Shown: positions 1-64,000 of the stretch, in pieces
Position numbering within the stretch: the first letter of the stretch is position 1
Layout of the letters: each line of letters begins with the position of its first letter
IMG/VR virus record: IMGVR_UViG_3300009068_004979
DNA from: a virus
Strand: one strand, 5' to 3'
Length of the DNA stretch: 64,000 nt
Position numbers and translations under genes: made by a program
Notes under the pieces: model-generated
Databases searched by the model: none
What the model was told of the DNA's origin: nothing
What the model saw: only the letters and a program-made list of their open reading frames with translations

Positions 1-623
1 ATTTTTTCCATACCTGCATTAACTAGCTTAAGTGCTTTCTTAGATGCAAACAATTTAGTTTTAAATGTGGACAGGTTGTTAATCAATTCATCACCAAGTG
101 TAAATCTCAAGATCTCTCTATTTGTCTGTTTAATTTTTGATTCAAAATCCGGAAAGCCAAATAAACAAAATATATTAATTTTATGTTCTTTTAAATGCAG
201 TATAAATGCATTGGTGTTGCCAATCTGATGGCTTGTGTAATTTTTTATCTCTATATTATTTTGCTTGCAGTATTGCAGAATAAATTTGAGTGAGTTTTTA
301 ATATTCTCTAGCTGCTCAGTATTGTCGGGATCTTGGAAAGCTTTTTTCTTTTGATATAAGGTATATGCTTTTGTGGCTTTCATGGTTGTGAAGTAATCCA
401 AGCCAAAATATTTTTCGTCAGGGTATATTCTATATGGTGCAGCAAAATATTCTTCCATACTAACATGCGGGAACTTCTTAAAAAACAAATTTAGTTTCTT
501 AATACAAATAAAGTCTTTATCTTTTATACTATCAAAGTTTTTTCTAAATTTATATGGCAATTTATTTTCAGACCGGGAAACTTTGAGATAGGTATTGTAA
601 ATTAATTTCTCGTAATTATTCAC
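1..623 (-). CDS. Partial ORF running off the left edge; possibly gp59-like helicase loader
   Basis: Manually translated from GTG at 623: MNNYEKLIYNTYLKVSRSENKLPYKFRKNF..., open to the window edge; basic/aromatic, downstream of gp41; TATCAT box 8 nt upstream. The gp59 call rests on weak resemblance and context only. Confidence 0.45.
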   Translation of the reverse strand, partial: MNNYEKLIYNTYLKVSRSENKLPYKFRKNFDSIKDKDFICIKKLNLFFKKFPHVSMEEYFAAPYRIYPDEKYFGLDYFTTMKATKAYTLYQKKKAFQDPDNTEQLENIKNSLKFILQYCKQNNIEIKNYTSHQIGNTNAFILHLKEHKINIFCLFGFPDFESKIKQTNREILRFTLGDELINNLSTFKTKLFASKKALKLVNAGMEK

Positions 624-645
624 TACAGAGAATGATAACTACAAA

Positions 646-852
646 TCAATAGAATTTCCACTTTTTATGCCGTATCTGTTTTTTATGCTTGCGAAGTGCG
701 CTTGGTTTAAGATGACATCTTTTGAGTCTAAGTGTTTCCATCACTTCTGATCTTTGTACTTCTCTAGAGAATTTAGTTAACATTTTTTCAAAGTATGCTT
801 TATCCATACATTTCTTCTTATCTAGCTTTATTTCCACATTAGTATAATTCAT
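646..852 (-). CDS. rpsU: Phage-encoded 30S ribosomal protein bS21
   Basis: 68 aa, basic; VEIKL...FEKMLTKFSREVQRSEVMETLRLKRCHLKPSALRKHKK matches the bS21 pattern (F/LxxxLxxFxxxV...xxR...KPS...RxxKK). Confidence 0.8.
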   Translation of the reverse strand: MNYTNVEIKLDKKKCMDKAYFEKMLTKFSREVQRSEVMETLRLKRCHLKPSALRKHKKQIRHKKWKFY

Positions 853-1133
853 AGTTGTATCTTGTTCTTGTTATTATTTAAGAATTTCATAACATATTTA
901 CTCTTATACAAGCTAGAATCAAAATGTAAAAACGTTTTAACCACCATAAAGTCGTTTTTCAGGTGACAATGTGTTTTCAAGACTTCGCGTAATTTCTTAT
1001 TTTGTAATGTGAGTAAGAAGACGTTGGCTAAATTAAGTTTCTTTGTATTAGTAAGTGTAACAAAAGAGCAGAAAGACATGAATAAATGATTTAATTCATA
1101 ATCCATAATTGTTTCCGATGGATCAAATTTCAT
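849..1133 (-). CDS. Hypothetical protein
   Basis: 94-aa ORF overlapping both neighbours (translational coupling). Confidence 0.6.
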   Translation of the reverse strand: MKFDPSETIMDYELNHLFMSFCSFVTLTNTKKLNLANVFLLTLQNKKLREVLKTHCHLKNDFMVVKTFLHFDSSLYKSKYVMKFLNNNKNKIQL

Positions 1134-1456
1134 TAAAGTTTTTTAAGAACCTTGGAGATTTTAATGAAATTTTCATTGACTTTACCAACTGCAATATTCT
1201 CTACACCGCCTCCTTCAAAAAGTTTAGATGCAAGATTACCTGCATGCAGGCTGCAGTTGGATGTTTTTATGAAAAGAATTTTTTTAACAAGATCTACAAC
1301 TAAAGCAATATTGCATTGTAAAAAACTTATGAGATTATTAGCGGTTTCATCATATCTATCGCTTGCAAAAGTACTGGCAACTTTATGAGGAGTCTTATTT
1401 GCACCAAGCGGTATAACTCCTTGAAATATATCTTTTTTATTAGAGTACTCGTCCAC
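1133..1456 (-). CDS. Stand-alone degenerate DHHA1-like domain protein
   Basis: LASKLFEGGGVENIAVG resembles the DHHA1 GGGHxxAAG motif with the His lost; no DHH catalytic domain. Confidence 0.45.
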   Translation of the reverse strand: MDEYSNKKDIFQGVIPLGANKTPHKVASTFASDRYDETANNLISFLQCNIALVVDLVKKILFIKTSNCSLHAGNLASKLFEGGGVENIAVGKVNENFIKISKVLKKL

Positions 1457-1488
1457 ATAAACATTTATGTGCGAATCAAATAAGTCAA

Positions 1489-2814
1489 CTAATTCAGCGA
1501 AAGATTAGCGAGAGTATTGACTGTAGAAGTACTAGCTTCAGTATCGTTGAGATGCTCATCCTCTGTAATAGTGAGTGTAGAATAATCTATTCTCATTATA
1601 CAGTGACCGAAATTAGCGCCAAATCTATTCTTCATCATGCCGAGTTTTATCACACCGAGCTCTCTATCCGTTTCTTCCTGCCAAATACTCATAATTACGT
1701 CAGCCGTTGCAGCAAGACCCATGCTCTCAGAGATAGTATTCAGACCGGGCTCAACTGCATCATACCCGCTTCGATTGAGCTGGGTTGCAGAAACAATAGG
1801 CACATTAAACACATAACTCAAAGCTCTAAGCTGCTCTGTGCAATATTTGATGCGTTCATAAATATTATTGCCATGAGATGTGTGTAGAAGATTAATATAA
1901 TCAACAACTATAGCATCTAACTTAACGCCTTTATTTATTACCTTTTTAATAAATGCACGAAGGTGGTTGCATGTAATTGTGCTTGGAGGAAATTCTTTTA
2001 TAATAATCTTACTGTCCGGATTTTCTTTTGCGAATTCATCAATTTGGTTCTTGAGGGTAATAGATTCTGATTTTAAATGGCTTAACGGTATCTTTGTGAC
2101 ATTAGTAGCAATTCGACGAGCATATATCATTTCAGGCATTTCAAGTGTTACTAGTAATACTGTTTTGCCTTGACTAGCTATATTAGCAGCAATATTGCCC
2201 AGAAAAATACTCTTACCTATATTTGTTTCACCTGCAAAAACATAAAGCGCTCTTCCATTCTGAAGCAAACCACCGCCAATACGATCATCCATCCACTTCC
2301 ATTTGGTTGGTATGTATGGCTCTGTACTGTTAAGATCTGCAACAATTTTATCGATATCAGCAATTAAATCTGTGCCCGTATCAGTTGCCAGAGAAAGGCT
2401 GCAAGCTTTTTCAAATTTATTGAGAATTGCTGATGTGTCTAGAGGCTTTTTATTAATATCCTCTACTGTTTCCATCATGGTATGGTAGACCGCTTTTTGT
2501 TTTAAAAATGATTCTGTATTGTCAAGTAGCTCGTCGTTGTTAAGGTTTTTATCTATACCTGCAAACCCGCTCACAACATTCTTAAAACTAACCTTCAGTT
2601 CATCTGTTGTAAGATACGCTTTTATTTCTGTTGTAGTGGGTCTTGTATTTCTTGACTCAAAGAAGTCGCGAATGATCTTAAAGATTGACTTTATATCCTT
2701 GTTCTTAAAGTAAAGTGGCTTTATATAGTCAATAATTGCAGCAAGATAAGTGTCATCCGTAAGGCACTTGTATGCAATTACAGATTCAAAATAATCTAGA
2801 TCTAGTTTTGACAT
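1489..2814 (-). CDS. 41: Replicative DnaB-like helicase (T4 gp41-like)
   Basis: Walker A GETNIGKS, TLEM, VVDYINLL, SATQLNR, SESMG, KNRFG motifs. Confidence 0.95.
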   Translation of the reverse strand: MSKLDLDYFESVIAYKCLTDDTYLAAIIDYIKPLYFKNKDIKSIFKIIRDFFESRNTRPTTTEIKAYLTTDELKVSFKNVVSGFAGIDKNLNNDELLDNTESFLKQKAVYHTMMETVEDINKKPLDTSAILNKFEKACSLSLATDTGTDLIADIDKIVADLNSTEPYIPTKWKWMDDRIGGGLLQNGRALYVFAGETNIGKSIFLGNIAANIASQGKTVLLVTLEMPEMIYARRIATNVTKIPLSHLKSESITLKNQIDEFAKENPDSKIIIKEFPPSTITCNHLRAFIKKVINKGVKLDAIVVDYINLLHTSHGNNIYERIKYCTEQLRALSYVFNVPIVSATQLNRSGYDAVEPGLNTISESMGLAATADVIMSIWQEETDRELGVIKLGMMKNRFGANFGHCIMRIDYSTLTITEDEHLNDTEASTSTVNTLANLSLN

Positions 2815-2821
2815 TCACTTA

Positions 2822-2849
2822 ATAGTAATATACTTTTAACAATAATCAA
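2822..2849 (-). promoter_or_regulatory. Sigma70-like promoter for gp41
   Basis: TTGATT-N16-TACTAT, 7 nt from ATG. Confidence 0.65.
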
Positions 2850-3538
2850 TAATTACTATATTCTTCAAGAAATTTTGTCTGACTATCTACAAAAAGCTTA
2901 TCACTAGGGTTTAACAGGCCAGGTGAACGATGAATAACCCATATAGGGTAGACGCCTAATTTAAGTTTCTTTTTATTGGCATCAAGGCAGCTTGCAATAT
3001 CGTAGTGATGAAATGTATAATTTTCATTAAATCGCCATCCAGTTTTTTGTATGGCTTTAGTACTAACGCTTAAAAATAAGCCATCCAGAACAGCAACTCT
3101 ATCTGGTGTAACACCAAAATTGGTCATGAACAGTTGATCGTTATTAGCATAATGTGCAACAGATCCTCGTAAATTACCACCATGAAAACTACCGCACATG
3201 AGATGCCACAGCGCGGGATTTTTAATCGTAGGATTTATGCCGCCGGCTAGGCCCACAATATCATAGAGCTCGTGAGCTTTGGTGAGCTTATTGCAGATGT
3301 TAAAATCATCTACGAAAACATCGTCATGTATAAAAAGAATATAATCATATGCATTACTAAACCTATCAAGAATTTTATTGTAATTTTCACTCAGACCCTT
3401 TGTATTATTAGTGTCGTGATAGATATGAAAACTTGTAACTTGATTCGCAACACTCTCTTGTATTTTAATTAGAGATTGATACGCGAGTGTTTCGCTTTCA
3501 TGTTTACTTCTAGTACAAAAGTAAGTAGCAAGCTTCAT
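2846..3538 (-). CDS. Glycosyltransferase-like protein (GT-A fold, family 2-like)
   Basis: YILFIHDDVFVDD (DxD), VGLAG, LDGLFL, FHHYDIASCL motifs. Confidence 0.75.
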   Translation of the reverse strand: MKLATYFCTRSKHESETLAYQSLIKIQESVANQVTSFHIYHDTNNTKGLSENYNKILDRFSNAYDYILFIHDDVFVDDFNICNKLTKAHELYDIVGLAGGINPTIKNPALWHLMCGSFHGGNLRGSVAHYANNDQLFMTNFGVTPDRVAVLDGLFLSVSTKAIQKTGWRFNENYTFHHYDIASCLDANKKKLKLGVYPIWVIHRSPGLLNPSDKLFVDSQTKFLEEYSNY

Positions 3539-4218
3539 ACAAAAAAAGGTGAATTTGGTCTGAAGCTACCAACAGATGTTACCCCTTCGCTCGTTAACAA
3601 GTACAGGTAGCCTTCATCAAGAGCAGTAAGCCCTTTAATTTTAGTAGATGAGAAATCATTTGTAATAAAATCTGCAAACACAGTACTGCCCGACCGAGCA
3701 AGGTATGTGTTGTGAGATTTTTCATTGAAGATCCATAGTCCAAATGTTCCTTCCAGTTTTTCAAGCGTCAGGCAAATCGACTTAATTTCATTTCTTATGC
3801 TCTGGTGTTTCTGTGCTATTAATGCTGGTATAACTGATGTGTCTACCTCGTTATAGGTCTTGCTGCTTTTAACAAGCTTTTTTAGCTCAAGATGATTAGA
3901 TATTACCCCATTATGAGCTACTACCCATCCGTCACAGCTGAATGGATGTGATGTAGCGTGTGTAAATGTTCTTTTTTTAGAAGTAGGTGCTTGTGTGTGC
4001 CCGAGATAATAATCAAAGTCTGCAAAGCTTCTTCTTTTATTTTTACCATATTCAAATTGAAGGCCTTTGTTTAATTTCGCTATTCCAGGAGCTTTTATAA
4101 TAGCATGTATCTTCTTGGCCATGAACAAGCCCCCAAACGCAAAATCACCGCGCTTTCTATTTTTTACATAGAGACTTGTATATTGCTTTAAATCCTTAGA
4201 GCCAAATATGCCACACAT
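3535..4218 (-). CDS. Class II (Ntn) glutamine amidotransferase
   Basis: MCGIFG N-terminus (Cys2 nucleophile), GHTQAPT, HPF, AHNGVI, VDTS. Confidence 0.9.
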   Translation of the reverse strand: MCGIFGSKDLKQYTSLYVKNRKRGDFAFGGLFMAKKIHAIIKAPGIAKLNKGLQFEYGKNKRRSFADFDYYLGHTQAPTSKKRTFTHATSHPFSCDGWVVAHNGVISNHLELKKLVKSSKTYNEVDTSVIPALIAQKHQSIRNEIKSICLTLEKLEGTFGLWIFNEKSHNTYLARSGSTVFADFITNDFSSTKIKGLTALDEGYLYLLTSEGVTSVGSFRPNSPFFV

Positions 4219-4225
4219 TTATATT

Positions 4226-4254
4226 ATTATAGTATAGAAGCATAAATATTTCAA
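4226..4254 (-). promoter_or_regulatory. Sigma70-like promoter for the amidotransferase, overlapping a divergent late promoter (TAAATA 4243-4248, +)
   Basis: TTGAAA-N17-TATAAT, 7 nt from ATG. Confidence 0.6.
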
Positions 4255-4255
4255 G

Positions 4256-5125
4256 ATGAATAATGATTCTAATTTAATTTTTGAAGCATACATGAATCAT
4301 CGGAAAATGCTCAATGAAGCTCCGCCTTCATATGCAGTAGGCGATTTAAATATTTCAGAGCCTGCATTAAAATCTGCCCCAGGTGGAGGCTATGGCTTGA
4401 AGAAAGCAGCAGCTAAAGCAGGCAAATCAATGAAAGAAGTCACAGATGAGCTTGTTAAAAAAATACAGTCAACCCTCTTTAAGTCTGAAACACATACTGT
4501 TGATGGTATTGAGTACAATTTATTTTACCCAGGTAATGAAATGAAACTTCGTAACGATCTACATAATCTGGTTCAAAAGGAGCTAGGACTAGGTAAAACC
4601 GAAGCTGGTTATACAGCACGCATTATTCGTAACATGCTTAACATTGTTGTTAAAGATGAATCCACCGGTGGTATAGCAGTACAAGCAGATAAAGTAACAC
4701 CGGCAGTAAAAGCAGCAGTAGCAAAGCAACCTAAAACAGAAACAGTTTATGAAATAGATAAAAGCATAAAGACTGATAGAGATCTTAGAGGTCTTGTTCT
4801 TTCATTACCTGATGAAGATGTGCATGAAAAAGAAATTCTTAGTACATTAAAGACAGCTATAAAAGAGTATAATGACACCCCTGGCTTGGAAAAAGCAAAC
4901 CAAATTAAGCTCAAATCATATGACTTGCTCGACAAGCTTGTGCAGCTTGGTGTACTGAAGACAAAGCAAGCAGAAGTACAGCCAAAAGAAGGTGAAGGTT
5001 CTGGTGAAGCAGAAACAATTGATGAATACCCAGAAAATGATCCTGTGAGTTCAGTAGCTAGAGAGCTTGGTTATATTGGACGCGGTCGTGGGGTTGACGC
5101 AGGCGGGTTTAGTTACAACGACTAA
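4256..5125 (+). CDS. Hypothetical late protein, putative internal head protein
   Basis: TAAATA 7 nt upstream; N-terminus MNNDSNLIFEAY...MLNE resembles a capsid-targeting leader with a cleavage Glu. Confidence 0.6.
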   Translation: MNNDSNLIFEAYMNHRKMLNEAPPSYAVGDLNISEPALKSAPGGGYGLKKAAAKAGKSMKEVTDELVKKIQSTLFKSETHTVDGIEYNLFYPGNEMKLRNDLHNLVQKELGLGKTEAGYTARIIRNMLNIVVKDESTGGIAVQADKVTPAVKAAVAKQPKTETVYEIDKSIKTDRDLRGLVLSLPDEDVHEKEILSTLKTAIKEYNDTPGLEKANQIKLKSYDLLDKLVQLGVLKTKQAEVQPKEGEGSGEAETIDEYPENDPVSSVARELGYIGRGRGVDAGGFSYND

Positions 5126-5864
5126 TTGACTTGCAACTGTATTTCTTCCAGGGAATATCTCTACTATAAGTTACCGGATCAATAATTCCTGCATCTAGAA
5201 ATCCTTTTATTCTCAATGAGCAAGCTGTGCATTCGCCACAAGCTGTCTCCTTGCTCTCGTAGCACGTCCATGTATTGCCAAAATTGACTCCAAGCTTTAA
5301 TCCTGTTTTAATAATTTCTGTTTTAGACTTATCAATAAGAGGTGCATCAATTTTAATAATTTTTCTTCTATTGAGTCTGGCCACATCATTAATTGAATCG
5401 AGAAATTCAGGGCTGCCATCCCAGAAGCCGGCTACACTATCAGCCTGTGCGGCTCCGTGATAAACAGTATTTGCACCTGTACTTTCTGCTATAGCAAGTG
5501 AGATGCTCAACAGCATCAGGTTACGGAAGGGGACATAATTAACAGTTTGAGGATCGCCCATTACATCTTTAGCTTTTGCTACGGCAATATTGTTGTTTGT
5601 TAAAGAGGATGTCTGGCAGACGTCCTTGAAGAATGGTATGTTAATGGTTCTATAATCAGGTGCAACTTTAAGCGATTCTATTTGTAGTGTAGCGCATAGT
5701 AATTCTTTATCTCTATGCTTCTGGCCATAGTTAAAGCTTACTGCTATAATTTCATCAAATTTACTTGCAGCTAGATGCAGAAGAACGGAACTGTCCATTC
5801 CACCACTAACAGGAACAACAACCTTATTCGACTGGAGCTTCTTCTTGGCTTTGCTCATTTGCAT
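5109..5864 (-). CDS. queC: 7-cyano-7-deazaguanine synthase QueC
   Basis: SGGMDS, FNYGQKH, YVPFRN, TWTCY...CGECTACSLR zinc motif. Confidence 0.95.
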   Translation of the reverse strand: MQMSKAKKKLQSNKVVVPVSGGMDSSVLLHLAASKFDEIIAVSFNYGQKHRDKELLCATLQIESLKVAPDYRTINIPFFKDVCQTSSLTNNNIAVAKAKDVMGDPQTVNYVPFRNLMLLSISLAIAESTGANTVYHGAAQADSVAGFWDGSPEFLDSINDVARLNRRKIIKIDAPLIDKSKTEIIKTGLKLGVNFGNTWTCYESKETACGECTACSLRIKGFLDAGIIDPVTYSRDIPWKKYSCKSISRCN

Positions 5865-6942
5865 TATACTTGTAATCTGATTCTAGCATCTTATCAAGTT
5901 CAGGAATAATAAACTCTTCATAAAATGCAGGATCTTTTGCAAAATTCTTTGCATATCCGAGCTTATCACCTTTCTTATACTTACCACTATTCATTCCTAC
6001 TGTGTATGTGGCGCCGCTTTGCTCAACAATGCCGCGCGAAGATGCCATGGCAAGAAGACCGCTGTATTTGTTAAGTCCTGATTTGAAAGATAGATACATT
6101 TCGGCTTCAAGGAATGGTGGAATGAATCTATTTTTTACTGTAAGAGCCCGGAGAGTTACACCACTATATTTGTTAGCTTCTGCAATCTTCTTCTCTTCAG
6201 CAAACAGTGTATCGCCTTCACCTTCTTTTTCATTACGCTTAGCCAACTGCACTAGTATACTAGCCATATAAACCGGGCCTGAACCACCTGCCTGACTTTT
6301 TACAAGACTCGGATACATGGAGGCAGGATCTTCATATGTATGATTGGTAAATAAGATAGTAACTCCAGCTTTTGCAGCTTTAAATGTAAGCGTTCTGAAC
6401 AAGCTCTTGAGCGACTTTGCTCTTAATCCCATGTCAGATGCGCTCTTATCCTTGGCAACGTCATCAAGTTCTTTTTGTGAGGCAAGGTTGCCTAAGCTAT
6501 CAATACTAATGATGAACTTACCTTTCGCATTATTTTCAATGACGCTATCTAGAAATGCACCGATCTGGTTGCGGCATTGATCAATGGTATCAACAGGAAC
6601 ATACTTGGTTTTTTCAGCATCTAAACCAACACCTTTGGTGCTGTTTTCATCAATGGCAATTTCAGTATCAAAAATTACCGGGAACATACCTTGCTTCTGT
6701 GCACTAGCAAGAATCTTGTTAACAATATATGTTTTACCGGTCTGACTAGGTCCTGAAAAACCAATGATACGGCCCTTGGGTACACCGCCGTTTTTGCAAC
6801 TGCCACCAAGAATGGCATTTAAAGCGTAACACCCTGTATCAAACCACGTATCAACTTTACTAAGAGCATTTTCATTGAGAAATGATGCTTCAGAATTTAA
6901 ATTATCTAACGTTGCAAATATTTTATTAAGGTCTTTACTCAT
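5824..6942 (-). CDS. uvsX: RecA-like recombinase UvsX
   Basis: DTGCYALN, GPSQTGKT, FDTE, IDSLGNL, TNHTY, GGSG, KNRF. Confidence 0.93.
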   Translation of the reverse strand: MSKDLNKIFATLDNLNSEASFLNENALSKVDTWFDTGCYALNAILGGSCKNGGVPKGRIIGFSGPSQTGKTYIVNKILASAQKQGMFPVIFDTEIAIDENSTKGVGLDAEKTKYVPVDTIDQCRNQIGAFLDSVIENNAKGKFIISIDSLGNLASQKELDDVAKDKSASDMGLRAKSLKSLFRTLTFKAAKAGVTILFTNHTYEDPASMYPSLVKSQAGGSGPVYMASILVQLAKRNEKEGEGDTLFAEEKKIAEANKYSGVTLRALTVKNRFIPPFLEAEMYLSFKSGLNKYSGLLAMASSRGIVEQSGATYTVGMNSGKYKKGDKLGYAKNFAKDPAFYEEFIIPELDKMLESDYKYNANEQSQEEAPVE

Positions 6943-6948
6943 ACCACT

Positions 6949-6976
6949 ATGATAAATTATAAATTAAAATAATCAA
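6949..6976 (-). promoter_or_regulatory. Sigma70-like promoter for uvsX-queC
   Basis: TTGATT-N16-TATCAT, 6 nt from ATG. Confidence 0.7.
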
Positions 6977-6978
6977 TA

Positions 6979-7014
6979 AAAAAAGGGATAATACCGAAAT
7001 ATTATCCCTTTTTT
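6979..7014. terminator. Intrinsic (potentially bidirectional) terminator
   Basis: AAAAAAGGGATAATA-ccgaaa-TATTATCCCTTTTTT perfect 15-bp inverted repeat just after the 7031-7390 stop. Confidence 0.85.
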
Positions 7015-7030
7015 ATTAATGAAGCAACGA

Positions 7031-7390
7031 TTACTCGTCAAATAGCTTAATTGTTTTTTCGCCTTGAGCAGCAGGTGTAACTGCAGAGGCAGCAATAAAC
7101 AGTTTATTATATTGATCAACGAGACGTGGGTCGTTGTCAATATCAACACCGATAACAATATTATTGAGATTGAATTTCCAAACAGTGCCTTCATTTTTGG
7201 CCTTTTCACCAACAAACTCTCTAAAAAATAGAGGAATTGTCTGAACGTTTAGCTGGCCTTGCTGCGTTGGCTGCACGTGAATAATAGCGGGATTCTTAAC
7301 AGTAAGAAACTTTTCGTCAGAAGAGATAAGTTCTGCGAGAATAGTTCTACCGATGTGATCAATAAATGTAACGATGTTCTGTTTGCTCAT
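7031..7390 (-). CDS. Conserved hypothetical phage protein (small beta-rich)
   Basis: 119-aa ORF between gp43 and uvsX, followed by a terminator. Confidence 0.7.
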   Translation of the reverse strand: MSKQNIVTFIDHIGRTILAELISSDEKFLTVKNPAIIHVQPTQQGQLNVQTIPLFFREFVGEKAKNEGTVWKFNLNNIVIGVDIDNDPRLVDQYNKLFIAASAVTPAAQGEKTIKLFDE

Positions 7391-7425
7391 ATGTTTTATA
7401 TTATAATATGTTTATTAGAAATCAA

Positions 7426-10014
7426 CTATACTCCAAGTAAATCAAATAAGTCTGTTTGAACTTGGCTACCAGGTGTTTTGAGTTTCCATTTAACGGCATC
7501 ATAAAACCGTTCAATCACTGAGAAAACAATTTTTTCAAACATGAGCTCATGATCTGGTTCAAATTTATCGGCAAATTCTTTCGGGAAGTAATATTTGTAT
7601 CCAAGAGCAGTAAGACCGTATCTGTTTGGTTGTCTTACATAGAAATATCTTACTTTATCACCAGAGGTAATATTTTCGTATTTTTTATCAATGCCAAACT
7701 TTTCTAAAAGTATATTGTGATAATACGCAGCCTTAACATGAATAGGCATCTTCTTGGCTACATTAAACCCATCACTGTTTGCAGCATATCCTTCATACCC
7801 CTTAATGCCCATTACAAAGGCAATATCTTCAACAGGCAGTTTCTTGAAGATATCATAGGTCTCTGTAAACACCTTGTTAGTTTCTGTGAAATCTTTTGTT
7901 ATTAACATCGTTTCAATGATCCTTTTTACATGCGGCTTAATGGGAGCAGGCATTGTTGTACGTACAACTTCGACCCCGGTATACTTAAACTTACTGCAGG
8001 GAATGCCTTCCTCATCAAGTACATGCAATACATATCGTTTCTTCTGTAAAAAGAGACCTACATCTGCAATTGCTTCTCTCTTAAACATTAGTCTGCAATC
8101 TTCTGAAGCTAGAGCTTGCTTGCCCCAGACTTTAATTTTTTCATTCAAATAATCTTCAATATCTTGAACTGCTTTATAATATTCTTTTGTTATTTTACCT
8201 TTGCTATCAAGCATTTGTAGTCCTGTCTTTTTTACGAGATGCTTAATAGAGATATAAGAACTATCTGTGTCATTGTAGATGATGGGTGTATCTAAACGAA
8301 GCTCTTCTTCAGTTAAATTGGCTTTTTCCATTATGTACTTTTCAAGTAAAATATTCGATTCTTTGATGACTGCCTGTCCTGTGAGTGTGATGGATTCTGC
8401 AAGCTCATCATCACCGAGCGGGCTGTGCTTATTACCAAAGTACCCATAGATTGTATTAATGAGAATTTTAATTGTGTGTTGCTTGATATTTAAATTATCA
8501 ATTTCGTTCTTAAGCTTCTTGTATTCTGCTGTGCCTTTTTCAAGATTAAGAAGTTGTTTTTTAGCATTCTTAAGCAATTTTTTTAATTCAACGCGTTTGT
8601 CATAATAGTAATCTACTGCTTGAGGAATAATTCCTTTTTCTTTTTGGGAGAAAAGAACTTTAGCTCGTGAAATTGCAATGCGTTCTTTCTTTACAAAATT
8701 TACAAACTTATCATTTGAAAGAGTGAACGTTTGTCCATTTACATGTTTAATAGTAATATCATTGTCGGTCTTATCTACAATACTCCCAATTTTAGTTTCT
8801 GGTGATAAGTTCAATGTTATCATCACATTGGGGTATAGAGAGTTTGCATCAAATGAGACAACATACTCCTGGAAGCCTTGACGAGGTTCACCAACATAAG
8901 CACCTGCATTTTTTGTATCATCTTCACGTATTTCTTTGCTAAAAGTAGGAATTCTCTGATTACGCTCTCTAGCTTTGATAGCACATAAACCGGTAATAAC
9001 AGATAAAGAACCTAGGGCTCCTTCTAGAGTTGTTAGACCAGCGTATGCTATCATTCGAAGAAGCTGTAGATACTGAAGTTTTTCTTCAAGATTTACAAGC
9101 AAGTTTACGTCTTGGATATTATAATCAACAAACGTTTCCCAATTTGTATCTGCTAATGCAGATAAGTTTGTATCTCCATAATCTATCTTACGTTGGCCTA
9201 GCTCAATTTCACCAATGCGATCCAATTTATATGAGTCACGTAGCGTAGGGCAAAACCGTTTGTAGATATCAAGATAATCCACACATGATACACCTTCAAT
9301 GTGCCAGTGCACTTGCTCTTTACCGAATTTTCCTCGGAAAGTTCTTGGTCTTAGATTCCTTACAGGAGATAATCTTTTGGTCTCATCTTCTCCTAAAATC
9401 TTTGTGCACCTATTGATAATATAAGGAATATCAAAAAATTCACTATTCCATCCCGACAGAATATCTGGGTAATCTGATTCAATATAATCAAGAAATTTGC
9501 TAAAGAGCATCTTCTCATCAGCACAATACGTATAGGTCGTATTAGGCGTTGTCTTGGCATACTTTTTTAATCCCCATGTATAGAAGTGCTTCTGCAGGGT
9601 ATCATATGCAGTAATCACATTAACTGTATGCTGGGGATCGTCAGGCTTGGGAAACTCATCCGGGCTATAGGTTTCAATATCGATAAACAATACGCGGAGA
9701 GAATGACGATTAAAATCCGGTTTTTCATTATCACGCCAAAAAGCATCAAGAAGGAATTGTTGATGCACTGAGAAATTTTCAAAAATTCTTGTAACTTTAT
9801 TATCCTTTAAATATCTGCTGCGTTCAGCTTGATTCCGAAATTTCTTCTTCTTTAGCGGGGTGTTGAATATGCTCTTGCAATCAGCATGATTATTTGTCTC
9901 TAAGTAAATATAGGGCTCGTAAGTGGAGTCGACGACAATGCGTTTGCCTGTCTCGTCCCAGGTAAATAAGCGGACCACCTGATCACGCGGAAGATATGCA
10001 ACATTACGGTACAC
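7426..10014 (-). CDS. 43: Family B DNA polymerase (gp43)
   Basis: Exo DIET, GWNSEFFDIPY, YNIQD; pol SFDANSLYP, KILINTIYG, YNDTDS, KKRY; C-terminal clamp-binding-like QTDLFDLL; no intein seen. Confidence 0.97.
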   Translation of the reverse strand: MYRNVAYLPRDQVVRLFTWDETGKRIVVDSTYEPYIYLETNNHADCKSIFNTPLKKKKFRNQAERSRYLKDNKVTRIFENFSVHQQFLLDAFWRDNEKPDFNRHSLRVLFIDIETYSPDEFPKPDDPQHTVNVITAYDTLQKHFYTWGLKKYAKTTPNTTYTYCADEKMLFSKFLDYIESDYPDILSGWNSEFFDIPYIINRCTKILGEDETKRLSPVRNLRPRTFRGKFGKEQVHWHIEGVSCVDYLDIYKRFCPTLRDSYKLDRIGEIELGQRKIDYGDTNLSALADTNWETFVDYNIQDVNLLVNLEEKLQYLQLLRMIAYAGLTTLEGALGSLSVITGLCAIKARERNQRIPTFSKEIREDDTKNAGAYVGEPRQGFQEYVVSFDANSLYPNVMITLNLSPETKIGSIVDKTDNDITIKHVNGQTFTLSNDKFVNFVKKERIAISRAKVLFSQKEKGIIPQAVDYYYDKRVELKKLLKNAKKQLLNLEKGTAEYKKLKNEIDNLNIKQHTIKILINTIYGYFGNKHSPLGDDELAESITLTGQAVIKESNILLEKYIMEKANLTEEELRLDTPIIYNDTDSSYISIKHLVKKTGLQMLDSKGKITKEYYKAVQDIEDYLNEKIKVWGKQALASEDCRLMFKREAIADVGLFLQKKRYVLHVLDEEGIPCSKFKYTGVEVVRTTMPAPIKPHVKRIIETMLITKDFTETNKVFTETYDIFKKLPVEDIAFVMGIKGYEGYAANSDGFNVAKKMPIHVKAAYYHNILLEKFGIDKKYENITSGDKVRYFYVRQPNRYGLTALGYKYYFPKEFADKFEPDHELMFEKIVFSVIERFYDAVKWKLKTPGSQVQTDLFDLLGV

Positions 10015-10020
10015 TTAGTT

Positions 10021-10048
10021 AGTATAATGGAAGAAATAAAAATTACAA
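10021..10048 (-). promoter_or_regulatory. Sigma70-like promoter for gp43
   Basis: TTGTAA-N16-TATACT, 6 nt from GTG. Confidence 0.65.
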
Positions 10049-11257
10049 CCCATTAATAGCATTCAGTAGCTTTCTATCTGAATGGCCATATGGAAGTGTA
10101 TATAACTCAACATATTTGTTAATGTTATCTTCATTCTCAAGCCAACGACTCTCGGCAACTTTTCTTGCTTTAGCACAAGTATTCATATATTTGCCTTTCT
10201 TAGCAAGTGTTGTTTCTATTTGATCTACCATTTCATCACCTGTTTTAAATTTGATTGGTGCATCTTGATATGTAACCATGTCCTGGCAAGCAATAGGAAG
10301 ACCATAGCTACAAGCTTCAATGTATTTTAGATCACTCTTTGCACGATTAAACACATTGTCCTGCAGAGGAGCTACCATCATATTAACGTTGAGGTTATGA
10401 ATTTTTTCTGGGTAATTATAGAGTGACGACCAGGGGTGAAACTCAAAAGTTTTGTTATGTATATAAGACTGCAATGGTAGCGGGAATGCACCTAAGAATA
10501 CCCACTGAAACTTGTCTTTTGTCTTAATAATTGTTTCACATACATGTTCGAAGTCATCTTTTTGACCGACTCTATTATCAACATCAAAGTGTGCTCCTGA
10601 TCCTGCATAAAGAATGCGAGGTTTTTTCTCGTACCGATCATAATTTTCAGATATGCGCTTCTCGTTATAAAACTGGCCCATCCACCACTTCGGAGGATAA
10701 TTAGGAATTACCGTCACATTTCTGTTGCCCGTTTTATCGGCATAGTAATCTTTCATGTAATCACATGTGACAGTAACTTCATCACATAGTGACATAATTT
10801 CTTGTGCACATCTTCTAATCTCTGGATCAGTAAATGCTGGTTTGAATTTATTATACTCAGGAATATCTTCACTAAACATAATATCGTCAATTTCAAAAAT
10901 AATTCTAAACCCAAGCTGTTTGCTAAGCTCTTTAAGAAATTGTACAAACTTGAGCTGGTGTGGTGTAGCTTGTCTTTGTATTCTCACTGCTTGTATGCCA
11001 CGAAAATAATTGGCATCGAAACACATTACTGTACTGCCGTGTACAACCATCTTTTGGTGAGCATTGAGAAGATGTTCAGGCCAAATCATTCTCCAGAAAC
11101 CACAACCTGAGAAATCTGCATAATAATTTAATGCTCTTTTGAGGGATAATTCTGGTGGAGCGGGTACTGATGGCTGCGCTGGTACAATCTGCGACTGTAA
11201 GCCAAATGGTGTAGGAAACGGACTGGCAAAAGGGCTTACAAAGGGAGAGGGATGCAT
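10043..11257 (-). CDS. Glycosyltransferase (GT-B-like)
   Basis: GCGFWRM, EIDD, VIPN, APLQDNVFNRAKSDLKYIE typical of phage GT-B proteins; N-terminal (S/T)PF repeats. Confidence 0.8.
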   Translation of the reverse strand: MHPSPFVSPFASPFPTPFGLQSQIVPAQPSVPAPPELSLKRALNYYADFSGCGFWRMIWPEHLLNAHQKMVVHGSTVMCFDANYFRGIQAVRIQRQATPHQLKFVQFLKELSKQLGFRIIFEIDDIMFSEDIPEYNKFKPAFTDPEIRRCAQEIMSLCDEVTVTCDYMKDYYADKTGNRNVTVIPNYPPKWWMGQFYNEKRISENYDRYEKKPRILYAGSGAHFDVDNRVGQKDDFEHVCETIIKTKDKFQWVFLGAFPLPLQSYIHNKTFEFHPWSSLYNYPEKIHNLNVNMMVAPLQDNVFNRAKSDLKYIEACSYGLPIACQDMVTYQDAPIKFKTGDEMVDQIETTLAKKGKYMNTCAKARKVAESRWLENEDNINKYVELYTLPYGHSDRKLLNAINGL

Positions 11258-11269
11258 ATGTTGTATATT

Positions 11270-13081
11270 TTATGATTTATATTCGATGTAATCAACTCTC
11301 CGAGTGATGCCATTATTCTTTTCTAAGAAAATAATATCTCCAGTTGCGGCTTTGATGCTTTCTTTACGATGACTAATTACCATTATACATTCATTATATT
11401 TTTCTACTCGTTCTTTCAGAATACCAATTACGAGTTCCACACCTTTTTCATCTAAACTGGAATCAAAGAGTTCATCATAAATGCTGAAATTAAACGACAC
11501 GTCGCCTTGTAATCTTCTAATATCCATGAACGTAAACAGACAAGACAGATCAATATTTTTTCTTTCTGCACCACTAAAATTAAAGTAAGAGCTTTGTTTG
11601 CCTTTATCGTCTACTATTTCTTCTTCAAAGTATTCATTGAAGCTGCAAACACAATTTGCATCCATTTTTTTCAAGTAATAGGTAAGCTTGCTATTAAACA
11701 ATTGTAAGATTTTCTTTACAATATAGGATTTAACTCCTTCTTCAGAAACAACAAATTTAACTACTTCAAGCATGTTCATCACTTGATTAATTTCATCAAT
11801 TGAAGTTTGAATATTTGTGAGACGTTTCCTCTGTTCATCGATAATACTATCAAACGAATTAGACTGTGTATCCAGATCAGTTAAATCTTGATCTAATTCT
11901 ATTTGCCATTTCTTGAGTTGTTCTAGGCGCGTAGCAATATTAGCCTTATCTTGAAGCTTAAGATTATATTTGTGTATATTGTCTTTTAAATCAGTTATAT
12001 TATTATTCAGCTTTATTTGCGCAGCCTTAATAAGGGATTCTTCATCTGTAAGCGTTTTGATAGAAACTTTGCGTTCTTCTATTTCTTTCTTAATAGTCTG
12101 TTTTTCCTCGCGAATATGTTTTTTATCTATCTCCTCAATGCCTCTTAAGCATACTGGGCATTTATCTTTATCGGTGCCTACAGAGTTTAGCTTCTTTTCA
12201 AGTTGGGTTATGAGTGTAGAGTTCTCTGAGATATTGTGACGTGTATTCTGTAGCTTGGTATCAAGTTTAGTTAAATTCTTTTCAATGCCTTCTATTTCAC
12301 TGTTTATCTTATCGATACTCTGTATTTCAAATGCTAGTAACTGTTTTTCAATAGTAAGAATCTCTGCTGCGTTATCGGTCTTACGTGTTTTATATTTTTC
12401 TAACTTACGTGTCTTCTCTTGAGCTGACGCTTCTTTTTGCTTTTCATAGCTACTTAGTGTTTTTGTTGCTTCATCAAATTTAGTTGTTTCAATATCAAAC
12501 GTTTTCTTTTTATCATTAGCATCTGTTTTTAGGATTGTAAGCATTTGTCCAAAAATACCAAGGTTAAAAATATCTTCAATAAATTTTCTCTTCTCTTGCT
12601 TCTTTTTGGCCATGAAAGGTATCGTATTGTTGATGGTCATTATGACACAGTTTTGAAAAACTTCAGGAGTACAATTGAATTTCTCACGAATAAATTCATT
12701 AGTATTTGAAATGCTATCCCGTGTTTTATCTTCACCATTAATGTAGAGATAGCATTTGGATGGCTCAAGAGTGCGGATAATTTGTATATTCTCTATTTTA
12801 TCAAAATGTTTTATTTGTACTTCAATATTAACTTCGCAATTCTTTTTATTGATATTATTAACAATAAACTCTTTTTTTAGATCGCGGAGAGTCTCGCCAA
12901 AGACAGCAAAATAAACTGCATCAGCAACAGTAGATTTACCGACACCATTGCGACGGTCTTCTTTATCTTTGTTTAGTCCAGTAATGATATGTAAGCCTGG
13001 CTTAAATTCTATAACTACAGGCTGATTGCCTACAGATAAGAAATTTTTAATTGTTACTTTTTTGAAATTAATATTTTTCAT
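11270..13081 (-). CDS. 46: Recombination ATPase gp46 (Rad50/SbcC-like)
   Basis: KNFLSVG, NGVGKS, zinc hook CPVC, FSGAE signature, DELFDSSLD, ISH. Confidence 0.95.
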   Translation of the reverse strand: MKNINFKKVTIKNFLSVGNQPVVIEFKPGLHIITGLNKDKEDRRNGVGKSTVADAVYFAVFGETLRDLKKEFIVNNINKKNCEVNIEVQIKHFDKIENIQIIRTLEPSKCYLYINGEDKTRDSISNTNEFIREKFNCTPEVFQNCVIMTINNTIPFMAKKKQEKRKFIEDIFNLGIFGQMLTILKTDANDKKKTFDIETTKFDEATKTLSSYEKQKEASAQEKTRKLEKYKTRKTDNAAEILTIEKQLLAFEIQSIDKINSEIEGIEKNLTKLDTKLQNTRHNISENSTLITQLEKKLNSVGTDKDKCPVCLRGIEEIDKKHIREEKQTIKKEIEERKVSIKTLTDEESLIKAAQIKLNNNITDLKDNIHKYNLKLQDKANIATRLEQLKKWQIELDQDLTDLDTQSNSFDSIIDEQRKRLTNIQTSIDEINQVMNMLEVVKFVVSEEGVKSYIVKKILQLFNSKLTYYLKKMDANCVCSFNEYFEEEIVDDKGKQSSYFNFSGAERKNIDLSCLFTFMDIRRLQGDVSFNFSIYDELFDSSLDEKGVELVIGILKERVEKYNECIMVISHRKESIKAATGDIIFLEKNNGITRRVDYIEYKS

Positions 13082-14139
13082 CTACACTTTTTATAGAGTT
13101 CAGTACAGTACTCTATAACCTCTTTTTTATTCTGTATATCTAAAATGTTTATAAATTCTTCTATTGCTTTATTGATGTCAACACCTGATAAGTCGCAGTC
13201 TTGATCATCATTTACTGTAATATTATCATTATAGAGTGAATAGTCTACAGATAAAGAAAATGGATTATGTAAGGAAAGTTTTTTAAGAAGAATGTCAATA
13301 TTATCACTTGTAATTTTCTTGTCTACAATTAGCTTAACAATGTTGCTATTAAAAATGTCTTGTGCATCGTTACCGCTGAGACTTTTAAGCTGTGTTAAAT
13401 CTGTGAGTGTTACTTTTTTGTGTTTAGGTGAATTCTTGTTCTCATAAAATTCATAAGAGGAATTATTTAGATCAAGAATATAATAGCCTTTAGTTGAGCC
13501 AGTATCACCGAAATCCATTTCAAATGGGTTACCTACATAAACAATAGTTCCCTTGTCATACTTGCGTTCGTCTCTTAAGTGAAAGTGACCTGTAAGGATA
13601 AGTGGTGCTTTATTGAGCAAATCTTTTGTCTTCATGCCATGGTCACAAAGCTTGAAGGAGTTCATCTTGAAGCTTTCAATTTCTAGATGACCGAAGATAA
13701 TATCAGCTTTTTGAATATCCGCAACCTCTGCACCCCATGGCAAGAAGGCACAATTTTTTCCAAATAGTTTAGTATCTGTAGCTGTGCTTATAATAGTAAT
13801 ATTTTTCCAGCCATTTAAAATAGAAAGTGAGTTAATATCAGATCTATCTTTATAGAAAGCATCATGATTACCTACAATAATAACAATATTAAAGCTACTC
13901 CAGAGTTTTAATATTTCATTAACTACATGAATTGTGTTAACAGCAATTTCATCTCTATAATGATACAAATCACCGAGAATAAAGATATCTTGAATACCTT
14001 TTTGCTCTAAATCCTGTTTTAACCAGGCAGCCCATTTGAGGGTTGTCTCATGCCAAAATATACTGTTCTGATGAATGCCTATATGCAAATCAGCAATACA
14101 GCATATTTTTGGCTGTCTTACTGCTATTTCTTTAATCAC
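13078..14139 (-). CDS. 47: Recombination nuclease gp47 (Mre11/SbcD-like)
   Basis: DLHIG, GDLY, GNHD, GHLE, GHFH metallophosphoesterase motifs. Confidence 0.95.
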   Translation of the reverse strand: MIKEIAVRQPKICCIADLHIGIHQNSIFWHETTLKWAAWLKQDLEQKGIQDIFILGDLYHYRDEIAVNTIHVVNEILKLWSSFNIVIIVGNHDAFYKDRSDINSLSILNGWKNITIISTATDTKLFGKNCAFLPWGAEVADIQKADIIFGHLEIESFKMNSFKLCDHGMKTKDLLNKAPLILTGHFHLRDERKYDKGTIVYVGNPFEMDFGDTGSTKGYYILDLNNSSYEFYENKNSPKHKKVTLTDLTQLKSLSGNDAQDIFNSNIVKLIVDKKITSDNIDILLKKLSLHNPFSLSVDYSLYNDNITVNDDQDCDLSGVDINKAIEEFINILDIQNKKEVIEYCTELYKKCR

Positions 14140-14744
14140 TAATCCTCCTGATTATAATTTTCGTCGAGTGGTTCAATGTAAATGTAGCAATTGCCGTCTT
14201 CGTCTTTTTTGGCCATAGTTTCTGTATAAACCTTTTCCTTATACTCTGTGAGTGCCTGGTGGTGTTTTTTCTCTTTTTTAATTCTATTAATAAAAGCATG
14301 AAATGCAATTGTAGTAAAATATGAGAATGGACTGAATCCTGAATCGAGTCTAAATTTTTTATTGCGTAATGCGGAGAACATCTTAACAATTGCATCTCCG
14401 ATCATGTCATCTTTATAGGAGTAATTAATAAAATTAGGGGCGTATGATAATCCGTTAGCGATCTTAGTTAGACTTTCACCGAGCTTTTCAGAAATTTTAC
14501 CTGTATTGTAGTATACGCGTATTTCTTCCTCAAACTCACGGCTATTGACATAATGAACTTTATCGCGAGGTCTGATCTTCTTCTTTGGTGCTTCTGTTGC
14601 ATCCAGAGTAGGTACCGGCGGAACTGTCTCTACAGCTACTTCTTTATCCTCTTTGCGTGTGTGTGGCTTGCTCACACTTTTTGGAGATTCAGCTTTAGCT
14701 TTCTTTAATTTCTTTAATCGCGAAGTTGATGTTTTCTTTTTCAT
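14139..14744 (-). CDS. 55: Late-transcription sigma factor gp55
   Basis: HYVNSREF, NFINYSYKDDMIGDA, PFSYFTTIAFHAFINRIKKEKK. Confidence 0.9.
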   Translation of the reverse strand: MKKKTSTSRLKKLKKAKAESPKSVSKPHTRKEDKEVAVETVPPVPTLDATEAPKKKIRPRDKVHYVNSREFEEEIRVYYNTGKISEKLGESLTKIANGLSYAPNFINYSYKDDMIGDAIVKMFSALRNKKFRLDSGFSPFSYFTTIAFHAFINRIKKEKKHHQALTEYKEKVYTETMAKKDEDGNCYIYIEPLDENYNQED

Positions 14745-16161
14745 AAAGTTTTATGCGTTTATCCATATGGGATTGGCCATACTTGAGATTATCTGCAATG
14801 TCTACTATTATAAGCTTATCTTTATCCTTATGCAAGCGAAGACCTCTGCCGATTGACTGTACAATTTTTATCTTAGCTTTTCCACCGCCTGCAAATATAA
14901 TATAATGTAAATTTTTGATATTAATACCTGTAGAAAATATCTTTGAAATTGCTACAACAACAACATCATCACGCTCTTCCATTAATTTTTTAACTTTTTC
15001 TCTCTCATCTATTTCTACTTCACCTCTAATAAAATAAACATGCTTATTAGGGCATGTTGTTTTTACTGCGTTGTATATATTTTCCCCATGTTCAATATAA
15101 TCGATAAGAATAAGAGCATTTTTGTTTAAACCGCAGGATAATTTAGCTAAAAAATTATTTCTAAATGTATTAGATATTAGAAAGGATTGTTCAGCTCTGT
15201 AGCGATCTGTTGCGGACACATCGTGTATTGCATCTCTAAATGGGTCTCGGTTGTATGATATTCTTACAATCTGGACACTCACATTGCTAACATAATTTTC
15301 TAATCTGAGTTCATAGCTACTTTTTTCGTAAATTATCGGGCCAATTTTTCCAATAATATTCCATTGGTCAAGAGGGCCCTCAGGCATGGTGCCTGTGAAT
15401 CCAAACCTTACTGGTGTTTTTATCTTTTTAAACAGTTTATTGATTTCATTTCCACGACGAATCTTATGAACCTCGTCAACAACTACAACATCAACATTTT
15501 CAATCCACGTTAAATCACTGTTCTTACTTTGTAATATTCCGAGATTAGCCACAATTACATTAGTAGAATTGATTGTACCATTATCAATTGAATGTGATCC
15601 GGTCCATCTGCAAACAGAGAACGGGACCTTATATGAAGAGAAATCGTTAAACGTTTGTTCTACTAGACCGAGATCTGGAACTATAATGATACATTTAAAT
15701 TTGTTGTTTGCAGCCCAGATATTAGAAAGCACAGAAGCCATGGTAAGTGTCTTGCCACCAGCAGTCGCTAAAACAACAGTTCCGCGGCCTCTGTTCAAAC
15801 ATGTGCGCGTTATTTCTTCTTGGTAGTCTCTAAGCTGTAAAGATAGCGGGTATGGATCAAGCTTAAAATTTGGTAGGTCAAGCCACCTTGTTGGTGCAGG
15901 TGTACACTCGTGCTTAAATTCGTCTCCAAATTTTATCTCACCTGTATATTGCCTGTTGATGAGGTATTTTTGTATTTCAAAAAATAAGCACGGTTCAAAT
16001 TTTCCGGTAGGTGTTATTGCATATGTGCGCTGCGGTATGAAGCGACCATACTTGCGCATAAAAGATGCAGCTTCATTCTTAACAGAGAAATGCTCGCGAA
16101 TTTCATCTAAGAAATCGCAGGTTAGTTGTGCTTGGTTTTTTTCAAATTTTATCTCTATCAT
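14695..16161 (-). CDS. uvsW: SF2 helicase UvsW
   Basis: LRDYQ, ATAGGKT, DEVH, GFTGT, FSTGINI, QSIGRGLR. Confidence 0.93.
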   Translation of the reverse strand: MIEIKFEKNQAQLTCDFLDEIREHFSVKNEAASFMRKYGRFIPQRTYAITPTGKFEPCLFFEIQKYLINRQYTGEIKFGDEFKHECTPAPTRWLDLPNFKLDPYPLSLQLRDYQEEITRTCLNRGRGTVVLATAGGKTLTMASVLSNIWAANNKFKCIIIVPDLGLVEQTFNDFSSYKVPFSVCRWTGSHSIDNGTINSTNVIVANLGILQSKNSDLTWIENVDVVVVDEVHKIRRGNEINKLFKKIKTPVRFGFTGTMPEGPLDQWNIIGKIGPIIYEKSSYELRLENYVSNVSVQIVRISYNRDPFRDAIHDVSATDRYRAEQSFLISNTFRNNFLAKLSCGLNKNALILIDYIEHGENIYNAVKTTCPNKHVYFIRGEVEIDEREKVKKLMEERDDVVVVAISKIFSTGINIKNLHYIIFAGGGKAKIKIVQSIGRGLRLHKDKDKLIIVDIADNLKYGQSHMDKRIKLYEKENINFAIKEIKES

Positions 16162-16550
16162 GTTGTTTCGAGCTTCATGATGTCAATGAGATTTTTGATA
16201 TCATATGAAGTGCTGTTTAATGTTCTTTCAGATTTTTCTAATAACTCAATTACCAGTTCAATTTCTTTAATCCTTGCATCAGCTTCTGTTAATTCATTAC
16301 TATTTTCTGCTGTTCTTTCGGCAACAGGTGCTGTTAACTTAACAGGGCTCATTTCGTTAATCTTATCAACAATGGCTCTTTTGAGTTTATCTCTATTCTT
16401 TTTAAGAGTAATGAGTTCTAGCTTATGACGTATGCATCTGCCTGCCCATTTGTGCTTGATACCCGGTAATCTTTGCTGATAATCCTTAAGGTTAAGTTCA
16501 TCAAACTTAAGATCATTTTCTAGTTCAGTTATGTAATCTTCTAGGCGCAT
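16158..16550 (-). CDS. uvsY: Recombination mediator UvsY (start corrected to ATG 16550)
   Basis: MRLEDYITELENDLKFDE...KHKW resembles the T4 UvsY N-terminus; promoter 8 nt upstream. Confidence 0.85.
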   Translation of the reverse strand: MRLEDYITELENDLKFDELNLKDYQQRLPGIKHKWAGRCIRHKLELITLKKNRDKLKRAIVDKINEMSPVKLTAPVAERTAENSNELTEADARIKEIELVIELLEKSERTLNSTSYDIKNLIDIMKLETT

Positions 16551-16558
16551 TAACTTAA

Positions 16559-16586
16559 ATAATAATATAAAGATACATAAAATCAA
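16559..16586 (-). promoter_or_regulatory. Sigma70-like promoter for the uvsY-uvsW-55-47-46 operon, overlapping a divergent TAAATA (16556-16561, +)
   Basis: TTGATT-N16-TATTAT, 8 nt from ATG 16550. Confidence 0.6.
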
Positions 16587-16844
16587 ATGAAACTATTTGA
16601 ATCAGCCTTTAATAACGCTTTAAATGAAATGGCAAATACTGCCGGTGGGGCAGGTGGTGTGTTTACTGCATATGCGGGCACAGTAAATGCAGGAGAATTT
16701 GGCAATCAATTTCCTTCGCAAAATGATAAAGCGTATGCACCTGGTGATGCAAGAGTTCCAAAAATCTTGGGAGCCAAATTTTCTAAGAAAAAGAAAAAAT
16801 TAAAGTATCCTATTCAGCGACGTACATTTCTTCCTGGCAATTGA
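16587..16844 (+). CDS. Small protein carrying a copy of the major capsid protein N-arm
   Basis: Residues 38-61 FGNQFPSQNDKAYAPGDARVPKIL vs gp23 92-115 FGNQFPSQNDNAYAAGDARLPKIL, then RRTF in both. Confidence 0.85.
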   Translation: MKLFESAFNNALNEMANTAGGAGGVFTAYAGTVNAGEFGNQFPSQNDKAYAPGDARVPKILGAKFSKKKKKLKYPIQRRTFLPGN

Positions 16845-16873
16845 CTTGTAGGTAGTATTGGTTAATTATTGAT

Positions 16874-17287
16874 ATGGATTTAGGTCATTGGCAGCTTCAT
16901 GAAGGCATAGTTATAGATGAAAATACTTTTGGTTTTATCTATGAAATAGTTAACACAATAACAAATAAGAAGTATATAGGTAAAAAACAGTGTAAGTCTA
17001 AGTTGAAGCGAAAGCCATTGAAGGGCAAAGTAAACAAAAGAATAGAGATAAAAGACTCGGATTGGAGAGAATATACAAGCTCCTCAAATGAGTTAAATGC
17101 TGATATACAGAAATACGGTAAAGACAAATTCATTTTCAATGTTATACGTATATGTGGTAGCAAGTGGGAGCTTGCGTATTATGAAATTAAAGAGCAGATA
17201 GAGCGCAGCGTCTTGTTGAGTGACGGCTATTATAACGGCATAATAAATGTAAGGATTGGCAGGCCTCCAAAGAAATTGCTTGAATAA
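16874..17287 (+). CDS. GIY-YIG endonuclease (endonuclease II/Seg-like)
   Basis: FGFIYEI...KKYIGKK, SDWREYTSSS, YYE, YYNGII. Confidence 0.85.
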   Translation: MDLGHWQLHEGIVIDENTFGFIYEIVNTITNKKYIGKKQCKSKLKRKPLKGKVNKRIEIKDSDWREYTSSSNELNADIQKYGKDKFIFNVIRICGSKWELAYYEIKEQIERSVLLSDGYYNGIINVRIGRPPKKLLE

Positions 17288-17313
17288 TTTTTTATATCTT
17301 GTAATAATATCTC

Positions 17314-17877
17314 GTGTTAAAAGAGCTAAATTTTAAGCAATACAATATACATATTGTCGACTTTAATAGTATTCTGCAAAAGAATATCGATAATGCTCTT
17401 ATCGACGATTTGCATAAATTTCATCTTCTAAATGGTAAGATGCGGAGTGCTACAAAACGCTTTTTTTATCATCACATTATTTTGCATGTTTGTGAGCATG
17501 TTCTTAATATAAAGTCAAGAGAACGGGTCATTCTTTACTTTCATGGAAATCAATTGCCGAATTTAAAACTATCGGAGTACTTTGCAGAAGAGCATATTCT
17601 TAAGCTTATAAATGAAATAATGCGTAAAATGATTAACATTCTCCCGCTACGTATATATCAGAGTACGCTTTCTTATGAACATTTTATGCACCTTTTGCGT
17701 AGAGATGAAGGTAGAAGTAAAGAGATAGTCAATGGATTGAGAGAGCTGGCATCTATATCATGTATTGAGAGGTATACCTTTGAAAAGGTTAAAAAGTTTA
17801 CTAAGCGCAATGAATTAACGTTTTTAAATGCAGATTACTTTAATAGAATTAAATCTAAACAGCTTTTAATCGTTTAG
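17314..17877 (+). CDS. Hypothetical protein
   Basis: 187-aa ORF; no motif recognised. Confidence 0.6.
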   Translation: MLKELNFKQYNIHIVDFNSILQKNIDNALIDDLHKFHLLNGKMRSATKRFFYHHIILHVCEHVLNIKSRERVILYFHGNQLPNLKLSEYFAEEHILKLINEIMRKMINILPLRIYQSTLSYEHFMHLLRRDEGRSKEIVNGLRELASISCIERYTFEKVKKFTKRNELTFLNADYFNRIKSKQLLIV

Positions 17878-17895
17878 AGGACTAAATATAAATGT

Positions 17896-18330
17896 ATGAA
17901 CTTCAATGATAAAGTTAATAGTATATATAAGGTATTTTTAGAACAAGAACCTCCAAAGGATGCAACAGAACCGCAGGTTCCAGATGCATCAGCTATACCT
18001 GAGCCAGCAGCTGCTGCACAACCAAAAACCCAGGTGCCACCTGAAGGTTACGTGGATATAGTGAGACTTCTTGCCAAAGCACTTGTGATGGATATTCCTG
18101 CAGGGACGATAGATGATTTATTTACATTGCCTGTTACTGCAGAAAATGCAGAAGAAGTCCGTGAAGGTCTAGAGAAAGCTATTAAACAAAATGAAATGTA
18201 TGCAGATAATCCAGAAAAATTAGATAATGTACATTTTAAAAAGTTTGTTTCTTCTATTAATGAGAATAACTTCATGCAGCGCTACAAGAATATTCTTGCT
18301 ATTATGAAGAAATATAGCAATTCAATTTAA
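17896..18330 (+). CDS. Hypothetical late protein, putative internal head protein
   Basis: TAAATA 7 nt upstream; N-terminus ending VFLEQE followed by a P/A linker. Confidence 0.6.
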   Translation: MNFNDKVNSIYKVFLEQEPPKDATEPQVPDASAIPEPAAAAQPKTQVPPEGYVDIVRLLAKALVMDIPAGTIDDLFTLPVTAENAEEVREGLEKAIKQNEMYADNPEKLDNVHFKKFVSSINENNFMQRYKNILAIMKKYSNSI

Positions 18331-18333
18331 ACC

Positions 18334-19779
18334 ATGAACGAGGGTAAGAAATATAGAAGCCTGGATGAAGTGTACTTGCAGGAATCTTTCGCAAAAAAAG
18401 TACCCGAACTTCCGAGAACACGTGTGGTTTTTATAAAAGAAAATGCAGACGTTGTAATACAAAAAAATCCACCAAATGGTCAGGTTAGAGAGTTTGATGT
18501 GAGTGATGAAGTTGCTAATCAAATTATTAGTAGCATAGCGAGTCAGCAGAAACGCTCTACAGAGGAGGGGGAGCTATCTGTAAGCGAAATAATAGATAAA
18601 GTATTAATTAATGATGGATGGAAAGCAGGTAATAAGGAATATACAGCATTATTAGATAGAGTTATTAAAATTTTTACTTCAAGTAATTTTATAGCTGAAA
18701 AATTTAATAATTTAATTAAAATTCAAAAAGATAAAAATAATAAATTTCGTACTGCACTATTGGCAGCTCCAGGGGAAGTTTTTGCATACAAATCTCTAAT
18801 ATCTGATGCATTTATGCAATTGTTTGAGGGTGAAGATGGCTACAAAGTCGCCGAGAGCTTGTGGCCAATAACTTTTAAAGCTAGAGTAAATGTTGGTCCA
18901 GGAGAGCTTGCAATTACACTTTTATCAGATTCTATCAAAGGTAAAACTGGTGATTTATTATTTAACGGATTTGGTGAAGTGGAGGTAAAAGGATCAGATG
19001 CACGCATGGGCGGAGGTGGCTATTGTCATAATAATACACCTACAGAACTTAACAATATAATATCAAGTGAACAAGGAAAATTATCAGAAAAAACATTACT
19101 AAGAATAAAAGCTGAAACCTATAAGAGAATTGAAAATTTTATAAAAGAAAGAGAGCAGCTTAAGGGTAGAGTTGTAGTTCCAAAAGAAAAACAAATAGAA
19201 TATTTATCTAGTATAAAAGATTCTCTTGATAATGCGGATAGCTTAACTCAATTATTACAAGCTGTTGATAAATCTGGTCTTCCTAAGAATATTGTAAAGT
19301 CTTTAAGAACATCAGTTGAAGAATATACAAAATATAAAAAAGGCGAAGTCAAGGGTCAGTTTGCACCTGCATTTACAACTTTTTTCTCTATGGCTAGTGA
19401 ATTAACCGATGAACAGCTCGTAAGAGGTATTGTAGCATCTAGAAGTTATGACAGTTCAAACATCTTTAACGATTTAACAGCTGCAATAAACTCTTTGTAT
19501 TTAAAATACAAAGAAGAATTAATAGCAAACGGTACATTTACAAGAAATTTAACACGGCTTGTTGGCGCTATGCATACAGCAATTTATCATCAAGTTCAAA
19601 AATTTAGGGGGATATTATTTTTAAACGATAGTACAAAAAATATGTTATATTATGAATTTTCTAATAATTTAGAAAAAGATATAGATTCTCTTTATACTCT
19701 TTATAAAAAAACAAATGCAGTAATAAATTTAAGTATTGATAGCAAATTTCAATCTGCCGGCATTTTACTTTCAATATGA
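18334..19779 (+). CDS. Putative PD-(D/E)xK nuclease-domain protein
   Basis: VGPGELAITLL...TGDLLF...EVEVKG arrangement (E...D...ExK); leader ending YLQE. Confidence 0.55.
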   Translation: MNEGKKYRSLDEVYLQESFAKKVPELPRTRVVFIKENADVVIQKNPPNGQVREFDVSDEVANQIISSIASQQKRSTEEGELSVSEIIDKVLINDGWKAGNKEYTALLDRVIKIFTSSNFIAEKFNNLIKIQKDKNNKFRTALLAAPGEVFAYKSLISDAFMQLFEGEDGYKVAESLWPITFKARVNVGPGELAITLLSDSIKGKTGDLLFNGFGEVEVKGSDARMGGGGYCHNNTPTELNNIISSEQGKLSEKTLLRIKAETYKRIENFIKEREQLKGRVVVPKEKQIEYLSSIKDSLDNADSLTQLLQAVDKSGLPKNIVKSLRTSVEEYTKYKKGEVKGQFAPAFTTFFSMASELTDEQLVRGIVASRSYDSSNIFNDLTAAINSLYLKYKEELIANGTFTRNLTRLVGAMHTAIYHQVQKFRGILFLNDSTKNMLYYEFSNNLEKDIDSLYTLYKKTNAVINLSIDSKFQSAGILLSI

Positions 19780-20990
19780 ACTCCTTTAAATATTTTTATT
19801 TCTTAACTGAAGGCGGTGCTGCCGGGCATATGCTTCATCCTTTTGATTTACCACAGGTTACAAATGGTAATGCTTTGATCAAAGTTTATAAGCAGACAGA
19901 GGCAAGCGTAAGGGAAAAACCAGCAGCAGTAAAAATTGATGGCTTGAATGCATCAATTAAGCTAATCACTAATGCTGATGGCAGTAAGGAATTTGCTCTT
20001 GATCGTGGCTCAAACAAGCAAGAAGATATACAGGGTGTGACGCTAGCCACGTTATCAAACCGGTTTCCACAAGGTCATGGAATGCTCGCAGTAGGTACTG
20101 ATGTTCTGTCAATTTTTAATAAAGCTCTTCCGACAATAACAAATGAACTAAAACGGTTAAAAATGCTTGATAATAGTAGCATACTTTTTAATATGGAATA
20201 TGTTAAGGGTAATACAAACGTTATAGGTTATAAGGATAATTTCTTAGCTATTCACGGTCTAAATGAGATTTATCAGGTGACTAGTCCAATTAAGAAATCA
20301 GTAAGCAGGGCATCAAGAGAAATTTCTTATGATAAGAAGGCGTTATCAGATTTAATAGAAAAGGTAAATAAAATAGCAAGGAGTTTTGACTTTAATGTTG
20401 TGGGTGAAATAGCGGCTACATTAACTCATAATATAAGCTTTGATTCAGAGTTAAATTCAGAATTTGCAGTAAAATATAATGCTGAACATGTTGAAGTGAA
20501 GACATTGCGTACCTGGTTACAAAAAGCAAAAAATCCGAAAGGTGTAACAATCGCTCTTTCTAGTGGAAAGCGTGTAGATGCGCTTTCAAAGCAAATTTAT
20601 TTAGCTGTGCTAGAGGGTCAAGAGCTCGACTCTTTGATAAAAGATAGAGATCAAACAGGTATAAAGAATGCCATTGATGGCGCGGTAATCTACCATGCAA
20701 CACGTTTAATGGGTCAGAAGCTTCTCTCCTCCATGAAATCGCCTCTTGGTGATATAGAGACGCAAGAAGGTATTGTTATACGTGATCCTAAGATTTCTTC
20801 TGTTCCTTTTAAAATCACCGGTGAGTTTATAGTGCGCGGATTACAGAGCAAATTTAAAAAGAATGAACAAGAGGAAGGACCATTAACGAGAAGTACGCTG
20901 AATAACGTTAATTATATTAATACACCGCCTTATGAATATGAGGGCAGCAATTTGCGCTCAACACCGGGATTCAATATAAACCCAACATGA
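19776..20990 (+). CDS. Ligase-like covalent nucleotidyltransferase fold protein (DUF6267-like)
   Basis: EGGAAGHMLHPFD, KIDG (motif I), FNMEYV, EGIVIR (motif IV), FKITG (motif V). Confidence 0.6.
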   Translation: MNSFKYFYFLTEGGAAGHMLHPFDLPQVTNGNALIKVYKQTEASVREKPAAVKIDGLNASIKLITNADGSKEFALDRGSNKQEDIQGVTLATLSNRFPQGHGMLAVGTDVLSIFNKALPTITNELKRLKMLDNSSILFNMEYVKGNTNVIGYKDNFLAIHGLNEIYQVTSPIKKSVSRASREISYDKKALSDLIEKVNKIARSFDFNVVGEIAATLTHNISFDSELNSEFAVKYNAEHVEVKTLRTWLQKAKNPKGVTIALSSGKRVDALSKQIYLAVLEGQELDSLIKDRDQTGIKNAIDGAVIYHATRLMGQKLLSSMKSPLGDIETQEGIVIRDPKISSVPFKITGEFIVRGLQSKFKKNEQEEGPLTRSTLNNVNYINTPPYEYEGSNLRSTPGFNINPT

Positions 20991-21535
20991 AGTTTAAGTT
21001 TGACATTCTAGTAGAACAGCTTCTTGGTGAGAAGAAAGAACGCATAGCTCTCTTACCGGGTGGGTTTAAGCCACCACATAAGGGCCATTTTAAAGCATTA
21101 AGTTATATCTTGCAAGATGCAGATCGTGGCATTGTTTATATTGGAAATAAGGAAAGGGATGGTGTAACGGCTGAACAGGCAAAGCAAATTTGGGAAATAT
21201 ATAAAAAGTATTTACCAAAGCCTATTGATATAGAAATTACAAAAATTACACCAGTAAAATCGGTCTATGATTTTGTCGATAGTAATCTAGATAAACCTGT
21301 TATTGTTGGAGCTTCAGGTGATGAGGATTTAAAGCGTTTTGAATATTTTAAGAAACATGCAGAAAAATATCCGTTAGTTACTGTTGTCAATATACCACCT
21401 CAGTATAATAGAATTTCAGGTACTGAAGCAAGAAAGAAAATTATAGGAAAAGAATCAGACGCCGTAGAGTATTTTGTACCTGAAATATCTGATCAAGATT
21501 TACTTAAGATAAAGAATATACTTCTTATTTCTTAG
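20987..21535 (+). CDS. HxGH cytidylyltransferase/NMNAT-like nucleotidyltransferase
   Basis: PGGFKPPHKGH, ISGTEAR. Confidence 0.85.
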   Translation: MKFKFDILVEQLLGEKKERIALLPGGFKPPHKGHFKALSYILQDADRGIVYIGNKERDGVTAEQAKQIWEIYKKYLPKPIDIEITKITPVKSVYDFVDSNLDKPVIVGASGDEDLKRFEYFKKHAEKYPLVTVVNIPPQYNRISGTEARKKIIGKESDAVEYFVPEISDQDLLKIKNILLIS

Positions 21536-22295
21536 TTTCTAGTACCTTAATTGCTTCTAGAAGAACCTTTTCCACAATTTCACGAGATTCACTCTTGAGT
21601 GATTTTTTTAATGCATCTAATAGGGAGCCACCGCCTGAATTAATAGCTGAAAATAAATCGTTCTCCGTTTCTTCTTCTACATTTTCAAGGCTATGATTAA
21701 GCACTTCTCTGTGTTTTTCATAGTCCTTATAGCCAAAGATAGAATTCAAATCGCCTTGCGCTCTTGCAATTTTATCAAGAACCCATGGTTCAACATTTTC
21801 TTCATCACCGAGCAAATCGTGCAACATTGCTGCAATTTTAACAATACGAAATAAGTTTTGCTTTGTCATGTAGCCGCCGTGTTCTTCACTGGAATGCTCG
21901 GATCCGTGCATCATATCGCATCCTTCACAATCTTCATTACTCTTTAGCGGAAGCTTGCCAGAGCCACCCATGGATTTATCAATGGCTCCGCCTCTTGCTT
22001 TTTCATACCCGGAAAGTTTACCATCTTTGTTTAAATCAGATTTCTTTACGTCTATTTCATCTTGATTTGCATGCTGATTAGCTTTGCATTCTGCACATCC
22101 ATTGCATTTGCAACCTTCTGCAGCATACTTACATGTACATTCTTCATTTTCACAATTGCACTTCTTTGTGACTGCAACAAATTTATCAGGTGTATACCCT
22201 GCAGCAGGGCTATTTTCACCCTGAGGACCTAGATTCATTTCATTGATTCTAGCGTTATAAAGCTCATTCAATAGATAGAAATCCTTATTAAACAT
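21525..22295 (-). CDS. Putative internal head protein with Cys-rich segment and EF-hand-like loop
   Basis: CNCENEECTCKYAAEGCKCNGCAECK; DLNKDGKLSGYE; EPWVLDKI; upstream TAAATA. Confidence 0.6.
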   Translation of the reverse strand: MFNKDFYLLNELYNARINEMNLGPQGENSPAAGYTPDKFVAVTKKCNCENEECTCKYAAEGCKCNGCAECKANQHANQDEIDVKKSDLNKDGKLSGYEKARGGAIDKSMGGSGKLPLKSNEDCEGCDMMHGSEHSSEEHGGYMTKQNLFRIVKIAAMLHDLLGDEENVEPWVLDKIARAQGDLNSIFGYKDYEKHREVLNHSLENVEEETENDLFSAINSGGGSLLDALKKSLKSESREIVEKVLLEAIKVLETKK

Positions 22296-22338
22296 ATGTT
22301 ATATTAATATTTAGTCTTATGGCACATAAATATTTTAT

Positions 22339-22626
22339 ATGTTGTTTGAAAATGCATTTTATTTGGCACTTGATAATGAACTAGTTGAAGAGAGAAGCAC
22401 AGGAAAATGCACAAAAGTTACCGGACAAATGTCATCATCTCGATCTGATAAAAAATACATGCGTTGTGCGCGTGTTGGTGGTAAGCTCAAGCGTGTACAT
22501 TATGGGGATCCAAATCTAAGAATAAAGAAATCCAACCCAAAGCGTAGAAAAAGCTTCAGAGCTCGACACAAGTGTTCTTCTGCAAAACCCGGTACTGCAA
22601 AATATTTTAGTTGTAAAAACTGGTAA
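22339..22626 (+). CDS. Small basic conserved phage protein
   Basis: VHYGDPNLRIKKSNPKRRKSFRARHKC...YFSCKNW; TAAATA 6 nt upstream; acidic leader ending LVEE. Confidence 0.7.
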   Translation: MLFENAFYLALDNELVEERSTGKCTKVTGQMSSSRSDKKYMRCARVGGKLKRVHYGDPNLRIKKSNPKRRKSFRARHKCSSAKPGTAKYFSCKNW

Positions 22627-22640
22627 CCTTAAATAATAAT

Positions 22641-23054
22641 ATGACATCTTTTAAGCAATTCTATAAAAGACCTGTACTCGGTGTTGGTGAAGTAATAGAT
22701 ATTGCTGGTATAGGGTCTGTAAAAGCCAAGGTTGATAGCGGTAATGAGGCTTTTAATGTTTTGCATGGTACCAATATAAAGGATGAAAATAACGAAGTAA
22801 GCTTTACAACAATTAATAATAAGAACATTAAAAAGCCTAAGCACGATACTATTACAATTCATATAGGCAGCGGTGTGAAGGAAGACAGGCCTGTGGTTTT
22901 ATTTGATATAAAGATAGATGGTAAAGAGTATAAAAATATACCTTTTAGTATAGCTGATAGAACGGAGAACGATGAGCCTGTTCTAGTAGGTGAGCCGTTT
23001 GTGAGACAGCTAAATGCTCTTATTGATGTGAAGAGAGATAATACAGAAGATTAA
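22641..23054 (+). CDS. Retropepsin-like aspartic protease (RimK-associated type)
   Basis: KAKVDSGN catalytic motif, EDRPVV, ADR...VLVG; leader MTSFKQF; TAAATA 5 nt upstream. Confidence 0.8.
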   Translation: MTSFKQFYKRPVLGVGEVIDIAGIGSVKAKVDSGNEAFNVLHGTNIKDENNEVSFTTINNKNIKKPKHDTITIHIGSGVKEDRPVVLFDIKIDGKEYKNIPFSIADRTENDEPVLVGEPFVRQLNALIDVKRDNTED

Positions 23055-23704
23055 TTATTCTTCATGTTGGCAACAAAAGTATAAAATTCTGCTCGAACAG
23101 CAGCATCATTCATAAAGTCACCACTTAGCTTGCTTGTCTTCATCTCACAACCATCATGCTTAATACCGCGGAGACATGCACATGTATGAGTTGCACTCAC
23201 CATAACAGCTACACCGCGATTCTTCTCGCATACTTCATTAATTGCATCATGAATTTGAATAGTAAGACCTTCTTGTATCTGAGGTCTGCGCGCATAAAAC
23301 TCCACAATACGATTCAGCTTACTCAAGCCAATTACTCTGCCTTCAAGAGAAGGAATATAGGCTACATGTGCTTTACCGGTAAAAGCGAGATGATGATGAC
23401 TGCACAAGCTCTTGACTGGAATACCACCTTGAAACACCATGCCATCATAACCATTGCTCGGAAATGATGTTACTTTTGGTGGTTCATTATAACATCCTGC
23501 AGCAAGATCCTGCACAAAAGCTTTAGCAACACGACGAGGTGTATTGGTACTATTCGGATCATTACGCCAATCAAAGCCTAGAGCATCAAGATATGCTTCA
23601 TAAGCTTTTGCAGCTTTCTCAATAATCTCAACTTTCTCTCCCTCTGTATGAGGATGGTTTCCGTTGGCAAACTTCAATCTTACAACTTTACTATATTCTG
23701 ACAT
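23051..23704 (-). CDS. folE: GTP cyclohydrolase I
   Basis: TPRRVAK, SLCSHHHLAF, GLSKLNR, RRPQIQE, HTCACLRG. Confidence 0.96.
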   Translation of the reverse strand: MSEYSKVVRLKFANGNHPHTEGEKVEIIEKAAKAYEAYLDALGFDWRNDPNSTNTPRRVAKAFVQDLAAGCYNEPPKVTSFPSNGYDGMVFQGGIPVKSLCSHHHLAFTGKAHVAYIPSLEGRVIGLSKLNRIVEFYARRPQIQEGLTIQIHDAINEVCEKNRGVAVMVSATHTCACLRGIKHDGCEMKTSKLSGDFMNDAAVRAEFYTFVANMKNN

Positions 23705-23712
23705 ATTGTGTT

Positions 23713-23740
23713 ATTATAATATATGTTTTACGTAGTTCAA
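23713..23740 (-). promoter_or_regulatory. Sigma70-like promoter for folE, back to back with late TAAATA (23743-23748, +)
   Basis: TTGAAC-N16-TATAAT, 8 nt from ATG. Confidence 0.7.
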
Positions 23741-23753
23741 CATAAATAATAGT

Positions 23754-24746
23754 ATGAAGTATCTTTCTCTATTACAAGAAAGCCTCAGAAGTCTCACACT
23801 AAAGCGCGTGAGAATAAAAATCGATCCTGCACAAGTTACAAAAGAATGTGATTTTACGAAATGCACAGGTTATGAAGGTTATGTGCTTGAAGAATGTGGA
23901 GGCTCAATGAAAATATTGGTTCTATCCCCGGAGATGCCTGTGCATCAAATACCTGATGAATTTTTAGAAATTATATCAGATGTTCATGAGCATGATACTT
24001 TTGATGAATTTAAGGCTCTAGTTATAAAGCATCTGGTAGCAAGAGGTAAGACAGAGACAGATCCTGTATCACAGGATGTTTTAAGATCTGAAACTGTAGG
24101 CGAAATAGAGAGTGCACTCAGACAAGCAGGTGCTACTGAAGAAGATTTGACAAAATTATATCGTCATTTTATTGAACATGAAGATGAAATACATGAAGCA
24201 AAAGATGAAGATTTGACTCTCAAGGATTATAAAGCTGCTGTAAAGCAGAAATACCAGGATTTAAAATCTAAAGCAAAAGACCCAGCAACATATCTCAAAG
24301 TACCCGGGAAAGCAGTGGGCTTAGCAGGCAAAGCTATTAGTGGTCTAGGATCTTTAGCGGGCGCTATTGGAGGCAAAGCTTCACAACCAGAGACTACACC
24401 ACAAGCATTAGCATCAACTGTACAGACAATTGGTGGTGCTGTACAGAAGGTAGGTGCAAAGCTTCAGGAACCAGTAACAAAATTTCAACAGGCCGCAGCT
24501 AGACAAAAGTATGCTCCAGCAGAATTTGATTTGGGTGAAATTCTGAATCCAAATGGCTTCTTTACCAAGAAAGATGCAGCAGGGAAGGTAATACCTACAT
24601 ATACACAAGCAGATATTAAATCAGGCAAAGTCATAAGCTATACAAATAGATATGGCAAAAAGATCAGTTATAAGATTATCGGCACAGAAAAAGACAAAGC
24701 TGGTAATGTTGTTGTTAAGGCCGAACCACAAACAAAAGGTTACTAA
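23754..24746 (+). CDS. Hypothetical late protein, putative internal head protein
   Basis: TAAATA 5 nt upstream; MKYLSLLQE leader, internal IHE, A/G/K-rich C-terminal half. Confidence 0.6.
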   Translation: MKYLSLLQESLRSLTLKRVRIKIDPAQVTKECDFTKCTGYEGYVLEECGGSMKILVLSPEMPVHQIPDEFLEIISDVHEHDTFDEFKALVIKHLVARGKTETDPVSQDVLRSETVGEIESALRQAGATEEDLTKLYRHFIEHEDEIHEAKDEDLTLKDYKAAVKQKYQDLKSKAKDPATYLKVPGKAVGLAGKAISGLGSLAGAIGGKASQPETTPQALASTVQTIGGAVQKVGAKLQEPVTKFQQAAARQKYAPAEFDLGEILNPNGFFTKKDAAGKVIPTYTQADIKSGKVISYTNRYGKKISYKIIGTEKDKAGNVVVKAEPQTKGY

Positions 24747-24760
24747 ATACAACAAAACAG

Positions 24761-24789
24761 TTGATTTCTGTTGCATATTTGGTTATAAT
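24761..24789 (+). promoter_or_regulatory. Distal sigma70-like promoter upstream of queD
   Basis: TTGATT-N17-TATAAT about 100 nt upstream of the queD ATG. Confidence 0.5.
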
Positions 24790-24851
24790 AATACAGTAAT
24801 AGAAAGCCTAGTACCATTCTGGATTTGTCTTGATATTACTCGATATACTAG

Positions 24852-24879
24852 TTGATTAATAGATAAAGGAGTTTAAACT
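24852..24879 (+). promoter_or_regulatory. Proximal sigma70-like promoter for queD
   Basis: TTGATT-N16-TAAACT, 8 nt from ATG. Confidence 0.6.
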
Positions 24880-24887
24880 GATATTAT

Positions 24888-25670
24888 ATGAATTACGAAA
24901 GTACAAAGATAATTGAATTAGGTTCTTGCGCATTTAGACAATGGAGAGCTGATAGTCATTGCAAATTTATACATGGTTACAGACTAGTAGCTAAGTTCTG
25001 GTTTAAATGTAATCATTTAGATGATAGAAACTGGGTTGTTGATTTTGGTGGTCTAAAAGAACTCAAACAAGTACTCGAAAAACAATTTGACCATACATTA
25101 TGCGTTTCAGCTGACGATCCTCAGATAGAGCTTTTGAAGCAATTACATACTGTCGGAGCATGTGATTTGCGCATTATGCCGAAGGGAGTTGGTATTGAGA
25201 GAACAGCGGAATGGTGCTTTGATGTTGCTGATGGACATATTAGAGGTCTTACAAGCAATAGATGCTGGGTTGATAGAGTTGAGGTATGGGAACATGAAAA
25301 GAATTCTGCAATTGTGAGCTATGAGCATACATGTATTGCAAATCATAATTCTTACGCTGCAGATAGACATATTGCAGAGCAATATGAATTACCATTTAAT
25401 GGAAATGAAACAATATCAACAACCATACAGCCAAATTTACACATGTCAACAACAGTAGCTGCTGGTATTAATATCGATAATGCTAATATAACACCAGTTG
25501 ATGCCCCGACAGATCCAAATACTACTCGTCCAGCTCCTGTGGGTAATCAGAAATCTGTAATTACACAGAGCAATACTAAGCCCGATCACGCTGCTCCAGC
25601 TCGAGTAGGCAAAGCTCCTGTTACACAGGGCTGGTCTAATCCATTTGCTGGAACAAGCTGGGGCGCATAA
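24888..25670 (+). CDS. queD: 6-carboxytetrahydropterin synthase QueD with long C-terminal extension
   Basis: HCKFIHGY, WVVDFGGLK, FDH, VEVWEHEKNSA; about 110-aa P/T/N-rich tail. Confidence 0.88.
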   Translation: MNYESTKIIELGSCAFRQWRADSHCKFIHGYRLVAKFWFKCNHLDDRNWVVDFGGLKELKQVLEKQFDHTLCVSADDPQIELLKQLHTVGACDLRIMPKGVGIERTAEWCFDVADGHIRGLTSNRCWVDRVEVWEHEKNSAIVSYEHTCIANHNSYAADRHIAEQYELPFNGNETISTTIQPNLHMSTTVAAGINIDNANITPVDAPTDPNTTRPAPVGNQKSVITQSNTKPDHAAPARVGKAPVTQGWSNPFAGTSWGA

Positions 25671-25859
25671 TTGAATCCAGAAGAGTTAGCTCAAAAATAC
25701 GGTGGTGATATCTCAGATTATTACACCGCAAAACAAAAACAAGAGCTGCCAGGTCATGATAATAAAAATTTGCAGGATATATATCAACAACAAATAAAGC
25801 CTAAAAACAATAAAACAATTTTTCTGAGCAAAGATATTATAAGATTTAAACCAGAATAA
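25671..25859 (+). CDS. Hypothetical protein
   Basis: 62-aa TTG-start ORF exactly filling the gap between queD and phoH. Confidence 0.35.
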   Translation: MNPEELAQKYGGDISDYYTAKQKQELPGHDNKNLQDIYQQQIKPKNNKTIFLSKDIIRFKPE

Positions 25860-26624
25860 TTATTTTTTATTTGTTGATATAGTTCTTATACCTGATATTA
25901 CCCTTACAATAAACTTTAATAATTTGCTTCTTGTTATATCATCTTCTGTGAAGTGAAACGGGTGTATGCCATTTTCTCGGCTTTGATCTGTATCAAAAGC
26001 ATCCATCATCCTAGCAAAGCCTGATTTATCAAATATGTCTGCTTGCTGTGTATCACCAATAACAAAGAGCTTACAGTTTCTTCCAAATCTTGTTAAAATA
26101 GTAACCAGTTCACTATGCTCTAAATTTTGAGCTTCATCAACTATTACTACACTATTAGCGAATGTGCTTCCTCTTAAGAAATTAACAGGTATGCATTTCA
26201 TATAATCACTCTCAAATAACATATTCGTAATCTGCTTGCCAACCAATTCATCACACTTCTCAACTAAAGGTATGCTCCATGGTTTGAATTTTTCGTCAAC
26301 TTCTCCTGGAAGGCTGCCTAGTTTTCTTGTTGCTGATTCAACAATACTACGAATATAGATGATTTCATCTATCTTCTTCTCTTTTAGCATGGAAAGTGCT
26401 ACATATACGGCACAATATGTTTTTGATGATCCTGCAGGGCCGTCTACAAATAATATGTGTGAAGAATCTTCTAGCGCTTTATCTACAAACGTCTTATGAC
26501 GCTCATTGAAGTGAAATTTCTGGTCAATTTTAAAATTAAGAAAAATATCATTCCTCAGAATGCCGCTTTCATCCCGTGCCTGCTGTTTGACCGATTTTTT
26601 AAGCTGCCTGTCTTTTTTAGACAT
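25860..26624 (-). CDS. phoH: PhoH-like ATPase
   Basis: GPAGSSKT, LGSLPG, FLRGSTF, VDEAQN, TRFG, GDTQQ. Confidence 0.93.
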   Translation of the reverse strand: MSKKDRQLKKSVKQQARDESGILRNDIFLNFKIDQKFHFNERHKTFVDKALEDSSHILFVDGPAGSSKTYCAVYVALSMLKEKKIDEIIYIRSIVESATRKLGSLPGEVDEKFKPWSIPLVEKCDELVGKQITNMLFESDYMKCIPVNFLRGSTFANSVVIVDEAQNLEHSELVTILTRFGRNCKLFVIGDTQQADIFDKSGFARMMDAFDTDQSRENGIHPFHFTEDDITRSKLLKFIVRVISGIRTISTNKK

Positions 26625-26642
26625 CTACTATTACTTATTCTC

Positions 26643-26670
26643 TTGACTAGCTACAAATATACTTTATAAT
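26643..26670 (+). promoter_or_regulatory. Sigma70-like promoter for queE
   Basis: TTGACT-N16-TATAAT, 6 nt from ATG. Confidence 0.75.
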
Positions 26671-26676
26671 ACACTT

Positions 26677-27417
26677 ATGATCAATAATTCTACCATCTTC
26701 CTCAGTGACGATAAGATATTCTATACAATTGAAGGTGAAGGAGAACACATAGGTAAGCCCTCTGTATTCATGAGATTATCCATGTGCAATCTCACATGTC
26801 AGGGCTTTAAATCAGCTGATGCTCCCTATGGTTGTGATAGTTTTATAAGCTGGTCAGTTAAAAATAAGCTCACAATACAAGACATTTTAAATATGCTTGA
26901 ATCTAATGGATATACGCGATATTTGCAGAATGGTGCTATTTGGAAGATAACTGGTGGTGAACCGCTTATTCAGCAGAATAAGCTTCTAGAACTTGTTGAT
27001 CAATATATATTTAGATTTGGTTATATACCGAAGATTGATTTTGAAACTAACGCTACCATTATGCCTGATCAGCAATGGCTTGATTGGAAGGCTACATTTA
27101 CAACATCACCAAAGCTGAGTAATAATGGTGATCCCGTTGAGAAGAGATATAAACCTGAAGTATTGAAATGGCATGCTAAAAATGGATCAGGGTTTAAGTT
27201 TGTTGTGAATGGGCCCACCGATCTAAATGAGGTAATGTCACGATATATCAATGATCTTGGTGTTCCAAAGCATCGTGTATGGCTCATGCCATGCTGCGGC
27301 AGCAGAGATGAACATACAGTAAAAGCTGCAGCAATCGCAGAGATTTGTAAAGAAAATAATTTTAATTTCAGTCCACGGCTACAGCTAGTCATCTGGGATA
27401 AAGCGCTCAAGGTATAA
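26677..27417 (+). CDS. queE: 7-carboxy-7-deazaguanine synthase QueE (radical SAM)
   Basis: FYTIEGEG, FMRLSMCNLTC...GCDS, ITGGEP, ETN, SPKL, KFVV, PRLQ. Confidence 0.92.
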   Translation: MINNSTIFLSDDKIFYTIEGEGEHIGKPSVFMRLSMCNLTCQGFKSADAPYGCDSFISWSVKNKLTIQDILNMLESNGYTRYLQNGAIWKITGGEPLIQQNKLLELVDQYIFRFGYIPKIDFETNATIMPDQQWLDWKATFTTSPKLSNNGDPVEKRYKPEVLKWHAKNGSGFKFVVNGPTDLNEVMSRYINDLGVPKHRVWLMPCCGSRDEHTVKAAAIAEICKENNFNFSPRLQLVIWDKALKV

Positions 27418-27421
27418 TGAG

Positions 27422-27655
27422 ATGAAATTTGTACCACGCAGAAGAACAGAATATGACAACAATGGAGTCATGACTACATATGATTATGTTACATCTGCAG
27501 ACATATTGGCACGACATGGTCAAGCATTTGCAACACAATTCCTGAGCTTTGCAACAGGATTACCGCAACTGTCTGCTGATGGTAAAATTGGTTATTATTA
27601 CGAAGATTACAAGAAAATAGCATATCGTACAGACATGTTTATCAGCAATGGCTAA
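27422..27655 (+). CDS. Hypothetical protein
   Basis: 77-aa ORF directly after queE. Confidence 0.55.
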   Translation: MKFVPRRRTEYDNNGVMTTYDYVTSADILARHGQAFATQFLSFATGLPQLSADGKIGYYYEDYKKIAYRTDMFISNG

Positions 27656-27658
27656 TTG

Positions 27659-27686
27659 TTGCAAATATTCCATAAACCATTAAAAT
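27659..27686 (+). promoter_or_regulatory. Sigma70-like promoter
   Basis: TTGCAA-N16-TAAAAT, 6 nt from ATG. Confidence 0.65.
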
Positions 27687-27692
27687 AGTATA

Positions 27693-28430
27693 ATGAGAAT
27701 TGCCATATGTGGAAGTGCTTGCCAAGGTAAAACTACTCTTGTTAACGATTTTATAAAAGCCTGGCCTAATTATAAAAAATCTGCAGAATCATACCGGGAG
27801 GCAATAAAGAAAGAAAATCTCAAGATTAACAAAGAGATCAACAAAGACAGTCAATGGAAAATTTTAAATTGTCTTATTGATGATGTTCAGAAGACAAACA
27901 AGAACGACTATGTAATTTTTGATCGGTGTCCAATTGATAATCTTGTATATTCTCTCTGGAGTTTTGAGAAACAAACATCAGATATTGATAGAGAATTTAT
28001 TGACAAATGCATTCCACTAGTTCGTGAAAGCATGAAGTTTATTGATATTATCTTCTTTGTACCCATTACAAAAGTTGCCCCGGTGCAGATTGAACCAAAA
28101 GATAATCGAGAGATTGATAAAGAATTTATAGAAGAAACAGATAATATTTTTAAGGCTATTGAATATAGCCTGATGAACAAAGGAACCTGCCCCTTCTTCA
28201 ATGATGATGATAGACCACCAATCATTGAAGTGTTTGGTTCACCAGAGCAAAGAATAGAAATTATTAAGCTATATGTTAATAAGGACGGGGATGTTGTTGA
28301 TGACGGGAGTAGTGTTTTGAGCACAGAAAATATTGATATGATGGAAAAGCTTCTCAGAGAACAAAGAGAAGCCGGTTATCAAGAGAAAATCGAACAAAAA
28401 TTAAAAAATAAAATCATCCTTGGTGAATAA
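27693..28430 (+). CDS. P-loop nucleotide kinase-like protein (AAA_28/NadR-like)
   Basis: GSACQGKTT, IFDRCPID. Confidence 0.8.
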   Translation: MRIAICGSACQGKTTLVNDFIKAWPNYKKSAESYREAIKKENLKINKEINKDSQWKILNCLIDDVQKTNKNDYVIFDRCPIDNLVYSLWSFEKQTSDIDREFIDKCIPLVRESMKFIDIIFFVPITKVAPVQIEPKDNREIDKEFIEETDNIFKAIEYSLMNKGTCPFFNDDDRPPIIEVFGSPEQRIEIIKLYVNKDGDVVDDGSSVLSTENIDMMEKLLREQREAGYQEKIEQKLKNKIILGE

Positions 28431-28438
28431 ATATTTTG

Positions 28439-28654
28439 GTGAGCGATTTCACTAAAAACTACGAGAGTATCCTTGAGAATTATGGTTGCATAAAAACAAC
28501 ACGTAGAGAATTTTATCCAAAAAATTTCAACCTTTCAGAAGACTTTGTCAATTCCTTTAAGAAAGAATACAAAAGACTAGTAGGCGAGGGTGTACACCCA
28601 CGCAGAGCTTTGCAGCGCATTAACAAAGCGCTATTGTTTCACGCAAGAGATTAA
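28439..28654 (+). CDS. Small hypothetical late protein
   Basis: TAAATA 5 nt upstream of GTG 28439; leader ending ILE. Confidence 0.5.
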   Translation: MSDFTKNYESILENYGCIKTTRREFYPKNFNLSEDFVNSFKKEYKRLVGEGVHPRRALQRINKALLFHARD

Positions 28655-29349
28655 TAGGTATATAGCATTCTCCAATAAACATTGGATGTTGTTACAACAC
28701 CAGCTACATTTATTGTAAAGTTTAGCGCCTGGCCCACCTGTGTAATAGAGCTCACATAAGGTGCACCAGAAAGACTCACATCAGCTGCTACTGTAAAATG
28801 TGAAGGCTTGATAACTGTTGCATTTCCTATGTCTGGGTAGTTTGTAAAAAAGCTTCCGATGCTGATAGTCTGCGGTGTATTATTGGAGAATTGTGTTGCA
28901 CTATATAGATCAATTATTCTCTTATAGACTGTGCTTTGATATGCTGTAACAGCAGGAACAAATATTTGTGTTATAGATGTATAATCAGGCGAACCTGATA
29001 ACACATATGAGGCACTTGTCACAAGCCCGTTTACTACAGAAAAAAAGTTATTATATGTTGGAGTAGGAGCTAGTGATGTTGTAGTGCCCTGTACACCATT
29101 AGAGAAGAATGCTGCTCCAGATATAGATTGTGAGTTTAATGATGTTATTGTAAAACCATTGCCTGTCAAATCGCCTGTAACAGTAGCATTACCAGCTATA
29201 TCTGCACGCACAACATTAAAATTCTGAAAAGGAATAGTCTGTGTTCCATTCTGTGTCTGCAGAATAACGAGATCTCCATCTACTGCTTCTTGAGCTTGCG
29301 GAAGATTGCCGATATTTACGTAGATGCTATTTGATTTATTAATGGCCAT
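28651..29349 (-). CDS. Putative virion structural protein (Ser/Thr-rich, beta-rich)
   Basis: TATAAATA 6 nt upstream; NIGNLPQA...GDLVIL N-terminal module seen in tail/fibre proteins. Confidence 0.55.
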   Translation of the reverse strand: MAINKSNSIYVNIGNLPQAQEAVDGDLVILQTQNGTQTIPFQNFNVVRADIAGNATVTGDLTGNGFTITSLNSQSISGAAFFSNGVQGTTTSLAPTPTYNNFFSVVNGLVTSASYVLSGSPDYTSITQIFVPAVTAYQSTVYKRIIDLYSATQFSNNTPQTISIGSFFTNYPDIGNATVIKPSHFTVAADVSLSGAPYVSSITQVGQALNFTINVAGVVTTSNVYWRMLYTY

Positions 29350-29382
29350 CGTTAATATTTATATTATAATATAGTATTATAT

Positions 29383-30198
29383 ATGGGAAAAATAGGTATT
29401 GGTATAGTTACATGCAACAGACCTGAATTCTTTCTAAAGTGTTTAAGATCAATTCCTGATGATAATCTAATAGCTGTAGTAAATGATGGAAGCGATTTTG
29501 AAGATATAAGTAGACTTCAGAAAGAGAAAGCGTTTACATATTTTCATAACGAGAAAAACATTGGCGTAGGCAGGTCAAAAAATAAACTTTTCCGCTATCT
29601 TCTAGATAGCGATTGTGACCATATTTTTATAATAGAAGATGATATCATAGTAAAAGATTCAAAAGTATTTGATGCTTATATTCAAGCACGCAATATTACT
29701 GGCATTCAGCACTTCAATTTTGGATATCATGGCCCTGCCAATAAGAATGGTGTATCTGGCGGCCCGCCAAAGCCACGATTCATTGTTGACTACGGTGACA
29801 TGAAGATTGCTATAAATCAACACAGCGTTGGTGCATTCTGTTATTACACAAAAGAGTCACTCGAAAAAGCAGGTCTAATTGATGAAGAGTTCACAAATGC
29901 ATTTGAGCATGTGGAGCATGACTACAGGCTACATAAAGCGGGGTTTGCACCACCATATTGGAATTTTGCAGATTTAGCCAACAGTATGGATTATCTTGAT
30001 GAGATTGAATGTTCTGAAAAGAGTAGCGCTATTCGTCCAAGAAGTGATTGGATGGATAATATAAAAAGAGGTGTAGAAACCTTTAAAAAGAAACATGGCT
30101 ATTTACCTGCATGGCAAGGCTGTGTGCCTGATTCTTCAGAATCTCAAGTAAAGGATATATTGAAAAAAATCTATAAAAAACATTCTATAAAGAATTGA
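29383..30198 (+). CDS. Glycosyltransferase family 2
   Basis: IVTCNR, VVNDG, NIGVGRSKN, IIEDD, EHVEH. Confidence 0.88.
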   Translation: MGKIGIGIVTCNRPEFFLKCLRSIPDDNLIAVVNDGSDFEDISRLQKEKAFTYFHNEKNIGVGRSKNKLFRYLLDSDCDHIFIIEDDIIVKDSKVFDAYIQARNITGIQHFNFGYHGPANKNGVSGGPPKPRFIVDYGDMKIAINQHSVGAFCYYTKESLEKAGLIDEEFTNAFEHVEHDYRLHKAGFAPPYWNFADLANSMDYLDEIECSEKSSAIRPRSDWMDNIKRGVETFKKKHGYLPAWQGCVPDSSESQVKDILKKIYKKHSIKN

Positions 30199-30222
30199 TT
30201 TTATAACATTTTATATTACAAT
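30195..30222 (+). promoter_or_regulatory. Sigma70-like promoter for the sugar operon
   Basis: TTGATT-N16-TACAAT, 6 nt from ATG. Confidence 0.7.
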
Positions 30223-30228
30223 ATTATT

Positions 30229-30663
30229 ATGGAACGCAAATACCTGCCAACTTTTTCCGAATTAGTAGATCGCTTAACCATTGTTCTGCTTAAGAGCATC
30301 TTTATCCCGCAAAATAAAAAACAATACGACCAGGAGATAGTCGATATTAAGCATGATATTGACGTAATAATTAAAGAGAAAAATCTTGTACTCAATAGTG
30401 ACATCATCAAGTCTGTTTGTATTATTATGCTTGCCAATAGATACATCTGGGAGAACGAAAGCAAGTGCCGCACAGGAGAATCCCAAGACCTATCATTACT
30501 CAAACTCACGCACTCAATTAATGGCATTCGCAATACAGCAAAAAATATCTTAGCAAAAGAATTTAAAGAACGCCAGGATCTTAAAATTGATTGTCTTGCT
30601 GCTGAGCTTCTTTCAGATTTTCAAAACTGGGATATTTTCAAAGATTATGAAAACAAAAAATAA
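30229..30663 (+). CDS. Hypothetical helical protein
   Basis: SELVDRLTI..LK...N..IW..E...R...N..R...KN pattern often seen next to glycosyltransferases. Confidence 0.6.
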   Translation: MERKYLPTFSELVDRLTIVLLKSIFIPQNKKQYDQEIVDIKHDIDVIIKEKNLVLNSDIIKSVCIIMLANRYIWENESKCRTGESQDLSLLKLTHSINGIRNTAKNILAKEFKERQDLKIDCLAAELLSDFQNWDIFKDYENKK

Positions 30664-30988
30664 GAATAAAAAAGATATGCCTTTTGGCGAATATTATAAA
30701 CACTATCTCAAGAAGCATACAAACTTAATCAACAGGCGCTTGCATGTTATCGGCCAGCTCACAACAATCGGATATGTGACTACCGCTATCTATCTTGCAG
30801 CTACGCATAATCTCGGATGGTTGCTTCTCCTCATAGGAGCACCCTTTGTTGTATATCCTTTTGCATGGTCAGGTCATTTTTTCTTTGAGAAGAATAAACC
30901 TGCTGCGTTTAAGAACCCATGGAAAGCTAAAGCTGCTGACTGGGTTATGCTCAAAGATATTCTCCTAGGTAGAATTAAGCTTTTTTAA
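30647..30988 (+). CDS. DUF962/Mpo1-like membrane protein
   Basis: YLKKH..INRRLHVIG, YPFAWSGHFFFEKNKPA. Confidence 0.8.
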   Translation: MKTKNKNKKDMPFGEYYKHYLKKHTNLINRRLHVIGQLTTIGYVTTAIYLAATHNLGWLLLLIGAPFVVYPFAWSGHFFFEKNKPAAFKNPWKAKAADWVMLKDILLGRIKLF

Positions 30989-31518
30989 TGAGAATAAAAG
31001 AAGCAAGTAACACCATACAAGATCTTCTTGTATTTGAGCCTACTGTTTACAGAGATCACAGAGGTGAAAACGTTGAAACATTTAACCCTGAATTTTTCGA
31101 AAAAGCACTTTGCATTGTTGATGAGATACGGACTAACAATCTCAAATTTACAATAGATTCATTTTCGTTTTCCAGAAAAAATGTATTACGTGGGTTTCAT
31201 GGTGACACAAAAGCATGGAAATTAATTCAATGCGTGCAAGGTAGCATATATTTTGCTGTGGTCGATCTTCGTAAAGACTCACCCACATATAAAAAAGTAC
31301 AGACTTTTACTATAGATGATAAAAACCGCTATCAAGTACTTGTGCCTCGCGGGTGTGTTAACGCGCATCTCTGCTTAACAGATACTTGTATTTTTAACTA
31401 TAAGCTCACTTATGGATATGTTCAGCAACATGATCAGATTACATTAAAATGGAATGATCCAGAATATAAAATATTCTGGCCTATTAAAGAACCTATTCTA
31501 TCATTAAGAGATTCATGA
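30988..31518 (+). CDS. rmlC: dTDP-4-dehydrorhamnose 3,5-epimerase-like (RmlC cupin)
   Basis: DHRG, SRKNVLRGFH, VDLRKDSPTY, KWNDP...WP. Confidence 0.88.
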   Translation: MRIKEASNTIQDLLVFEPTVYRDHRGENVETFNPEFFEKALCIVDEIRTNNLKFTIDSFSFSRKNVLRGFHGDTKAWKLIQCVQGSIYFAVVDLRKDSPTYKKVQTFTIDDKNRYQVLVPRGCVNAHLCLTDTCIFNYKLTYGYVQQHDQITLKWNDPEYKIFWPIKEPILSLRDS

Positions 31519-32462
31519 AAAACACAGTACTTATCACCGGCGGAGCCGGCTACATTGGAACAAAGTTAGTTCAAAAACTAGCAACACTAGATAGCGTAAA
31601 AAAGGTTATTGTTTATGATAATCTTATGTATAAACAAGATGGGCTGTTTCCGTTTCTTTGCGATCCAAAAATTGAGTTTGTTTATGGCGATGTCAGAGAA
31701 GAAAAAAAGCTTGAGAAGCTTGTTCAAGAAGCTGATGTCATTATACCATTAGCAGCCATAGTAGGATTTCCTGCTTGTGCCAAAGACCCTGATACAGCTA
31801 ATAAAATTAATAACCTGCACGTTCAGCTTATCGTAAATAAAGCTCGTAAAGATACAAAAATAATCTATCCCAATACAAACAGCGGATATGGCGTTGGTGA
31901 GGATGGTGTATATTGTACAGAGAAAACACCTTTGAATCCTATTTCAGTCTACGGTGTAACAAAATGTGCAGCAGAAAAAAGCGTACTCGATACTGGCGGT
32001 GTATCCTTTAGACTTGCTACCGTATTTGGTGTATCGCCTCGCTTCAGAAAAGATTTATTGGTTAATAATTTTGTGCTCAAAGCTCTCACTGATCGGTATG
32101 TTGTACTTTTTGAAAGTCATTTTAAGCGAAACTATATCCATGTAAATGATGTTGTTAAAGCATTTATAACAATGATCGACCAATATGATCAGCACCGTGG
32201 TGAGCCGTTCAATGTTGGCCTCTCCACTGCAAACCTTTCCAAACTCGAGCTTTGTGAAAAAATTAAACAATATATTCCTGATTTTGTTATTACAACTAAT
32301 GAATTTAGTCGAGATCTAGATAAACGAAACTACATTGTGAGTAACGATAAGCTAGAAGCAACAGGCTGGATTCCTGACTGTGACCTAGATTATGGAATTC
32401 AAGAATTGATCAAAGCGTATCCTGTATTAATTAATACAGATACAAAATATACAAATTTATGA
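31515..32462 (+). CDS. NAD-dependent nucleotide-sugar epimerase/dehydratase/reductase
   Basis: TGGAGYIG, LAAIVG, YGVTK, RNYIHVND. Confidence 0.92.
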   Translation: MKNTVLITGGAGYIGTKLVQKLATLDSVKKVIVYDNLMYKQDGLFPFLCDPKIEFVYGDVREEKKLEKLVQEADVIIPLAAIVGFPACAKDPDTANKINNLHVQLIVNKARKDTKIIYPNTNSGYGVGEDGVYCTEKTPLNPISVYGVTKCAAEKSVLDTGGVSFRLATVFGVSPRFRKDLLVNNFVLKALTDRYVVLFESHFKRNYIHVNDVVKAFITMIDQYDQHRGEPFNVGLSTANLSKLELCEKIKQYIPDFVITTNEFSRDLDKRNYIVSNDKLEATGWIPDCDLDYGIQELIKAYPVLINTDTKYTNL

Positions 32463-33979
32463 GTAAAATTGACGTTCTTTTTGTTGAAACAAATAATTCT
32501 AAAGAAGCATATCAGGCATTAGCTGATACATATGCAGCTATTGAAACACCAACATGGAGTCTGCTTCTTGCTCAAAGCTGCAGATCTGTTGGCTATAAGG
32601 TAGCTATTCTCGATGCAAATGCAGAACGCTTAACTGATGATCAAACTGTTGCAAGAATTGCAGAGCACGATCCACGTCTCGTTGTGCTTGTAATGTATGG
32701 GCAGAATCCTAATTCAGGTACTACTAGCATGATTGGTGCATATAGAGTTAGTGGTAAGCTCAAAGCTACATATCCGCAATATCCGGTGTGCATGGTAGGA
32801 TCTCATGTGAGTGCATTACCTGAAGAAGTAGGATCCAAACCTCAAGTAGATTTTATTCTTCTAAACGAAGGTGTATATGCGCTACGCAATCTACTTAAAA
32901 CGAATTTTAAAGATAATCTTGATAAAGTTAACGGTATTGGCTGGAAGCTGCAAGGAAATCTTATTTTGAATCCACCAGAATTTGTTGTACCACAAGACAG
33001 AATGGATATTGATCTCCCCGGATATGCATGGGATTTGTTACCCTATAAAAACAAACCGTTTGATCTTTACCGTGCACACTTCTGGCATACAAACTTTACA
33101 CATGAAACACGCACACCATTTGCAGCTATCTATACCAGCCTAGGCTGTAGATTTGGTTGTGACTTCTGCATGATAAATATTCTTAATCGTAATAGTAACG
33201 AACCCGGTAGAGTTTCTTCTGATAGTAAGGTTATGCGCTTCTGGTCACCGGGGTTCATTCTTAAAGAATTTGAAAAGCTCGCCTCTTATGGTGTTGAAAC
33301 CGTGCGCATTTCCGATGAAATGTTCTTTCTCGATAAGCGCTATTTTGAACCATTACTCAATGGTATTATTAGCAAAGGCCTTAAATTTAATATGTGGTCA
33401 TACTCTAGAATTGATACCGTTAGACCACAGTATCTAGAGTTATTTAAAAAAGCCGGTATTAATTGGCTTGCTCTCGGTGTTGAAGCTGCAAACCAAGATA
33501 TTCGTTTCGAAATAAGTAAAGGATCGTTTAAGAATATTAATATCAGACAAATTGTAAATGATATTTCTCAGTATGATATTAATATTATTAGCAATTACAT
33601 CTTCGGCTTCCCAAGTGATACAATTGAAACAATGCAGCAAACACTAGATCTTGCTCTTGAGTTGAATACAGAAACAGCAAACATGTATCCTTGCCAAGCT
33701 CTACCAGGAAGCCCGTTGCATCGTACAGCTAAAGAAAAAGGCTGGAAGCTTCCTGATTCACCAGAAGGGTATGCTTTCTTGAGTTATGAGAGTGAACCAC
33801 TGCCAACTAATCACTGTACAAGCGCTGAAGTAGTCGCATTTCGAGATGCTGCTTGGCAGAAATATTTTACCAGTCCTGCATATCTTGAACTAGTAGAGCG
33901 TAAATTCGGTCAGCAGCAGAGATTAAATGTTGAAGATATGGCTCGAGTGCCTCTCAAGAGAAAAGTATTAGGGCATTAA
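32459..33979 (+). CDS. Cobalamin-binding radical SAM protein
   Basis: N-terminal B12-binding-like domain (VGSH), CRFGCDFC, LGVE, IFGFP, PGSPL. Confidence 0.88.
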   Translation: MSKIDVLFVETNNSKEAYQALADTYAAIETPTWSLLLAQSCRSVGYKVAILDANAERLTDDQTVARIAEHDPRLVVLVMYGQNPNSGTTSMIGAYRVSGKLKATYPQYPVCMVGSHVSALPEEVGSKPQVDFILLNEGVYALRNLLKTNFKDNLDKVNGIGWKLQGNLILNPPEFVVPQDRMDIDLPGYAWDLLPYKNKPFDLYRAHFWHTNFTHETRTPFAAIYTSLGCRFGCDFCMINILNRNSNEPGRVSSDSKVMRFWSPGFILKEFEKLASYGVETVRISDEMFFLDKRYFEPLLNGIISKGLKFNMWSYSRIDTVRPQYLELFKKAGINWLALGVEAANQDIRFEISKGSFKNINIRQIVNDISQYDINIISNYIFGFPSDTIETMQQTLDLALELNTETANMYPCQALPGSPLHRTAKEKGWKLPDSPEGYAFLSYESEPLPTNHCTSAEVVAFRDAAWQKYFTSPAYLELVERKFGQQQRLNVEDMARVPLKRKVLGH

Positions 33980-34662
33980 TGCTAGGCATTATTGCTGCTA
34001 TGGATACCGAGGCATCCGGTATTCTTGAGATATTAAAAGAAAAAAAGCATAATATTATTGGAAGCAAGAACGTTTATTCTGGTAAAATAAACGAAAAACC
34101 AGTAGCTGTCTTTATAAGTGGATGTGGAAAAGTAAATGCTGCATTTAGTACAACAATATTATTAACACAGAGCACAATAAAAAATGTTGTAATGATAGGG
34201 GTCGCCGGTGCACTTAAAAATAATTTAAATATAGGCGATATTATAATTGGCAATTCTTTTGTACAGCACGATATGGATGCCCGTCCCCTTTGCAAGAGAT
34301 TTGAGATTCCATATGAAAAAGAGAGTATCTTTTATGCAGATAATACCCTACATCAAGCAATATACAGTGCTGCAGAAAAAACTGGCAGAAAAACTATAAG
34401 CGGGCAGATTGCCTCTGGTGATTTATTCCTTTCAAATATTACCCAGAAAAAAGAATTAACAACCGAGCTTGGAGATGCTTTATGTGTTGACATGGAGACT
34501 GCAGCAGTTGCGCAAGCCTGCAAATTTGCCAATATACCCTTTGGAGCTGCAAGAATAATATCAGATGCAGCAGACAACAGCGCACATATTGATTTTAATG
34601 TATTTGTAAAAGAAACAGCATCAGTTGCTTGTGCAGAAATTATAAAAAATCTGTTAACATAG
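33979..34662 (+). CDS. mtnN: 5'-methylthioadenosine/SAH nucleosidase
   Basis: GIIAAMDTE, SGCGKVNAA, GVAG, VQHDMD, VDMETAA, RIISD. Confidence 0.92.
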   Translation: MLGIIAAMDTEASGILEILKEKKHNIIGSKNVYSGKINEKPVAVFISGCGKVNAAFSTTILLTQSTIKNVVMIGVAGALKNNLNIGDIIIGNSFVQHDMDARPLCKRFEIPYEKESIFYADNTLHQAIYSAAEKTGRKTISGQIASGDLFLSNITQKKELTTELGDALCVDMETAAVAQACKFANIPFGAARIISDAADNSAHIDFNVFVKETASVACAEIIKNLLT

Positions 34663-34676
34663 TTTATTTTAACAAG

Positions 34677-34704
34677 TTGAATTGCAAGAAAAATAGACTA
34701 TAAT
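34677..34704 (+). promoter_or_regulatory. Sigma70-like promoter for the second half of the sugar cluster
   Basis: TTGAAT-N16-TATAAT; 3 nt from ATG 34708, 12 nt from ATG 34717. Confidence 0.65.
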
Positions 34705-34707
34705 ATT

Positions 34708-35322
34708 ATGAGTATTATGAGTCTGACTAAACAAGATCTTATTTCGTTTGAGGAAGATATTGCTAACGAATTTAATAATAAAAAGATACAAGCACCTGTT
34801 CACTTGTACTACGGTAACGAAGATCAAATTATTGATGTTTTCAAAAAGATTAGACCGCAAGACTGGGTCCTTTGTACTTGGCGCTCTCACTATCAGTGCC
34901 TACTCAAAGGTGTCCCGCCAGAAGAAGTAAAAAGCGAGATCATGTCTGGCAGATCTATTACACTTTGCTTTCCAGAATATAAGATATTTTCCTCTGCTAT
35001 AGTAACAGGCGTAATACCCATTGGTGTTGGCCTGGCCATGGCCGCTAAACGTTTAAATAAAGATCAAAAAGTTTATGTGTTTGTCGGTGAAATGACTTCT
35101 GAAACAGGCAGCATGCATGAATGTGTAAAATATAGCATCAATCATGAATTACCCATTCATTTTGTTGTTGAAGACAATGGTAAATCTGTTTGTACTGATA
35201 CACGAGAGACTTGGAAGATGAACACCTTAACATATGAGAATGCTTCTTCAGATTATATAACATACTATAAATACGAAACCAAATACCCGCATGCAGGAGC
35301 AGGACAAAGAGTACAATTTTAA
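34708..35322 (+). CDS. ThDP-dependent dehydrogenase E1 alpha-like subunit (short)
   Basis: PVHLYYGNE, TWRSHY, GEMTSETG...EDN ThDP motif variant, YPHAG. Confidence 0.85.
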   Translation: MSIMSLTKQDLISFEEDIANEFNNKKIQAPVHLYYGNEDQIIDVFKKIRPQDWVLCTWRSHYQCLLKGVPPEEVKSEIMSGRSITLCFPEYKIFSSAIVTGVIPIGVGLAMAAKRLNKDQKVYVFVGEMTSETGSMHECVKYSINHELPIHFVVEDNGKSVCTDTRETWKMNTLTYENASSDYITYYKYETKYPHAGAGQRVQF

Positions 35323-35323
35323 T

Positions 35324-35860
35324 ATGAAATATTTTGACGAACTAAAACGCTCTATGGAGTATCTTGCTTCTTATGAATCTGTAGTATTCCTGGGTCAAGC
35401 AGTGAAGGTTGCAGGTACAGGCATGAGCAATACTCTTAAAGATGTTTCTCAAGATAAACGAATAGAGTTGCCTGTTTGTGAGGATATGCAAATGGGAATA
35501 ACGAACGGATTAGCAATGAATGGGTTTATTCCAGTTACATTATTTCCTAGATGGAACTTTCTCATGCTAGCAACAAATCAAATCGTAAATCATCTTGATA
35601 AAATTCCTATTATGACACAACATAGGGTTGAACCTAAAGTTATAATTAGAACATCTGTAGGATCAGAGAGACCCTTACATCCGCAGCATCAGCACGTTGG
35701 TGACTTTACTGAAGGCTACAGAAAATTGCTTACCAATATTGAAGTTCTAAGATTAGAAGAACCAGATGAAATATTTCCAGCTTATCAAAGAGCCTTGCAC
35801 CGCGAAGATGGTAAGTGTACAATATTGGTAGAATATGGAGACTATTACAATGAAAAATAA
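35324..35860 (+). CDS. ThDP-dependent E1 beta/transketolase pyrimidine-binding subunit (short)
   Basis: FLGQ, IELPVCE, GLAMNG, NQIVN, QH; lacks the C-terminal domain. Confidence 0.82.
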   Translation: MKYFDELKRSMEYLASYESVVFLGQAVKVAGTGMSNTLKDVSQDKRIELPVCEDMQMGITNGLAMNGFIPVTLFPRWNFLMLATNQIVNHLDKIPIMTQHRVEPKVIIRTSVGSERPLHPQHQHVGDFTEGYRKLLTNIEVLRLEEPDEIFPAYQRALHREDGKCTILVEYGDYYNEK

Positions 35861-37031
35861 TATTATTGATCTGCCACTAATGGTAGAAAATGTAGATAAG
35901 TCAGATATTAAAGAAGTTATTAAATTTCTTGACCAGGATAATATACCGATTCTTACCAACGGACCAAAAGTAAAAGAGTTTGAAGCTGCTTGGTCAAAAT
36001 GGCTTGGTGTAAAACATAGTGTATTTATTAATTCCGGAAGTGCGGCAAACGAGCTAACAATGTTAGCACTAAAATATCTCTATGGTGAAGGGGAAATTAT
36101 TGTACCACCTCTTACCTGGGTTTCAGATATTAATTCTGTTTTGTTTAGCGGTCATAAGTTGGTATTCTGTGATATTAATCTACACAATTTGTCCTTTGAT
36201 CTCGATAAACTCAAAAAGCTTGTAAACGACAAGACACGCGCTATATTTTTAACACATGTACTGGGTATAAACGGTCTTACAGATGAGTTACTCGCTCTTT
36301 GCAAAGAGAAAAATATTCACCTCATTGAAGATGTATGTGAATCACACGGTACAACGTTCAAGGGACAAAAAGTAGGCAGCATTGGATATGCTAGTAATTT
36401 TAGTTTTTATTTTGCACATCACATGAGTACAATTGAAGGTGGTGTTGTATGCACAAATGATGATAAACTATATCAAGTGGTCCGCGCGCTTCGATCACAT
36501 GGAATGGTTCGTGAATGTACAGATGTAGATTTTAAAGAGCATATTATTAAAGAAAATCCTGCTTTAAATAAAGATTTTATATTCATTGGACCAGCTCATA
36601 ATTTCAGGAGCACAGAAATTAATGCTGTTATTGGATTAAATCAAATTAAACGTCTAGATAATAATAATTTAAAACGTGTAGATAATTTTAATTATTTTAT
36701 AAAACAATTAGACTCAAGCAAATATATAACTGATTTTAATATTGAAGGGCAATGCAATTATGCGTTTATAGTTGTTCTCAAAGAACCAAGCTTTGAGTTG
36801 CGCGACAAGATTGAAGCAACCCTGCGTGAAGCAAAAGTTGAATTTAGAAGAGGTTTATCTGGCGGCGGCAATCAAACACTGCAGCCTTATATTAGTAAAA
36901 ATTTTAAAATTGATCAAAATAATTTTCCTAACGTCAATCACGTGCATCACTTTGGCTGGTATATTGGTAATTACCCAACGCTCGAAAGAAACAAGATTGA
37001 TCAGCTCTTGCAGCTTTTAAATAACACGTGA
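35850..37031 (+). CDS. PLP-dependent DegT-family enzyme, ColD/RfbH-type sugar 3-dehydratase
   Basis: NSGSAAN, EDVCESHG, SFYFAHHMSTIEGG (His in place of the Schiff-base Lys). Confidence 0.85.
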   Translation: MKNNIIDLPLMVENVDKSDIKEVIKFLDQDNIPILTNGPKVKEFEAAWSKWLGVKHSVFINSGSAANELTMLALKYLYGEGEIIVPPLTWVSDINSVLFSGHKLVFCDINLHNLSFDLDKLKKLVNDKTRAIFLTHVLGINGLTDELLALCKEKNIHLIEDVCESHGTTFKGQKVGSIGYASNFSFYFAHHMSTIEGGVVCTNDDKLYQVVRALRSHGMVRECTDVDFKEHIIKENPALNKDFIFIGPAHNFRSTEINAVIGLNQIKRLDNNNLKRVDNFNYFIKQLDSSKYITDFNIEGQCNYAFIVVLKEPSFELRDKIEATLREAKVEFRRGLSGGGNQTLQPYISKNFKIDQNNFPNVNHVHHFGWYIGNYPTLERNKIDQLLQLLNNT

Positions 37032-37966
37032 TGAACAAATATTTAGTTGTCTTTAATATTTGTGAAATTGGAAGAGAAAACAGTGAATGGTATATTCAAT
37101 GCCTCAACAATTTACTAAAACAAACCTACAATAAGTTTCATATTGTTGTAAGCGGTTGTCGTGTTACGGAAAATACAAAGAAGAAATTACGAGAAAAATT
37201 TGGTAATAAGCTCTCTTACTATTATACCGATCATTTCTTAGCAGTAAATATTACTTTTAATAAAGCTGTTCTTGAATGCGTCAAACATTATGGGGAATTC
37301 AGCGGCTACATATATATCGATTCAGGTATCGATACTGAATCTAATTTCAATATCATCGAAGAAATTGACAAGCGATTTTCTACAAATAAATTTGGAATGA
37401 TATCATTACAAACTGATACAGATCATGGCCATCACTGGTTTCTACCAGCAAATATACAGGATCCCTACATCAGAAAACAAGACTTTATTATTCCTGTAGG
37501 CCGATGTGTACACCTACACTTTCAATGCTTCCATAATGATATACTCAAAACATATGGTCGTATTCTTCCTGATATCTTTATTGCATATTGTACTGAATCA
37601 GTGCTCTCATTTCTAAATGCAGGTATTAATAAGCAGTGGTGCATAGTAAAAGATATTATCTTAACACACAAGAAATCTGCTGATGGTGCTACTTTGAGCT
37701 ATGATCATACCGGACCGAGAGGTCAACACTGGAATAACCTCTACGGTGGAATGGATATGATGAACATATTAAATGATCCAAAAGCTATGGAATATGGATT
37801 TGGGTATGAAGAAATAACAGGTGTACTGAATCACAATCCGGATCTGTATACGTCAGAAGGGTATGCCAAAAGACCAGAATTAAAAACATTTCTAAAAGAC
37901 AATCTCTTTTTACAGCCAGACAGACTAGACTACAATTCTATTTTAGACGAATTTATAACAGTTTAA
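37028..37966 (+). CDS. Putative glycosyltransferase-like protein
   Basis: LLKQTY, FNKAV, YIYIDSG resemble the GT-A N-terminal pattern; inside the sugar operon. Confidence 0.5.
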   Translation: MMNKYLVVFNICEIGRENSEWYIQCLNNLLKQTYNKFHIVVSGCRVTENTKKKLREKFGNKLSYYYTDHFLAVNITFNKAVLECVKHYGEFSGYIYIDSGIDTESNFNIIEEIDKRFSTNKFGMISLQTDTDHGHHWFLPANIQDPYIRKQDFIIPVGRCVHLHFQCFHNDILKTYGRILPDIFIAYCTESVLSFLNAGINKQWCIVKDIILTHKKSADGATLSYDHTGPRGQHWNNLYGGMDMMNILNDPKAMEYGFGYEEITGVLNHNPDLYTSEGYAKRPELKTFLKDNLFLQPDRLDYNSILDEFITV

Positions 37967-37996
37967 AAATTAAGATTACGGATTAATTATTCTTGT

Positions 37997-38752
37997 ATGC
38001 AGGAAAAAAAGCCAATTCTTATTATTGGCGATTCATGTAAAGATATCTTTGTCTATTGCCATTGTGAAAGATTATGCCCTGAAGCACCTGTCCCTGTGCT
38101 CGATATAGTCTCCACGAAAGAAAATGGCGGCATGGCAATGAATGTATTTGCAAATTTAAAAAAAATAAAACCAAATACTGTCATAATGACAAACGATAAT
38201 TGGAATAGAGTTACAAAAACTAGATACGTAGATGTTGTTACAAATCAAATGTTTGTTAGAATTGATAATACAGTAAAAACTGAAAATAATTTTAATAGCA
38301 TAAGAAACAAAATTGACTTTAATGATTTTAGTGCTGTAATAATAAGCGATTATAATAAGGGGTTTATATCAGAAAAAGATATTGAATTTATTACAAAAAA
38401 ACATAAACTCACCTTTCTTGATACCAAGAAAGTTATAGGAACTTGGGCTAATAAGGTAACATTTATTAAAATTAATAGAAAAGAATACGGACTCTCAAAA
38501 GATTTTTTTAATAAAAATAAAAAAATAAAAGACAAAGTTATTAAAACAATAGGTGATCAAGGCACCGAGTATAGAGGTGCAATTTACGGTGTTAGCAAGG
38601 TTGAAGTAAAAGATCTTTCTGGAGCCGGAGATACATTTCTCGCCGGATTAGTTGCAAAATATATTGACACAAAAGATATTGTAAAAGCTATTGAATTTGC
38701 AAATGAATGCTCTACTATAGTGGTACAGAAGAAAGGTGTATCGACATTATGA
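37997..38752 (+). CDS. PfkB-family sugar kinase (HldE/RfaE kinase domain-like)
   Basis: RLCPEAPVPV, GGMAMNV, ISDYNKG, DLSGAGDTF. Confidence 0.88.
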   Translation: MQEKKPILIIGDSCKDIFVYCHCERLCPEAPVPVLDIVSTKENGGMAMNVFANLKKIKPNTVIMTNDNWNRVTKTRYVDVVTNQMFVRIDNTVKTENNFNSIRNKIDFNDFSAVIISDYNKGFISEKDIEFITKKHKLTFLDTKKVIGTWANKVTFIKINRKEYGLSKDFFNKNKKIKDKVIKTIGDQGTEYRGAIYGVSKVEVKDLSGAGDTFLAGLVAKYIDTKDIVKAIEFANECSTIVVQKKGVSTL

Positions 38753-39441
38753 AAATCTCTATTATTGTACCTACTCGCAACCGACCACAAAATGTACAGA
38801 ATATTTGCAAATCGGTAGCCGATACAGCATCAGGATTCTATGATATTGAACTGGTTTTTTACGTAGACCGCGATGACACGGATACTATCAACCTATTCAA
38901 AGACCCTGATGCAGCTAAAAAATTAAATGTTAATGCTAGTGTTGTATTAGGTGATAGAGTTAAACTCGGTCAGACGTACAATAAAGCATACGCTAAAACA
39001 ACCGGTGATATTATCATGTATGCAGCAGATGACGTTTATTTTGGTACGAAAAATTGGGATTTTCTTGTTGTTGATGAATTTAAACATTTCAAAGATCAAA
39101 TTTGCTTAGTCTTTGGATACGATGGAATTCAACCCAAGGGATCACTCGCTACACATGGCTTTATTAGTAGAAAATCAATTGATGCGCTCGGGTATGTTCA
39201 TCCAGGTGATTTTGGATATAATTACGCTGACAACTGGATGACAGAAATATATCGTCAGATTAACAGACTCCGCTATCTTCCTATTTATACGGAACATCGT
39301 CACTGGGGCGTAGGCAAAGCGACGTATGATGATACCTATCGGCTCGGCTCTGATGCGCCACATAAAGAAAGTATTACCTTGTGGGAAGACAAACCAAGAT
39401 TGTATACCGACATTGAAAAACTTCGTAAGCTTATTATATAA
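38749..39441 (+). CDS. Glycosyltransferase family 2
   Basis: SIIVPTRNRP, VDRDD, YAADDV, YADNW, EHRHW. Confidence 0.85.
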   Translation: MKISIIVPTRNRPQNVQNICKSVADTASGFYDIELVFYVDRDDTDTINLFKDPDAAKKLNVNASVVLGDRVKLGQTYNKAYAKTTGDIIMYAADDVYFGTKNWDFLVVDEFKHFKDQICLVFGYDGIQPKGSLATHGFISRKSIDALGYVHPGDFGYNYADNWMTEIYRQINRLRYLPIYTEHRHWGVGKATYDDTYRLGSDAPHKESITLWEDKPRLYTDIEKLRKLII

Positions 39442-39450
39442 TTTTAGAGA

Positions 39451-40383
39451 ATGAAACTCTTTATATATCCCCAAGCCTCGCCTCATGTGCATGATAATAT
39501 ACCCAAGCTTATAGGCTGTGTGCCTCTAAGTAAAGATGGTATTGCACGTCATTTTGAAGTGATCACTGACCCAAAGCAAGCAGATTATTACTATATGGGA
39601 CAAATAAGAGAAGACAGCAAAGTACCTCTATTTAAATCTACAGGTGAAGAATTTGAATTTTATAAAGGGAATGAAAGCCGACATATTGCAGATATGGAAG
39701 GAGAAGGGGGATGGGAAATACCCAGCTGGCTTCATAACTGTATTCTCACAACCATGGGCCCGCTCAAGCGGTTTAATATAAAAAGGCTCTTTACAAGACC
39801 TACATTTTCGACATTAATGATTGACCTTGTTAAGGACAATCGTAAGTTTGACTTCCCTGAAAAAAGAGCTTTTGGCTTTCGTGGATTAATTAATCATAAT
39901 ATACGTTCAAATCTATATCAAGCTATTCAAGAGCCTATCCTCGATGAAATGAAAGTGAGCCGTGAAGTGTATACTAATAATTGTTGGTCAGGGTCAGTTC
40001 CTTCAGGTCACGAGATACAACGCATTTATGAGGAATTAATGCTTAAGCATCCCCTCTCTCTTTGCCCTCGTGGAGCTGGAATCGATACAACACGAATTAT
40101 TGAAACATGTTTTTACACACGAGTACCAGTAATTATAACAGATGAAGATTTTCATCTTGTAGGTGAAGATAGCCATGATATGAGCTTCTGCTTCAGAATC
40201 GTTGGCAATATGACACCAAAGGCTCTTGCAGAAGAACTTATTAAAGTTTATAACACAGATATGCACGAACTTAAAGATAGAGCGAATGCTGCGAGAAATT
40301 ATTTCGATGTAGTAATAAAAAAATATTTCGAAGACCCAACACTTTATTTCTTAAACTGGTTAAACAAAAATGAATCCAAGTAA
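39451..40383 (+). CDS. Exostosin-like (GT47) glycosyltransferase
   Basis: FGFRG...R, LSLCPRGAG..TTRIIE...VPVII. Confidence 0.75.
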   Translation: MKLFIYPQASPHVHDNIPKLIGCVPLSKDGIARHFEVITDPKQADYYYMGQIREDSKVPLFKSTGEEFEFYKGNESRHIADMEGEGGWEIPSWLHNCILTTMGPLKRFNIKRLFTRPTFSTLMIDLVKDNRKFDFPEKRAFGFRGLINHNIRSNLYQAIQEPILDEMKVSREVYTNNCWSGSVPSGHEIQRIYEELMLKHPLSLCPRGAGIDTTRIIETCFYTRVPVIITDEDFHLVGEDSHDMSFCFRIVGNMTPKALAEELIKVYNTDMHELKDRANAARNYFDVVIKKYFEDPTLYFLNWLNKNESK

Positions 40384-41575
40384 TATCTTTAATCCCCAAG
40401 CAAAAATTTATGCTAATGCCGACAGAGCATTAGATTTTTTTGAAAATAAAAACCCTGCACCCGTATTAGTTGAGATTGACCCGAGTAATACTTGCAATCA
40501 CGGATGTTATTTTTGTATATCATCATATATACATTTGCCTGAGTCAAAGCACTTAGAAACATACGATAAAACCGTTATGCCACGAGAAATCCTTCTCCAA
40601 ACATGTAAGGATTTTATAGATATGGGAGTCCGCGCAATAAACTGGACTGGTGGCGGCGAACCCACCATAAATCGCCATCTTAAAGAAGCCATTGAATATA
40701 TTGGAAAAAATTCAGATATTAAGATGGGAATCTTTACTAACGGTACTCTCCTTGACAAGTGGGATCTCTTTGATACTATGACGGAGTATATGACTTGGGT
40801 TAGATTTTCTATTGACGCCGGTACACCAGAAAAATATAATAGTGTACGTAGAACAAAACCAAATCAGGGATGGGATAAAATGATGCAGAATCTTTCGAAA
40901 CTTATACAATCGAATAATAGTAAAAATAGAAAAATTCAAATTGGCACAGGGTTTGTAATTACACCTGATTCGTATAAAGAAATTGTAGACTTTGCAAATA
41001 ACTTTGCAGCTTTAGATATTGATTATTGTCAATATAAGCCTGAAATAGTTAATAGAGAAAGAGAGGACGGGGTACAGAGAGATCTTGAATTTTGGCAAAA
41101 CGAAGTCGAGCCACGATTAAATGAAGCTAAGCAAATACTTGGTGATAAGTTTCAGATTAACGGGTATAAATTAACAGATCTAATTAAAGATCGTTCATCG
41201 TTTGGACGAACTTATAAAAAATGCTTAGGGTCCCAGCTACAACCATGTGTAGGTGCCGATGGTGAGGTATATGTTTGCACTAATCACCGCGGATATAAAC
41301 AATATAGCTATGGCTCCCTTCATACAAAAACATTTAAAGAGATTTGGGATGATATACTCAAGCGCCAGCAAGTAATGAATCAAATTGAAACAGTAGAGTG
41401 CTTTAAGAATTGCACGAAACTCTGCAAACCCCATGAGAGTAATAAAGCCATGTGGGATATACATGAAAACTTAGCAACTGCTACTAACGATGAAAGTAAA
41501 AACAAGTATAAAGCAACACTGCTTGCTAATATAGAAGGTATTAAATCAAATATAACGCATAGTGAATTTATTTAA
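40370..41575 (+). CDS. Radical SAM/SPASM protein
   Basis: CNHGCYFC, TGGGEP, TNG, C-terminal C...ADGEVYVC...C...C...C. Confidence 0.9.
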   Translation: MNPSNIFNPQAKIYANADRALDFFENKNPAPVLVEIDPSNTCNHGCYFCISSYIHLPESKHLETYDKTVMPREILLQTCKDFIDMGVRAINWTGGGEPTINRHLKEAIEYIGKNSDIKMGIFTNGTLLDKWDLFDTMTEYMTWVRFSIDAGTPEKYNSVRRTKPNQGWDKMMQNLSKLIQSNNSKNRKIQIGTGFVITPDSYKEIVDFANNFAALDIDYCQYKPEIVNREREDGVQRDLEFWQNEVEPRLNEAKQILGDKFQINGYKLTDLIKDRSSFGRTYKKCLGSQLQPCVGADGEVYVCTNHRGYKQYSYGSLHTKTFKEIWDDILKRQQVMNQIETVECFKNCTKLCKPHESNKAMWDIHENLATATNDESKNKYKATLLANIEGIKSNITHSEFI

Positions 41576-41582
41576 ATTTTGC

Positions 41583-41610
41583 TTGAATAATTAAAAATCG
41601 AGTATATCAT
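41583..41610 (+). promoter_or_regulatory. Sigma70-like promoter
   Basis: TTGAAT-N16-TATCAT, 6 nt from ATG. Confidence 0.7.
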
Positions 41611-41616
41611 TCACTT

Positions 41617-42201
41617 ATGATCATACAACAAAAGCTATACGATGGTAATCTGATACACAGTCGATTTGCATATAAATTTTTTAGAGATAAAACTCTACCA
41701 ATTGGTAATATTGTTGCATTTCGTGCTCCAATGAAAGTAGAAGCTGAAGGAATGATTGACAGTGAAGACATTTTAAATGCAGATTATATTTACAGCGATG
41801 ATGCTATTAATTTTTGCTGGGAGATACCAGGCTTAGATCCATTTGGTGCTGTTGCCTGGCAGAGACTCTTTAATACACAGATTGCTAATGTCCTGAGTAC
41901 AAAGTACATTAATGCCCCAATTGAAGTTGATGGTGATGACCTAATTGTGCACAAAGAGCATAATCAGGGTGGCATCACTCAAACCAAAGGTAAATGTAGC
42001 GTCAGTATTACTGTATCAAATAATAATGTAGCACTAGGCCATACAGGAATTAATATCACTGCTGGTAAAAAAGCACCTGCATTTGCTTATTCCACAAGTC
42101 TCACTGATGAACAGGCGCAGGCCTTTATGAAAGATATTATTGATATTTTTTATCAAATGAATGATGATATCTTTCTTGCTACTACAAAAGTCATTGCTTA
42201 A
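41617..42201 (+). CDS. DUF366-like protein
   Basis: YDG...FAY...IVAFRAP, DGDDL, KCSVSI, HTGINI. Confidence 0.6.
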   Translation: MIIQQKLYDGNLIHSRFAYKFFRDKTLPIGNIVAFRAPMKVEAEGMIDSEDILNADYIYSDDAINFCWEIPGLDPFGAVAWQRLFNTQIANVLSTKYINAPIEVDGDDLIVHKEHNQGGITQTKGKCSVSITVSNNNVALGHTGINITAGKKAPAFAYSTSLTDEQAQAFMKDIIDIFYQMNDDIFLATTKVIA

Positions 42202-42578
42202 TGACCATTTTTGACTTTATTAATGATGTTCTTTTTACCAAGAAGAACACGATGCAAAGTCTTGATGATGAGAGTAATTTCTCACCTTATATGCTAAATA
42301 GATGGATCAGCATGTATTCACCAACTATGGCTTTAGATTGCAATACAATAAACAAATATCTTGGAGCTTTCGAAAACAAGAAAGATCTCTTCAACCTTTT
42401 TGTTGCGACCTTTAAGAAGGTACCATTTAAAAGAATTAATTATATCAAGAAACACAAAGAAGAAAAAAAAGAAGAATGCGAACAGCTCGATTTACTAGCC
42501 AAAAGCTATGAATTATCTAAAAGAGAAATAAAGCAATATCTCGAATTAAAAGATGGTTTTTTGAAAGGAGTTAAATAA
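42201..42578 (+). CDS. 62: Clamp loader small subunit (gp62-like)
   Basis: IFDFINDV...FSPYMLNRWIS...YIKK...SKRE..QYL. Confidence 0.7.
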   Translation: MTIFDFINDVLFTKKNTMQSLDDESNFSPYMLNRWISMYSPTMALDCNTINKYLGAFENKKDLFNLFVATFKKVPFKRINYIKKHKEEKKEECEQLDLLAKSYELSKREIKQYLELKDGFLKGVK

Positions 42579-42586
42579 GTCCTTGT

Positions 42587-43048
42587 ATGCCAGCAAATAT
42601 TGATCTACTACCGACACAAAAAAGTTTAATTGATCTTTCAGAGTTACCCAAAAATACCTTTGGATCTGTTTTCTTAGGCTATAATCTAAAATCACTCATG
42701 GATGATATTCTTCTTGTTAAGTTTATTGACGAGACGGAAGACGGTACTTCCATCATGAGAAACGGTCTTCATGTGCCTATTAATGCCGAGCTTCGCGCAT
42801 GGAGAGTAGGTGAGGTGATTCTTGCTGGGCCAAATACAAAAAATGCTCTCCCAGGAAACATTGTTTGCTTTCCTAATAACTTAGGTATTCCAATTGCAAA
42901 TATTGGTGTCGATGGTTACGGTACTCTCAAGAAAGGTATCTTCTTAAATGAGCAGCGTATCTTCGGCATTTGTTCGGTGACTAACGATAATGAAACTGTC
43001 GCTGCCAACGTTAAAAAATCTTCTGCTAAACAACGTAGCAGAAATTAA
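42587..43048 (+). CDS. GroES-like co-chaperonin (gp31-like)
   Basis: DDILLV, GEVILAGP, GNIVCF, FLNEQRIFG; TAAATA upstream. Confidence 0.7.
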   Translation: MPANIDLLPTQKSLIDLSELPKNTFGSVFLGYNLKSLMDDILLVKFIDETEDGTSIMRNGLHVPINAELRAWRVGEVILAGPNTKNALPGNIVCFPNNLGIPIANIGVDGYGTLKKGIFLNEQRIFGICSVTNDNETVAANVKKSSAKQRSRN

Positions 43049-43367
43049 GTTTGTTAGGCGGCGTCCAAAAGCTGGAGCCCCTCTAACAAGACGCATGCTC
43101 TGTACTAGTTCGTATAAGCTCCTGAATAGCCCAGAAGGCCGTGTCGCTCTTAATTATAAGAGAGCATACAATACACCCAAGTTTAATCCTGCACAGAAAA
43201 ATCTTGTTATTACTTGGGATATTATCATGCAAGATTACAGATGTATTAACATGGTCGCATGCAATCTTATTCAAGTCATCCCAGCCAATCAGCAATTTTG
43301 GAAATTTTTTAACGAAAAACTAAGCTTATTATCAACCCAGCAAAAAATAAGGTTCATGAACCAATGA
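42990..43367 (+). CDS. Hypothetical protein, WYL/SH3-like fold
   Basis: EIKFVRR...RRMLCT...TWDI...YRCI pattern. Confidence 0.5.
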   Translation: MKLSLPTLKNLLLNNVAEIKFVRRRPKAGAPLTRRMLCTSSYKLLNSPEGRVALNYKRAYNTPKFNPAQKNLVITWDIIMQDYRCINMVACNLIQVIPANQQFWKFFNEKLSLLSTQQKIRFMNQ

Positions 43368-43711
43368 CATCTATTTTTGAAATCGAAGAATCTTTAAAAG
43401 ATTACCTACAAAAAAATATTACTATTTGTATTGATAATAAAATATTGAAACAAGGCAGGCTTATTCTATTTTGTATAAAGGACTTTTTTTGTGTATTCAC
43501 TCTTGTAACTGATGCAAAGACTAATAAAAAAATTATCTATGAACTTCCCTACCCGTTTATTTTTCAAAAAAATAGTAGCAACTTAATTTTTGACTACACA
43601 TTGAATACATTTTGCAATGTGAATCGTGACACATGTCAGAAAGTTGAAGATCTGCAGCTCAAGAAGACATCAAAACTGTTCAACAAAAAAGTATCAGTTT
43701 ACTCTCTATAA
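43364..43711 (+). CDS. Hypothetical protein
   Basis: 115-aa ORF coupled to the upstream gene (ATGA). Confidence 0.6.
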   Translation: MTSIFEIEESLKDYLQKNITICIDNKILKQGRLILFCIKDFFCVFTLVTDAKTNKKIIYELPYPFIFQKNSSNLIFDYTLNTFCNVNRDTCQKVEDLQLKKTSKLFNKKVSVYSL

Positions 43712-43731
43712 AAAGATATTATAATATATTA

Positions 43732-45363
43732 GTGTTCAGTAGATATATTCAGCATTTTCCGGAAGAGTATAATCCAAGTACTCAGCAAGTTAAACTAATT
43801 AAAGGCGTAGAGCGTGCTTTTAATAACGGCAAAAAATTTGTTATTTGTTGCGCGCCTACAGGAGCCGGTAAAAGCTTCCTCGCCAAGACACTTGCAGGCA
43901 TAAGCTCGCAGCCTACAGCAGAATTTAAAAATCTTATAAATGGATATGCAGCATATAAGCAAGACTTTGCTGGCAACTATATAAATGAAGTAAAATGTCT
44001 AGAGCAACCACCGCATGGGGCATTTGCACTTACTATTACCAAGTCACTACAAGATCAGTATTTGAAGCTATTTACCGATACAGATAGTTTGAAAGGCAAA
44101 TCAAATTATGTGTGTGCAGTGGATCAGAATTTTGATGTTGAAACTGCTCCCTGTGTGTTTGTATCAAAGCTAAAGGAAGAATGCTGGGAGAAAAATCGAT
44201 GCCCATATTATAATGCACGGAATACAGCTCTCACATCACAATTTGCAGTCTTAAATTACAAAATGTTTCTAGCGCTACCTAGTCATATAAAGAGAAAGAA
44301 CTTCATTATATGTGATGAAGCTTCAGAGCTTGAAGATGAACTTATTAAAAGATTTTCTGCAGATATTGTGTACGACCGCCTCAAATCATACGGAATAGAA
44401 TATAAAACTCTCATTACTGATAATAATGAAAAAGTACGCACATGGATTTACGAGCTCATTTTCAATACAAGCGAACAAATCAACACACTTGTTAATAAAG
44501 TGAGCAAGCGACAGACAGCCCTATCACAACCTGAGCGCATAAGGCTTCAATATCTTAAAAATCTGCATAGCTCGCTCACAACAATTGATCAATTGTGGCA
44601 GGATTGTGAATTTATAATTGATAAAGATGCAAAAAAAGTATCCATTACTCCGCTCAAAGCAGATAAGCTTTCCAAGTTTATTTTTGATAGCGCCGATAAT
44701 GTGTTACTCATGTCTGCTACAATTATTGATCATAAAAATTTTGCAAAGCATCTTGGTATAAAAGATTATGAGTATGTTGAGGTGGATAGTGATTTTGATG
44801 CAGCTAAATCACCAATTTACGTTACATCAAAAAATAAGCTTAACTATAAAAATATTAAGTTAGTTTTGCCAGCAATTTGTGATCAGATAAAAACAATAGT
44901 CGACTTTCATAAAAACGATAAAGGTATTATACATACCCACTCACTTGATATAACAGAAACCTTAAAACAAAGACTTGCAGGTAACAAGAGATACTTGTTT
45001 AGAGATAGCTTCTCTAACAACGAAGCAATTCTAAAAGAACATTATGAGGCAGACTTTCCAACAATCCTAGTTTCACCGTCTCTTGCTTTTGGTGTTGATC
45101 TAAAGGATGATTTAGCACGTTTTCAGATTATCGTAAAACTACCTTATCCACCACTATCATCTAAACGTATTAAGAAAATTTTTGATATAGATAAAGAATG
45201 GTATGAGAATAAAATGCTCAATGCTGTTGTTCAAGCTTCTGGTAGAGCCACGAGAAGCAGGAAAGATTTCAGTACAACATATATTCTAGATGGTAATATA
45301 GTTAATGTTATTAAAAGAGTTAAGAATAAGCTACCTAAATATTTTGTTGATCGTATTGTTTAA
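43732..45363 (+). CDS. DinG/XPD-like SF2 helicase
   Basis: APTGAGKS, LQDQY, KGKSNYVC...C...C...CPY (Fe-S), DEA, MSAT, GVD, QASGR. Confidence 0.88.
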   Translation: MFSRYIQHFPEEYNPSTQQVKLIKGVERAFNNGKKFVICCAPTGAGKSFLAKTLAGISSQPTAEFKNLINGYAAYKQDFAGNYINEVKCLEQPPHGAFALTITKSLQDQYLKLFTDTDSLKGKSNYVCAVDQNFDVETAPCVFVSKLKEECWEKNRCPYYNARNTALTSQFAVLNYKMFLALPSHIKRKNFIICDEASELEDELIKRFSADIVYDRLKSYGIEYKTLITDNNEKVRTWIYELIFNTSEQINTLVNKVSKRQTALSQPERIRLQYLKNLHSSLTTIDQLWQDCEFIIDKDAKKVSITPLKADKLSKFIFDSADNVLLMSATIIDHKNFAKHLGIKDYEYVEVDSDFDAAKSPIYVTSKNKLNYKNIKLVLPAICDQIKTIVDFHKNDKGIIHTHSLDITETLKQRLAGNKRYLFRDSFSNNEAILKEHYEADFPTILVSPSLAFGVDLKDDLARFQIIVKLPYPPLSSKRIKKIFDIDKEWYENKMLNAVVQASGRATRSRKDFSTTYILDGNIVNVIKRVKNKLPKYFVDRIV

Positions 45364-45374
45364 TAAATAATTAA

Positions 45375-46181
45375 GTGAAGAACCAAACATATCATTTTGA
45401 GATTAAGGATGTGCTCACACAATTTGTGGCTGCATTTGATGATATTATCATAAAGCGGTATGATAAAAACAGAATTCCTCAGAGCTTATTACAGGTAAGA
45501 TATGTTTACTCTCCTAAACAGCGTGTAATGTATGATTTAGTTAATAAAGCAATGAACATAACCATACCTGTTGTTGCCATTAATATAAATAGTGTTTCAC
45601 GCGACGAATCGCGAGTTTTTAATAAAATTGGTGGATTCTATTACCCCCGCGGAACTTCAGATAACGATGCAAAGAGCTCCACAGCATACTATAGAAGCCC
45701 GGTTCCAGTAAACATTGATATATCAATGTCTGTTTTAACTAAATTTCAGTCTGATATGGATCAGATAATATCTAATTTTGTACCTTATAATAACCCGTAC
45801 ATTATTATTTCTTGGCGCGTACCAGATGGCTTAGTAAGCCCTACACTTACAACAGCACAAGAAATTCGTAGTGAAGTTCTATGGAATGGCAGTATCAATC
45901 TAAATTATCCAATAGAGCTTAATGGATTAGATAAGTTTAAGATTGTTGGTGACACATCATTTACTATTAAAAGCTGGCTCTTCCCAGCTGTTAGCAATGA
46001 CGCGTCTAATATATTCTTTATTAACAATAACTTCTATAATTCTAGACTGCTTACAAATTATGACATACTGACAAGCTCATCTTTCACATATCCGCTAAGC
46101 ACAGGCTTAGTATCTGATATAGAGACAGCATCTGTCTCTGGATCACCATCCTTAACCAATGTGGATTACTCATACAGTTAA
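45375..46181 (+). CDS. 15: Tail sheath stabiliser/terminator (gp15-like)
   Basis: F...FDDI.I.R, YSPKQ, PVPVNI...L..KFQSDMDQI; TAAATA 5 nt upstream. Confidence 0.75.
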   Translation: MKNQTYHFEIKDVLTQFVAAFDDIIIKRYDKNRIPQSLLQVRYVYSPKQRVMYDLVNKAMNITIPVVAININSVSRDESRVFNKIGGFYYPRGTSDNDAKSSTAYYRSPVPVNIDISMSVLTKFQSDMDQIISNFVPYNNPYIIISWRVPDGLVSPTLTTAQEIRSEVLWNGSINLNYPIELNGLDKFKIVGDTSFTIKSWLFPAVSNDASNIFFINNNFYNSRLLTNYDILTSSSFTYPLSTGLVSDIETASVSGSPSLTNVDYSYS

Positions 46182-46246
46182 AAGTAGGGGATATTTAATA
46201 TTTACAGTTTAGTTTCAATTAGAATTACATAAATAATTTATAATAT

Positions 46247-48064
46247 ATGCCTGATTCAGCTAATTCTAATTATCAAGGTAAAGAAAACCAAGGAAATTTC
46301 GGTCGCGAGCTGATGAAATATGTTTCATCTAGACTGCCTTACACCTCTTTAAATGTAGCTGATAAAATCAATCAACTCAATCCTAAGTATGAGTTGTTTT
46401 ATGATCAGGGCACAAAGCGTGATGAAGCACTCTCCAGACAGTCTATAGCTTCCTCTATTGCATATACGGAAGACATGTATGCAAATGTTATTCAAAATAA
46501 AGATTATCATGAGTTCATGTATGCTAACGTACAGCCTGACAAAGGTCGTCGCCTTATGGACTACCGCGTTATGGCAGCTTATTCTGAAGTTGCAGACGCG
46601 TTAGATGAAATTTGTGACGAATTTATCAATAAAGATGATAATGGTGATATTGTTAAGCTTAATATTGATAACCCCGACCTCTCTGATCAACAGAAAGGTG
46701 AGCTAGCTCGCGAATGCAAGAAGTTTGTAGAGTTATTTGATCTTGAACATAAAGGCTGGGAATACCTCAGAGGGTTATTAGTAGACGCAGAGCTATATTA
46801 CGAGCATATTATTCATAAAAAATATCCTAAAGAGGGTATTCTCGGTGTTATGGCTATTCCTTCAGAGGTTATTGATCCAATTTACAGCAATGTACAAAAC
46901 ATGGTTATTAAAGGCTATCTGTTAAGAAAAAATATTTATGATGCTCGCAATCCAATGAAGGTGGTTAAACAGGAGCTCATACCAATGGATACAAATCAAG
47001 TTACCTATATCAATTCTGGTATTTGGAATGAAAATAAAACAGTACGTCTTCCGTTCATAGAAAATGCTCGTAGAGCCTACCGTCAGTTGAGCCTTATTGA
47101 AGATGCAATTGTAATTTATCGCTTGGTCCGTGCACCAGAGCGTTTGGTCTTCAATGTGGATGTGGGCAATATGCCGCCACCCAAAGCAGAAGCATATCTA
47201 AGAAAATTAATGACCAATTATTGGTCTAAGAGAACATATGATGCAGATCAAGGTGCCACAGTTCAAAAATTCAGCCCACAATCCATGCTTGACAGCTTTT
47301 GGTTTGCCAAGCGGGCTGGCAGTGAAGGCACTTCTGTAACTCAATTGCCCGGTGGTGCTAATCTCGGTGAACTGGCAGACTTAATGTACTTTGTTAAAAA
47401 ACTTTACAAAGCCCTCAAAGTACCAGTAACCAGATTAGATGCTGATGATGCATTCCGTGATGGTACTGATATTCTTCGTGAAGAATTAAAATTTGCTCGC
47501 TTCATTATTCGATTGCAGCAGAGATTCGCTACCGGGCTCAAGAATGGATTTATTACACATCTCAAGCTCAAAGGTATCTGGGAAAAGCTCAAGTTAAAAG
47601 ATTCAGAATTAGACCTCGTATTCAATGTACCAACAAATTTTTACGAACTACGTGAAAATCAAAAATTCCAGCTAAAGGCTGAAAATTTCAATAGCATCAC
47701 ACAAAGTGACTTGGTTTCCAAGACGTACGCACAGAAAAAATATCTTGGCTGGTCAGATTCAGATGTTATGGCCAATAGAGAATTTCTACGTAAAGATAGG
47801 GAATTACTCTGGGAACTTGATCAAATTACAAATGCTGGTCCCAATTGGCAAGACGAAGGTGCTACAGTTTCAGGTGCAGCTCCTGAAGCAGGCGGTGCAG
47901 CTGCTGGTGGAGCTTCTGCTCTAGGTGGTGCACCAGCTGCAGCTGGTGGTGCTGAAACACCGCCAGAATTTGGTCCTGGACCTGGTGAAGCAGGTGCAAC
48001 AGCTCCTGAAGCAGGTGCAGGTGGTGAAGCTGGAGGCGGCGAAGCAGCAGCAGGAGGAGCATAA
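46247..48064 (+). CDS. 20: Portal protein gp20
   Basis: QLSLIEDAIVIYRLVRAPERLVFNVDVGNMP, LPGGANLG, LYKALKVP, REELKF; G/A/E-rich C-terminal tail. Confidence 0.96.
   Translation: MPDSANSNYQGKENQGNFGRELMKYVSSRLPYTSLNVADKINQLNPKYELFYDQGTKRDEALSRQSIASSIAYTEDMYANVIQNKDYHEFMYANVQPDKGRRLMDYRVMAAYSEVADALDEICDEFINKDDNGDIVKLNIDNPDLSDQQKGELARECKKFVELFDLEHKGWEYLRGLLVDAELYYEHIIHKKYPKEGILGVMAIPSEVIDPIYSNVQNMVIKGYLLRKNIYDARNPMKVVKQELIPMDTNQVTYINSGIWNENKTVRLPFIENARRAYRQLSLIEDAIVIYRLVRAPERLVFNVDVGNMPPPKAEAYLRKLMTNYWSKRTYDADQGATVQKFSPQSMLDSFWFAKRAGSEGTSVTQLPGGANLGELADLMYFVKKLYKALKVPVTRLDADDAFRDGTDILREELKFARFIIRLQQRFATGLKNGFITHLKLKGIWEKLKLKDSELDLVFNVPTNFYELRENQKFQLKAENFNSITQSDLVSKTYAQKKYLGWSDSDVMANREFLRKDRELLWELDQITNAGPNWQDEGATVSGAAPEAGGAAAGGASALGGAPAAAGGAETPPEFGPGPGEAGATAPEAGAGGEAGGGEAAAGGA
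47860..48060 (+). repeat. Low-complexity Gly/Ala/Glu-coding tract at the portal C-terminus
   Basis: Repeated GCAGGT/GGTG units; GCTCCTGAAGCAGG occurs twice. Confidence 0.6.
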
Positions 48065-48065
48065 A

Positions 48066-49142
48066 ATGGATTGCAATGCCGTTACGCCCATCTCAGCTTT
48101 TCAAAGTACCAACTTAACAAGCAAAATAGATTCATTTGGTCGCCTGGGTGATCGTATCACGCGCGCGCTAGGCGCACCCATGGTTAATATTGAAATTCAC
48201 CATGATCAGCTTTTTGAAAATATCTCTATTGCATGTGAAATGTTTGCAAAGTATGCAGGGTATACAGAAGAGTATCTAGTTTTTGATTCTAATCTCTATG
48301 AAGATGGTAAAGGTCTTAGAGTTGATAGTCTTTTTAGTATTACGCCATATTTTAATAAAACTATTCAATCCTATACAACAGTGTATGCAGCAACATCCAC
48401 AATAAAAGGATCTTTATTTGCTTCTTCTTCTGCTTTATCGGCCACCTATGTGGATGGTATTTTTGAAAATCAAATTTTAACCAGAACAAACTACCTAAGC
48501 GTTACAAACTTTAACACATCACTTACTGCATATTTTAATCCTTCTATGAATAGCCAGGCAAAGCTTGTTAATAGCTTTGATTATGATACTATGGAATATC
48601 GTAAGGTAATTGATATTTTTAATTTTGAAGAAGGAAGCTCAACAGGTGTCAATACATTATTCACCATTGAGCAAACATTAGCACAGCAAACATATTTTAG
48701 CTATGCCATGGGTAACTATGGTTTTGATTTAGTGAGCTGGTATGTACTTAAAAATTGGCTAGATGTGCGCGAAAAGGTTTTAGCTATTCGTCGGTCTTTT
48801 ACTTTTGATCCTAGAACACAATATCTGGTAATGTATCCACCGCCTCGCACACCAGGTTCTGGTAGTCGATTCTGGGGTGCAGTTTCATGCTATGTGGAAA
48901 GACCATTAAGAGATATTATCAAAGAAAACTGGGTGTATCAATATGCGCTTGCTTTATCTAAAATCGCAGTAGGCAATGTAAGAGGCAAATATCAAAACAC
49001 AACTTTGTTCGGTGGTGGCTCAATCAATTACAATGACTTGCTATCCCAAGGTTTAGCAGAAAAAGCTGCATTAGAGCAAAAGCTATATGAAGGTGCTCCA
49101 GGTCTTGGAGATGCTGCTCCACCTACTTTCTTTGTTGGATAA
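48066..49142 (+). CDS. 13: Neck protein gp13-like (start corrected to ATG 48066)
   Basis: RALGAPMVNIEI..DQL, WVYQYALAL.K...G..RGKY...L.GG..IN, PPTFFVG. Confidence 0.85.
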   Translation: MDCNAVTPISAFQSTNLTSKIDSFGRLGDRITRALGAPMVNIEIHHDQLFENISIACEMFAKYAGYTEEYLVFDSNLYEDGKGLRVDSLFSITPYFNKTIQSYTTVYAATSTIKGSLFASSSALSATYVDGIFENQILTRTNYLSVTNFNTSLTAYFNPSMNSQAKLVNSFDYDTMEYRKVIDIFNFEEGSSTGVNTLFTIEQTLAQQTYFSYAMGNYGFDLVSWYVLKNWLDVREKVLAIRRSFTFDPRTQYLVMYPPPRTPGSGSRFWGAVSCYVERPLRDIIKENWVYQYALALSKIAVGNVRGKYQNTTLFGGGSINYNDLLSQGLAEKAALEQKLYEGAPGLGDAAPPTFFVG

Positions 49143-49144
49143 TC

Positions 49145-49603
49145 ATGATTCCCTTGCAAGGAAATGGTAAATACAGGCAAGGTGTATTTCGTCCCCAAAA
49201 TGCAGCAAAATACATTGGAAGAGAGCAGCCAGTGTACAGATCAGGCTGGGAATTAAAATTCTTTAGATGGTGTGACAATAATCCTAATGTAGTAGAATGG
49301 GCAAGTGAAGCCGTTGTTATACCGTACTTGAATCCTTTAGATGGTAAGTACCACCGTTATTATACTGATGGTATTGTAGCTATCAAAGAGGGAGACAAGG
49401 TGAACAAGTATATCATAGAGATCAAACCAAGTGAACAGCTGGCTATACCAGTTAAAGGCCGCAAAAGAATGAGTACCATGGTATATGAGAATAAAAGATA
49501 TGTACAAAATCAATCCAAGTGGCAAGCTGCTAAGAAATGGTGCGATCAACGCAACTTCAAATTTCTTATATTGACTGAAAAAGAATTAGGTATAAATAAA
49601 TGA
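49145..49603 (+). CDS. 4: Head completion nuclease gp4-like
   Basis: G.FRPQNAAKY.G, YRSGWE..F..WCD, WASE, HRYY.D, IEIKP, ILTE. Confidence 0.9.
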   Translation: MIPLQGNGKYRQGVFRPQNAAKYIGREQPVYRSGWELKFFRWCDNNPNVVEWASEAVVIPYLNPLDGKYHRYYTDGIVAIKEGDKVNKYIIEIKPSEQLAIPVKGRKRMSTMVYENKRYVQNQSKWQAAKKWCDQRNFKFLILTEKELGINK

Positions 49604-49626
49604 GCATTAAACCAATAAATAATAAT

Positions 49627-50298
49627 ATGGCACTACATCTGCTTGTAGAAACTCCCGCTCCAGAAGAGCAATTTGAATATATTTTAGAGGAGAAAAACCC
49701 TAAAGAACCTGCAAAACTTTTTATTCAAGGGCCATACATGATGTGCAATGAAGTTAACAAGAACCAGCGTGTTTATGTAAGAGAAGACATGGAGCGCGAA
49801 GTGAGACGCTATGTTAAAGAGATGATTGATACAAAGAGAGCCATGGGTGAGCTCAATCACCCTACATCAGCTGAAGTGAATCTCGAAAGAGCATGTCATT
49901 TAACTACCAATCTTCGCATGGAAGGTAATTTTGTCTATGGAAGATCACAAGTTCTCTCAACACCCATGGGACAAATTGTAAGATCTCTTATTAATGATGG
50001 TGTTAAAGTTGGCATGTCAAGCCGTGCTCTTGGCAAGCTAAATGAAGAGTCTGGTGGTGTTAACCGTGTAACTGACATGAGATTAGTAGCTGTTGACTGT
50101 GTTGCTGATCCATCGTGCCCCAAAGCATTTGTAAATGGTATCTTGGAAAGCAAACAATTTGTTGTAGCTGCAGATGGTACACTAGAAGAATTCTTTGAAA
50201 AATTTGAAAATAGTCTTAAAAATTTACCCAGAAAGGAAGTTGAATCGTTTTTAAAGGAGCAAATTCTTGGTTTCTTTAAAATGTTAAAAACCAGTTAA
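49627..50298 (+). CDS. 21: Prohead protease gp21
   Basis: NKNQRVY, GELNHP, TPMG, GMSSRALG, DCVADPS; TAAATA 5 nt upstream of ATG 49627. Confidence 0.95.
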   Translation: MALHLLVETPAPEEQFEYILEEKNPKEPAKLFIQGPYMMCNEVNKNQRVYVREDMEREVRRYVKEMIDTKRAMGELNHPTSAEVNLERACHLTTNLRMEGNFVYGRSQVLSTPMGQIVRSLINDGVKVGMSSRALGKLNEESGGVNRVTDMRLVAVDCVADPSCPKAFVNGILESKQFVVAADGTLEEFFEKFENSLKNLPRKEVESFLKEQILGFFKMLKTS

Positions 50299-50327
50299 TT
50301 TTTAACTAGAAACAACTAAATAATTAT

Positions 50328-50639
50328 ATGCCATTGAAATCCGGAAGCTCACAGAAAGTGATCAGTCAGAATGTTAAGACTGAAATGGATAAATTCAAGA
50401 AGACCGGTAAAATCGGAACATCCAAGCCTGAATCCAAAGCTGCAGCACAAAAACAGGCTGTTGCCATTGCTCTTAAGAAAGCTGGCAAAAGCCAAGTTAG
50501 TGAGCAGCAAAATATAATTTCCTTTTTAAAAGCGGTTTCTCAGAAAAATTATTCTGAAGCAAATAAATATTTACAGGAAGTGGTTAATTCAAAGCTCAAA
50601 GCTAGAATAGAAGCTGCTTCCAAAAACAAAATTTTTTAA
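50328..50639 (+). CDS. Prohead core protein (gp67-like C-terminal half) with a basic N-terminal module
   Basis: Between gp21 and gp22; MPLKSGSSQKVIS...KQAVAIAL then VSEQ...IISFLKAV...A..YL..V...KL..RI. Confidence 0.55.
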   Translation: MPLKSGSSQKVISQNVKTEMDKFKKTGKIGTSKPESKAAAQKQAVAIALKKAGKSQVSEQQNIISFLKAVSQKNYSEANKYLQEVVNSKLKARIEAASKNKIF

Positions 50640-50642
50640 TTT

Positions 50643-51530
50643 ATGGAAACAAAAAACATCGTTAACATTCTAAGAGAAGCAACCAAGGATATTCTCACTG
50701 AAGATATTCTTAAAGAAATTGAAACAGCTTTTAATGACACAGTCAATGAAAGAGTAACTATTCATGTTGAAAAAGCGCTAGCTGAACAGGATACAGATTA
50801 TTCCAATAAGCTAGAGAAGCTTCTAGAAGCTATTGATGCAGATCACACAGTAAAATTAAACAAAGTAGTACAAGCTGTTGACGCTGATCGCGCCAAGAAG
50901 CTTGAGACTGTTGTTGAGAAATATCAGACTGCTCTTAATGAAGAAGCAGCAAAGTTTAAGACCAATTTAGTAGATCAAATCAGCAACTATCTTGATTTGT
51001 ATCTAGAAGAAAAACTTCCTACAAAGGAATTGCAAGAAGCAGTAAACAACAAGAGAGCCATTGAAATTCTAAATGAACTTCGTGGCACCCTCTCAGTTGA
51101 TATGGCACTTGCTAAAGAGTCAATCCGCGACGCAGTCGTCGATGGTAAGACCAAATTAGATGAAGCTGCAAAGCAGCTTGAAGACGCCAATTCCAAGGTT
51201 ACTTCTCTAACAGAGAGCCTTGAGAAGACAAGAGCTACATTAGTACTTGAACAGAAACTATCTGGTTTAAATGCCGAAAAGAAAGAGTATATGAAAAAAA
51301 TGCTCGACGGTAAGTCAGAAAAGTTTATTGTAGAGAACTTTAAGTATACACTTGGTCTTTTCGAGAAAACCGAAGAAGAACGTCTCCAGAATCTAAAGAA
51401 CGAGGCTGTCACTGAAACAGTATCAAAAGAAGTTGACAGACCCGTAATCGAGGAATCGAAACAGGAAGCAAAGTCTGCAAGTAATGAACCAGCATTTGGT
51501 CTTTACATGTCAGAGCTTGGTAAGTATTGA
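50643..51530 (+). CDS. 22: Prohead core scaffold gp22
   Basis: Acidic coiled coil, LVDQISNYLD, directly upstream of the major capsid gene. Confidence 0.85.
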   Translation: METKNIVNILREATKDILTEDILKEIETAFNDTVNERVTIHVEKALAEQDTDYSNKLEKLLEAIDADHTVKLNKVVQAVDADRAKKLETVVEKYQTALNEEAAKFKTNLVDQISNYLDLYLEEKLPTKELQEAVNNKRAIEILNELRGTLSVDMALAKESIRDAVVDGKTKLDEAAKQLEDANSKVTSLTESLEKTRATLVLEQKLSGLNAEKKEYMKKMLDGKSEKFIVENFKYTLGLFEKTEEERLQNLKNEAVTETVSKEVDRPVIEESKQEAKSASNEPAFGLYMSELGKY

Positions 51531-51562
51531 TTTCGCTTTCTGTTGAGGCAGATCCTGAACAG

Positions 51563-51568
51563 TAAATA
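51563..51568 (+). promoter_or_regulatory. Late promoter of the major capsid gene
   Basis: TAAATA 35 nt upstream of ATG. Confidence 0.55.
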
Positions 51569-51603
51569 AAGGTCGACATTAGTAATAGGAAATTTATACT
51601 ATT

Positions 51604-53142
51604 ATGGCAAAACAAATCCGTCCTACACAGGCATACATTGATGAGTCTCGCGCTCGTGTGTTGCTTGAGAAGTGGGGTCCAGTATTGGACTACTCTTCCA
51701 ACAACGTAAGAGCAATCGAAGACGATCACACACGTCTCAATACCGCCATTCTCTTGGAAAACCAGGAAAAGTGGTGCTTTGAGGCTAACAACGCTTCCGG
51801 TGGTACTGCAGGCGGCCTACCTTATGGTCAGGCTGGCTCAGGCGTATTCGGTGGTGAAACAGGTGGCGCCGGTTCATTCGGCAACCAGTTCCCATCACAG
51901 AATGATAACGCATACGCCGCAGGCGATGCTCGTCTTCCGAAGATTCTCATCCCAATGATCAGACGTACGTTCCCTGAGTTGATCACTAACGAAATCGTTG
52001 GTGTTCAGCCCATGAGCGGCCCTGTCGGACTTGCTTTCGCACTTCGTTACAAGTATGAGCCTACCAACTTAGGTTATCAGTCTGGTTCGTTGGACGCAAG
52101 TTCATCATCCCAGTACTACAACAACCTAAGAGGTCTCTCTGCTAACCCTGAATTGGGTTACCAGTACCTCGACACAAGATTCACTGGTGCTTCGTCATCA
52201 GCCTTGTCCGGGGCCACAGGTTTCTTCCAGATGCTCGATCAAGATCGTGGCGTTGCTCAGTTGCTCAGCCAGTTTGAGTTAACAAGCAATATCCCACAGA
52301 TTGTGGTTAGCTTTGAGAAGACTGCAGTTGAAGCTGGTACACGTAGACTCGCAGCTCGTTGGTCAGTTGAACTCGAGCAGGACTTGAAGAACATGAACGG
52401 TATTGATATCGACACTGAGCTCACAAACGCTATGTCTTATGAGCTACAGGCCGAAATCGATCGTGAAATGATCATCAGAATGATTCAGACAGCACTCAAC
52501 GCCGGTTACGGCCAAGGGTTCTCAGTCTGGTCACCTGCTTCAGCAGACGGCCGTTGGCTCGTCGAGCGCAATCGTGACTTCTACCAGAGACTCATCGTTG
52601 AGGCTAACCGTATCGCTGTACGTAACCGCCGTGGTTCAGCTAATTTCGTTGTTGCAACACCTCGTGTGTGCGCAATCCTCGAAATGCTACCTGAATTCCA
52701 GTGGGCACCAGTACAGGGTAATGTTAATACTCAGCCAGTCGGAGTTGCAAAAGTGGGTTCCCTCGCAGGTCGCTTCAACGTGTATCGTGATACACGCACA
52801 GAGGCACAGTTCGAAGCAAATGCTGGCGGTAATTTCGGTGGCTCGGGTCCATTCCCAGCCAACGGTGTTACAGTCGCAAATACTCGTACAACACGTCTTG
52901 AATATGCTCTCCTTGGCTACAAGGGTCCGGAATTCTACGACACTGGTATCATCTATTGTCCGTACATTCCAGTCATGGTGCAGAGAACAATTGGTCCAAA
53001 TGACTTCGCTCCACGCGTTGGTCTATTGACCCGCTATGGTGTTGTTGACAACATCTTTGGCGCTAATCTCTACTACCACGTCATCATCCTTCAGGGTCTT
53101 GGCACAGCATTCCTACCTGGTCAGCAAGCCGTTTACTTCTAA
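51604..53142 (+). CDS. 23: Major capsid protein gp23
   Basis: LLEKW.PVL, LLENQ, GVQPMSGP.GL.FALR, ELEQDLK, EIDRE, YCPYIP, TRYG. Confidence 0.97.
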   Translation: MAKQIRPTQAYIDESRARVLLEKWGPVLDYSSNNVRAIEDDHTRLNTAILLENQEKWCFEANNASGGTAGGLPYGQAGSGVFGGETGGAGSFGNQFPSQNDNAYAAGDARLPKILIPMIRRTFPELITNEIVGVQPMSGPVGLAFALRYKYEPTNLGYQSGSLDASSSSQYYNNLRGLSANPELGYQYLDTRFTGASSSALSGATGFFQMLDQDRGVAQLLSQFELTSNIPQIVVSFEKTAVEAGTRRLAARWSVELEQDLKNMNGIDIDTELTNAMSYELQAEIDREMIIRMIQTALNAGYGQGFSVWSPASADGRWLVERNRDFYQRLIVEANRIAVRNRRGSANFVVATPRVCAILEMLPEFQWAPVQGNVNTQPVGVAKVGSLAGRFNVYRDTRTEAQFEANAGGNFGGSGPFPANGVTVANTRTTRLEYALLGYKGPEFYDTGIIYCPYIPVMVQRTIGPNDFAPRVGLLTRYGVVDNIFGANLYYHVIILQGLGTAFLPGQQAVYF

Positions 53143-53218
53143 ACAAAGTACTCACTTCTGTCCTGATAGGCAGGGGATCAAAAGAAAATATTTTCACCTG
53201 GTCAGTCCCAGGAAATTT

Positions 53219-53251
53219 AAAAAAGGGCCTCTTGCGGGGCCCTTTTTTTTT
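53219..53251 (+). terminator. Intrinsic terminator after gp23
   Basis: AAAAGGGCCTC-ttgc-GGGGCCCTTTTTTTTT. Confidence 0.9.
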
Positions 53252-53305
53252 GGAAAAATAGTTGTATACTTGAAAAAAGTGCAAAATCTAGAATAAATAC
53301 TTTAT

Positions 53306-53839
53306 ATGGCAACAACAGTTACAGCTCCATTTTCTACTAATGCAACCAATACTGCTACATTCAATAGTGCAGTCTCTTCATTTACAGCTTATATTCCAGC
53401 CTCCGGCTTGATTGACAGCAACTTCCCAACAGGTGTTCTATCCGGTAGCAACACAGTGTATAGTGGATCTCTTTCATTTGTACTCACAGCCATAGCTGGC
53501 AATACCATTGCTGGTGGCGATTCATCCATTCTTTTGACAGTATCTGCTGCTCCTGGTAATAACCTTTTCTACGGCTTTGTAAAAAGTAGCTCTTATGTGC
53601 CTGCAACAAGAATAGCCACATTTGCTATTGGATTTTATGGATCAGACTATATTTCAACAACCATCAATCTTTCAGCCAACGGCGTTTCCAATGTGGTTGT
53701 TGCAGATCCAACATTGTCTTCACCATTTGATATAGCATTCCAGTACGTACCAGGTTTGGATAACGATGTACTCGGTGGCAATGTTTCCTACATTCACACA
53801 GTATCAGACTTCCTCAGAAGACTGAATCTTAACGGCTAA
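53306..53839 (+). CDS. Putative virion (capsid decoration?) protein
   Basis: TAAATA 6 nt upstream; S/T/A/G-rich, few charged residues; follows gp23. Confidence 0.5.
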   Translation: MATTVTAPFSTNATNTATFNSAVSSFTAYIPASGLIDSNFPTGVLSGSNTVYSGSLSFVLTAIAGNTIAGGDSSILLTVSAAPGNNLFYGFVKSSSYVPATRIATFAIGFYGSDYISTTINLSANGVSNVVVADPTLSSPFDIAFQYVPGLDNDVLGGNVSYIHTVSDFLRRLNLNG

Positions 53840-54754
53840 TTACTGCCGCGGTGTTTTAACAAAATACTTGTACTGATCCACTAGCACTTTATCAAGTAAT
53901 TCTGCTTTGTTTGCTCTGGTAGGATTAATATCAATGCCACCTCTGCGCACATACAAGCAAGACACTACAAGTTCTTCTGGTTCAAATCTATCATAGATTC
54001 TTTTGTAGATGGTCTCGCAAATCTCTTCATGAAAATGACACTCGTCCCTGAATGATACAACATACTTTAACACCGATGTTACATTGAACAGATGCTTGCC
54101 TTTGTAGTGAATGTACACATCACCCCAATCTGGCTGTGATGTTACTCTGCAATTGCTCTTCAATAAAGCAGAATGAAATCTCTGAGTCTTAGATTCAGTT
54201 AATAATTCTGCGCTCAACAAATTAGGATTCTCCTTGTAATCTGCAGTCTCAATAGTTGTAACATCAATAAGATTCTCCAGAGTAGGATAAGAGCCATTAC
54301 TAAAGATAGGCGGATAGTAAACACTATCATCAACTGCAGCGGTCAAACGAACATAGACCCGAACTTCTGTTTCTAATAGGTCGGATAGATCATTACGAAT
54401 TTTTGCTTCAAGCTGTTGCAGCACGTTAATTATTGTGCCATCAAACACTTCCATGTTAAAGGAATTCATGTACAGTTTGATGGACTTGGATTCCACAATG
54501 TATTTGTTATTAGCAGGATACACAATCTTTGCCACAGCTGCAATGGGCATGCCATATTCTGTTAAGCATGAAACTTCATATGCATTCCAAATATCATAAC
54601 CGGCAAAGGGAGGTGCATCATCACTGATATTCAAGTGTTTTCTGTTGTTAGCCCGGGGCTCTCTAACGAGCAGAGATGGATCATAGGTACACTTGTATCC
54701 TGTTATTTTGCCCAGATGCTTTGATATGTTACTGTTATCTAATTCCGTGTTCAT
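53840..54754 (-). CDS. queF: NADPH-dependent preQ0 reductase QueF (two-domain type)
   Basis: DIWNAYEVS, VESKSIKLY, LKSNCRVTSQPDWG, FHEEICE, RRGGIDINP. Confidence 0.95.
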   Translation of the reverse strand: MNTELDNSNISKHLGKITGYKCTYDPSLLVREPRANNRKHLNISDDAPPFAGYDIWNAYEVSCLTEYGMPIAAVAKIVYPANNKYIVESKSIKLYMNSFNMEVFDGTIINVLQQLEAKIRNDLSDLLETEVRVYVRLTAAVDDSVYYPPIFSNGSYPTLENLIDVTTIETADYKENPNLLSAELLTESKTQRFHSALLKSNCRVTSQPDWGDVYIHYKGKHLFNVTSVLKYVVSFRDECHFHEEICETIYKRIYDRFEPEELVVSCLYVRRGGIDINPTRANKAELLDKVLVDQYKYFVKTPRQ

Positions 54755-55322
54755 TAAGTTTTATTTTAATTGCTTCCATTCGATCTTCCACTGTTCCCTT
54801 TAAGATAGTTACTTTTCCCTTTAGTCTTTCATCTGACAACCAGAAATTTTCATATAGATCAATAATTGCATCTCTAAATTCTTTATTAACACTTCTCTCA
54901 CCATCATCTACTAACGGAACATCATGAGGACTTGGATAGAAGATATGATCATACCTATGAATATGATTCACATAGTACATCAATCCCAAACTATTAGACA
55001 CAGGAAAATCATTCAACTTCCCTCTAGCAAAATAAGTTGTAAACACCATGCCATCCATCAAGCAACGATCATGCAGTATGCCTTGAAATCCAAACCCTTT
55101 GTAATTATAGAATAAATTCTCAAACTCCTTATTAAGAATCAAAGTTTGAGTTACATCATTTGCACCAGTTTCATTTATATCAACCCCATACTCGCGTTTA
55201 ATCAGTCTAGTAACTTCATCAATGTAGCAAAGCTTAGAACCATAGTACTCCTTACACTTCTTTAAAAGAGTAGTCTTACCCGAACACTGCGGACCTGTAA
55301 AAGTAAAAATCATTTGCCCCAC
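54735..55322 (-). CDS. P-loop nucleotide kinase-like protein
   Basis: GPQCSGKTT, HDRCLMD, DDGERS. Confidence 0.8.
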   Translation of the reverse strand: MGQMIFTFTGPQCSGKTTLLKKCKEYYGSKLCYIDEVTRLIKREYGVDINETGANDVTQTLILNKEFENLFYNYKGFGFQGILHDRCLMDGMVFTTYFARGKLNDFPVSNSLGLMYYVNHIHRYDHIFYPSPHDVPLVDDGERSVNKEFRDAIIDLYENFWLSDERLKGKVTILKGTVEDRMEAIKIKLNEHGIR

Positions 55323-55657
55323 TTACCATTATATACTATTTCTGCTATAATGCCATACACTGCTGAGTCTCTAAATGCATCCATGACAGGCTCATTAGCC
55401 GAATTCATGGCTTTCTTTTTTAAGACCAAATTAATTAGGCGTTGAATTTTATCATTGAGGCGCACCACAATGGCAGAAACTGCTGCAAATTTATCCTCTT
55501 GTTTTACCAGATCAGAACCCAAAGAAATATTTCCTGGACCATAGTCAAACTGTTTCTTGCAAAATGTTTCGTATAATTCAGCTTGTATTTTTTGAAACTC
55601 TTTGCATGTTTCTGGAAAATTTTTCTCAACGTATTTGACAATATCTTCTTTGTTCAT
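55310..55657 (-). CDS. DUF1599-like nucleotide-modification-associated protein (all-alpha NTP pyrophosphatase-like)
   Basis: KKQFDYG..N, RLNDKIQRL.NL, E...D...D...YGII. Confidence 0.7.
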   Translation of the reverse strand: MNKEDIVKYVEKNFPETCKEFQKIQAELYETFCKKQFDYGPGNISLGSDLVKQEDKFAAVSAIVVRLNDKIQRLINLVLKKKAMNSANEPVMDAFRDSAVYGIIAEIVYNGKWGK

Positions 55658-56613
55658 AATCTTACCCCGTACGGTACTTTACTTAAATTTAACGCGCCCA
55701 GATTGCAACCACCAGCATAACTTATTGCACTCTGCAAGTCCTGCTTTATCTCTTCCATTTTTTCGAGATATGTGAATGTATCTGTTTCCATGAGCTTCAT
55801 TGTACCTTCAATATTTTTCTTTTCAATCTTATTATGCTGACTTGCAGAACCAAAGTATTGTTTATACCGCCTGCCACTTGCATCCTTAACAAGTGGTGCC
55901 GGGCTATCCGAACAAGCAGCAAATATGGACCCACACATGACCATGCTTGCACCTGCTACAAGAGCTTTAGCGATATCACCGTTGCAGCGCACTCCGCCGT
56001 CTGCAATAATGGGAATATTTCTATCCTTGGCGCATTCTATTATGCAGCTAAACATAGGATAGGTGAACCCTGTCTTGTCTTTTGTAGTGCATGCATACCC
56101 ACCACCAATGCCGGCTTTTACAACATCAGCCCCAACATTATGTAAATATTCTACACCTTGAAAAGTTGCAACATTGCCTGCAATAATCTTTGCATTGGGA
56201 ATCACTTGCTTGATATGTTTAATTTGATCTGCTACTTTTGAATGATGGCCATGAGCAACATCTATGGTTATAAAATCGACTCTCATCATGCTCTGCGCAA
56301 TGGATGTTAATATGTTCTTATCTTTCTGCTGTATCCCTACACTTATAGAGATAGTATGAAACTCTTGAAGATTAGCATAGCGGACAAAGTTGTTTATATC
56401 TTCATCAAACCTATGCATGATATAAAAATAGCCATGCTTATCTAAAAGCATGCATGTGTCTGTATCTACACAACACTTCATATTTGCAGGCACAACTGGT
56501 AGCTTAAATGTACGAGATCCAAACATTATATCTGTATCAATCTCTGCTCTGGATTGTACTGAATTAAAATTAGGCTTGAGAAAAACGTTTTCGTAGTGTA
56601 GAGATAAATCCAT
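55654..56613 (-). CDS. guaC: GMP reductase
   Basis: LPVVPANM, YFYIMHRF, ITIDVAHGH, AGNV, GIGGGYACTT, IIADGG, YFGSAS, LQSAISYAG. Confidence 0.92.
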   Translation of the reverse strand: MDLSLHYENVFLKPNFNSVQSRAEIDTDIMFGSRTFKLPVVPANMKCCVDTDTCMLLDKHGYFYIMHRFDEDINNFVRYANLQEFHTISISVGIQQKDKNILTSIAQSMMRVDFITIDVAHGHHSKVADQIKHIKQVIPNAKIIAGNVATFQGVEYLHNVGADVVKAGIGGGYACTTKDKTGFTYPMFSCIIECAKDRNIPIIADGGVRCNGDIAKALVAGASMVMCGSIFAACSDSPAPLVKDASGRRYKQYFGSASQHNKIEKKNIEGTMKLMETDTFTYLEKMEEIKQDLQSAISYAGGCNLGALNLSKVPYGVRL

Positions 56614-56614
56614 A

Positions 56615-57184
56615 TTAGCGTTCTAAGATTTTATATGCTGTGAAAAAGCTTTTCCAGAGATCAAGTGCTGTGTCTCGCAATGCACCGTAAACACCACCTA
56701 ACGACATTCCCTCAATGCCTGTGCCCTGGCTCATTAATATTTCTCCTTCATCTACCCCAGGTGTTACTCTGTGTATAACACAGCCTGCTAATTTATACCC
56801 CTCAGCAAAAGCTCTTTCTTGTGGATTGAATCCCTTTAAAGAAGGATATTTATCTATCAATCCAGGATGCAAATTATATATTTCATATTTTTCACAAATC
56901 TCTTTGGGAATAATTCTTAAAAACCCATGCAATGTAATAACAGGGTTCTCAAAACAATTCAATACGCCTTCATAGTCACTCACAGTTGGTTTCTGCGGCA
57001 ACTGAATCCAAATATTTTCATTTAGTTTCTGTGATCTAAATTCTGTTACTACTTTTAATCTAATATTAGTATTCTTATGATTCTGTTTGTTTGTTGCAAT
57101 ACAATCTGGGTATATGCCAAGTGCATTACTAAGATCATATATCTCAGTACCAGTTTGCGAAAAAAATGTTACCCAAGGTCTCAT
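56615..57184 (-). CDS. PurN-like formyltransferase (candidate preQ1 formyltransferase, DpdN-like)
   Basis: FFSQTG, LHGFLRII, YNLHPG, GCVIHRV..GVDEG. Confidence 0.82.
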   Translation of the reverse strand: MRPWVTFFSQTGTEIYDLSNALGIYPDCIATNKQNHKNTNIRLKVVTEFRSQKLNENIWIQLPQKPTVSDYEGVLNCFENPVITLHGFLRIIPKEICEKYEIYNLHPGLIDKYPSLKGFNPQERAFAEGYKLAGCVIHRVTPGVDEGEILMSQGTGIEGMSLGGVYGALRDTALDLWKSFFTAYKILER

Positions 57185-57993
57185 CTGCGAACAATCTTCT
57201 TAAACATTGCAGTGTTATACTTTACAAGTTCAAGTTGATCATCTGTAAAATTGTGTGTAATGAGGTCAGCTAATTTAGTTGATGGTTTATTATCTAAACC
57301 ATAATCAGCATCATACTTCAATCCATGTATAGCAGCAACAACGGGATTGCTGGTATCACAACTAACAATATTGTTAATATCTCTATCCACATAATATCTA
57401 AACTCCTTAGCTAAAGAGCAACCAAGCAGATGATGCGGCTTGCTCCAATTCCATACACCTGTATTTATGAGATCAGCAATGAAGCGCTGACGGCCAGTGC
57501 ACCACTTCTCAAGATGTGTCATACCTTCACCAGTAGTTAGGTAATAACTAAAATCAAAACTTATGGCAATCATGTCAGCATTATCTGCCATAAATTTGTA
57601 GCATTCTTTTAACTCATGCCAAGTTTTACCCTGCACAGCGCCTATGGCTTTTGTAAGAAAACTATCCTTAATATTGAGTGTGTAATTCGCAAAAGCTTTG
57701 AAGCTTTGCATTGTGCCTTGAGCATCTTCCAGCACATCTGGCACAATAAACATGTTTGGCTTGATCTCTTTAGCCTTTACCCAGAACTCGCGACTATCAA
57801 AAGCTTTACCCAATTCAAAAATAGAATTATCAAGCAGCACTTCTCTATTGTAAATATGTCTAGCTGATTTAAAAAAGTCATTATATGCAGGATATTGATC
57901 CAAGAGATGCACAAGACAGTAGTCAAAATCATTATAATCCCTTGAGAGATCAAGTATAGATACAGGAGATTCGTGAGATACTTTCATTAGCAT
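57181..57993 (-). CDS. TGT/DpdA-like guanine transglycosylase (start corrected to ATG 57993)
   Basis: LLDNSIFE, VPDV, GAVQG, HHLLG, SCDTS correspond to TGT-barrel motifs; leads the queF operon. Confidence 0.72.
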   Translation of the reverse strand: MLMKVSHESPVSILDLSRDYNDFDYCLVHLLDQYPAYNDFFKSARHIYNREVLLDNSIFELGKAFDSREFWVKAKEIKPNMFIVPDVLEDAQGTMQSFKAFANYTLNIKDSFLTKAIGAVQGKTWHELKECYKFMADNADMIAISFDFSYYLTTGEGMTHLEKWCTGRQRFIADLINTGVWNWSKPHHLLGCSLAKEFRYYVDRDINNIVSCDTSNPVVAAIHGLKYDADYGLDNKPSTKLADLITHNFTDDQLELVKYNTAMFKKIVRR

Positions 57994-57999
57994 AATAAC

Positions 58000-58027
58000 A
58001 TTATACAAGTAAATAATAATATATCAA
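58000..58027 (-). promoter_or_regulatory. Sigma70-like promoter of the TGT-like to queF operon, overlapping a divergent late TAAATA (58010-58015, +)
   Basis: TTGATA-N16-TATAAT, 6 nt from ATG 57993. Confidence 0.72.
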
Positions 58028-58029
58028 CA

Positions 58030-60747
58030 ATGAATTATCCACAATATTACGGTAATTACCTGGGCATAGTTGTACAGAATAACGATCCGCTTAAGCGCGG
58101 CCGTGTTAAAGTTTTTGTACCACATATTTCACCGACTGTATACAAAAATTGGACAGAAATTAAAAGGGACAAGAAATTTAAATTCGTTGGTGTTAACACA
58201 TACAGTGATTTAACAGATGTTGTAGAAGATTTAAAAAGGATTTTACCTTGGGCTGAATGTGCTGCTCCTCTAGCAGGTCAATCAAGTAGTGGTCGGTATA
58301 ATGTGTATCAAAATACCGGTTCCATAAGCAGCAGCAACAAGTTACCCACAACAGTATCTAATCTTTCATCATGCGAAATAACGCCAGAAATTTTAACCAA
58401 ATATACTCAAAATCGTGATGCAATCGGTGAGAAGCCAGGCAACATGTATGATGCAAATTACTTCCGACTTAATGATGCATTCAGTGATCCCACGCAAACC
58501 AATGTTAATAATGTTAATAAATTGAGTTATGCATATACACCTGAATGCTATAGTAACAGTGCTAATGGTGCTTTTGCTATCCCCAATGTAGGGTCTCATT
58601 TGTGGGTATTTTTTAACGCCGGTGATCCATTAAGACCAGTTTATTTTGCTTCTTCATTTGGTGTTGAGGATTGGAGAAGTATTTTTGATGCTGGTAGTGC
58701 TCGCTCAACAGATTTTTCTATTGTAACAGGAGCTAGTCAGGGCATGGATTACCCGGGTGAATATGAAAACAAAAGACTTGCTGCAAACGAAGAATATAAT
58801 ATCAATACAGAAAATTATCGCAACAAATATGTTATCAACCAGAAAGGCGGCACATTACAATTTGTAAATTCTGATAATCGAGAGATGTTAAAGCTAACTC
58901 ACTTCTCCGGTTCATTCAAGGAATTTAATAATTATGCAAATATTGAGCTTGCTACTGCTAATGATCAAAAATTAGTAATGGGAGATCAATTCCTAACGGT
59001 GCGCGGTGATAGAAATGAATATACTGAAAAAGATCATGACTTCCTAGTCAAAGGAGATTATTTTAGAAAAATTGGCAATTTGAACGCTGACCTAGCCAAA
59101 CAATGGAAGGGGATTGTCAGTGAAATTGCAGACTTGAAACAGCTGTTTGATATTCAACGCACTAATGGAACAAGTACAGGTGTTCCAAAACTTTCTTCAA
59201 AATTACAGAAAAAATTAGGCAGAGCTGCACCTTGTCCAGTATGCTCTGATCCTTTCAATACATATTTTTATTATAATAATTCTTACCTGCCTGTAGGGTT
59301 TACTAATCAAGTAAACGGAACATTAGCTGACAGTGGTGGTGATTACTTGTACTCCATGTCCATTGTAAATGGTGTTTCACTACCTAGTGTTAGATACCCC
59401 GGTCTTCTGGGCACAGTAAACTATACCAGCCCCAATACAGTGCTAGGTGGTGCCGTTGATTTTTCTGTGTGGCCATCAGGCAACGGTCGTATCTTTGGCG
59501 CCAAATGCCCATGCTGCAATGGTACAACTCTGAGCCCTTCATCCTATGCAGGAGATTGGGTAGCCGATAGTAGAAAGTCTCAAATAACAGCTAAGATTAA
59601 TAATCAAATTGCCACATTAGCTGAAATAGAGAAGAAAATGGGTCTGGGTGGTAATGAAATTGTAGAAATTACCAAACACAAAATTGAAACAATTGGAACA
59701 GTTATGAATGATTTCGGATCAATTAGAGTTGATCCACAAGGAAAAATCTTCATAACAGATGTGCAGATAGCACCATATGGAGTATTCTATAACCGCCAGC
59801 CATCGCCACTCATTGAATATGTGCACGTGGATGACTTACCTGGTGGTAATTACACACTTAATGTATGTAATCGTTACAATGTGCAAGTGGGTTCTGGTGG
59901 TATCAATTTAAAAACATATGGACCCCTTAACATAGCAGGTGCCATTACTAATGTAGCTGGTGAACAGGTCAATATTGCCAGTGAAAATGAAGTAAACATA
60001 GATGGTGGCAGAAGATTGTCACTCATTGCTGATATCATTAGCATCAGACAGAGAAACAGAAAGCAGGTTGTAATTGAAGGCAATCTTGGCATTACTGCTA
60101 ATGCTACTGTAGCAGGCTCCATGCATGTGGAAGGTGAAATCTTTACTAACCATGTAACCGCACCAGTGGAAATACAAGCTACAGAGCAGTCCACTGTGTA
60201 TGGTGCTGCCGCAACAGACTTCAATAATAACAATGGCAAGATCATTGGCTTTGGTGTGCCCATGTCAAAATTGGCTCTTAAGGGTAGACTGGGCAAGTTC
60301 TACACACCCAATCAAGTGGGTACTGCATACATTGGTAAGACTGACAGCACTGTGTTTATTGGTAAAACAGATACTGCACAAATTGTTGGATACCTAAAAC
60401 CTGCAGATGTTAGCGCCATGATAAAAGACGGCGATGGAGATCCATGCAGCGCTACCGGTAATGTACCAATTTATGGTAGCAATATTAACTGTGTCAAAGG
60501 TACTGATATTAATGGTGTGTATGGTTCCAATGAAGGTGGCACAGGTGCAACAGCTGAATCAATGCCCATCATTGTGTATGGCACTGGGCGCGATGATGAC
60601 AGTGTCAAGATGGATCCACACAGTCACTTATTTAAAAACTTACCACTCACACTATATGAGACAAATAGTGAAGTAAGAAAAGCTGCAAGTACCATTAACG
60701 ACGGTGCTCAGGTCTGTTGCAATCCGGTTACAAATAATCAGAAATAA
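58030..60747 (+). CDS. Baseplate hub/central spike protein (gp5/VgrG-like)
   Basis: OB-fold start YLGIVVQNNDPLKRGRVKV, PWA, P.VGS..WVFF..GD...PVY, beta-helix-like repeats, C-terminal HSH. Confidence 0.8.
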   Translation: MNYPQYYGNYLGIVVQNNDPLKRGRVKVFVPHISPTVYKNWTEIKRDKKFKFVGVNTYSDLTDVVEDLKRILPWAECAAPLAGQSSSGRYNVYQNTGSISSSNKLPTTVSNLSSCEITPEILTKYTQNRDAIGEKPGNMYDANYFRLNDAFSDPTQTNVNNVNKLSYAYTPECYSNSANGAFAIPNVGSHLWVFFNAGDPLRPVYFASSFGVEDWRSIFDAGSARSTDFSIVTGASQGMDYPGEYENKRLAANEEYNINTENYRNKYVINQKGGTLQFVNSDNREMLKLTHFSGSFKEFNNYANIELATANDQKLVMGDQFLTVRGDRNEYTEKDHDFLVKGDYFRKIGNLNADLAKQWKGIVSEIADLKQLFDIQRTNGTSTGVPKLSSKLQKKLGRAAPCPVCSDPFNTYFYYNNSYLPVGFTNQVNGTLADSGGDYLYSMSIVNGVSLPSVRYPGLLGTVNYTSPNTVLGGAVDFSVWPSGNGRIFGAKCPCCNGTTLSPSSYAGDWVADSRKSQITAKINNQIATLAEIEKKMGLGGNEIVEITKHKIETIGTVMNDFGSIRVDPQGKIFITDVQIAPYGVFYNRQPSPLIEYVHVDDLPGGNYTLNVCNRYNVQVGSGGINLKTYGPLNIAGAITNVAGEQVNIASENEVNIDGGRRLSLIADIISIRQRNRKQVVIEGNLGITANATVAGSMHVEGEIFTNHVTAPVEIQATEQSTVYGAAATDFNNNNGKIIGFGVPMSKLALKGRLGKFYTPNQVGTAYIGKTDSTVFIGKTDTAQIVGYLKPADVSAMIKDGDGDPCSATGNVPIYGSNINCVKGTDINGVYGSNEGGTGATAESMPIIVYGTGRDDDSVKMDPHSHLFKNLPLTLYETNSEVRKAASTINDGAQVCCNPVTNNQK

Positions 60748-60749
60748 GC

Positions 60750-60944
60750 TTATCTAGTTTTACGCCAGTCAATGCGATGATGTATGCACCAATCTAGTAA
60801 GGCCACTTCAAAACCAACATCTTTGCCTTGCTTCTCTGAAAGACACCATTTGTGTTTGAGTATTTCATCTCTTTCAGCTGTGAATTCCCTGTAAAGCGCT
60901 GTACTTTTTAACTGCATCTCTATCCCTGATAGTGTGCTGTGCAC
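60750..60944 (-). CDS. Small DUF4032-like protein
   Basis: LYREF.AER.EILKHKW..SEK.G.DVGFE.ALLDW; TATAAATA 5 nt upstream. Confidence 0.75.
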   Translation of the reverse strand: MHSTLSGIEMQLKSTALYREFTAERDEILKHKWCLSEKQGKDVGFEVALLDWCIHHRIDWRKTR

Positions 60945-61094
60945 ATGATTATTTATAGTATATGCTCAACAGTTCGTAAGCAACAACAAAATATTATATA
61001 AAAACAAACCATCTCTAATATACTAGTAACTATCAAAATAGTTCCCGCCAACCCACCCCTAGTATATCAAGTATAACTGCTCCTTCGAGAATAT

Positions 61095-61325
61095 TTATTT
61101 TTGGTCAGCTAGTTTTTTTAATATACTATCAGCAACATGTTGTTTATCATCCTGCAGGTGGGATTTACACTGTGGTAAAATAGCTTCTAACCATCGAGAC
61201 TTGAAGCATTTGATCAAATCTATATTAACATTGCAGTTGAGTTGCTGCAATACATTTTGACATAGGAAATAAATTAATGATAATTCTTCTTCGTCTAAAG
61301 TATCAAGAAAGTTTTTGGTGATCAT
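61095..61325 (-). CDS. Hypothetical protein
   Basis: 76-aa ORF overlapping the upstream gene. Confidence 0.5.
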   Translation of the reverse strand: MITKNFLDTLDEEELSLIYFLCQNVLQQLNCNVNIDLIKCFKSRWLEAILPQCKSHLQDDKQHVADSILKKLADQK

Positions 61326-61884
61326 TTAATTCTTTAATAAAGTTGTCAAGCTTGAAGCTTGTGTTTGTTTTGCTGCTCAATACAAATATAGTATAATACC
61401 CAAGTCGCTGAAAGCTAGGACAGACATCATCAAAAGAATTCGCATAAAGGTCTTCTAAATTACATGTCTCTTTAACCATATCAGCAACATATCTACCATC
61501 AATTGGGTAAATGCCTTTTTGCAGAAAGCTAAAACAATCATCACATGTTAAATTATATTCACTCAAAAGATTTTTATAAAATTTTAAATTTACTTCTGCA
61601 GGCAGTGTTAGGTTGAGTTGCTCTAGCTGATTAATCAGCGGAATATATTTCGATTTAGCCGTTAATTTTAATCCACGTAAAAACATGGGCTGAATATTTT
61701 TTGTTGTAAGAAAATGAATATAGTTTACTGGATTGTAAGACTTTTTAATTTGCAGGCGCTCTTGATCATACTTGTTTTTAATAATAAACCCAATCATGAC
61801 TGTTGGGTAGTCATTCTCATATAAAAATTGAAAACCATCAGTGTTCACAGGTTCACCTGCGAAACCAATATCAATAAAGTTCAT
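61303..61884 (-). CDS. Hypothetical protein
   Basis: 193-aa ORF with its own promoter. Confidence 0.65.
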   Translation of the reverse strand: MNFIDIGFAGEPVNTDGFQFLYENDYPTVMIGFIIKNKYDQERLQIKKSYNPVNYIHFLTTKNIQPMFLRGLKLTAKSKYIPLINQLEQLNLTLPAEVNLKFYKNLLSEYNLTCDDCFSFLQKGIYPIDGRYVADMVKETCNLEDLYANSFDDVCPSFQRLGYYTIFVLSSKTNTSFKLDNFIKELNDHQKLS

Positions 61885-61890
61885 GTAGTT

Positions 61891-61918
61891 ATGATAACTA
61901 CATTATTTTCAAGATCAA
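61891..61918 (-). promoter_or_regulatory. Sigma70-like promoter
   Basis: TTGATC-N16-TATCAT, 6 nt from ATG. Confidence 0.7.
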
Positions 61919-61925
61919 TGGGATA

Positions 61926-62315
61926 TTATCCTCTTTTTAAGAATTCAGATAATAGCAAGACGAGTAGCGAAGTTGCTGAAGCGATAATGGATGTTGTAAT
62001 TGCTGTTCTGAAACTCCATTGGCTATGTGAGTTAGCAGATTTTTTAGTAAATTCTGTAGCTATTTGTGAAGAGATATTTGCAAATTTTTCTGTTACAACC
62101 TCTGTGATATTCTTAAATTTGAGTCCCATTTCCGATTCTAATGTTTCAAGCTTATGCTCGAGCATAGTTTCTAAAGAATTAATCTTGCTTTCTAATTTAG
62201 TAACTTGTGATACAAGTGATGGAGAGCCATTGCCTTGATACACAGTCTTATAAAGACTTTCGAGCTCTTTCTTTACTTGAATCAATTCTTTAGTCTGTGC
62301 TGTACTTTTTGCCAT
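61926..62315 (-). CDS. Coiled-coil protein with C-terminal transmembrane helix (possible holin-like)
   Basis: GNG..L..V..LE coiled coil then AITTSIIASATSLLVLLL; late operon. Confidence 0.5.
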   Translation of the reverse strand: MAKSTAQTKELIQVKKELESLYKTVYQGNGSPSLVSQVTKLESKINSLETMLEHKLETLESEMGLKFKNITEVVTEKFANISSQIATEFTKKSANSHSQWSFRTAITTSIIASATSLLVLLLSEFLKRG

Positions 62316-62318
62316 AAA

Positions 62319-62573
62319 TTATGTTACAGTAAAGGAATAAGAGAGTATGCCTCTTGGCAAAGTATATACTCTTCCTTCTACACGCCCTTTTGCGTATTTG
62401 ATTACAATAGTAACTCTATCATTTGTAACTATTGGACCGTTAATAACTTCAACATTGCCTAAATTTATAGAGTAGCTCTTAATACCTGTTGTAACATCGA
62501 ACACTTGCAACACGTTACGACCCTGAAGAACTGCAGTATATAACACATTCGGCAAAGAAGCTTTCTTTAGCAT
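62319..62573 (-). CDS. Hypothetical late protein
   Basis: TAAATA 6 nt upstream; 84 aa, beta-rich. Confidence 0.55.
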   Translation of the reverse strand: MLKKASLPNVLYTAVLQGRNVLQVFDVTTGIKSYSINLGNVEVINGPIVTNDRVTIVIKYAKGRVEGRVYTLPRGILSYSFTVT

Positions 62574-62624
62574 ATGAAATATTTATGTTGTTTATGAAGT
62601 GTTTTTAATAAATAATTCTGTACT

Positions 62625-63842
62625 ATGGCCAATCAGTTAACCAAGATTCTTATTAGACGTGGTAGTGATGTACAGAGAAAGACCGCCAATACAGTAGGCA
62701 TAGCTTTTGATTTAGGCGAACCGGCATTCACATTTGATACCAAGAGATTGTATGTTGGCGACGGCATTACGTCTGGTGGAATTCCTGTGGGTGTCAGAAA
62801 CTTGGGTTCTGTCGGCTCACTCTTCGGCAACGATACTAATGGATTCTCAACAGAAGCAGTTAATGTGTTTACATTAAGCGGATGTGAAGTAGGTGATTTA
62901 ATTTACGACAGAACAACTCGAGTTCTTTACAGCTTGTCAGCAAGAAGCAACAATCCGCCCAACCCACCTCTTTCTGCAAATTTAACCAAGTATGATACAG
63001 CTGCACTTGTGGATGGATCATATATTGCATATAATACTAACAATCAACTCACAATAGTTGATAATTCTATAGATCCTACAAAAGTAAGTTCATCCATAGC
63101 TGCACCAGGTGGAGGTCTGCAGAAAGTCTCAAATGTTGCTGGAATTAATATAGCTCCAAATGGTGTCATAAACACCATGCTTGATAACATGCCTGGTAAC
63201 TCAACAAAAATTAACAACACCGGATCATCTAATACACCAAATGATGTTGTTGTGGGAATCAATCAAGTTGTAGGTCGCACAGCTACTTCTGCTCTTACAG
63301 CTATTAACTTTAGTGAAGTTGTAGCGGCAGCTGATTTCTACGGTACAAATGGTATTGTTATTAATCGATCCAGCGGCACACCAGTAATATCTCTAAGCTC
63401 AGCAACATTTACACTTGCAAGTAATACCATTACAATATCACAACCACTCACATTAACTCAAACACTCAGAGCTAATGGTGCAGCAGTATTTGGATCTTCA
63501 CTGAGTGCAATTGGCATCATTTCCTCGTCTAATGATATTATTGCTTTCTCCACATCAGATGTATCTCTTAAAGAAAATATTAAGACAATAAGCTCTCCAT
63601 TAGATAAGCTTAATAAAATATCTGGATATAATTTTGATTGGAAGACTAGCGAATATGATCATCTCAAAGGATCTGATGTGGGTGTATTAGCTCATGAAGT
63701 GGAGCAAATTATACCTGAAGCAGTAACTACACGCCCCAATGGTATTAAAGCTGTTAATTATACAAAAGTAATACCTCTCTTAATTGAAAGTATTAAGCAA
63801 TTAAAACAAGAGGTAACTGAGTTAAAAAATGAAAAGCTTTAA
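62625..63842 (+). CDS. Tail fibre/spike protein with C-terminal peptidase S74 chaperone domain
   Basis: N-terminal ILIRRG...GEPAFTFDTKRLYVGDG; C-terminal SDVSLKENI...GVLAHEVE..IPEAV...VNY...L.ESIKQL. Confidence 0.85.
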   Translation: MANQLTKILIRRGSDVQRKTANTVGIAFDLGEPAFTFDTKRLYVGDGITSGGIPVGVRNLGSVGSLFGNDTNGFSTEAVNVFTLSGCEVGDLIYDRTTRVLYSLSARSNNPPNPPLSANLTKYDTAALVDGSYIAYNTNNQLTIVDNSIDPTKVSSSIAAPGGGLQKVSNVAGINIAPNGVINTMLDNMPGNSTKINNTGSSNTPNDVVVGINQVVGRTATSALTAINFSEVVAAADFYGTNGIVINRSSGTPVISLSSATFTLASNTITISQPLTLTQTLRANGAAVFGSSLSAIGIISSSNDIIAFSTSDVSLKENIKTISSPLDKLNKISGYNFDWKTSEYDHLKGSDVGVLAHEVEQIIPEAVTTRPNGIKAVNYTKVIPLLIESIKQLKQEVTELKNEKL

Positions 63843-64000
63843 AAGCTTTTTTGAAGCTAAGATATCACCTTTTGTAGCACGCACACAACAGACAGCTGCA
63901 AGCCCAGGTACAAACATAGGCATGACATCTGGTGACTTGTTGAACACATTTCCGAGCTCAATCAAGCAAGTTTCTATTACATTACCAAAAAAGAAAAAAA
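63829..64000 (+). CDS. Partial ORF with capsid-targeting-like N-terminus
   Basis: MKSFKSFFEAKISPFVART...NTFPSS...LPKKKK, open to the right edge. Confidence 0.55.
   Translation, partial: MKSFKSFFEAKISPFVARTQQTAASPGTNIGMTSGDLLNTFPSSIKQVSITLPKKKK

Follow-up and report, generated by a model that had tools for sequence, protein, structure and literature searches.

A mini-gene matching the N-terminal arm of its own major capsid protein in a divergent T4-like phage, with a probable counterpart in T4

Why would a T4-like phage encode, apart from the gene for its major capsid protein gp23, a second and far shorter protein that reproduces the N-terminal arm of that same capsid protein? The question is raised by the window (the whole stretch of 64,000 nucleotides analysed here, IMG/VR record IMGVR_UViG_3300009068_004979), in which an initial annotation, made from the sequence letters, had singled out an 85-residue open reading frame as a stand-alone imitation of the mature gp23 arm. 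That annotation had held that the likeness was kept by selection on the peptide and not by a recent duplication of DNA, and it knew of no description of such a co-evolving pair of genes.

A conserved small gene beside uvsY

The phage of the window is T4-like but very divergent: when its gp23 was compared with 50,697 sequenced phages, the best matches came from cyanophages, at about 31-32% identity. The window also encodes a portal protein and a gp4-like head-closure gene, and a scaffold-like coiled-coil gene lies immediately upstream of gp23. The locus of the small gene (hereafter the mini) and the head genes that bear on it are arranged as follows.

16158 to 16550, minus strand: uvsY, divergent upstream neighbour of the mini (phrog_231, Pfam UvsY)
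16554 to 16572, plus strand: conserved AT-rich box upstream of the mini, cTTAAATAATAATATAAAG; relatives carry NATAAATA at the same place
16587 to 16844, plus strand: mini-protein gene, gp61.1-like putative capsid-arm mimic, 85 aa and stop (open reading frame, homologues, dN/dS, synteny)
16874 to 17287, plus strand: GIY-YIG (SegE-like domain) protein, 137 aa, downstream of the mini (Pfam PF19835, 1.2e-27)
49600 to 50298, plus strand: gp21-family prohead maturation protease (phrog_207, E=1.9e-59)
51604 to 53142, plus strand: gp23, major capsid protein, 512 aa (Pfam Gp23, 5e-87; phrog_138)

The 85-residue gene is genuine, conserved and selected. The gene order is the same in each of 17 relatives, with uvsY pointing away and the mini, the GIY-YIG gene and a gene for a 187-aa protein following one another on the opposite side. 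The GIY-YIG neighbour is 45-80% identical across the same 17 relatives, and the stop of the mini and the start of the GIY-YIG gene overlap in some of them. Homologues are abundant beyond this set: a word-based search gave at least 26 close ones, of 66-124 aa, and the family profile, run against 1.84 billion cluster representatives, at least 395 more distant clusters (50% identity, E<=1e-3), nearly all with lengths of 60-100 aa. The dN/dS ratio is 0.04 between the window and its relative L001, and 0.11 and 0.18 in other pairs of close orthologues; the gene is thus under purifying selection. IMG/VR contigs of the clade that span the locus each hold exactly one mini and one gp23, and the three relatives rated as complete genomes have a single copy of the mini each. 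On contigs G012 and G016 gp23 is present, and the mini and its GIY-YIG neighbour are absent; these contigs probably end short of the locus.

No Pfam or PHROG name matched the family. The window mini had no match among the PHROGs at E<=0.01, nor did tblastn find one in the 50,697 phage records. Assignment to the major capsid protein family Gp23 (PF07068) was considered and rejected, since the mini has no Pfam match, covers only gp23 residues 60-123 and has no body fold in its AF2 model. A long DNA pattern search designed on the mini returned mostly gp23 itself.

The AT-rich box cTTAAATAATAATATAAAG may be a late promoter of the T4 type because relatives carry NATAAATA at that place; in 7 of 14 relatives an exact NATAAATA stands at most about 45 nt from the ATG of the mini. 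We regard this promoter as suggestive only. The motif TATAAATA is not enriched in the window.

The capsid-arm copy and its covariation with gp23

The mini can be divided into four parts, to be read beside the stretch of gp23 that it resembles.

16587 to 16628, plus strand: leader, residues 1-14, MKLFESAFNNALNE, an amphipathic helix ending L-N-E; presumed CTS, with a presumed gp21-type cleavage site after E14 (AF2, family pattern)
16629 to 16769, plus strand: capsid-arm copy, residues 15-61, MANTAGG...FGNQFPSQNDKAYAPGDARVPKIL, homologous to gp23 61-115 (BLASTP E=8e-15, covariation)
16770 to 16808, plus strand: Lys-rich insert, residues 62-74, GAKFSKKKKKLKY, absent in gp23 (alignments)
16809 to 16841, plus strand: C-terminal PIQRRTFLPGN, similar to gp23 PMIRRTFPEL at the junction of arm and capsid body (R78 and R79 invariant in family alignments)
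51784 to 51972, plus strand: gp23 residues 61-123, from the presumed mature N-terminus (after C58-F59-E60) through N-fist and N-arm to RRTF; template of the putative mimic (alignments)

The likeness to the phage's own gp23 arm was found just as first described. BLASTP aligns mini residues 14-81 with gp23 residues 60-123 (E=8e-15), and in the core (mini 38-61, gp23 92-115) 21 of 24 residues are identical. The codons have diverged, 17 of these 21 residues using different ones and 4 the same; along the full length of the aligned arm, codon usage would predict 10.2 shared codons at the 30 identical residues, and 5 are seen. The Lys-rich insert, the pairing of PIQRRTF with PMIRRTF and the leader with its LNE end were likewise all recovered. 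Across the family the parts follow one another in a constant order: leader, (D/N/M)N(V/T)AGG, a Gly-rich stretch, YAPGDARxPKILG, a Lys/Arg run and (I/V)QRR. The portion from (D/N/M)N(V/T)AGG to PKILG and the (I/V)QRR motif are the counterpart of mature gp23 from its start up to PMIRRTF, and the Lys/Arg run is inserted between them. The mature part of the family is basic, with a longest K/R run per member of median 5 and a mean net charge of +8.7 after the presumed cut. In the AF2 model of the mini, the helix at residues 2-15 is the sole confident part, and no fold is predicted past it.

The leader ends hydrophobic-x-E in 144 of 149 short family members, with lengths that peak at 10, 13 and 14 residues, and hydrophobic-x-E also stands immediately before the arm in the gp23 of all clade relatives. 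A cut after hydrophobic-x-Glu in both proteins would therefore leave them with alike new N-termini. The initial annotation had called the leader capsid-targeting-like, which agrees with this pattern, with the presence of a gp21-family protease in the window and with the rules of the T4 CTS: in the 10-residue CTS of IPIII, MKTYQEFIAE, residues 4 and 7 target the prohead core, and residues 8 and 10 direct processing by gp21 (PMC9026906). Leaders such as MKTFKEYVMQE and MITFNQFCSE share with the T4 CTS the aromatic residues at positions 4 and 7 and a Glu at 10 or 11, and the window leader MKLFESAFNNALNE fits the same pattern, which is pattern evidence only.

T4 marks IPI-III and Alt by a common leader, and leaders like that of the mini recur in the window. 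One example is the following gene.

22339 to 22626, plus strand: small basic protein, 95 aa, leader MLFENAFYLALDNE (9 of 13 leader residues as in the mini)

This 95-aa protein is very basic, has a weak match to phrog_220 ('minor head protein and DNA pilot') and keeps its leader in the orthologue of relative G004. Similar leaders are seen on a 404-aa protein, a 182-aa cytidylyltransferase-like protein (CTP_transf_like) and a 256-aa protein of the window; the regular expression used is short and permissive, and it matched uvsY and a helicase too.

The module is not confined to short proteins. In about 15% of relatives it forms the N-terminus of a longer protein, fused to DUF5661 (two clusters), to a shared domain of about 90 aa (three) or to a possible ParB-like domain (one); a GNAT domain is also among the fused domains, and some longer relatives carry the module at their C-terminus. 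Fusion to extra domains is the behaviour expected of a targeting or anchoring module. Two of the fusion proteins, P0072 and P0037, are found on contigs of 1-2 kb.

Among 14 gp23 sequences, residues 59-103 form a hypervariable stretch: mean column identity there is 0.21, and over most of the body it is about 0.9. In 18 pairs of mini and gp23, identity is 53.0% between cognates and 41.2% between non-cognates, and none of 200,000 permutations reached the cognate value; when 11 lineages are represented once each, z is 5.4, and 1 of 200,000 permutations came to the observed value. Three lineages have lineage-specific motifs common to mini and cognate capsid: in G015 the mini has GGSLGTFQTSDW..NP.GTPG and its cognate gp23 GGSLGTFQTSNW..NP.GTPG, in G019 the mini has FNPPGTISSGDGYA and the capsid FNPPGKITAGDDYA, and in G017 the two sequences are NVAGGTGSVFSNGNVN and NVAGGTGSVFSNGSVN. 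A maximum-likelihood tree of the common segment interleaves minis and capsids, and it pairs the mini with its own capsid in G015 (support 100/99) and G017 (98/92). The AU test rejects a single clade of minis (delta lnL 71, p=3.3e-5), and with it the independent evolution of mini and capsid arm. The covariation signal comes from the deep lineages, the core clade keeping FGNQFPSQND..YA.GDAR in both genes; the minis of G011, G020 and G041 track their cognate capsid poorly.

Could this match simply reflect copying of DNA between the two genes? Among residues identical between cognates, 114 of 335 have the same codon (34%), where 119 are expected and non-cognates also give 34%; orthologues share more codons, 50% between capsids and 46% between minis. 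Codon sharing at the level of chance and below that of orthologues means that most pairs bear no trace of recent DNA exchange, and the peptides are still alike. In G019, seven lineage-specific residues are common to mini and capsid and only one of their codons is. By contrast, the number of same codons exceeds expectation in G015 (13, expected 8.7) and G017 (15, expected 10.5), with 14-nt identical runs in both, which suggests an old DNA exchange between the mini and gp23 in these two lineages. The original claim of selection on the peptide thus stands, on chance-level codon identity, dN/dS of 0.04-0.18 and significant covariation, with exchange possible in G015 and G017. We conclude from these comparisons that selection keeps the mini matched to its capsid, and that occasional old exchange may have contributed in some lineages. 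Of the outcomes that the initial annotation had named as refuting its reading, a lack of homologues in related phages and a lack of covariation with the cognate gp23 were both contradicted by the data.

Counterparts in T4 and in cyanophages

When T4 was searched with its own gp23 arm, the second match was gene 61.1. The product, gp61.1 (54 aa, NC_000866 18966-19130, phrog_1823; a long form of 156 aa is phrog_2086), is laid out as MKTFKEFIKE, DMVAGDSGG..TSGAV..GP and PKKKK, and it aligns with T4 gp23 residues 57-93, cleavage site included (E=1e-9). gp61.1 occurs in 1,432 phage records, a few of them annotated 'gp23-like' or 'major capsid protein'; many Straboviridae carry the module as the C-terminal third of a longer protein, about 150 aa in length, whose gene lies immediately upstream of the primase. 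Within Straboviridae, identity to the cognate arm is 0.568 against 0.542 (p about 0.03), an excess that is small because the arm is conserved there.

The window mini is probably a distant counterpart of T4 gp61.1 and a member of the same family. A profile of nine Straboviridae gp61.1 modules matches that of the window family in hhalign with 93% probability (E=3e-7, 37 columns), and T4 gp61.1 alone matches it with 70% probability. Both have a leader with hydrophobic-x-E, (D/N)(M/N)VAG(G/D), a copy of the cognate N-fist, GP/P..LG and a Lys-rich tail. They differ in length, the window mini running on through YAPGDAR..PKIL and QRR, which the T4 version lacks, and in locus: gp61.1 is encoded at primase gene 61 or two genes upstream (T4, other Straboviridae, cyanophage S-SM1), whereas the window mini lies between uvsY and the GIY-YIG gene. 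T4 gp61.1 did not match the window gp23 arm, nor did the window mini match the N-terminal 125 residues of T4 gp23; the central parts of the two small proteins are unrelated because different capsid arms have been copied.

A third case of a capsid-arm mimic is likely encoded by S-SM1, where a 182-aa gene two genes upstream of the primase, annotated 'major head protein', appears at its N-terminus to copy the phage's own arm (..DATG..AG[Y/F]DPVL; E=0.004), with a Lys-rich run after it. In cyanophage P-SSM2, a second copy of its own arm was not found.

The statement that no mini/capsid pair had been described did not hold, since the gene family is already catalogued as T4 61.1 and GenBank labels such as 'gp23-like' and 'major capsid protein' stand on a few relatives. 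Our literature search on gp61.1 and on capsid decoys or mimics found no functional study. What is new is that a distant uncultured clade joins the gp61.1-type family, at a different locus and with a longer module; that the copy can be seen, quantitatively, to follow the arm of the cognate capsid even as synonymous sites have become random; and that the module is fused to other domains and accompanied, within one genome, by further genes that share its type of leader. With gp61.1 as its counterpart, the role of the mini can be tested in T4.

What a free capsid arm may do

For a free arm peptide, the initial annotation had suggested that it could fill vacant arm sites, tether DNA, regulate assembly or act as a decoy. 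Our preferred reading, on which our confidence is about evenly divided, is that the mini is a basic peptide directed to the prohead and processed there by the gp21-type protease, and that it makes use of the contacts of the capsid arm itself. Disordered on its own, it would combine the design of the T4 internal head proteins with a copy of the capsid arm. The amphipathic leader (residues 1-14) would bring it into the assembling prohead, and a gp21-type cut after L12-N13-E14 would leave a basic peptide of 71 residues; its new N-terminus, MANTAGG..., would resemble the ANNASGG... of mature gp23 (presumed cut after C58-F59-E60). The arm copy would then take the N-fist and N-arm contacts of gp23, with the scaffolding core or with neighbouring arms in the prohead and possibly at capsomer sites after expansion, and the poly-Lys tract may bind DNA. 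The mini would follow its cognate capsid in sequence since both it and the fast-evolving gp23 arm have to fit one set of partners. As the gp23 body is nearly invariant and the arm variable, docking on the body alone would leave the tracking unexplained; a more likely partner to drive it is the arm itself, through homotypic contact, or the scaffold, or an external factor. A complex prediction with two armless gp23 copies and the mature mini scored 0.00, a value obtained without controls that speaks neither for nor against binding.

Each of the known head components resembles the mini in part. T4 IPI, IPII, IPIII and Alt have the short amphipathic aromatic leader with its (L/I)-x-E end; the IPs also have a small basic mature part and a leader common to several genes of one genome, and their RNA, like that of 61.1, is of the 'early' class in a dataset that lists IPI-III as 'early RNA, late protein' (PMC9697503). 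Packaging and cleavage are proven for the T4 IPs, whereas for the mini they are predicted from a sequence pattern. The mature T4 IPs are, as we read their sequences, unlike gp23, whereas the mature part of the window mini copies the capsid arm and covaries with it. Homology of the mini with the N-arm and N-fist of its own gp23 (T4 66-105) reaches from the presumed cleavage site as far as the RR motif; the mini differs in being free-standing, with a short leader in place of the 60-residue propeptide, a Lys-rich insert and no HK97-fold body. In unexpanded T4 heads, residues 66-105 of gp23* lack order and face inwards, probably in contact with the scaffold, and head-length mutants fall in this stretch; after expansion, the N-arm and the N-fist (66-91) make inter-capsomer contacts and form part of the Soc site (PMC9546572). 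gp24 of T4 is, like the mini, a second gene derived from gene 23, but it is a complete gp23 paralogue with the capsid fold, and the mini is an arm only. The complete relatives of the window phage have one Gp23-family gene each, and therefore lack a gp24 vertex paralogue.

Several observations weigh against the preferred reading. The leader pattern is short and permissive, the tracking is incomplete (G011, G020, G041), and G015 and G017 bear the signs of old DNA exchange. The gp61.1 protein of T4 went undetected in a time-resolved proteome (PMC9697503). Furthermore, T4 61.1 adjoins adfA (61.2), sp, tifA and dmd in a proposed anti-toxin and counter-defence island (PMC9391042), and there is no TATAAATA within 170 nt upstream of it.

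The same T4 island and early RNA speak for a counter-defence decoy, an alternative that we consider rather unlikely. The free arm copy would bind a sensor of the new capsid N-terminal region or of its cleavage site, or soak up an immunity that senses the protease, and so block abortive infection; its action may be cytoplasmic or may follow injection. What the mini copies is the hypervariable part of gp23, and such variability would be expected where an arms race has its target; the other genes of the T4 island have been called attractive candidates (PMC9391042). Hosts are able to sense both gp23, a short N-proximal segment of which is recognised in the Gol/Lit defence (PMC3014915), and prohead protease activity, through CBASS (PMC12991175). 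The decoy overlaps with prohead targeting because the CTS-bearing internal proteins of T4 are injected anti-defence factors (PMC9026906). Yet the segment recognised in T4 is mostly missing from the mini: the last ten or so residues of the mini overlap the start of the region equivalent to the Gol peptide (T4 gp23 93-122, the Lit activator), and the protein then ends, RRTFLPGN, without most of the Gol core (PELITNEIVGVQPM in the window gp23). In the window clade the neighbours are uvsY and the conserved GIY-YIG gene, and no defence island surrounds the locus. Anti-defence genes usually have a patchy distribution, whereas the mini is fixed, single-copy and part of the core, and a decoy would need neither a poly-Lys tract nor a cleavable leader. 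We know of no sensor for the region of the gp23 arm that the mini copies.

A component of the shell supplied in trans appears unlikely to us. Here, the cleaved peptide would fill empty N-fist and N-arm sites, at the portal or in gp23 pentons, and cement the shell or regulate its expansion, with the poly-Lys tract turned toward the DNA. In T4 the five portal-facing subunits lack a partner capsomer, and for that reason their N-fists are disordered (PMC7136217); the N-fist is the element that makes inter-capsomer contacts and contributes to the Soc site (PMC9546572). The complete relatives manage without a gp24 vertex paralogue, and the mini extends through the RR motif at the junction of arm and body. 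However, T4 has both gp24 and gp61.1, its gp61.1 lacks the RR end, and the bulky C-terminal fusion domains of some lineages fit poorly with threading into a shell.

It is improbable, in our judgement, that the gene is an evolutionary by-product, a partial 5' duplicate of gene 23 refreshed by occasional ectopic gene conversion and similar to the capsid without function. T4-like phages recombine readily, and the excess codon identity, the 14-nt identical runs and the position of mini and capsid segments as sister taxa in G015 and G017 are what such a process would leave behind. Against it, cognates share codons at the chance level of 34%, compared with 46-50% for orthologues, and still keep 53% of their residues; the seven shared residues of G019 come with a single shared codon; dN/dS of the mini is well below 1; and Straboviridae, and probably Kyanoviridae, have the same design with arms that do not align with that of the window. 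Very improbable is a protease regulator, an abundant pseudo-substrate that would time or activate the gp21-type protease through its display of the cleavage site of gp23, for although the mini reproduces the gp23 site with its prime-side residues and the activation of gp21 is still a question (PMC9026906), about 45 residues are conserved past the site, far beyond what a protease site needs, and the poly-Lys tract and QRR would be left unexplained.

On a broader scale, and tentatively, since we think it more doubtful than sound, the T4 superfamily may maintain a dedicated small gene for a free, cognate-matched copy of the capsid arm, serving either as a previously unseen head component that joins shell to DNA by homotypic contacts and its poly-Lys tract, or as a decoy for an immunity directed at capsid arms or cleavage sites. 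Few assembly pathways are as well studied as that of the T4 head, and a mini-gene that appears to copy the capsid maturation site and arm is present in T4, in over 1,400 relatives with sequenced genomes and also in a large uncultured clade, the design persisting where the capsid arm is wholly different. If the broader proposal is true, in either version, it would establish a new principle, the self-mimicry of a segment of a structural protein by a co-evolving mini-gene. And if the module serves for targeting or anchoring, it could provide a natural tag for the loading of cargo into T4-type capsids.

Sequence elements ahead of start codons

About ten window genes, the portal gene among them, carry NATAAATA just 8-24 nt ahead of the ATG, at the following positions:

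4242, 22326, 23742, 35267, 45363, 46229, 49592, 53293 and 62608, + strand
29362, - strand

No Shine-Dalgarno sequence is evident at these genes, and NATAAATA may be either a T4-type late promoter or a translation signal; if it is the promoter, its distance from the ATG implies that the 5' leaders are very short or absent. A different element precedes the major capsid gene gp23:

51565-51580, GGTCGAC(A) box, ~25-35 nt before the gp23 start codon

The box directly follows a GC-rich hairpin located where the scaffold gene ends, and it is kept upstream of gp23 in nearly all relatives (among them L010 and L120-L124); the 64-kb window has a single copy of AGGTCGA. The box could be an RNA processing element, a translation element or part of a clade-specific promoter.

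Capsid protein and vertices

Besides the arm, gp23 (51604-53142) is hypervariable at residues 151-215 (column identity 0.35) and 401-430 (0.25), which are probably surface-exposed insertions; the rest of the protein is ~90% conserved. The complete relatives G014, G015 and G036 each possess exactly one Gp23-family gene and thus lack a gp24 vertex paralogue, their pentons presumably being made of gp23 or of an unrecognised protein.

Neighbouring and other window genes

16874-17287, GIY-YIG protein (SegE-like domain), 137 aa
24888-25670, 6-pyruvoyl-tetrahydropterin synthase (QueD-like) gene (Pfam PTPS, 2e-16)
50328-50639, Lys/Ala-rich 103-aa ORF between the protease and scaffold genes
53840-54754, - strand, 304-aa ORF after gp23

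The GIY-YIG gene adjoins the gene of the gp23 arm-copy mini-protein in all 17 relatives (45-80% identity), sometimes with a stop/start overlap, and behaves as a core gene rather than a mobile homing endonuclease; the size of its product is reminiscent of T4 endonuclease II. The N-terminal MPLKSGSS..ISQN motif of the 103-aa ORF matches phrog_2423 (function unknown). The 304-aa ORF contains a putative QueF-like ESKS.K motif, and together with the QueD-like gene it hints at 7-deazaguanine DNA modification in this phage.

Proteins with presumed capsid-targeting leaders or arm-copy modules

The products of a gene cluster at 17896-23054 begin with leaders resembling the T4 capsid-targeting sequence and may constitute a head-packaged protein set:

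17896, 144 aa, Pro/Glu-rich
19776, 404 aa
20987, 182 aa, CTP_transf_like
21525, - strand, 256 aa
22339, 95 aa, very basic
22641, 137 aa, weak Zn_protease match

Certain lineages have the arm-copy module itself as the C-terminal part of a larger protein, as in P0056, P0063, P0090 and P0104 and in the Straboviridae long forms L302, L303, L306 and L307. It is preceded by a GNAT-like domain in P0056 and by a conserved ~100-aa domain in Moon, Miro, IME-CF2 and V07. These C-terminal modules have their own hydrophobic-x-E site ahead of them, and cleavage there, if it occurs, would release two products.

Follow-up and report, generated by a model that had tools for sequence, protein, structure and literature searches.

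A six-gene phage operon predicted to serve replacement of DNA guanine by formyl-preQ1, possibly through a nucleotide-level route

Results

Is a 7-deazaguanine that takes the place of guanine in phage DNA swapped into the finished polymer, or is it built on free nucleotides before the DNA is copied? The question is raised by six minus-strand genes at positions 53840–57993 of a 64,000 nt stretch (the window) from IMG/VR record IMGVR_UViG_3300009068_004979, which derives from an uncultured T4-like phage of roughly 210–230 kb with a family B polymerase (gp43). All six ORFs claimed in an earlier note on this DNA were found in place, in the order DpdA3, DpdN, GMP reductase, DUF1599-like protein, AAA_28 kinase and QueF, and are coupled tightly enough to form one operon. 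DpdA3 and DpdN overlap by 4 nt, DpdN and the GMP reductase gene are separated by 1 nt, the latter overlaps the gene for the 115 aa DUF1599-like protein by 4 nt, this in turn overlaps the kinase gene by 13 nt (4 nt if counted from the alternative ATG at 55313), and the kinase and QueF genes overlap by 20 nt. The note had also placed these abutting or overlapping genes under one promoter, and the best sigma-70-like site of the region 53000–58600, a predicted TTGATA-16-TATAAT (58000–58027, minus strand; 11 of 12 consensus positions), lies directly upstream at 58027–58000, inside the 36 nt gap before the first gene; weaker promoter-like matches within the operon did not exceed the frequency seen after shuffling the sequence. 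The set would represent an early operon of this T4-like phage.

The first gene (57181–57993, minus strand; likely start at the ATG at 57987, from alignment with homologues) specifies a probable DpdA3-type 7-deazaguanine transglycosylase of 270 aa. Pfam and NCBIfam searches gave no match for this protein, and its previously noted TGT-like identity was instead borne out by fold and by 45–46 % identity to the DpdA3 of Flavobacterium phage immuto_2-6A (hereafter immuto) and to gp056 of Campylobacter phage CP220. The structural model (pLDDT 96) has a TGT fold, with VIA Z values of 18.0 to ArcTGT, 17.5 to DpdA (7UI4) and 16.6 to TGT, and in the family profile its HLLG...DTSNP motif aligns to DpdA with the catalytic motif kept. 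Bacterial DpdA and TGTs share with it both the barrel (Z 16.6–18.0) and an HLLG...(I/D)D(S/T) active-site motif, but have chains of 413 (DpdA) and 373 (TGT) residues, whereas DpdA3 is a bare barrel without the zinc subdomain (no CxCxxC motif was found) and without extra segments. Its family is moreover acidic (median pI 5.5; 94 % of members below 7), and, unlike in the bacterial DpdA/DpdB system, its gene has no neighbour coding for a DpdB-like ATPase.

DpdN (56615–57184, minus strand; Pfam Formyl_trans_N, 55.5 bits), a predicted PurN-like preQ1 formyltransferase, is 46 % identical to its immuto counterpart, and DpdA3–DpdN fusions exist. GAR transformylases are its best solved relatives in the family profile: N104, H106 and D145 align to the Asn/His/Asp catalytic triad of PurN, and an SxxG(T/S) loop aligns to the PurN phosphate loop, its position being kept. 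GAR transformylases act on a primary aminomethyl amine carried by a 5'-phosphoribosyl compound. The last gene of the operon encodes a two-domain QueF (53840–54754, minus strand; Pfam QueF_N and QueF; TIGR03138, 264.7 bits), again 46 % identical to that of immuto.

The four remaining pathway genes, said in the earlier note to lie elsewhere in the window, were all located there. They encode FolE, a GTP cyclohydrolase I (23051–23704, minus strand; Pfam, 166.8 bits; 59 % identity to immuto FolE); QueD of the PTPS family (24888–25670, plus strand; Pfam PTPS, 60.4 bits over residues 14–143 of 260, with a C-terminal extension of ~110 aa; 39 % identity to immuto QueD); a QueE-like radical SAM enzyme (26677–27417, plus strand; five NCBIfam matches, all to QueE models, the best at 53 bits; 22 % identity to immuto QueE); and QueC, the preQ0 synthase (5109–5864, minus strand; Pfam QueC, 189.7 bits; 160 bits with TIGR00364, whose cut-off is 150.3). 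FolE, QueD, QueE and QueC convert GTP to preQ0, which QueF then reduces to preQ1; judged by gene content, the preQ1 pathway is complete within the window.

Analysis by LC-MS of immuto DNA found no dG and only fdPreQ1, i.e. 100 % replacement (Cui et al., 2023; PMC10516641). The enzymes of that phage, which also has a complete preQ1 pathway, are homologous to those described here at 30–59 % identity (core ~45 %; for QueE see above), and DpdA3, DpdN, kinase and QueF (30–46 % identical) stand in the same order as gp206, gp204, gp203 and gp202. An all-alpha gene of the NTP pyrophosphohydrolase type is likewise found nearby, here a putative one and in immuto a PRA-PH (MazG-type) gene two genes before DpdA3. 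By the homology of DpdA3, DpdN and QueF, the core module is a relative of the known immuto-type formyl-preQ1 system, as the earlier note had claimed, and the phage is predicted to replace its DNA guanine with 7-(formylamino)methyl-7-deazaguanine (fdPreQ1). The two phages differ in that immuto has a family A polymerase, as against a T4-like backbone with a family B enzyme, that GuaC and the DUF1599-like gene are inserted only in the present operon, and that a PRTase lies inside the immuto cluster, whereas here complete relatives alone have one, at a site away from the operon. A link between DpdN, as a PurN paralogue, and formylated dPreQ1 in a Flavobacterium phage, stated in the earlier note, is correct according to the paper defining DpdA3. 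That paper contains neither the word 'kinase' nor 'GMP reductase' and does not mention the kinase, GuaC or DUF1599 genes, in keeping with the suspicion that this accessory arm may be undescribed.

The operon kinase (54735–55322, minus strand; Pfam AAA_28, 45.7 bits; PHROG 'thymidylate kinase') is 30 % identical to the DpdA3-adjacent kinases of immuto and CP220. All 97 of the complete loci related to this one have the order DpdA3, kinase, QueF; they are mutually related members of one lineage and not independent events. The kinase also follows DpdA3 in immuto, in CP220 and in five of seven distant DpdA3 representatives. When 50,697 phage genomes were searched with the kinase by tblastn, matches occurred only in Campylobacter CP220-type phages and immuto, and included each of the 18 records in which DpdA3 itself matched strongly. 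A second AAA_28 paralogue (27693–28430, plus strand; Pfam, 46 bits) adjoins QueE; three related complete genomes have orthologues of it (43–59 % identity), and each of these genomes carries two AAA_28 genes and no more. Relatives that are more distant by gp23 keep the kinase or QueF at this position on contigs, themselves fragmentary, that show no DpdA3. As to the co-occurrence across phages proposed earlier as a check, the DpdA3–kinase–QueF series is constant in the complete loci, DUF1599 occurs only with DpdN, and GuaC sometimes lies outside the operon. Such gene linkage cannot discriminate which molecule the kinase phosphorylates.

CP220 and its relatives resemble the present phage in having a DpdA3 46 % identical to ours with a kinase of the same AAA_28 family directly downstream, a second kinase place elsewhere in most records, and a nucleotide phosphohydrolase (an HD domain–kinase fusion) directly upstream of DpdA3. 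In contrast, they lack QueF and DpdN, their cluster is without GuaC and DUF1599, and their product is 7-amido-7-deazaguanine (dADG), at 100 % replacement.

The 115 aa helical protein (55310–55657, minus strand) is a putative distant DUF1599 relative and DpdN partner. The DUF1599-like identity given in the earlier note was upheld in part: tblastn links the protein to annotated DUF1599 proteins and 27 of its 30 nearest protein-atlas clusters carry PF07659, but the Pfam DUF1599 model gave no match even at E ≤ 10, and a search for pyrophosphohydrolase homology yielded only hhalign E-values of 0.056–0.057 and generic fold matches to its four-helix model (pLDDT 88), with no pyrophosphatase fold demonstrable. 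Among related loci DUF1599 is present only where DpdN is; the two are fused in four (L083, L089, L094 and L095), and a DpdA3 with a DUF1599-like tail also exists. In six loci the slot is held by a PF18909 dATP/dGTP diphosphohydrolase domain (MazZ-like, 78 bits), and in the same six a LOG/PpnN-like nucleotide nucleosidase holds the slot of GuaC. Furthermore, no DUF1599, MazG, PRA-PH, HD or PF18909 was found in a complete genome with a minimal operon, so that these phages do not in general need an enzyme dedicated to clearing dGTP. A general dGTP drain was not supported; as DUF1599 tracks DpdN rather than DpdA3 and is missing from the minimal-operon genome, a role tied to formylation is more likely.

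GuaC (55654–56613, minus strand) is a predicted type-2 GMP reductase (187 bits with Pfam IMPDH; 341.5 bits with NCBIfam PRK05458, whose cut-off is 344). It is ~46 % identical to Bacillus anthracis GuaC (1YPF), and the two align at the catalytic Cys-x-Thr and Glu-Gly. Three distinct lineages of the GMP reductase family, ~28–30 % identical, occupy the operon in different loci: the type-2 enzyme of the window, a type-1 enzyme (L039; 551 bits, where the cut-off is 397) and, in L092, a diverged form that makes up the third. GuaC occurs lineage-wide, in one complete relative outside the operon, and many phages without known deazaguanine DNA carry GMP reductases. The retained catalytic residues and the three lineages favour the earlier suggestion that GuaC drains GMP; however, such a drain would compete with FolE for GTP, so that a pure-drain logic is not clean, and the gene is not always within the operon.

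Discussion

Weighing these data, we favour a pre-replicative, nucleotide-level route over the published post-replicative model, with a probability of roughly 0.5–0.55. By homology to the measured system, DpdA3 would exchange guanine for deazaguanine and DpdN would formylate the aminomethyl group; the substrate of both steps may be a free nucleoside 5'-monophosphate, in the simplest case dGMP. Once modified, it would be phosphorylated towards the triphosphate by the two dedicated AAA_28 kinases and incorporated by gp43. GuaC would be a working GMP reductase that lowers canonical guanine nucleotides and passes purine to IMP. The DUF1599-like protein would act with DpdN, most likely as a small gatekeeper of the nucleotide pyrophosphohydrolase type, turning dGTP or non-formylated dPreQ1-TP back into the monophosphate, or alternatively as a non-catalytic subunit of DpdN. 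Of the pre-replicative scheme first put forward in the earlier note, the general dGTP drain became less likely and the pure GMP drain is not clean in its logic, whilst the constant company of kinase and DpdA3, the DpdA3/DpdN/DUF1599 fusions, the MazZ-like and LOG/PpnN-like slot replacements and the three GMP reductase lineages lend comparative support to its pre-replicative core. The kinship of DpdN with GAR transformylases, the pair of kinase paralogues, the short, acidic DpdA3 and the nucleotide hydrolase genes before DpdA3 in immuto and CP220 also count in favour of this route.

Such a route would mirror the T4 hydroxymethyl-dC pathway, in which gp56 is the dCTPase, gp42 the dCMP hydroxymethylase and gp1 the dNMP kinase. 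As a working analogy, a pyrophosphohydrolase that yields or restores the dNMP, an enzyme that modifies the base of this dNMP and a kinase reserved for the product are common to the T4 system, to the Z-genome triad (MazZ, PurZ and DatZ) and to our proposal, and the MazZ-type domain in the DUF1599 slot of six related loci adds a likeness to the triad (MazZ is described in PMC8342488). Apart from the MazZ-like protein of the sister loci, the enzymes are nonetheless non-homologous, and the modifying step here would be a base exchange by a TGT fold. All characterised enzymes of the TGT superfamily known to us act on tRNA, DNA or a protein, and base exchange on free nucleotides by such a fold would be, to our knowledge, unprecedented.

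In the published model, DpdA3 swaps G for preQ1 in newly replicated DNA and DpdN formylates dPreQ1 there, leaving the kinase, GuaC and DUF1599 as general nucleotide genes co-transcribed early by chance, e.g. for salvage of released guanine or purine rebalancing for an AT-rich genome. DNA is indeed the substrate of bacterial DpdA and of phage DpdA1 and DpdA2, the authors defining DpdA3 proposed post-replicative insertion for all DpdA families, and the nearest solved folds of DpdA3 are polynucleotide transglycosylases; moreover, GMP reductases and DUF1599 proteins occur in ordinary nucleotide or replication modules of unrelated phages, and in one complete relative GuaC stands apart from the operon. 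What this model leaves unexplained is a kinase family that, in a search of 50,697 genomes, turned up in DpdA3 phages only and that adjoins DpdA3 in three unrelated phage groups, together with the fusions and the MazZ-like replacement. According to the paper defining DpdA3, 100 % replacement occurs only with this enzyme, and attempts to detect activity of DpdA3 alone in Escherichia coli failed; post-replicatively, such replacement would demand exchange at every G in every context by a protein without the extra DNA-binding parts of DpdA and without a DpdB-like ATPase partner. We hold the published model to be a tentative alternative, with a real though limited chance of being right.

It is improbable that the base is instead made from PRPP, with a PRTase joining preQ0 or preQ1 to PRPP, kinases and ribonucleotide reductase producing the dNTP, and DpdA3 mopping up residual G in DNA or serving another role. 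The model for this is the tubercidin/toyocamycin clusters, which combine at the nucleotide level a FolE/QueD/QueE deazapurine core with a PRTase (TubE/ToyH; TubE makes a 7-deazapurine nucleotide from PRPP and CDG), a GMP reductase homologue (TubD/ToyE) and a nucleotide hydrolase (the Nudix protein TubG) (PMC6112128), but are secondary-metabolite pathways with neither a transglycosylase nor a DNA product. A small Gpt-like PRTase is present in three of three complete related genomes, and in immuto and an immuto-like contig the deazaguanine cluster itself includes a PRTase; yet none is found in the window or operon, the Gpt-like enzyme is equally explained as salvage of guanine released by DpdA3, the invariant DpdA3 would be left without a necessary role, and a reductase accepting a bulky 7-substituted GDP analogue would be needed, of which none is known.

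Very improbable, finally, is that GuaC removes the 2-amino group of a 7-deazaguanine nucleotide, so that phages bearing all six operon genes would have a 7-substituted 7-deazahypoxanthine in place of fdPreQ1: GMP reductase homologues do occur in 7-deazapurine nucleoside pathways, where the reductase is thought to act on the deazapurine nucleotide (TubD/ToyE, TubD being an NADPH-dependent reductive deaminase; PMC6112128), three lineages were placed in the operon, and hypoxanthine can replace G in Campylobacter Fletchervirus DNA according to PMC13091555, but the window enzyme scores at the threshold for true GMP reductases of one type and the L039 enzyme far above that for another, which fits recruitment for the canonical activity, the nucleosidase in the GuaC slot of six loci shares with GuaC only GMP removal, one relative has GuaC outside the operon, and no PurA- or PurB-like follow-on enzymes were found.

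Should the nucleotide-level route favoured here prove true, the new base of these phages would be built on free nucleotides before the DNA is copied, and not swapped into finished DNA.

A deazaguanine operon in a T4-like phage

The source of the window is a T4-like phage, which encodes a gp23 capsid protein (51604-53142) and a family B polymerase (7426-10014), as well as a DnaB-like helicase, UvsX, UvsW, UvsY and a gp46/47-like pair. Flanked by gp23 on one side and a gp5-like baseplate gene on the other are six ORFs on the minus strand (53840-57993), in the order DpdA3, DpdN, GuaC, p115 (a helical, DUF1599-like protein of 115 aa; 55310-55657), kinase and QueF, with junctions that overlap by 4, 4, 13 and 20 nt, plus a single gap of 1 nt. 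The top sigma-70-like site of the region, TTGATA-16-TATAAT, was found within the 36-nt gap upstream of the operon, and the precursor pathway for 7-deazaguanine is co-encoded, with FolE, QueD, QueE and QueC elsewhere in the window. The earlier note's description of six coupled ORFs behind a promoter-like site, with the precursor genes at a distance, was thus borne out. QueF is of the two-domain type (Pfam QueF_N, 114.3 bits; QueF, 76.7 bits) and scored 264.7 bits against TIGR03138 (cut-off 293). When the operon was compared by megablast with 50,697 phage genomes, no match was returned.

Several neighbouring features were also recorded. Between gp23 and QueF lies a 177-aa ORF (53306-53839, plus strand) with homologues in some related loci and none in others; it stops exactly at the end of the convergent QueF, with neither a spacer nor a terminator-like site. 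QueD (24888-25670, plus strand) is 260 aa long, and its PTPS match is confined to residues 14-143, leaving ∼110 C-terminal aa without assignment. Near QueC (5109-5864), two genes away from it, the minus-strand stretch 2846-4218 carries a stand-alone class-II glutamine amidotransferase domain of the GlmS/PurF N-terminal type (227 aa) together with a glycosyltransferase. In other phages archaeosine DNA is made by Gat-QueC fusions; here the amidotransferase may serve either the deazaguanine pathway or the sugar genes of the window.

DpdA3, DpdN and the relationship to immuto_2-6A

The window transglycosylase (270 aa; 57181-57993) had zero Pfam or NCBIfam matches, and a direct sequence search of the PDB was likewise empty. 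It was 44.7 % identical to DpdA of Flavobacterium phage immuto_2-6A (93 % of the query, E 4e-57) and 46 % identical to gp056 of Campylobacter phage CP220 (E 1e-50); this identity of 45-46 % to two DpdA3 proteins places the gene, previously described as TGT-like, in the DpdA3 subfamily. The predicted model (pLDDT 96) is a TGT-type (beta/alpha)8 barrel, matched to TGT by Foldseek with a probability of 1.00. By structure comparison with VIA it gave Z scores of 18.0 to archaeosine TGT (ArcTGT; rmsd 2.9, 236 aligned), 17.5 to DpdA (7UI4), 16.6 to bacterial TGT and 15.0 to Cap10, a CBASS enzyme that attaches deazaguanine to protein. When the family profile was used against the PDB, the sole sequence match was DpdA 7UI4 (E 0.36), spanning the HLLG...SxDTSNP motif. 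Residues D55, D86 and D213 are invariant in DpdA3, and the zinc subdomain is missing, leaving a bare TGT barrel.

We identified 2883 DpdA3-family proteins (E ≤ 0.001) among 90 %-identity clusters, and an exhaustive search of 50 %-identity representatives recovered 1496. Many of these are found on contigs 150-230 kb long, and genomes of this kind are therefore common in nature. No paper after 2023 mentioning DpdA3 was found in the open-access literature searched. Two representatives have unusual architectures. P0255 (locus L127, 1149-2408) carries a 160-aa C-terminal tail that is GNAT-like by eye and has no Pfam match, and its neighbours are an AAA_28 kinase, a dCTP-deaminase-like gene and a Vut_1 gene (YhhQ-type preQ0/preQ1 transporter), whilst in P0271 DpdA3 is preceded by a 317-aa N-terminal domain matching no known family. 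Deazaguanine DNA may thus occur with other acyl groups as well.

DpdN adjoins DpdA3 in the window, and the two are fused in representatives P0245 and P0304. The window protein matches Pfam Formyl_trans_N and is 45.6 % identical to immuto gp204. Its top solved relatives are GAR transformylases, the match extending to the site of their GAR phosphate loop, and N104, H106 and D145, invariant across 17 sequences, align to the NIHPSL and VDAG motifs of those enzymes. With the Asn/His/Asp triad of PurN retained, DpdN is a predicted preQ1/dPreQ1 formyltransferase.

The cluster of immuto_2-6A runs from DpdA3 through a 50-aa ORF, DpdN and a 'thymidylate kinase' to QueF, and LC-MS of the DNA of this phage detected dA, dC, dT and the formylated 7-deazaguanine fdPreQ1, with dG absent (PMC10516641). 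Judged by the homology of DpdA3, DpdN, kinase and QueF, the window module joins this known fdPreQ1 DpdA3 system, and complete dG replacement is predicted for the virion DNA of its lineage. The module nevertheless sits on a different virus backbone in the window. Upstream of DpdA3, a PRA-PH (MazG-type) hydrolase is found at a distance of two genes in immuto, and an HD-plus-kinase fusion in CP220.

AAA_28 kinases accompany DpdA3

The window kinase scored 45.7 bits against Pfam AAA_28 (PF13521; gathering score 27) and carries the Walker A motif GPQCSGKTT; its sequence search of the PDB was empty. It shares ∼30 % identity with the genes found after DpdA3 in immuto and CP220, and tblastn against the 50,697 phage genomes restricted the family to CP220-type Campylobacter phages and immuto, the matches including 18/18 records with a strong DpdA3 match. 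An AAA_28 gene also adjoins DpdA3 in five of seven distant representatives (34-46 % identity), and among 150 representatives examined DpdA3 was in no case fused to a kinase. The earlier note had proposed co-occurrence of the six genes as a check: DpdA3, kinase and QueF were present in that order in all 97 complete IMG/VR loci of the T4-like lineage, DpdN in 68 and an operon GuaC in 27, and as these loci are mutually related the counts are not independent events.

A second AAA_28 paralogue (27693-28430, plus strand) lies next to QueE in the window, and its counterparts in three complete related genomes are 43-59 % identical. Exactly two AAA_28 genes are present per genome in these three, and second locations exist in most Campylobacter DpdA3 records; the two kinases may carry out successive phosphorylation steps. 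A kinase is needed where a modified nucleoside monophosphate must reach the triphosphate, whilst base swap in finished DNA leaves it without an obvious role. Exchange in finished DNA is the accepted mechanism for 7-deazaguanines, and the paper defining DpdA3 and DpdN proposed that every such modification is post-replicative, with mention of neither a kinase nor a GMP reductase. That model leaves unexplained how DpdA3 phages arrive at 100 % replacement. According to the same paper, no activity of DpdA3 could be obtained in E. coli.

In some distant gp23 relatives the operon's place is taken by just a kinase, just QueF, or both of these behind a 252-aa protein, with DpdA3 not on the contig; as these contigs are only 7-37 % complete, they are too fragmentary for the absence of DpdA3 to be concluded. 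The 252-aa protein (locus L189, 9538-10296, minus strand), of no known family, stands in DpdA3's place upstream of kinase and QueF; comparison with the DpdA3 profile gave no match (E 0.19), and the only sequences it weakly resembles are Lak megaphage ORFs.

GMP reductases and a phosphoribosyltransferase

Window GuaC scored 341.5 bits against PRK05458 (cut-off 344) and 302 against TIGR01306 (cut-off 466). Its GIGGGYACTTK and NIEG segments align to GIGPGKVCITK and NVEG of Bacillus anthracis GuaC (1YPF, 257 bits), the aligned Cys, Thr and Glu being the catalytic residues of GMP reductases. With both Cys-x-Thr and Glu-Gly of the catalytic site conserved, the enzyme is classed as a putative type-2 GMP reductase. 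In locus L039 a type-1 enzyme is present instead and follows QueF (551 bits, cut-off 397), and in L092 there is a third, diverged form with an additional N-terminal domain. Because the three forms share just 28-30 % pairwise identity, their comparison suggests that GMP reductase was recruited to the operon separately more than once. One complete genome whose operon is minimal has a type-2-like GuaC (41 % identical) outside that operon, and GMP reductases are present in many phages not known to have deazaguanine DNA. Locus L039 (12962-20667) also has a DegT-type aminotransferase, an FkbM methyltransferase and a 437-aa GNAT protein inserted between kinase and QueF, the latter with a 139-aa N-terminal extension; these extra genes may provide additional or altered base decoration.

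The earlier note had assigned GuaC to a drain on canonical guanine nucleotides. In favour of this, GMP removal is common to GuaC and to the LOG/PpnN-like nucleotide nucleosidase reported in the GuaC slot of six loci with a MazZ-type protein; against it, such a drain competes with FolE for GTP. We detected the nucleosidase (234 aa) directly in L041 only. Alternatively, GuaC could act as ToyE or TubD do, on a deazapurine nucleotide to give a 2-deamino base, which we regard as improbable even with the precedent of TubD, a GMP-reductase-type enzyme able to use 7-deazapurine nucleotides (PMC6112128).

Each of the three complete related genomes encodes a phosphoribosyltransferase (G003:C1:15725-16120, G005:C1:65706-66098 and G001:C1:14305-14571), as do immuto-type clusters, with none in the window. 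The G003 and G005 proteins are small and Gpt-like (open frames of 156 and 159 aa), and the G001 open frame is 299 aa. Such an enzyme may salvage the guanine released by DpdA3, or it may build the deazapurine nucleotide directly from PRPP, as in tubercidin biosynthesis.

p115 tracks DpdN

The Pfam DUF1599 model (PF07659) gave no match to p115 at E ≤ 10, for which reason we term the protein DUF1599-like rather than a DUF1599 member, and searches of NCBIfam and, by sequence, of the PDB gave no match either. Using tblastn, p115 was 33-36 % identical (77-87 % of the query, E 3e-4 to 2e-6) to proteins of phages whose annotation reads DUF1599 or 'nucleotide modification associated domain', and 27 of its 30 nearest atlas clusters carry PF07659. 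Folds of p115 gave generic helical matches only in Foldseek and VIA (Z ∼7), the best Foldseek row from the all-alpha NTP pyrophosphohydrolase superfamily being 2p06 (E 4.8). Profile comparison with MazZ-like slot neighbours by hhalign was not significant (E 0.056-0.057), the shared motif being just (D/K)YG..N, and complex prediction for DpdN and p115 returned no verdict (score 0.00).

Within the lineage, the distribution of p115 tracks DpdN rather than DpdA3. A p115-type gene was found in 62/68 loci with DpdN, and the other six (L041, L082, L090, L091, L106 and L109) have at the same position a 117-aa PF18909 protein (dATP/dGTP diphosphohydrolase, MazZ-type). In L041 this protein and the nucleosidase lie within 9236-10497, both between DpdN and kinase, with the same positions used in the other five. 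Neither p115 nor the PF18909 protein occurs in any of the 29 loci that lack DpdN, and in the complete genome with the minimal operon a p115-type gene was found nowhere. Additionally, four loci encode p115 as a C-terminal fusion to DpdN, and DpdA3 of an unrelated phage is fused to a DUF1599-like tail, recognized by hhalign (E 0.0016) and shared motifs. Searches of the three complete related genomes for an enzyme dedicated to clearing dGTP (MazG, PRA-PH, HD and PF18909) found none; the PF18909 search was silent in every control genome as well, which makes that negative a weak one. We tentatively regard p115 as a partner of DpdN acting on a nucleotide, its most likely role being that of a gatekeeper returning dGTP or non-formylated dPreQ1-TP to the monophosphate, an assignment we hold to be somewhat doubtful.

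Separately, in two unrelated phages, Microcystis phage Mel-JY01 (L048, 6791-11929) and crAss-like cr108_1 (L049, 6046-9082), DUF1599-like and GMP-reductase/IMPDH-family genes lie no more than 3-4 kb apart, surrounded by genes for replication and nucleotide metabolism (thymidylate synthase, dUTPase and SAM synthase).

Discussion

It is rare for a canonical base to be replaced completely, and such replacement protects phage DNA from restriction enzymes and some CRISPR nucleases. The accessory genes of the operon make it about as likely as not that the nucleotide pool is where complete 7-deazaguanine replacement originates. The boldest reading, to which we give a probability of about 0.45, is that DpdA3 is the first TGT-superfamily enzyme to swap the base of a free nucleotide (dGMP), within a full pre-replicative pathway of the complete 7-deazaguanine phages. 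Such a pathway would combine a pyrophosphohydrolase-type gatekeeper with base swap and formylation at the level of the monophosphate and with two dedicated kinases, and a GMP reductase or nucleosidase would suppress canonical guanine nucleotides. Everything here that goes past homology is drawn from comparison between loci.

If a nucleotide-level swap is true, the kinases would be the missing parts for reconstitution, with the pyrophosphohydrolase and GMP removal as likely helpers. It would also define a new substrate class for the TGT fold, and provide a compact gene set for the enzymatic synthesis of fully 7-deazaguanine-substituted DNA.
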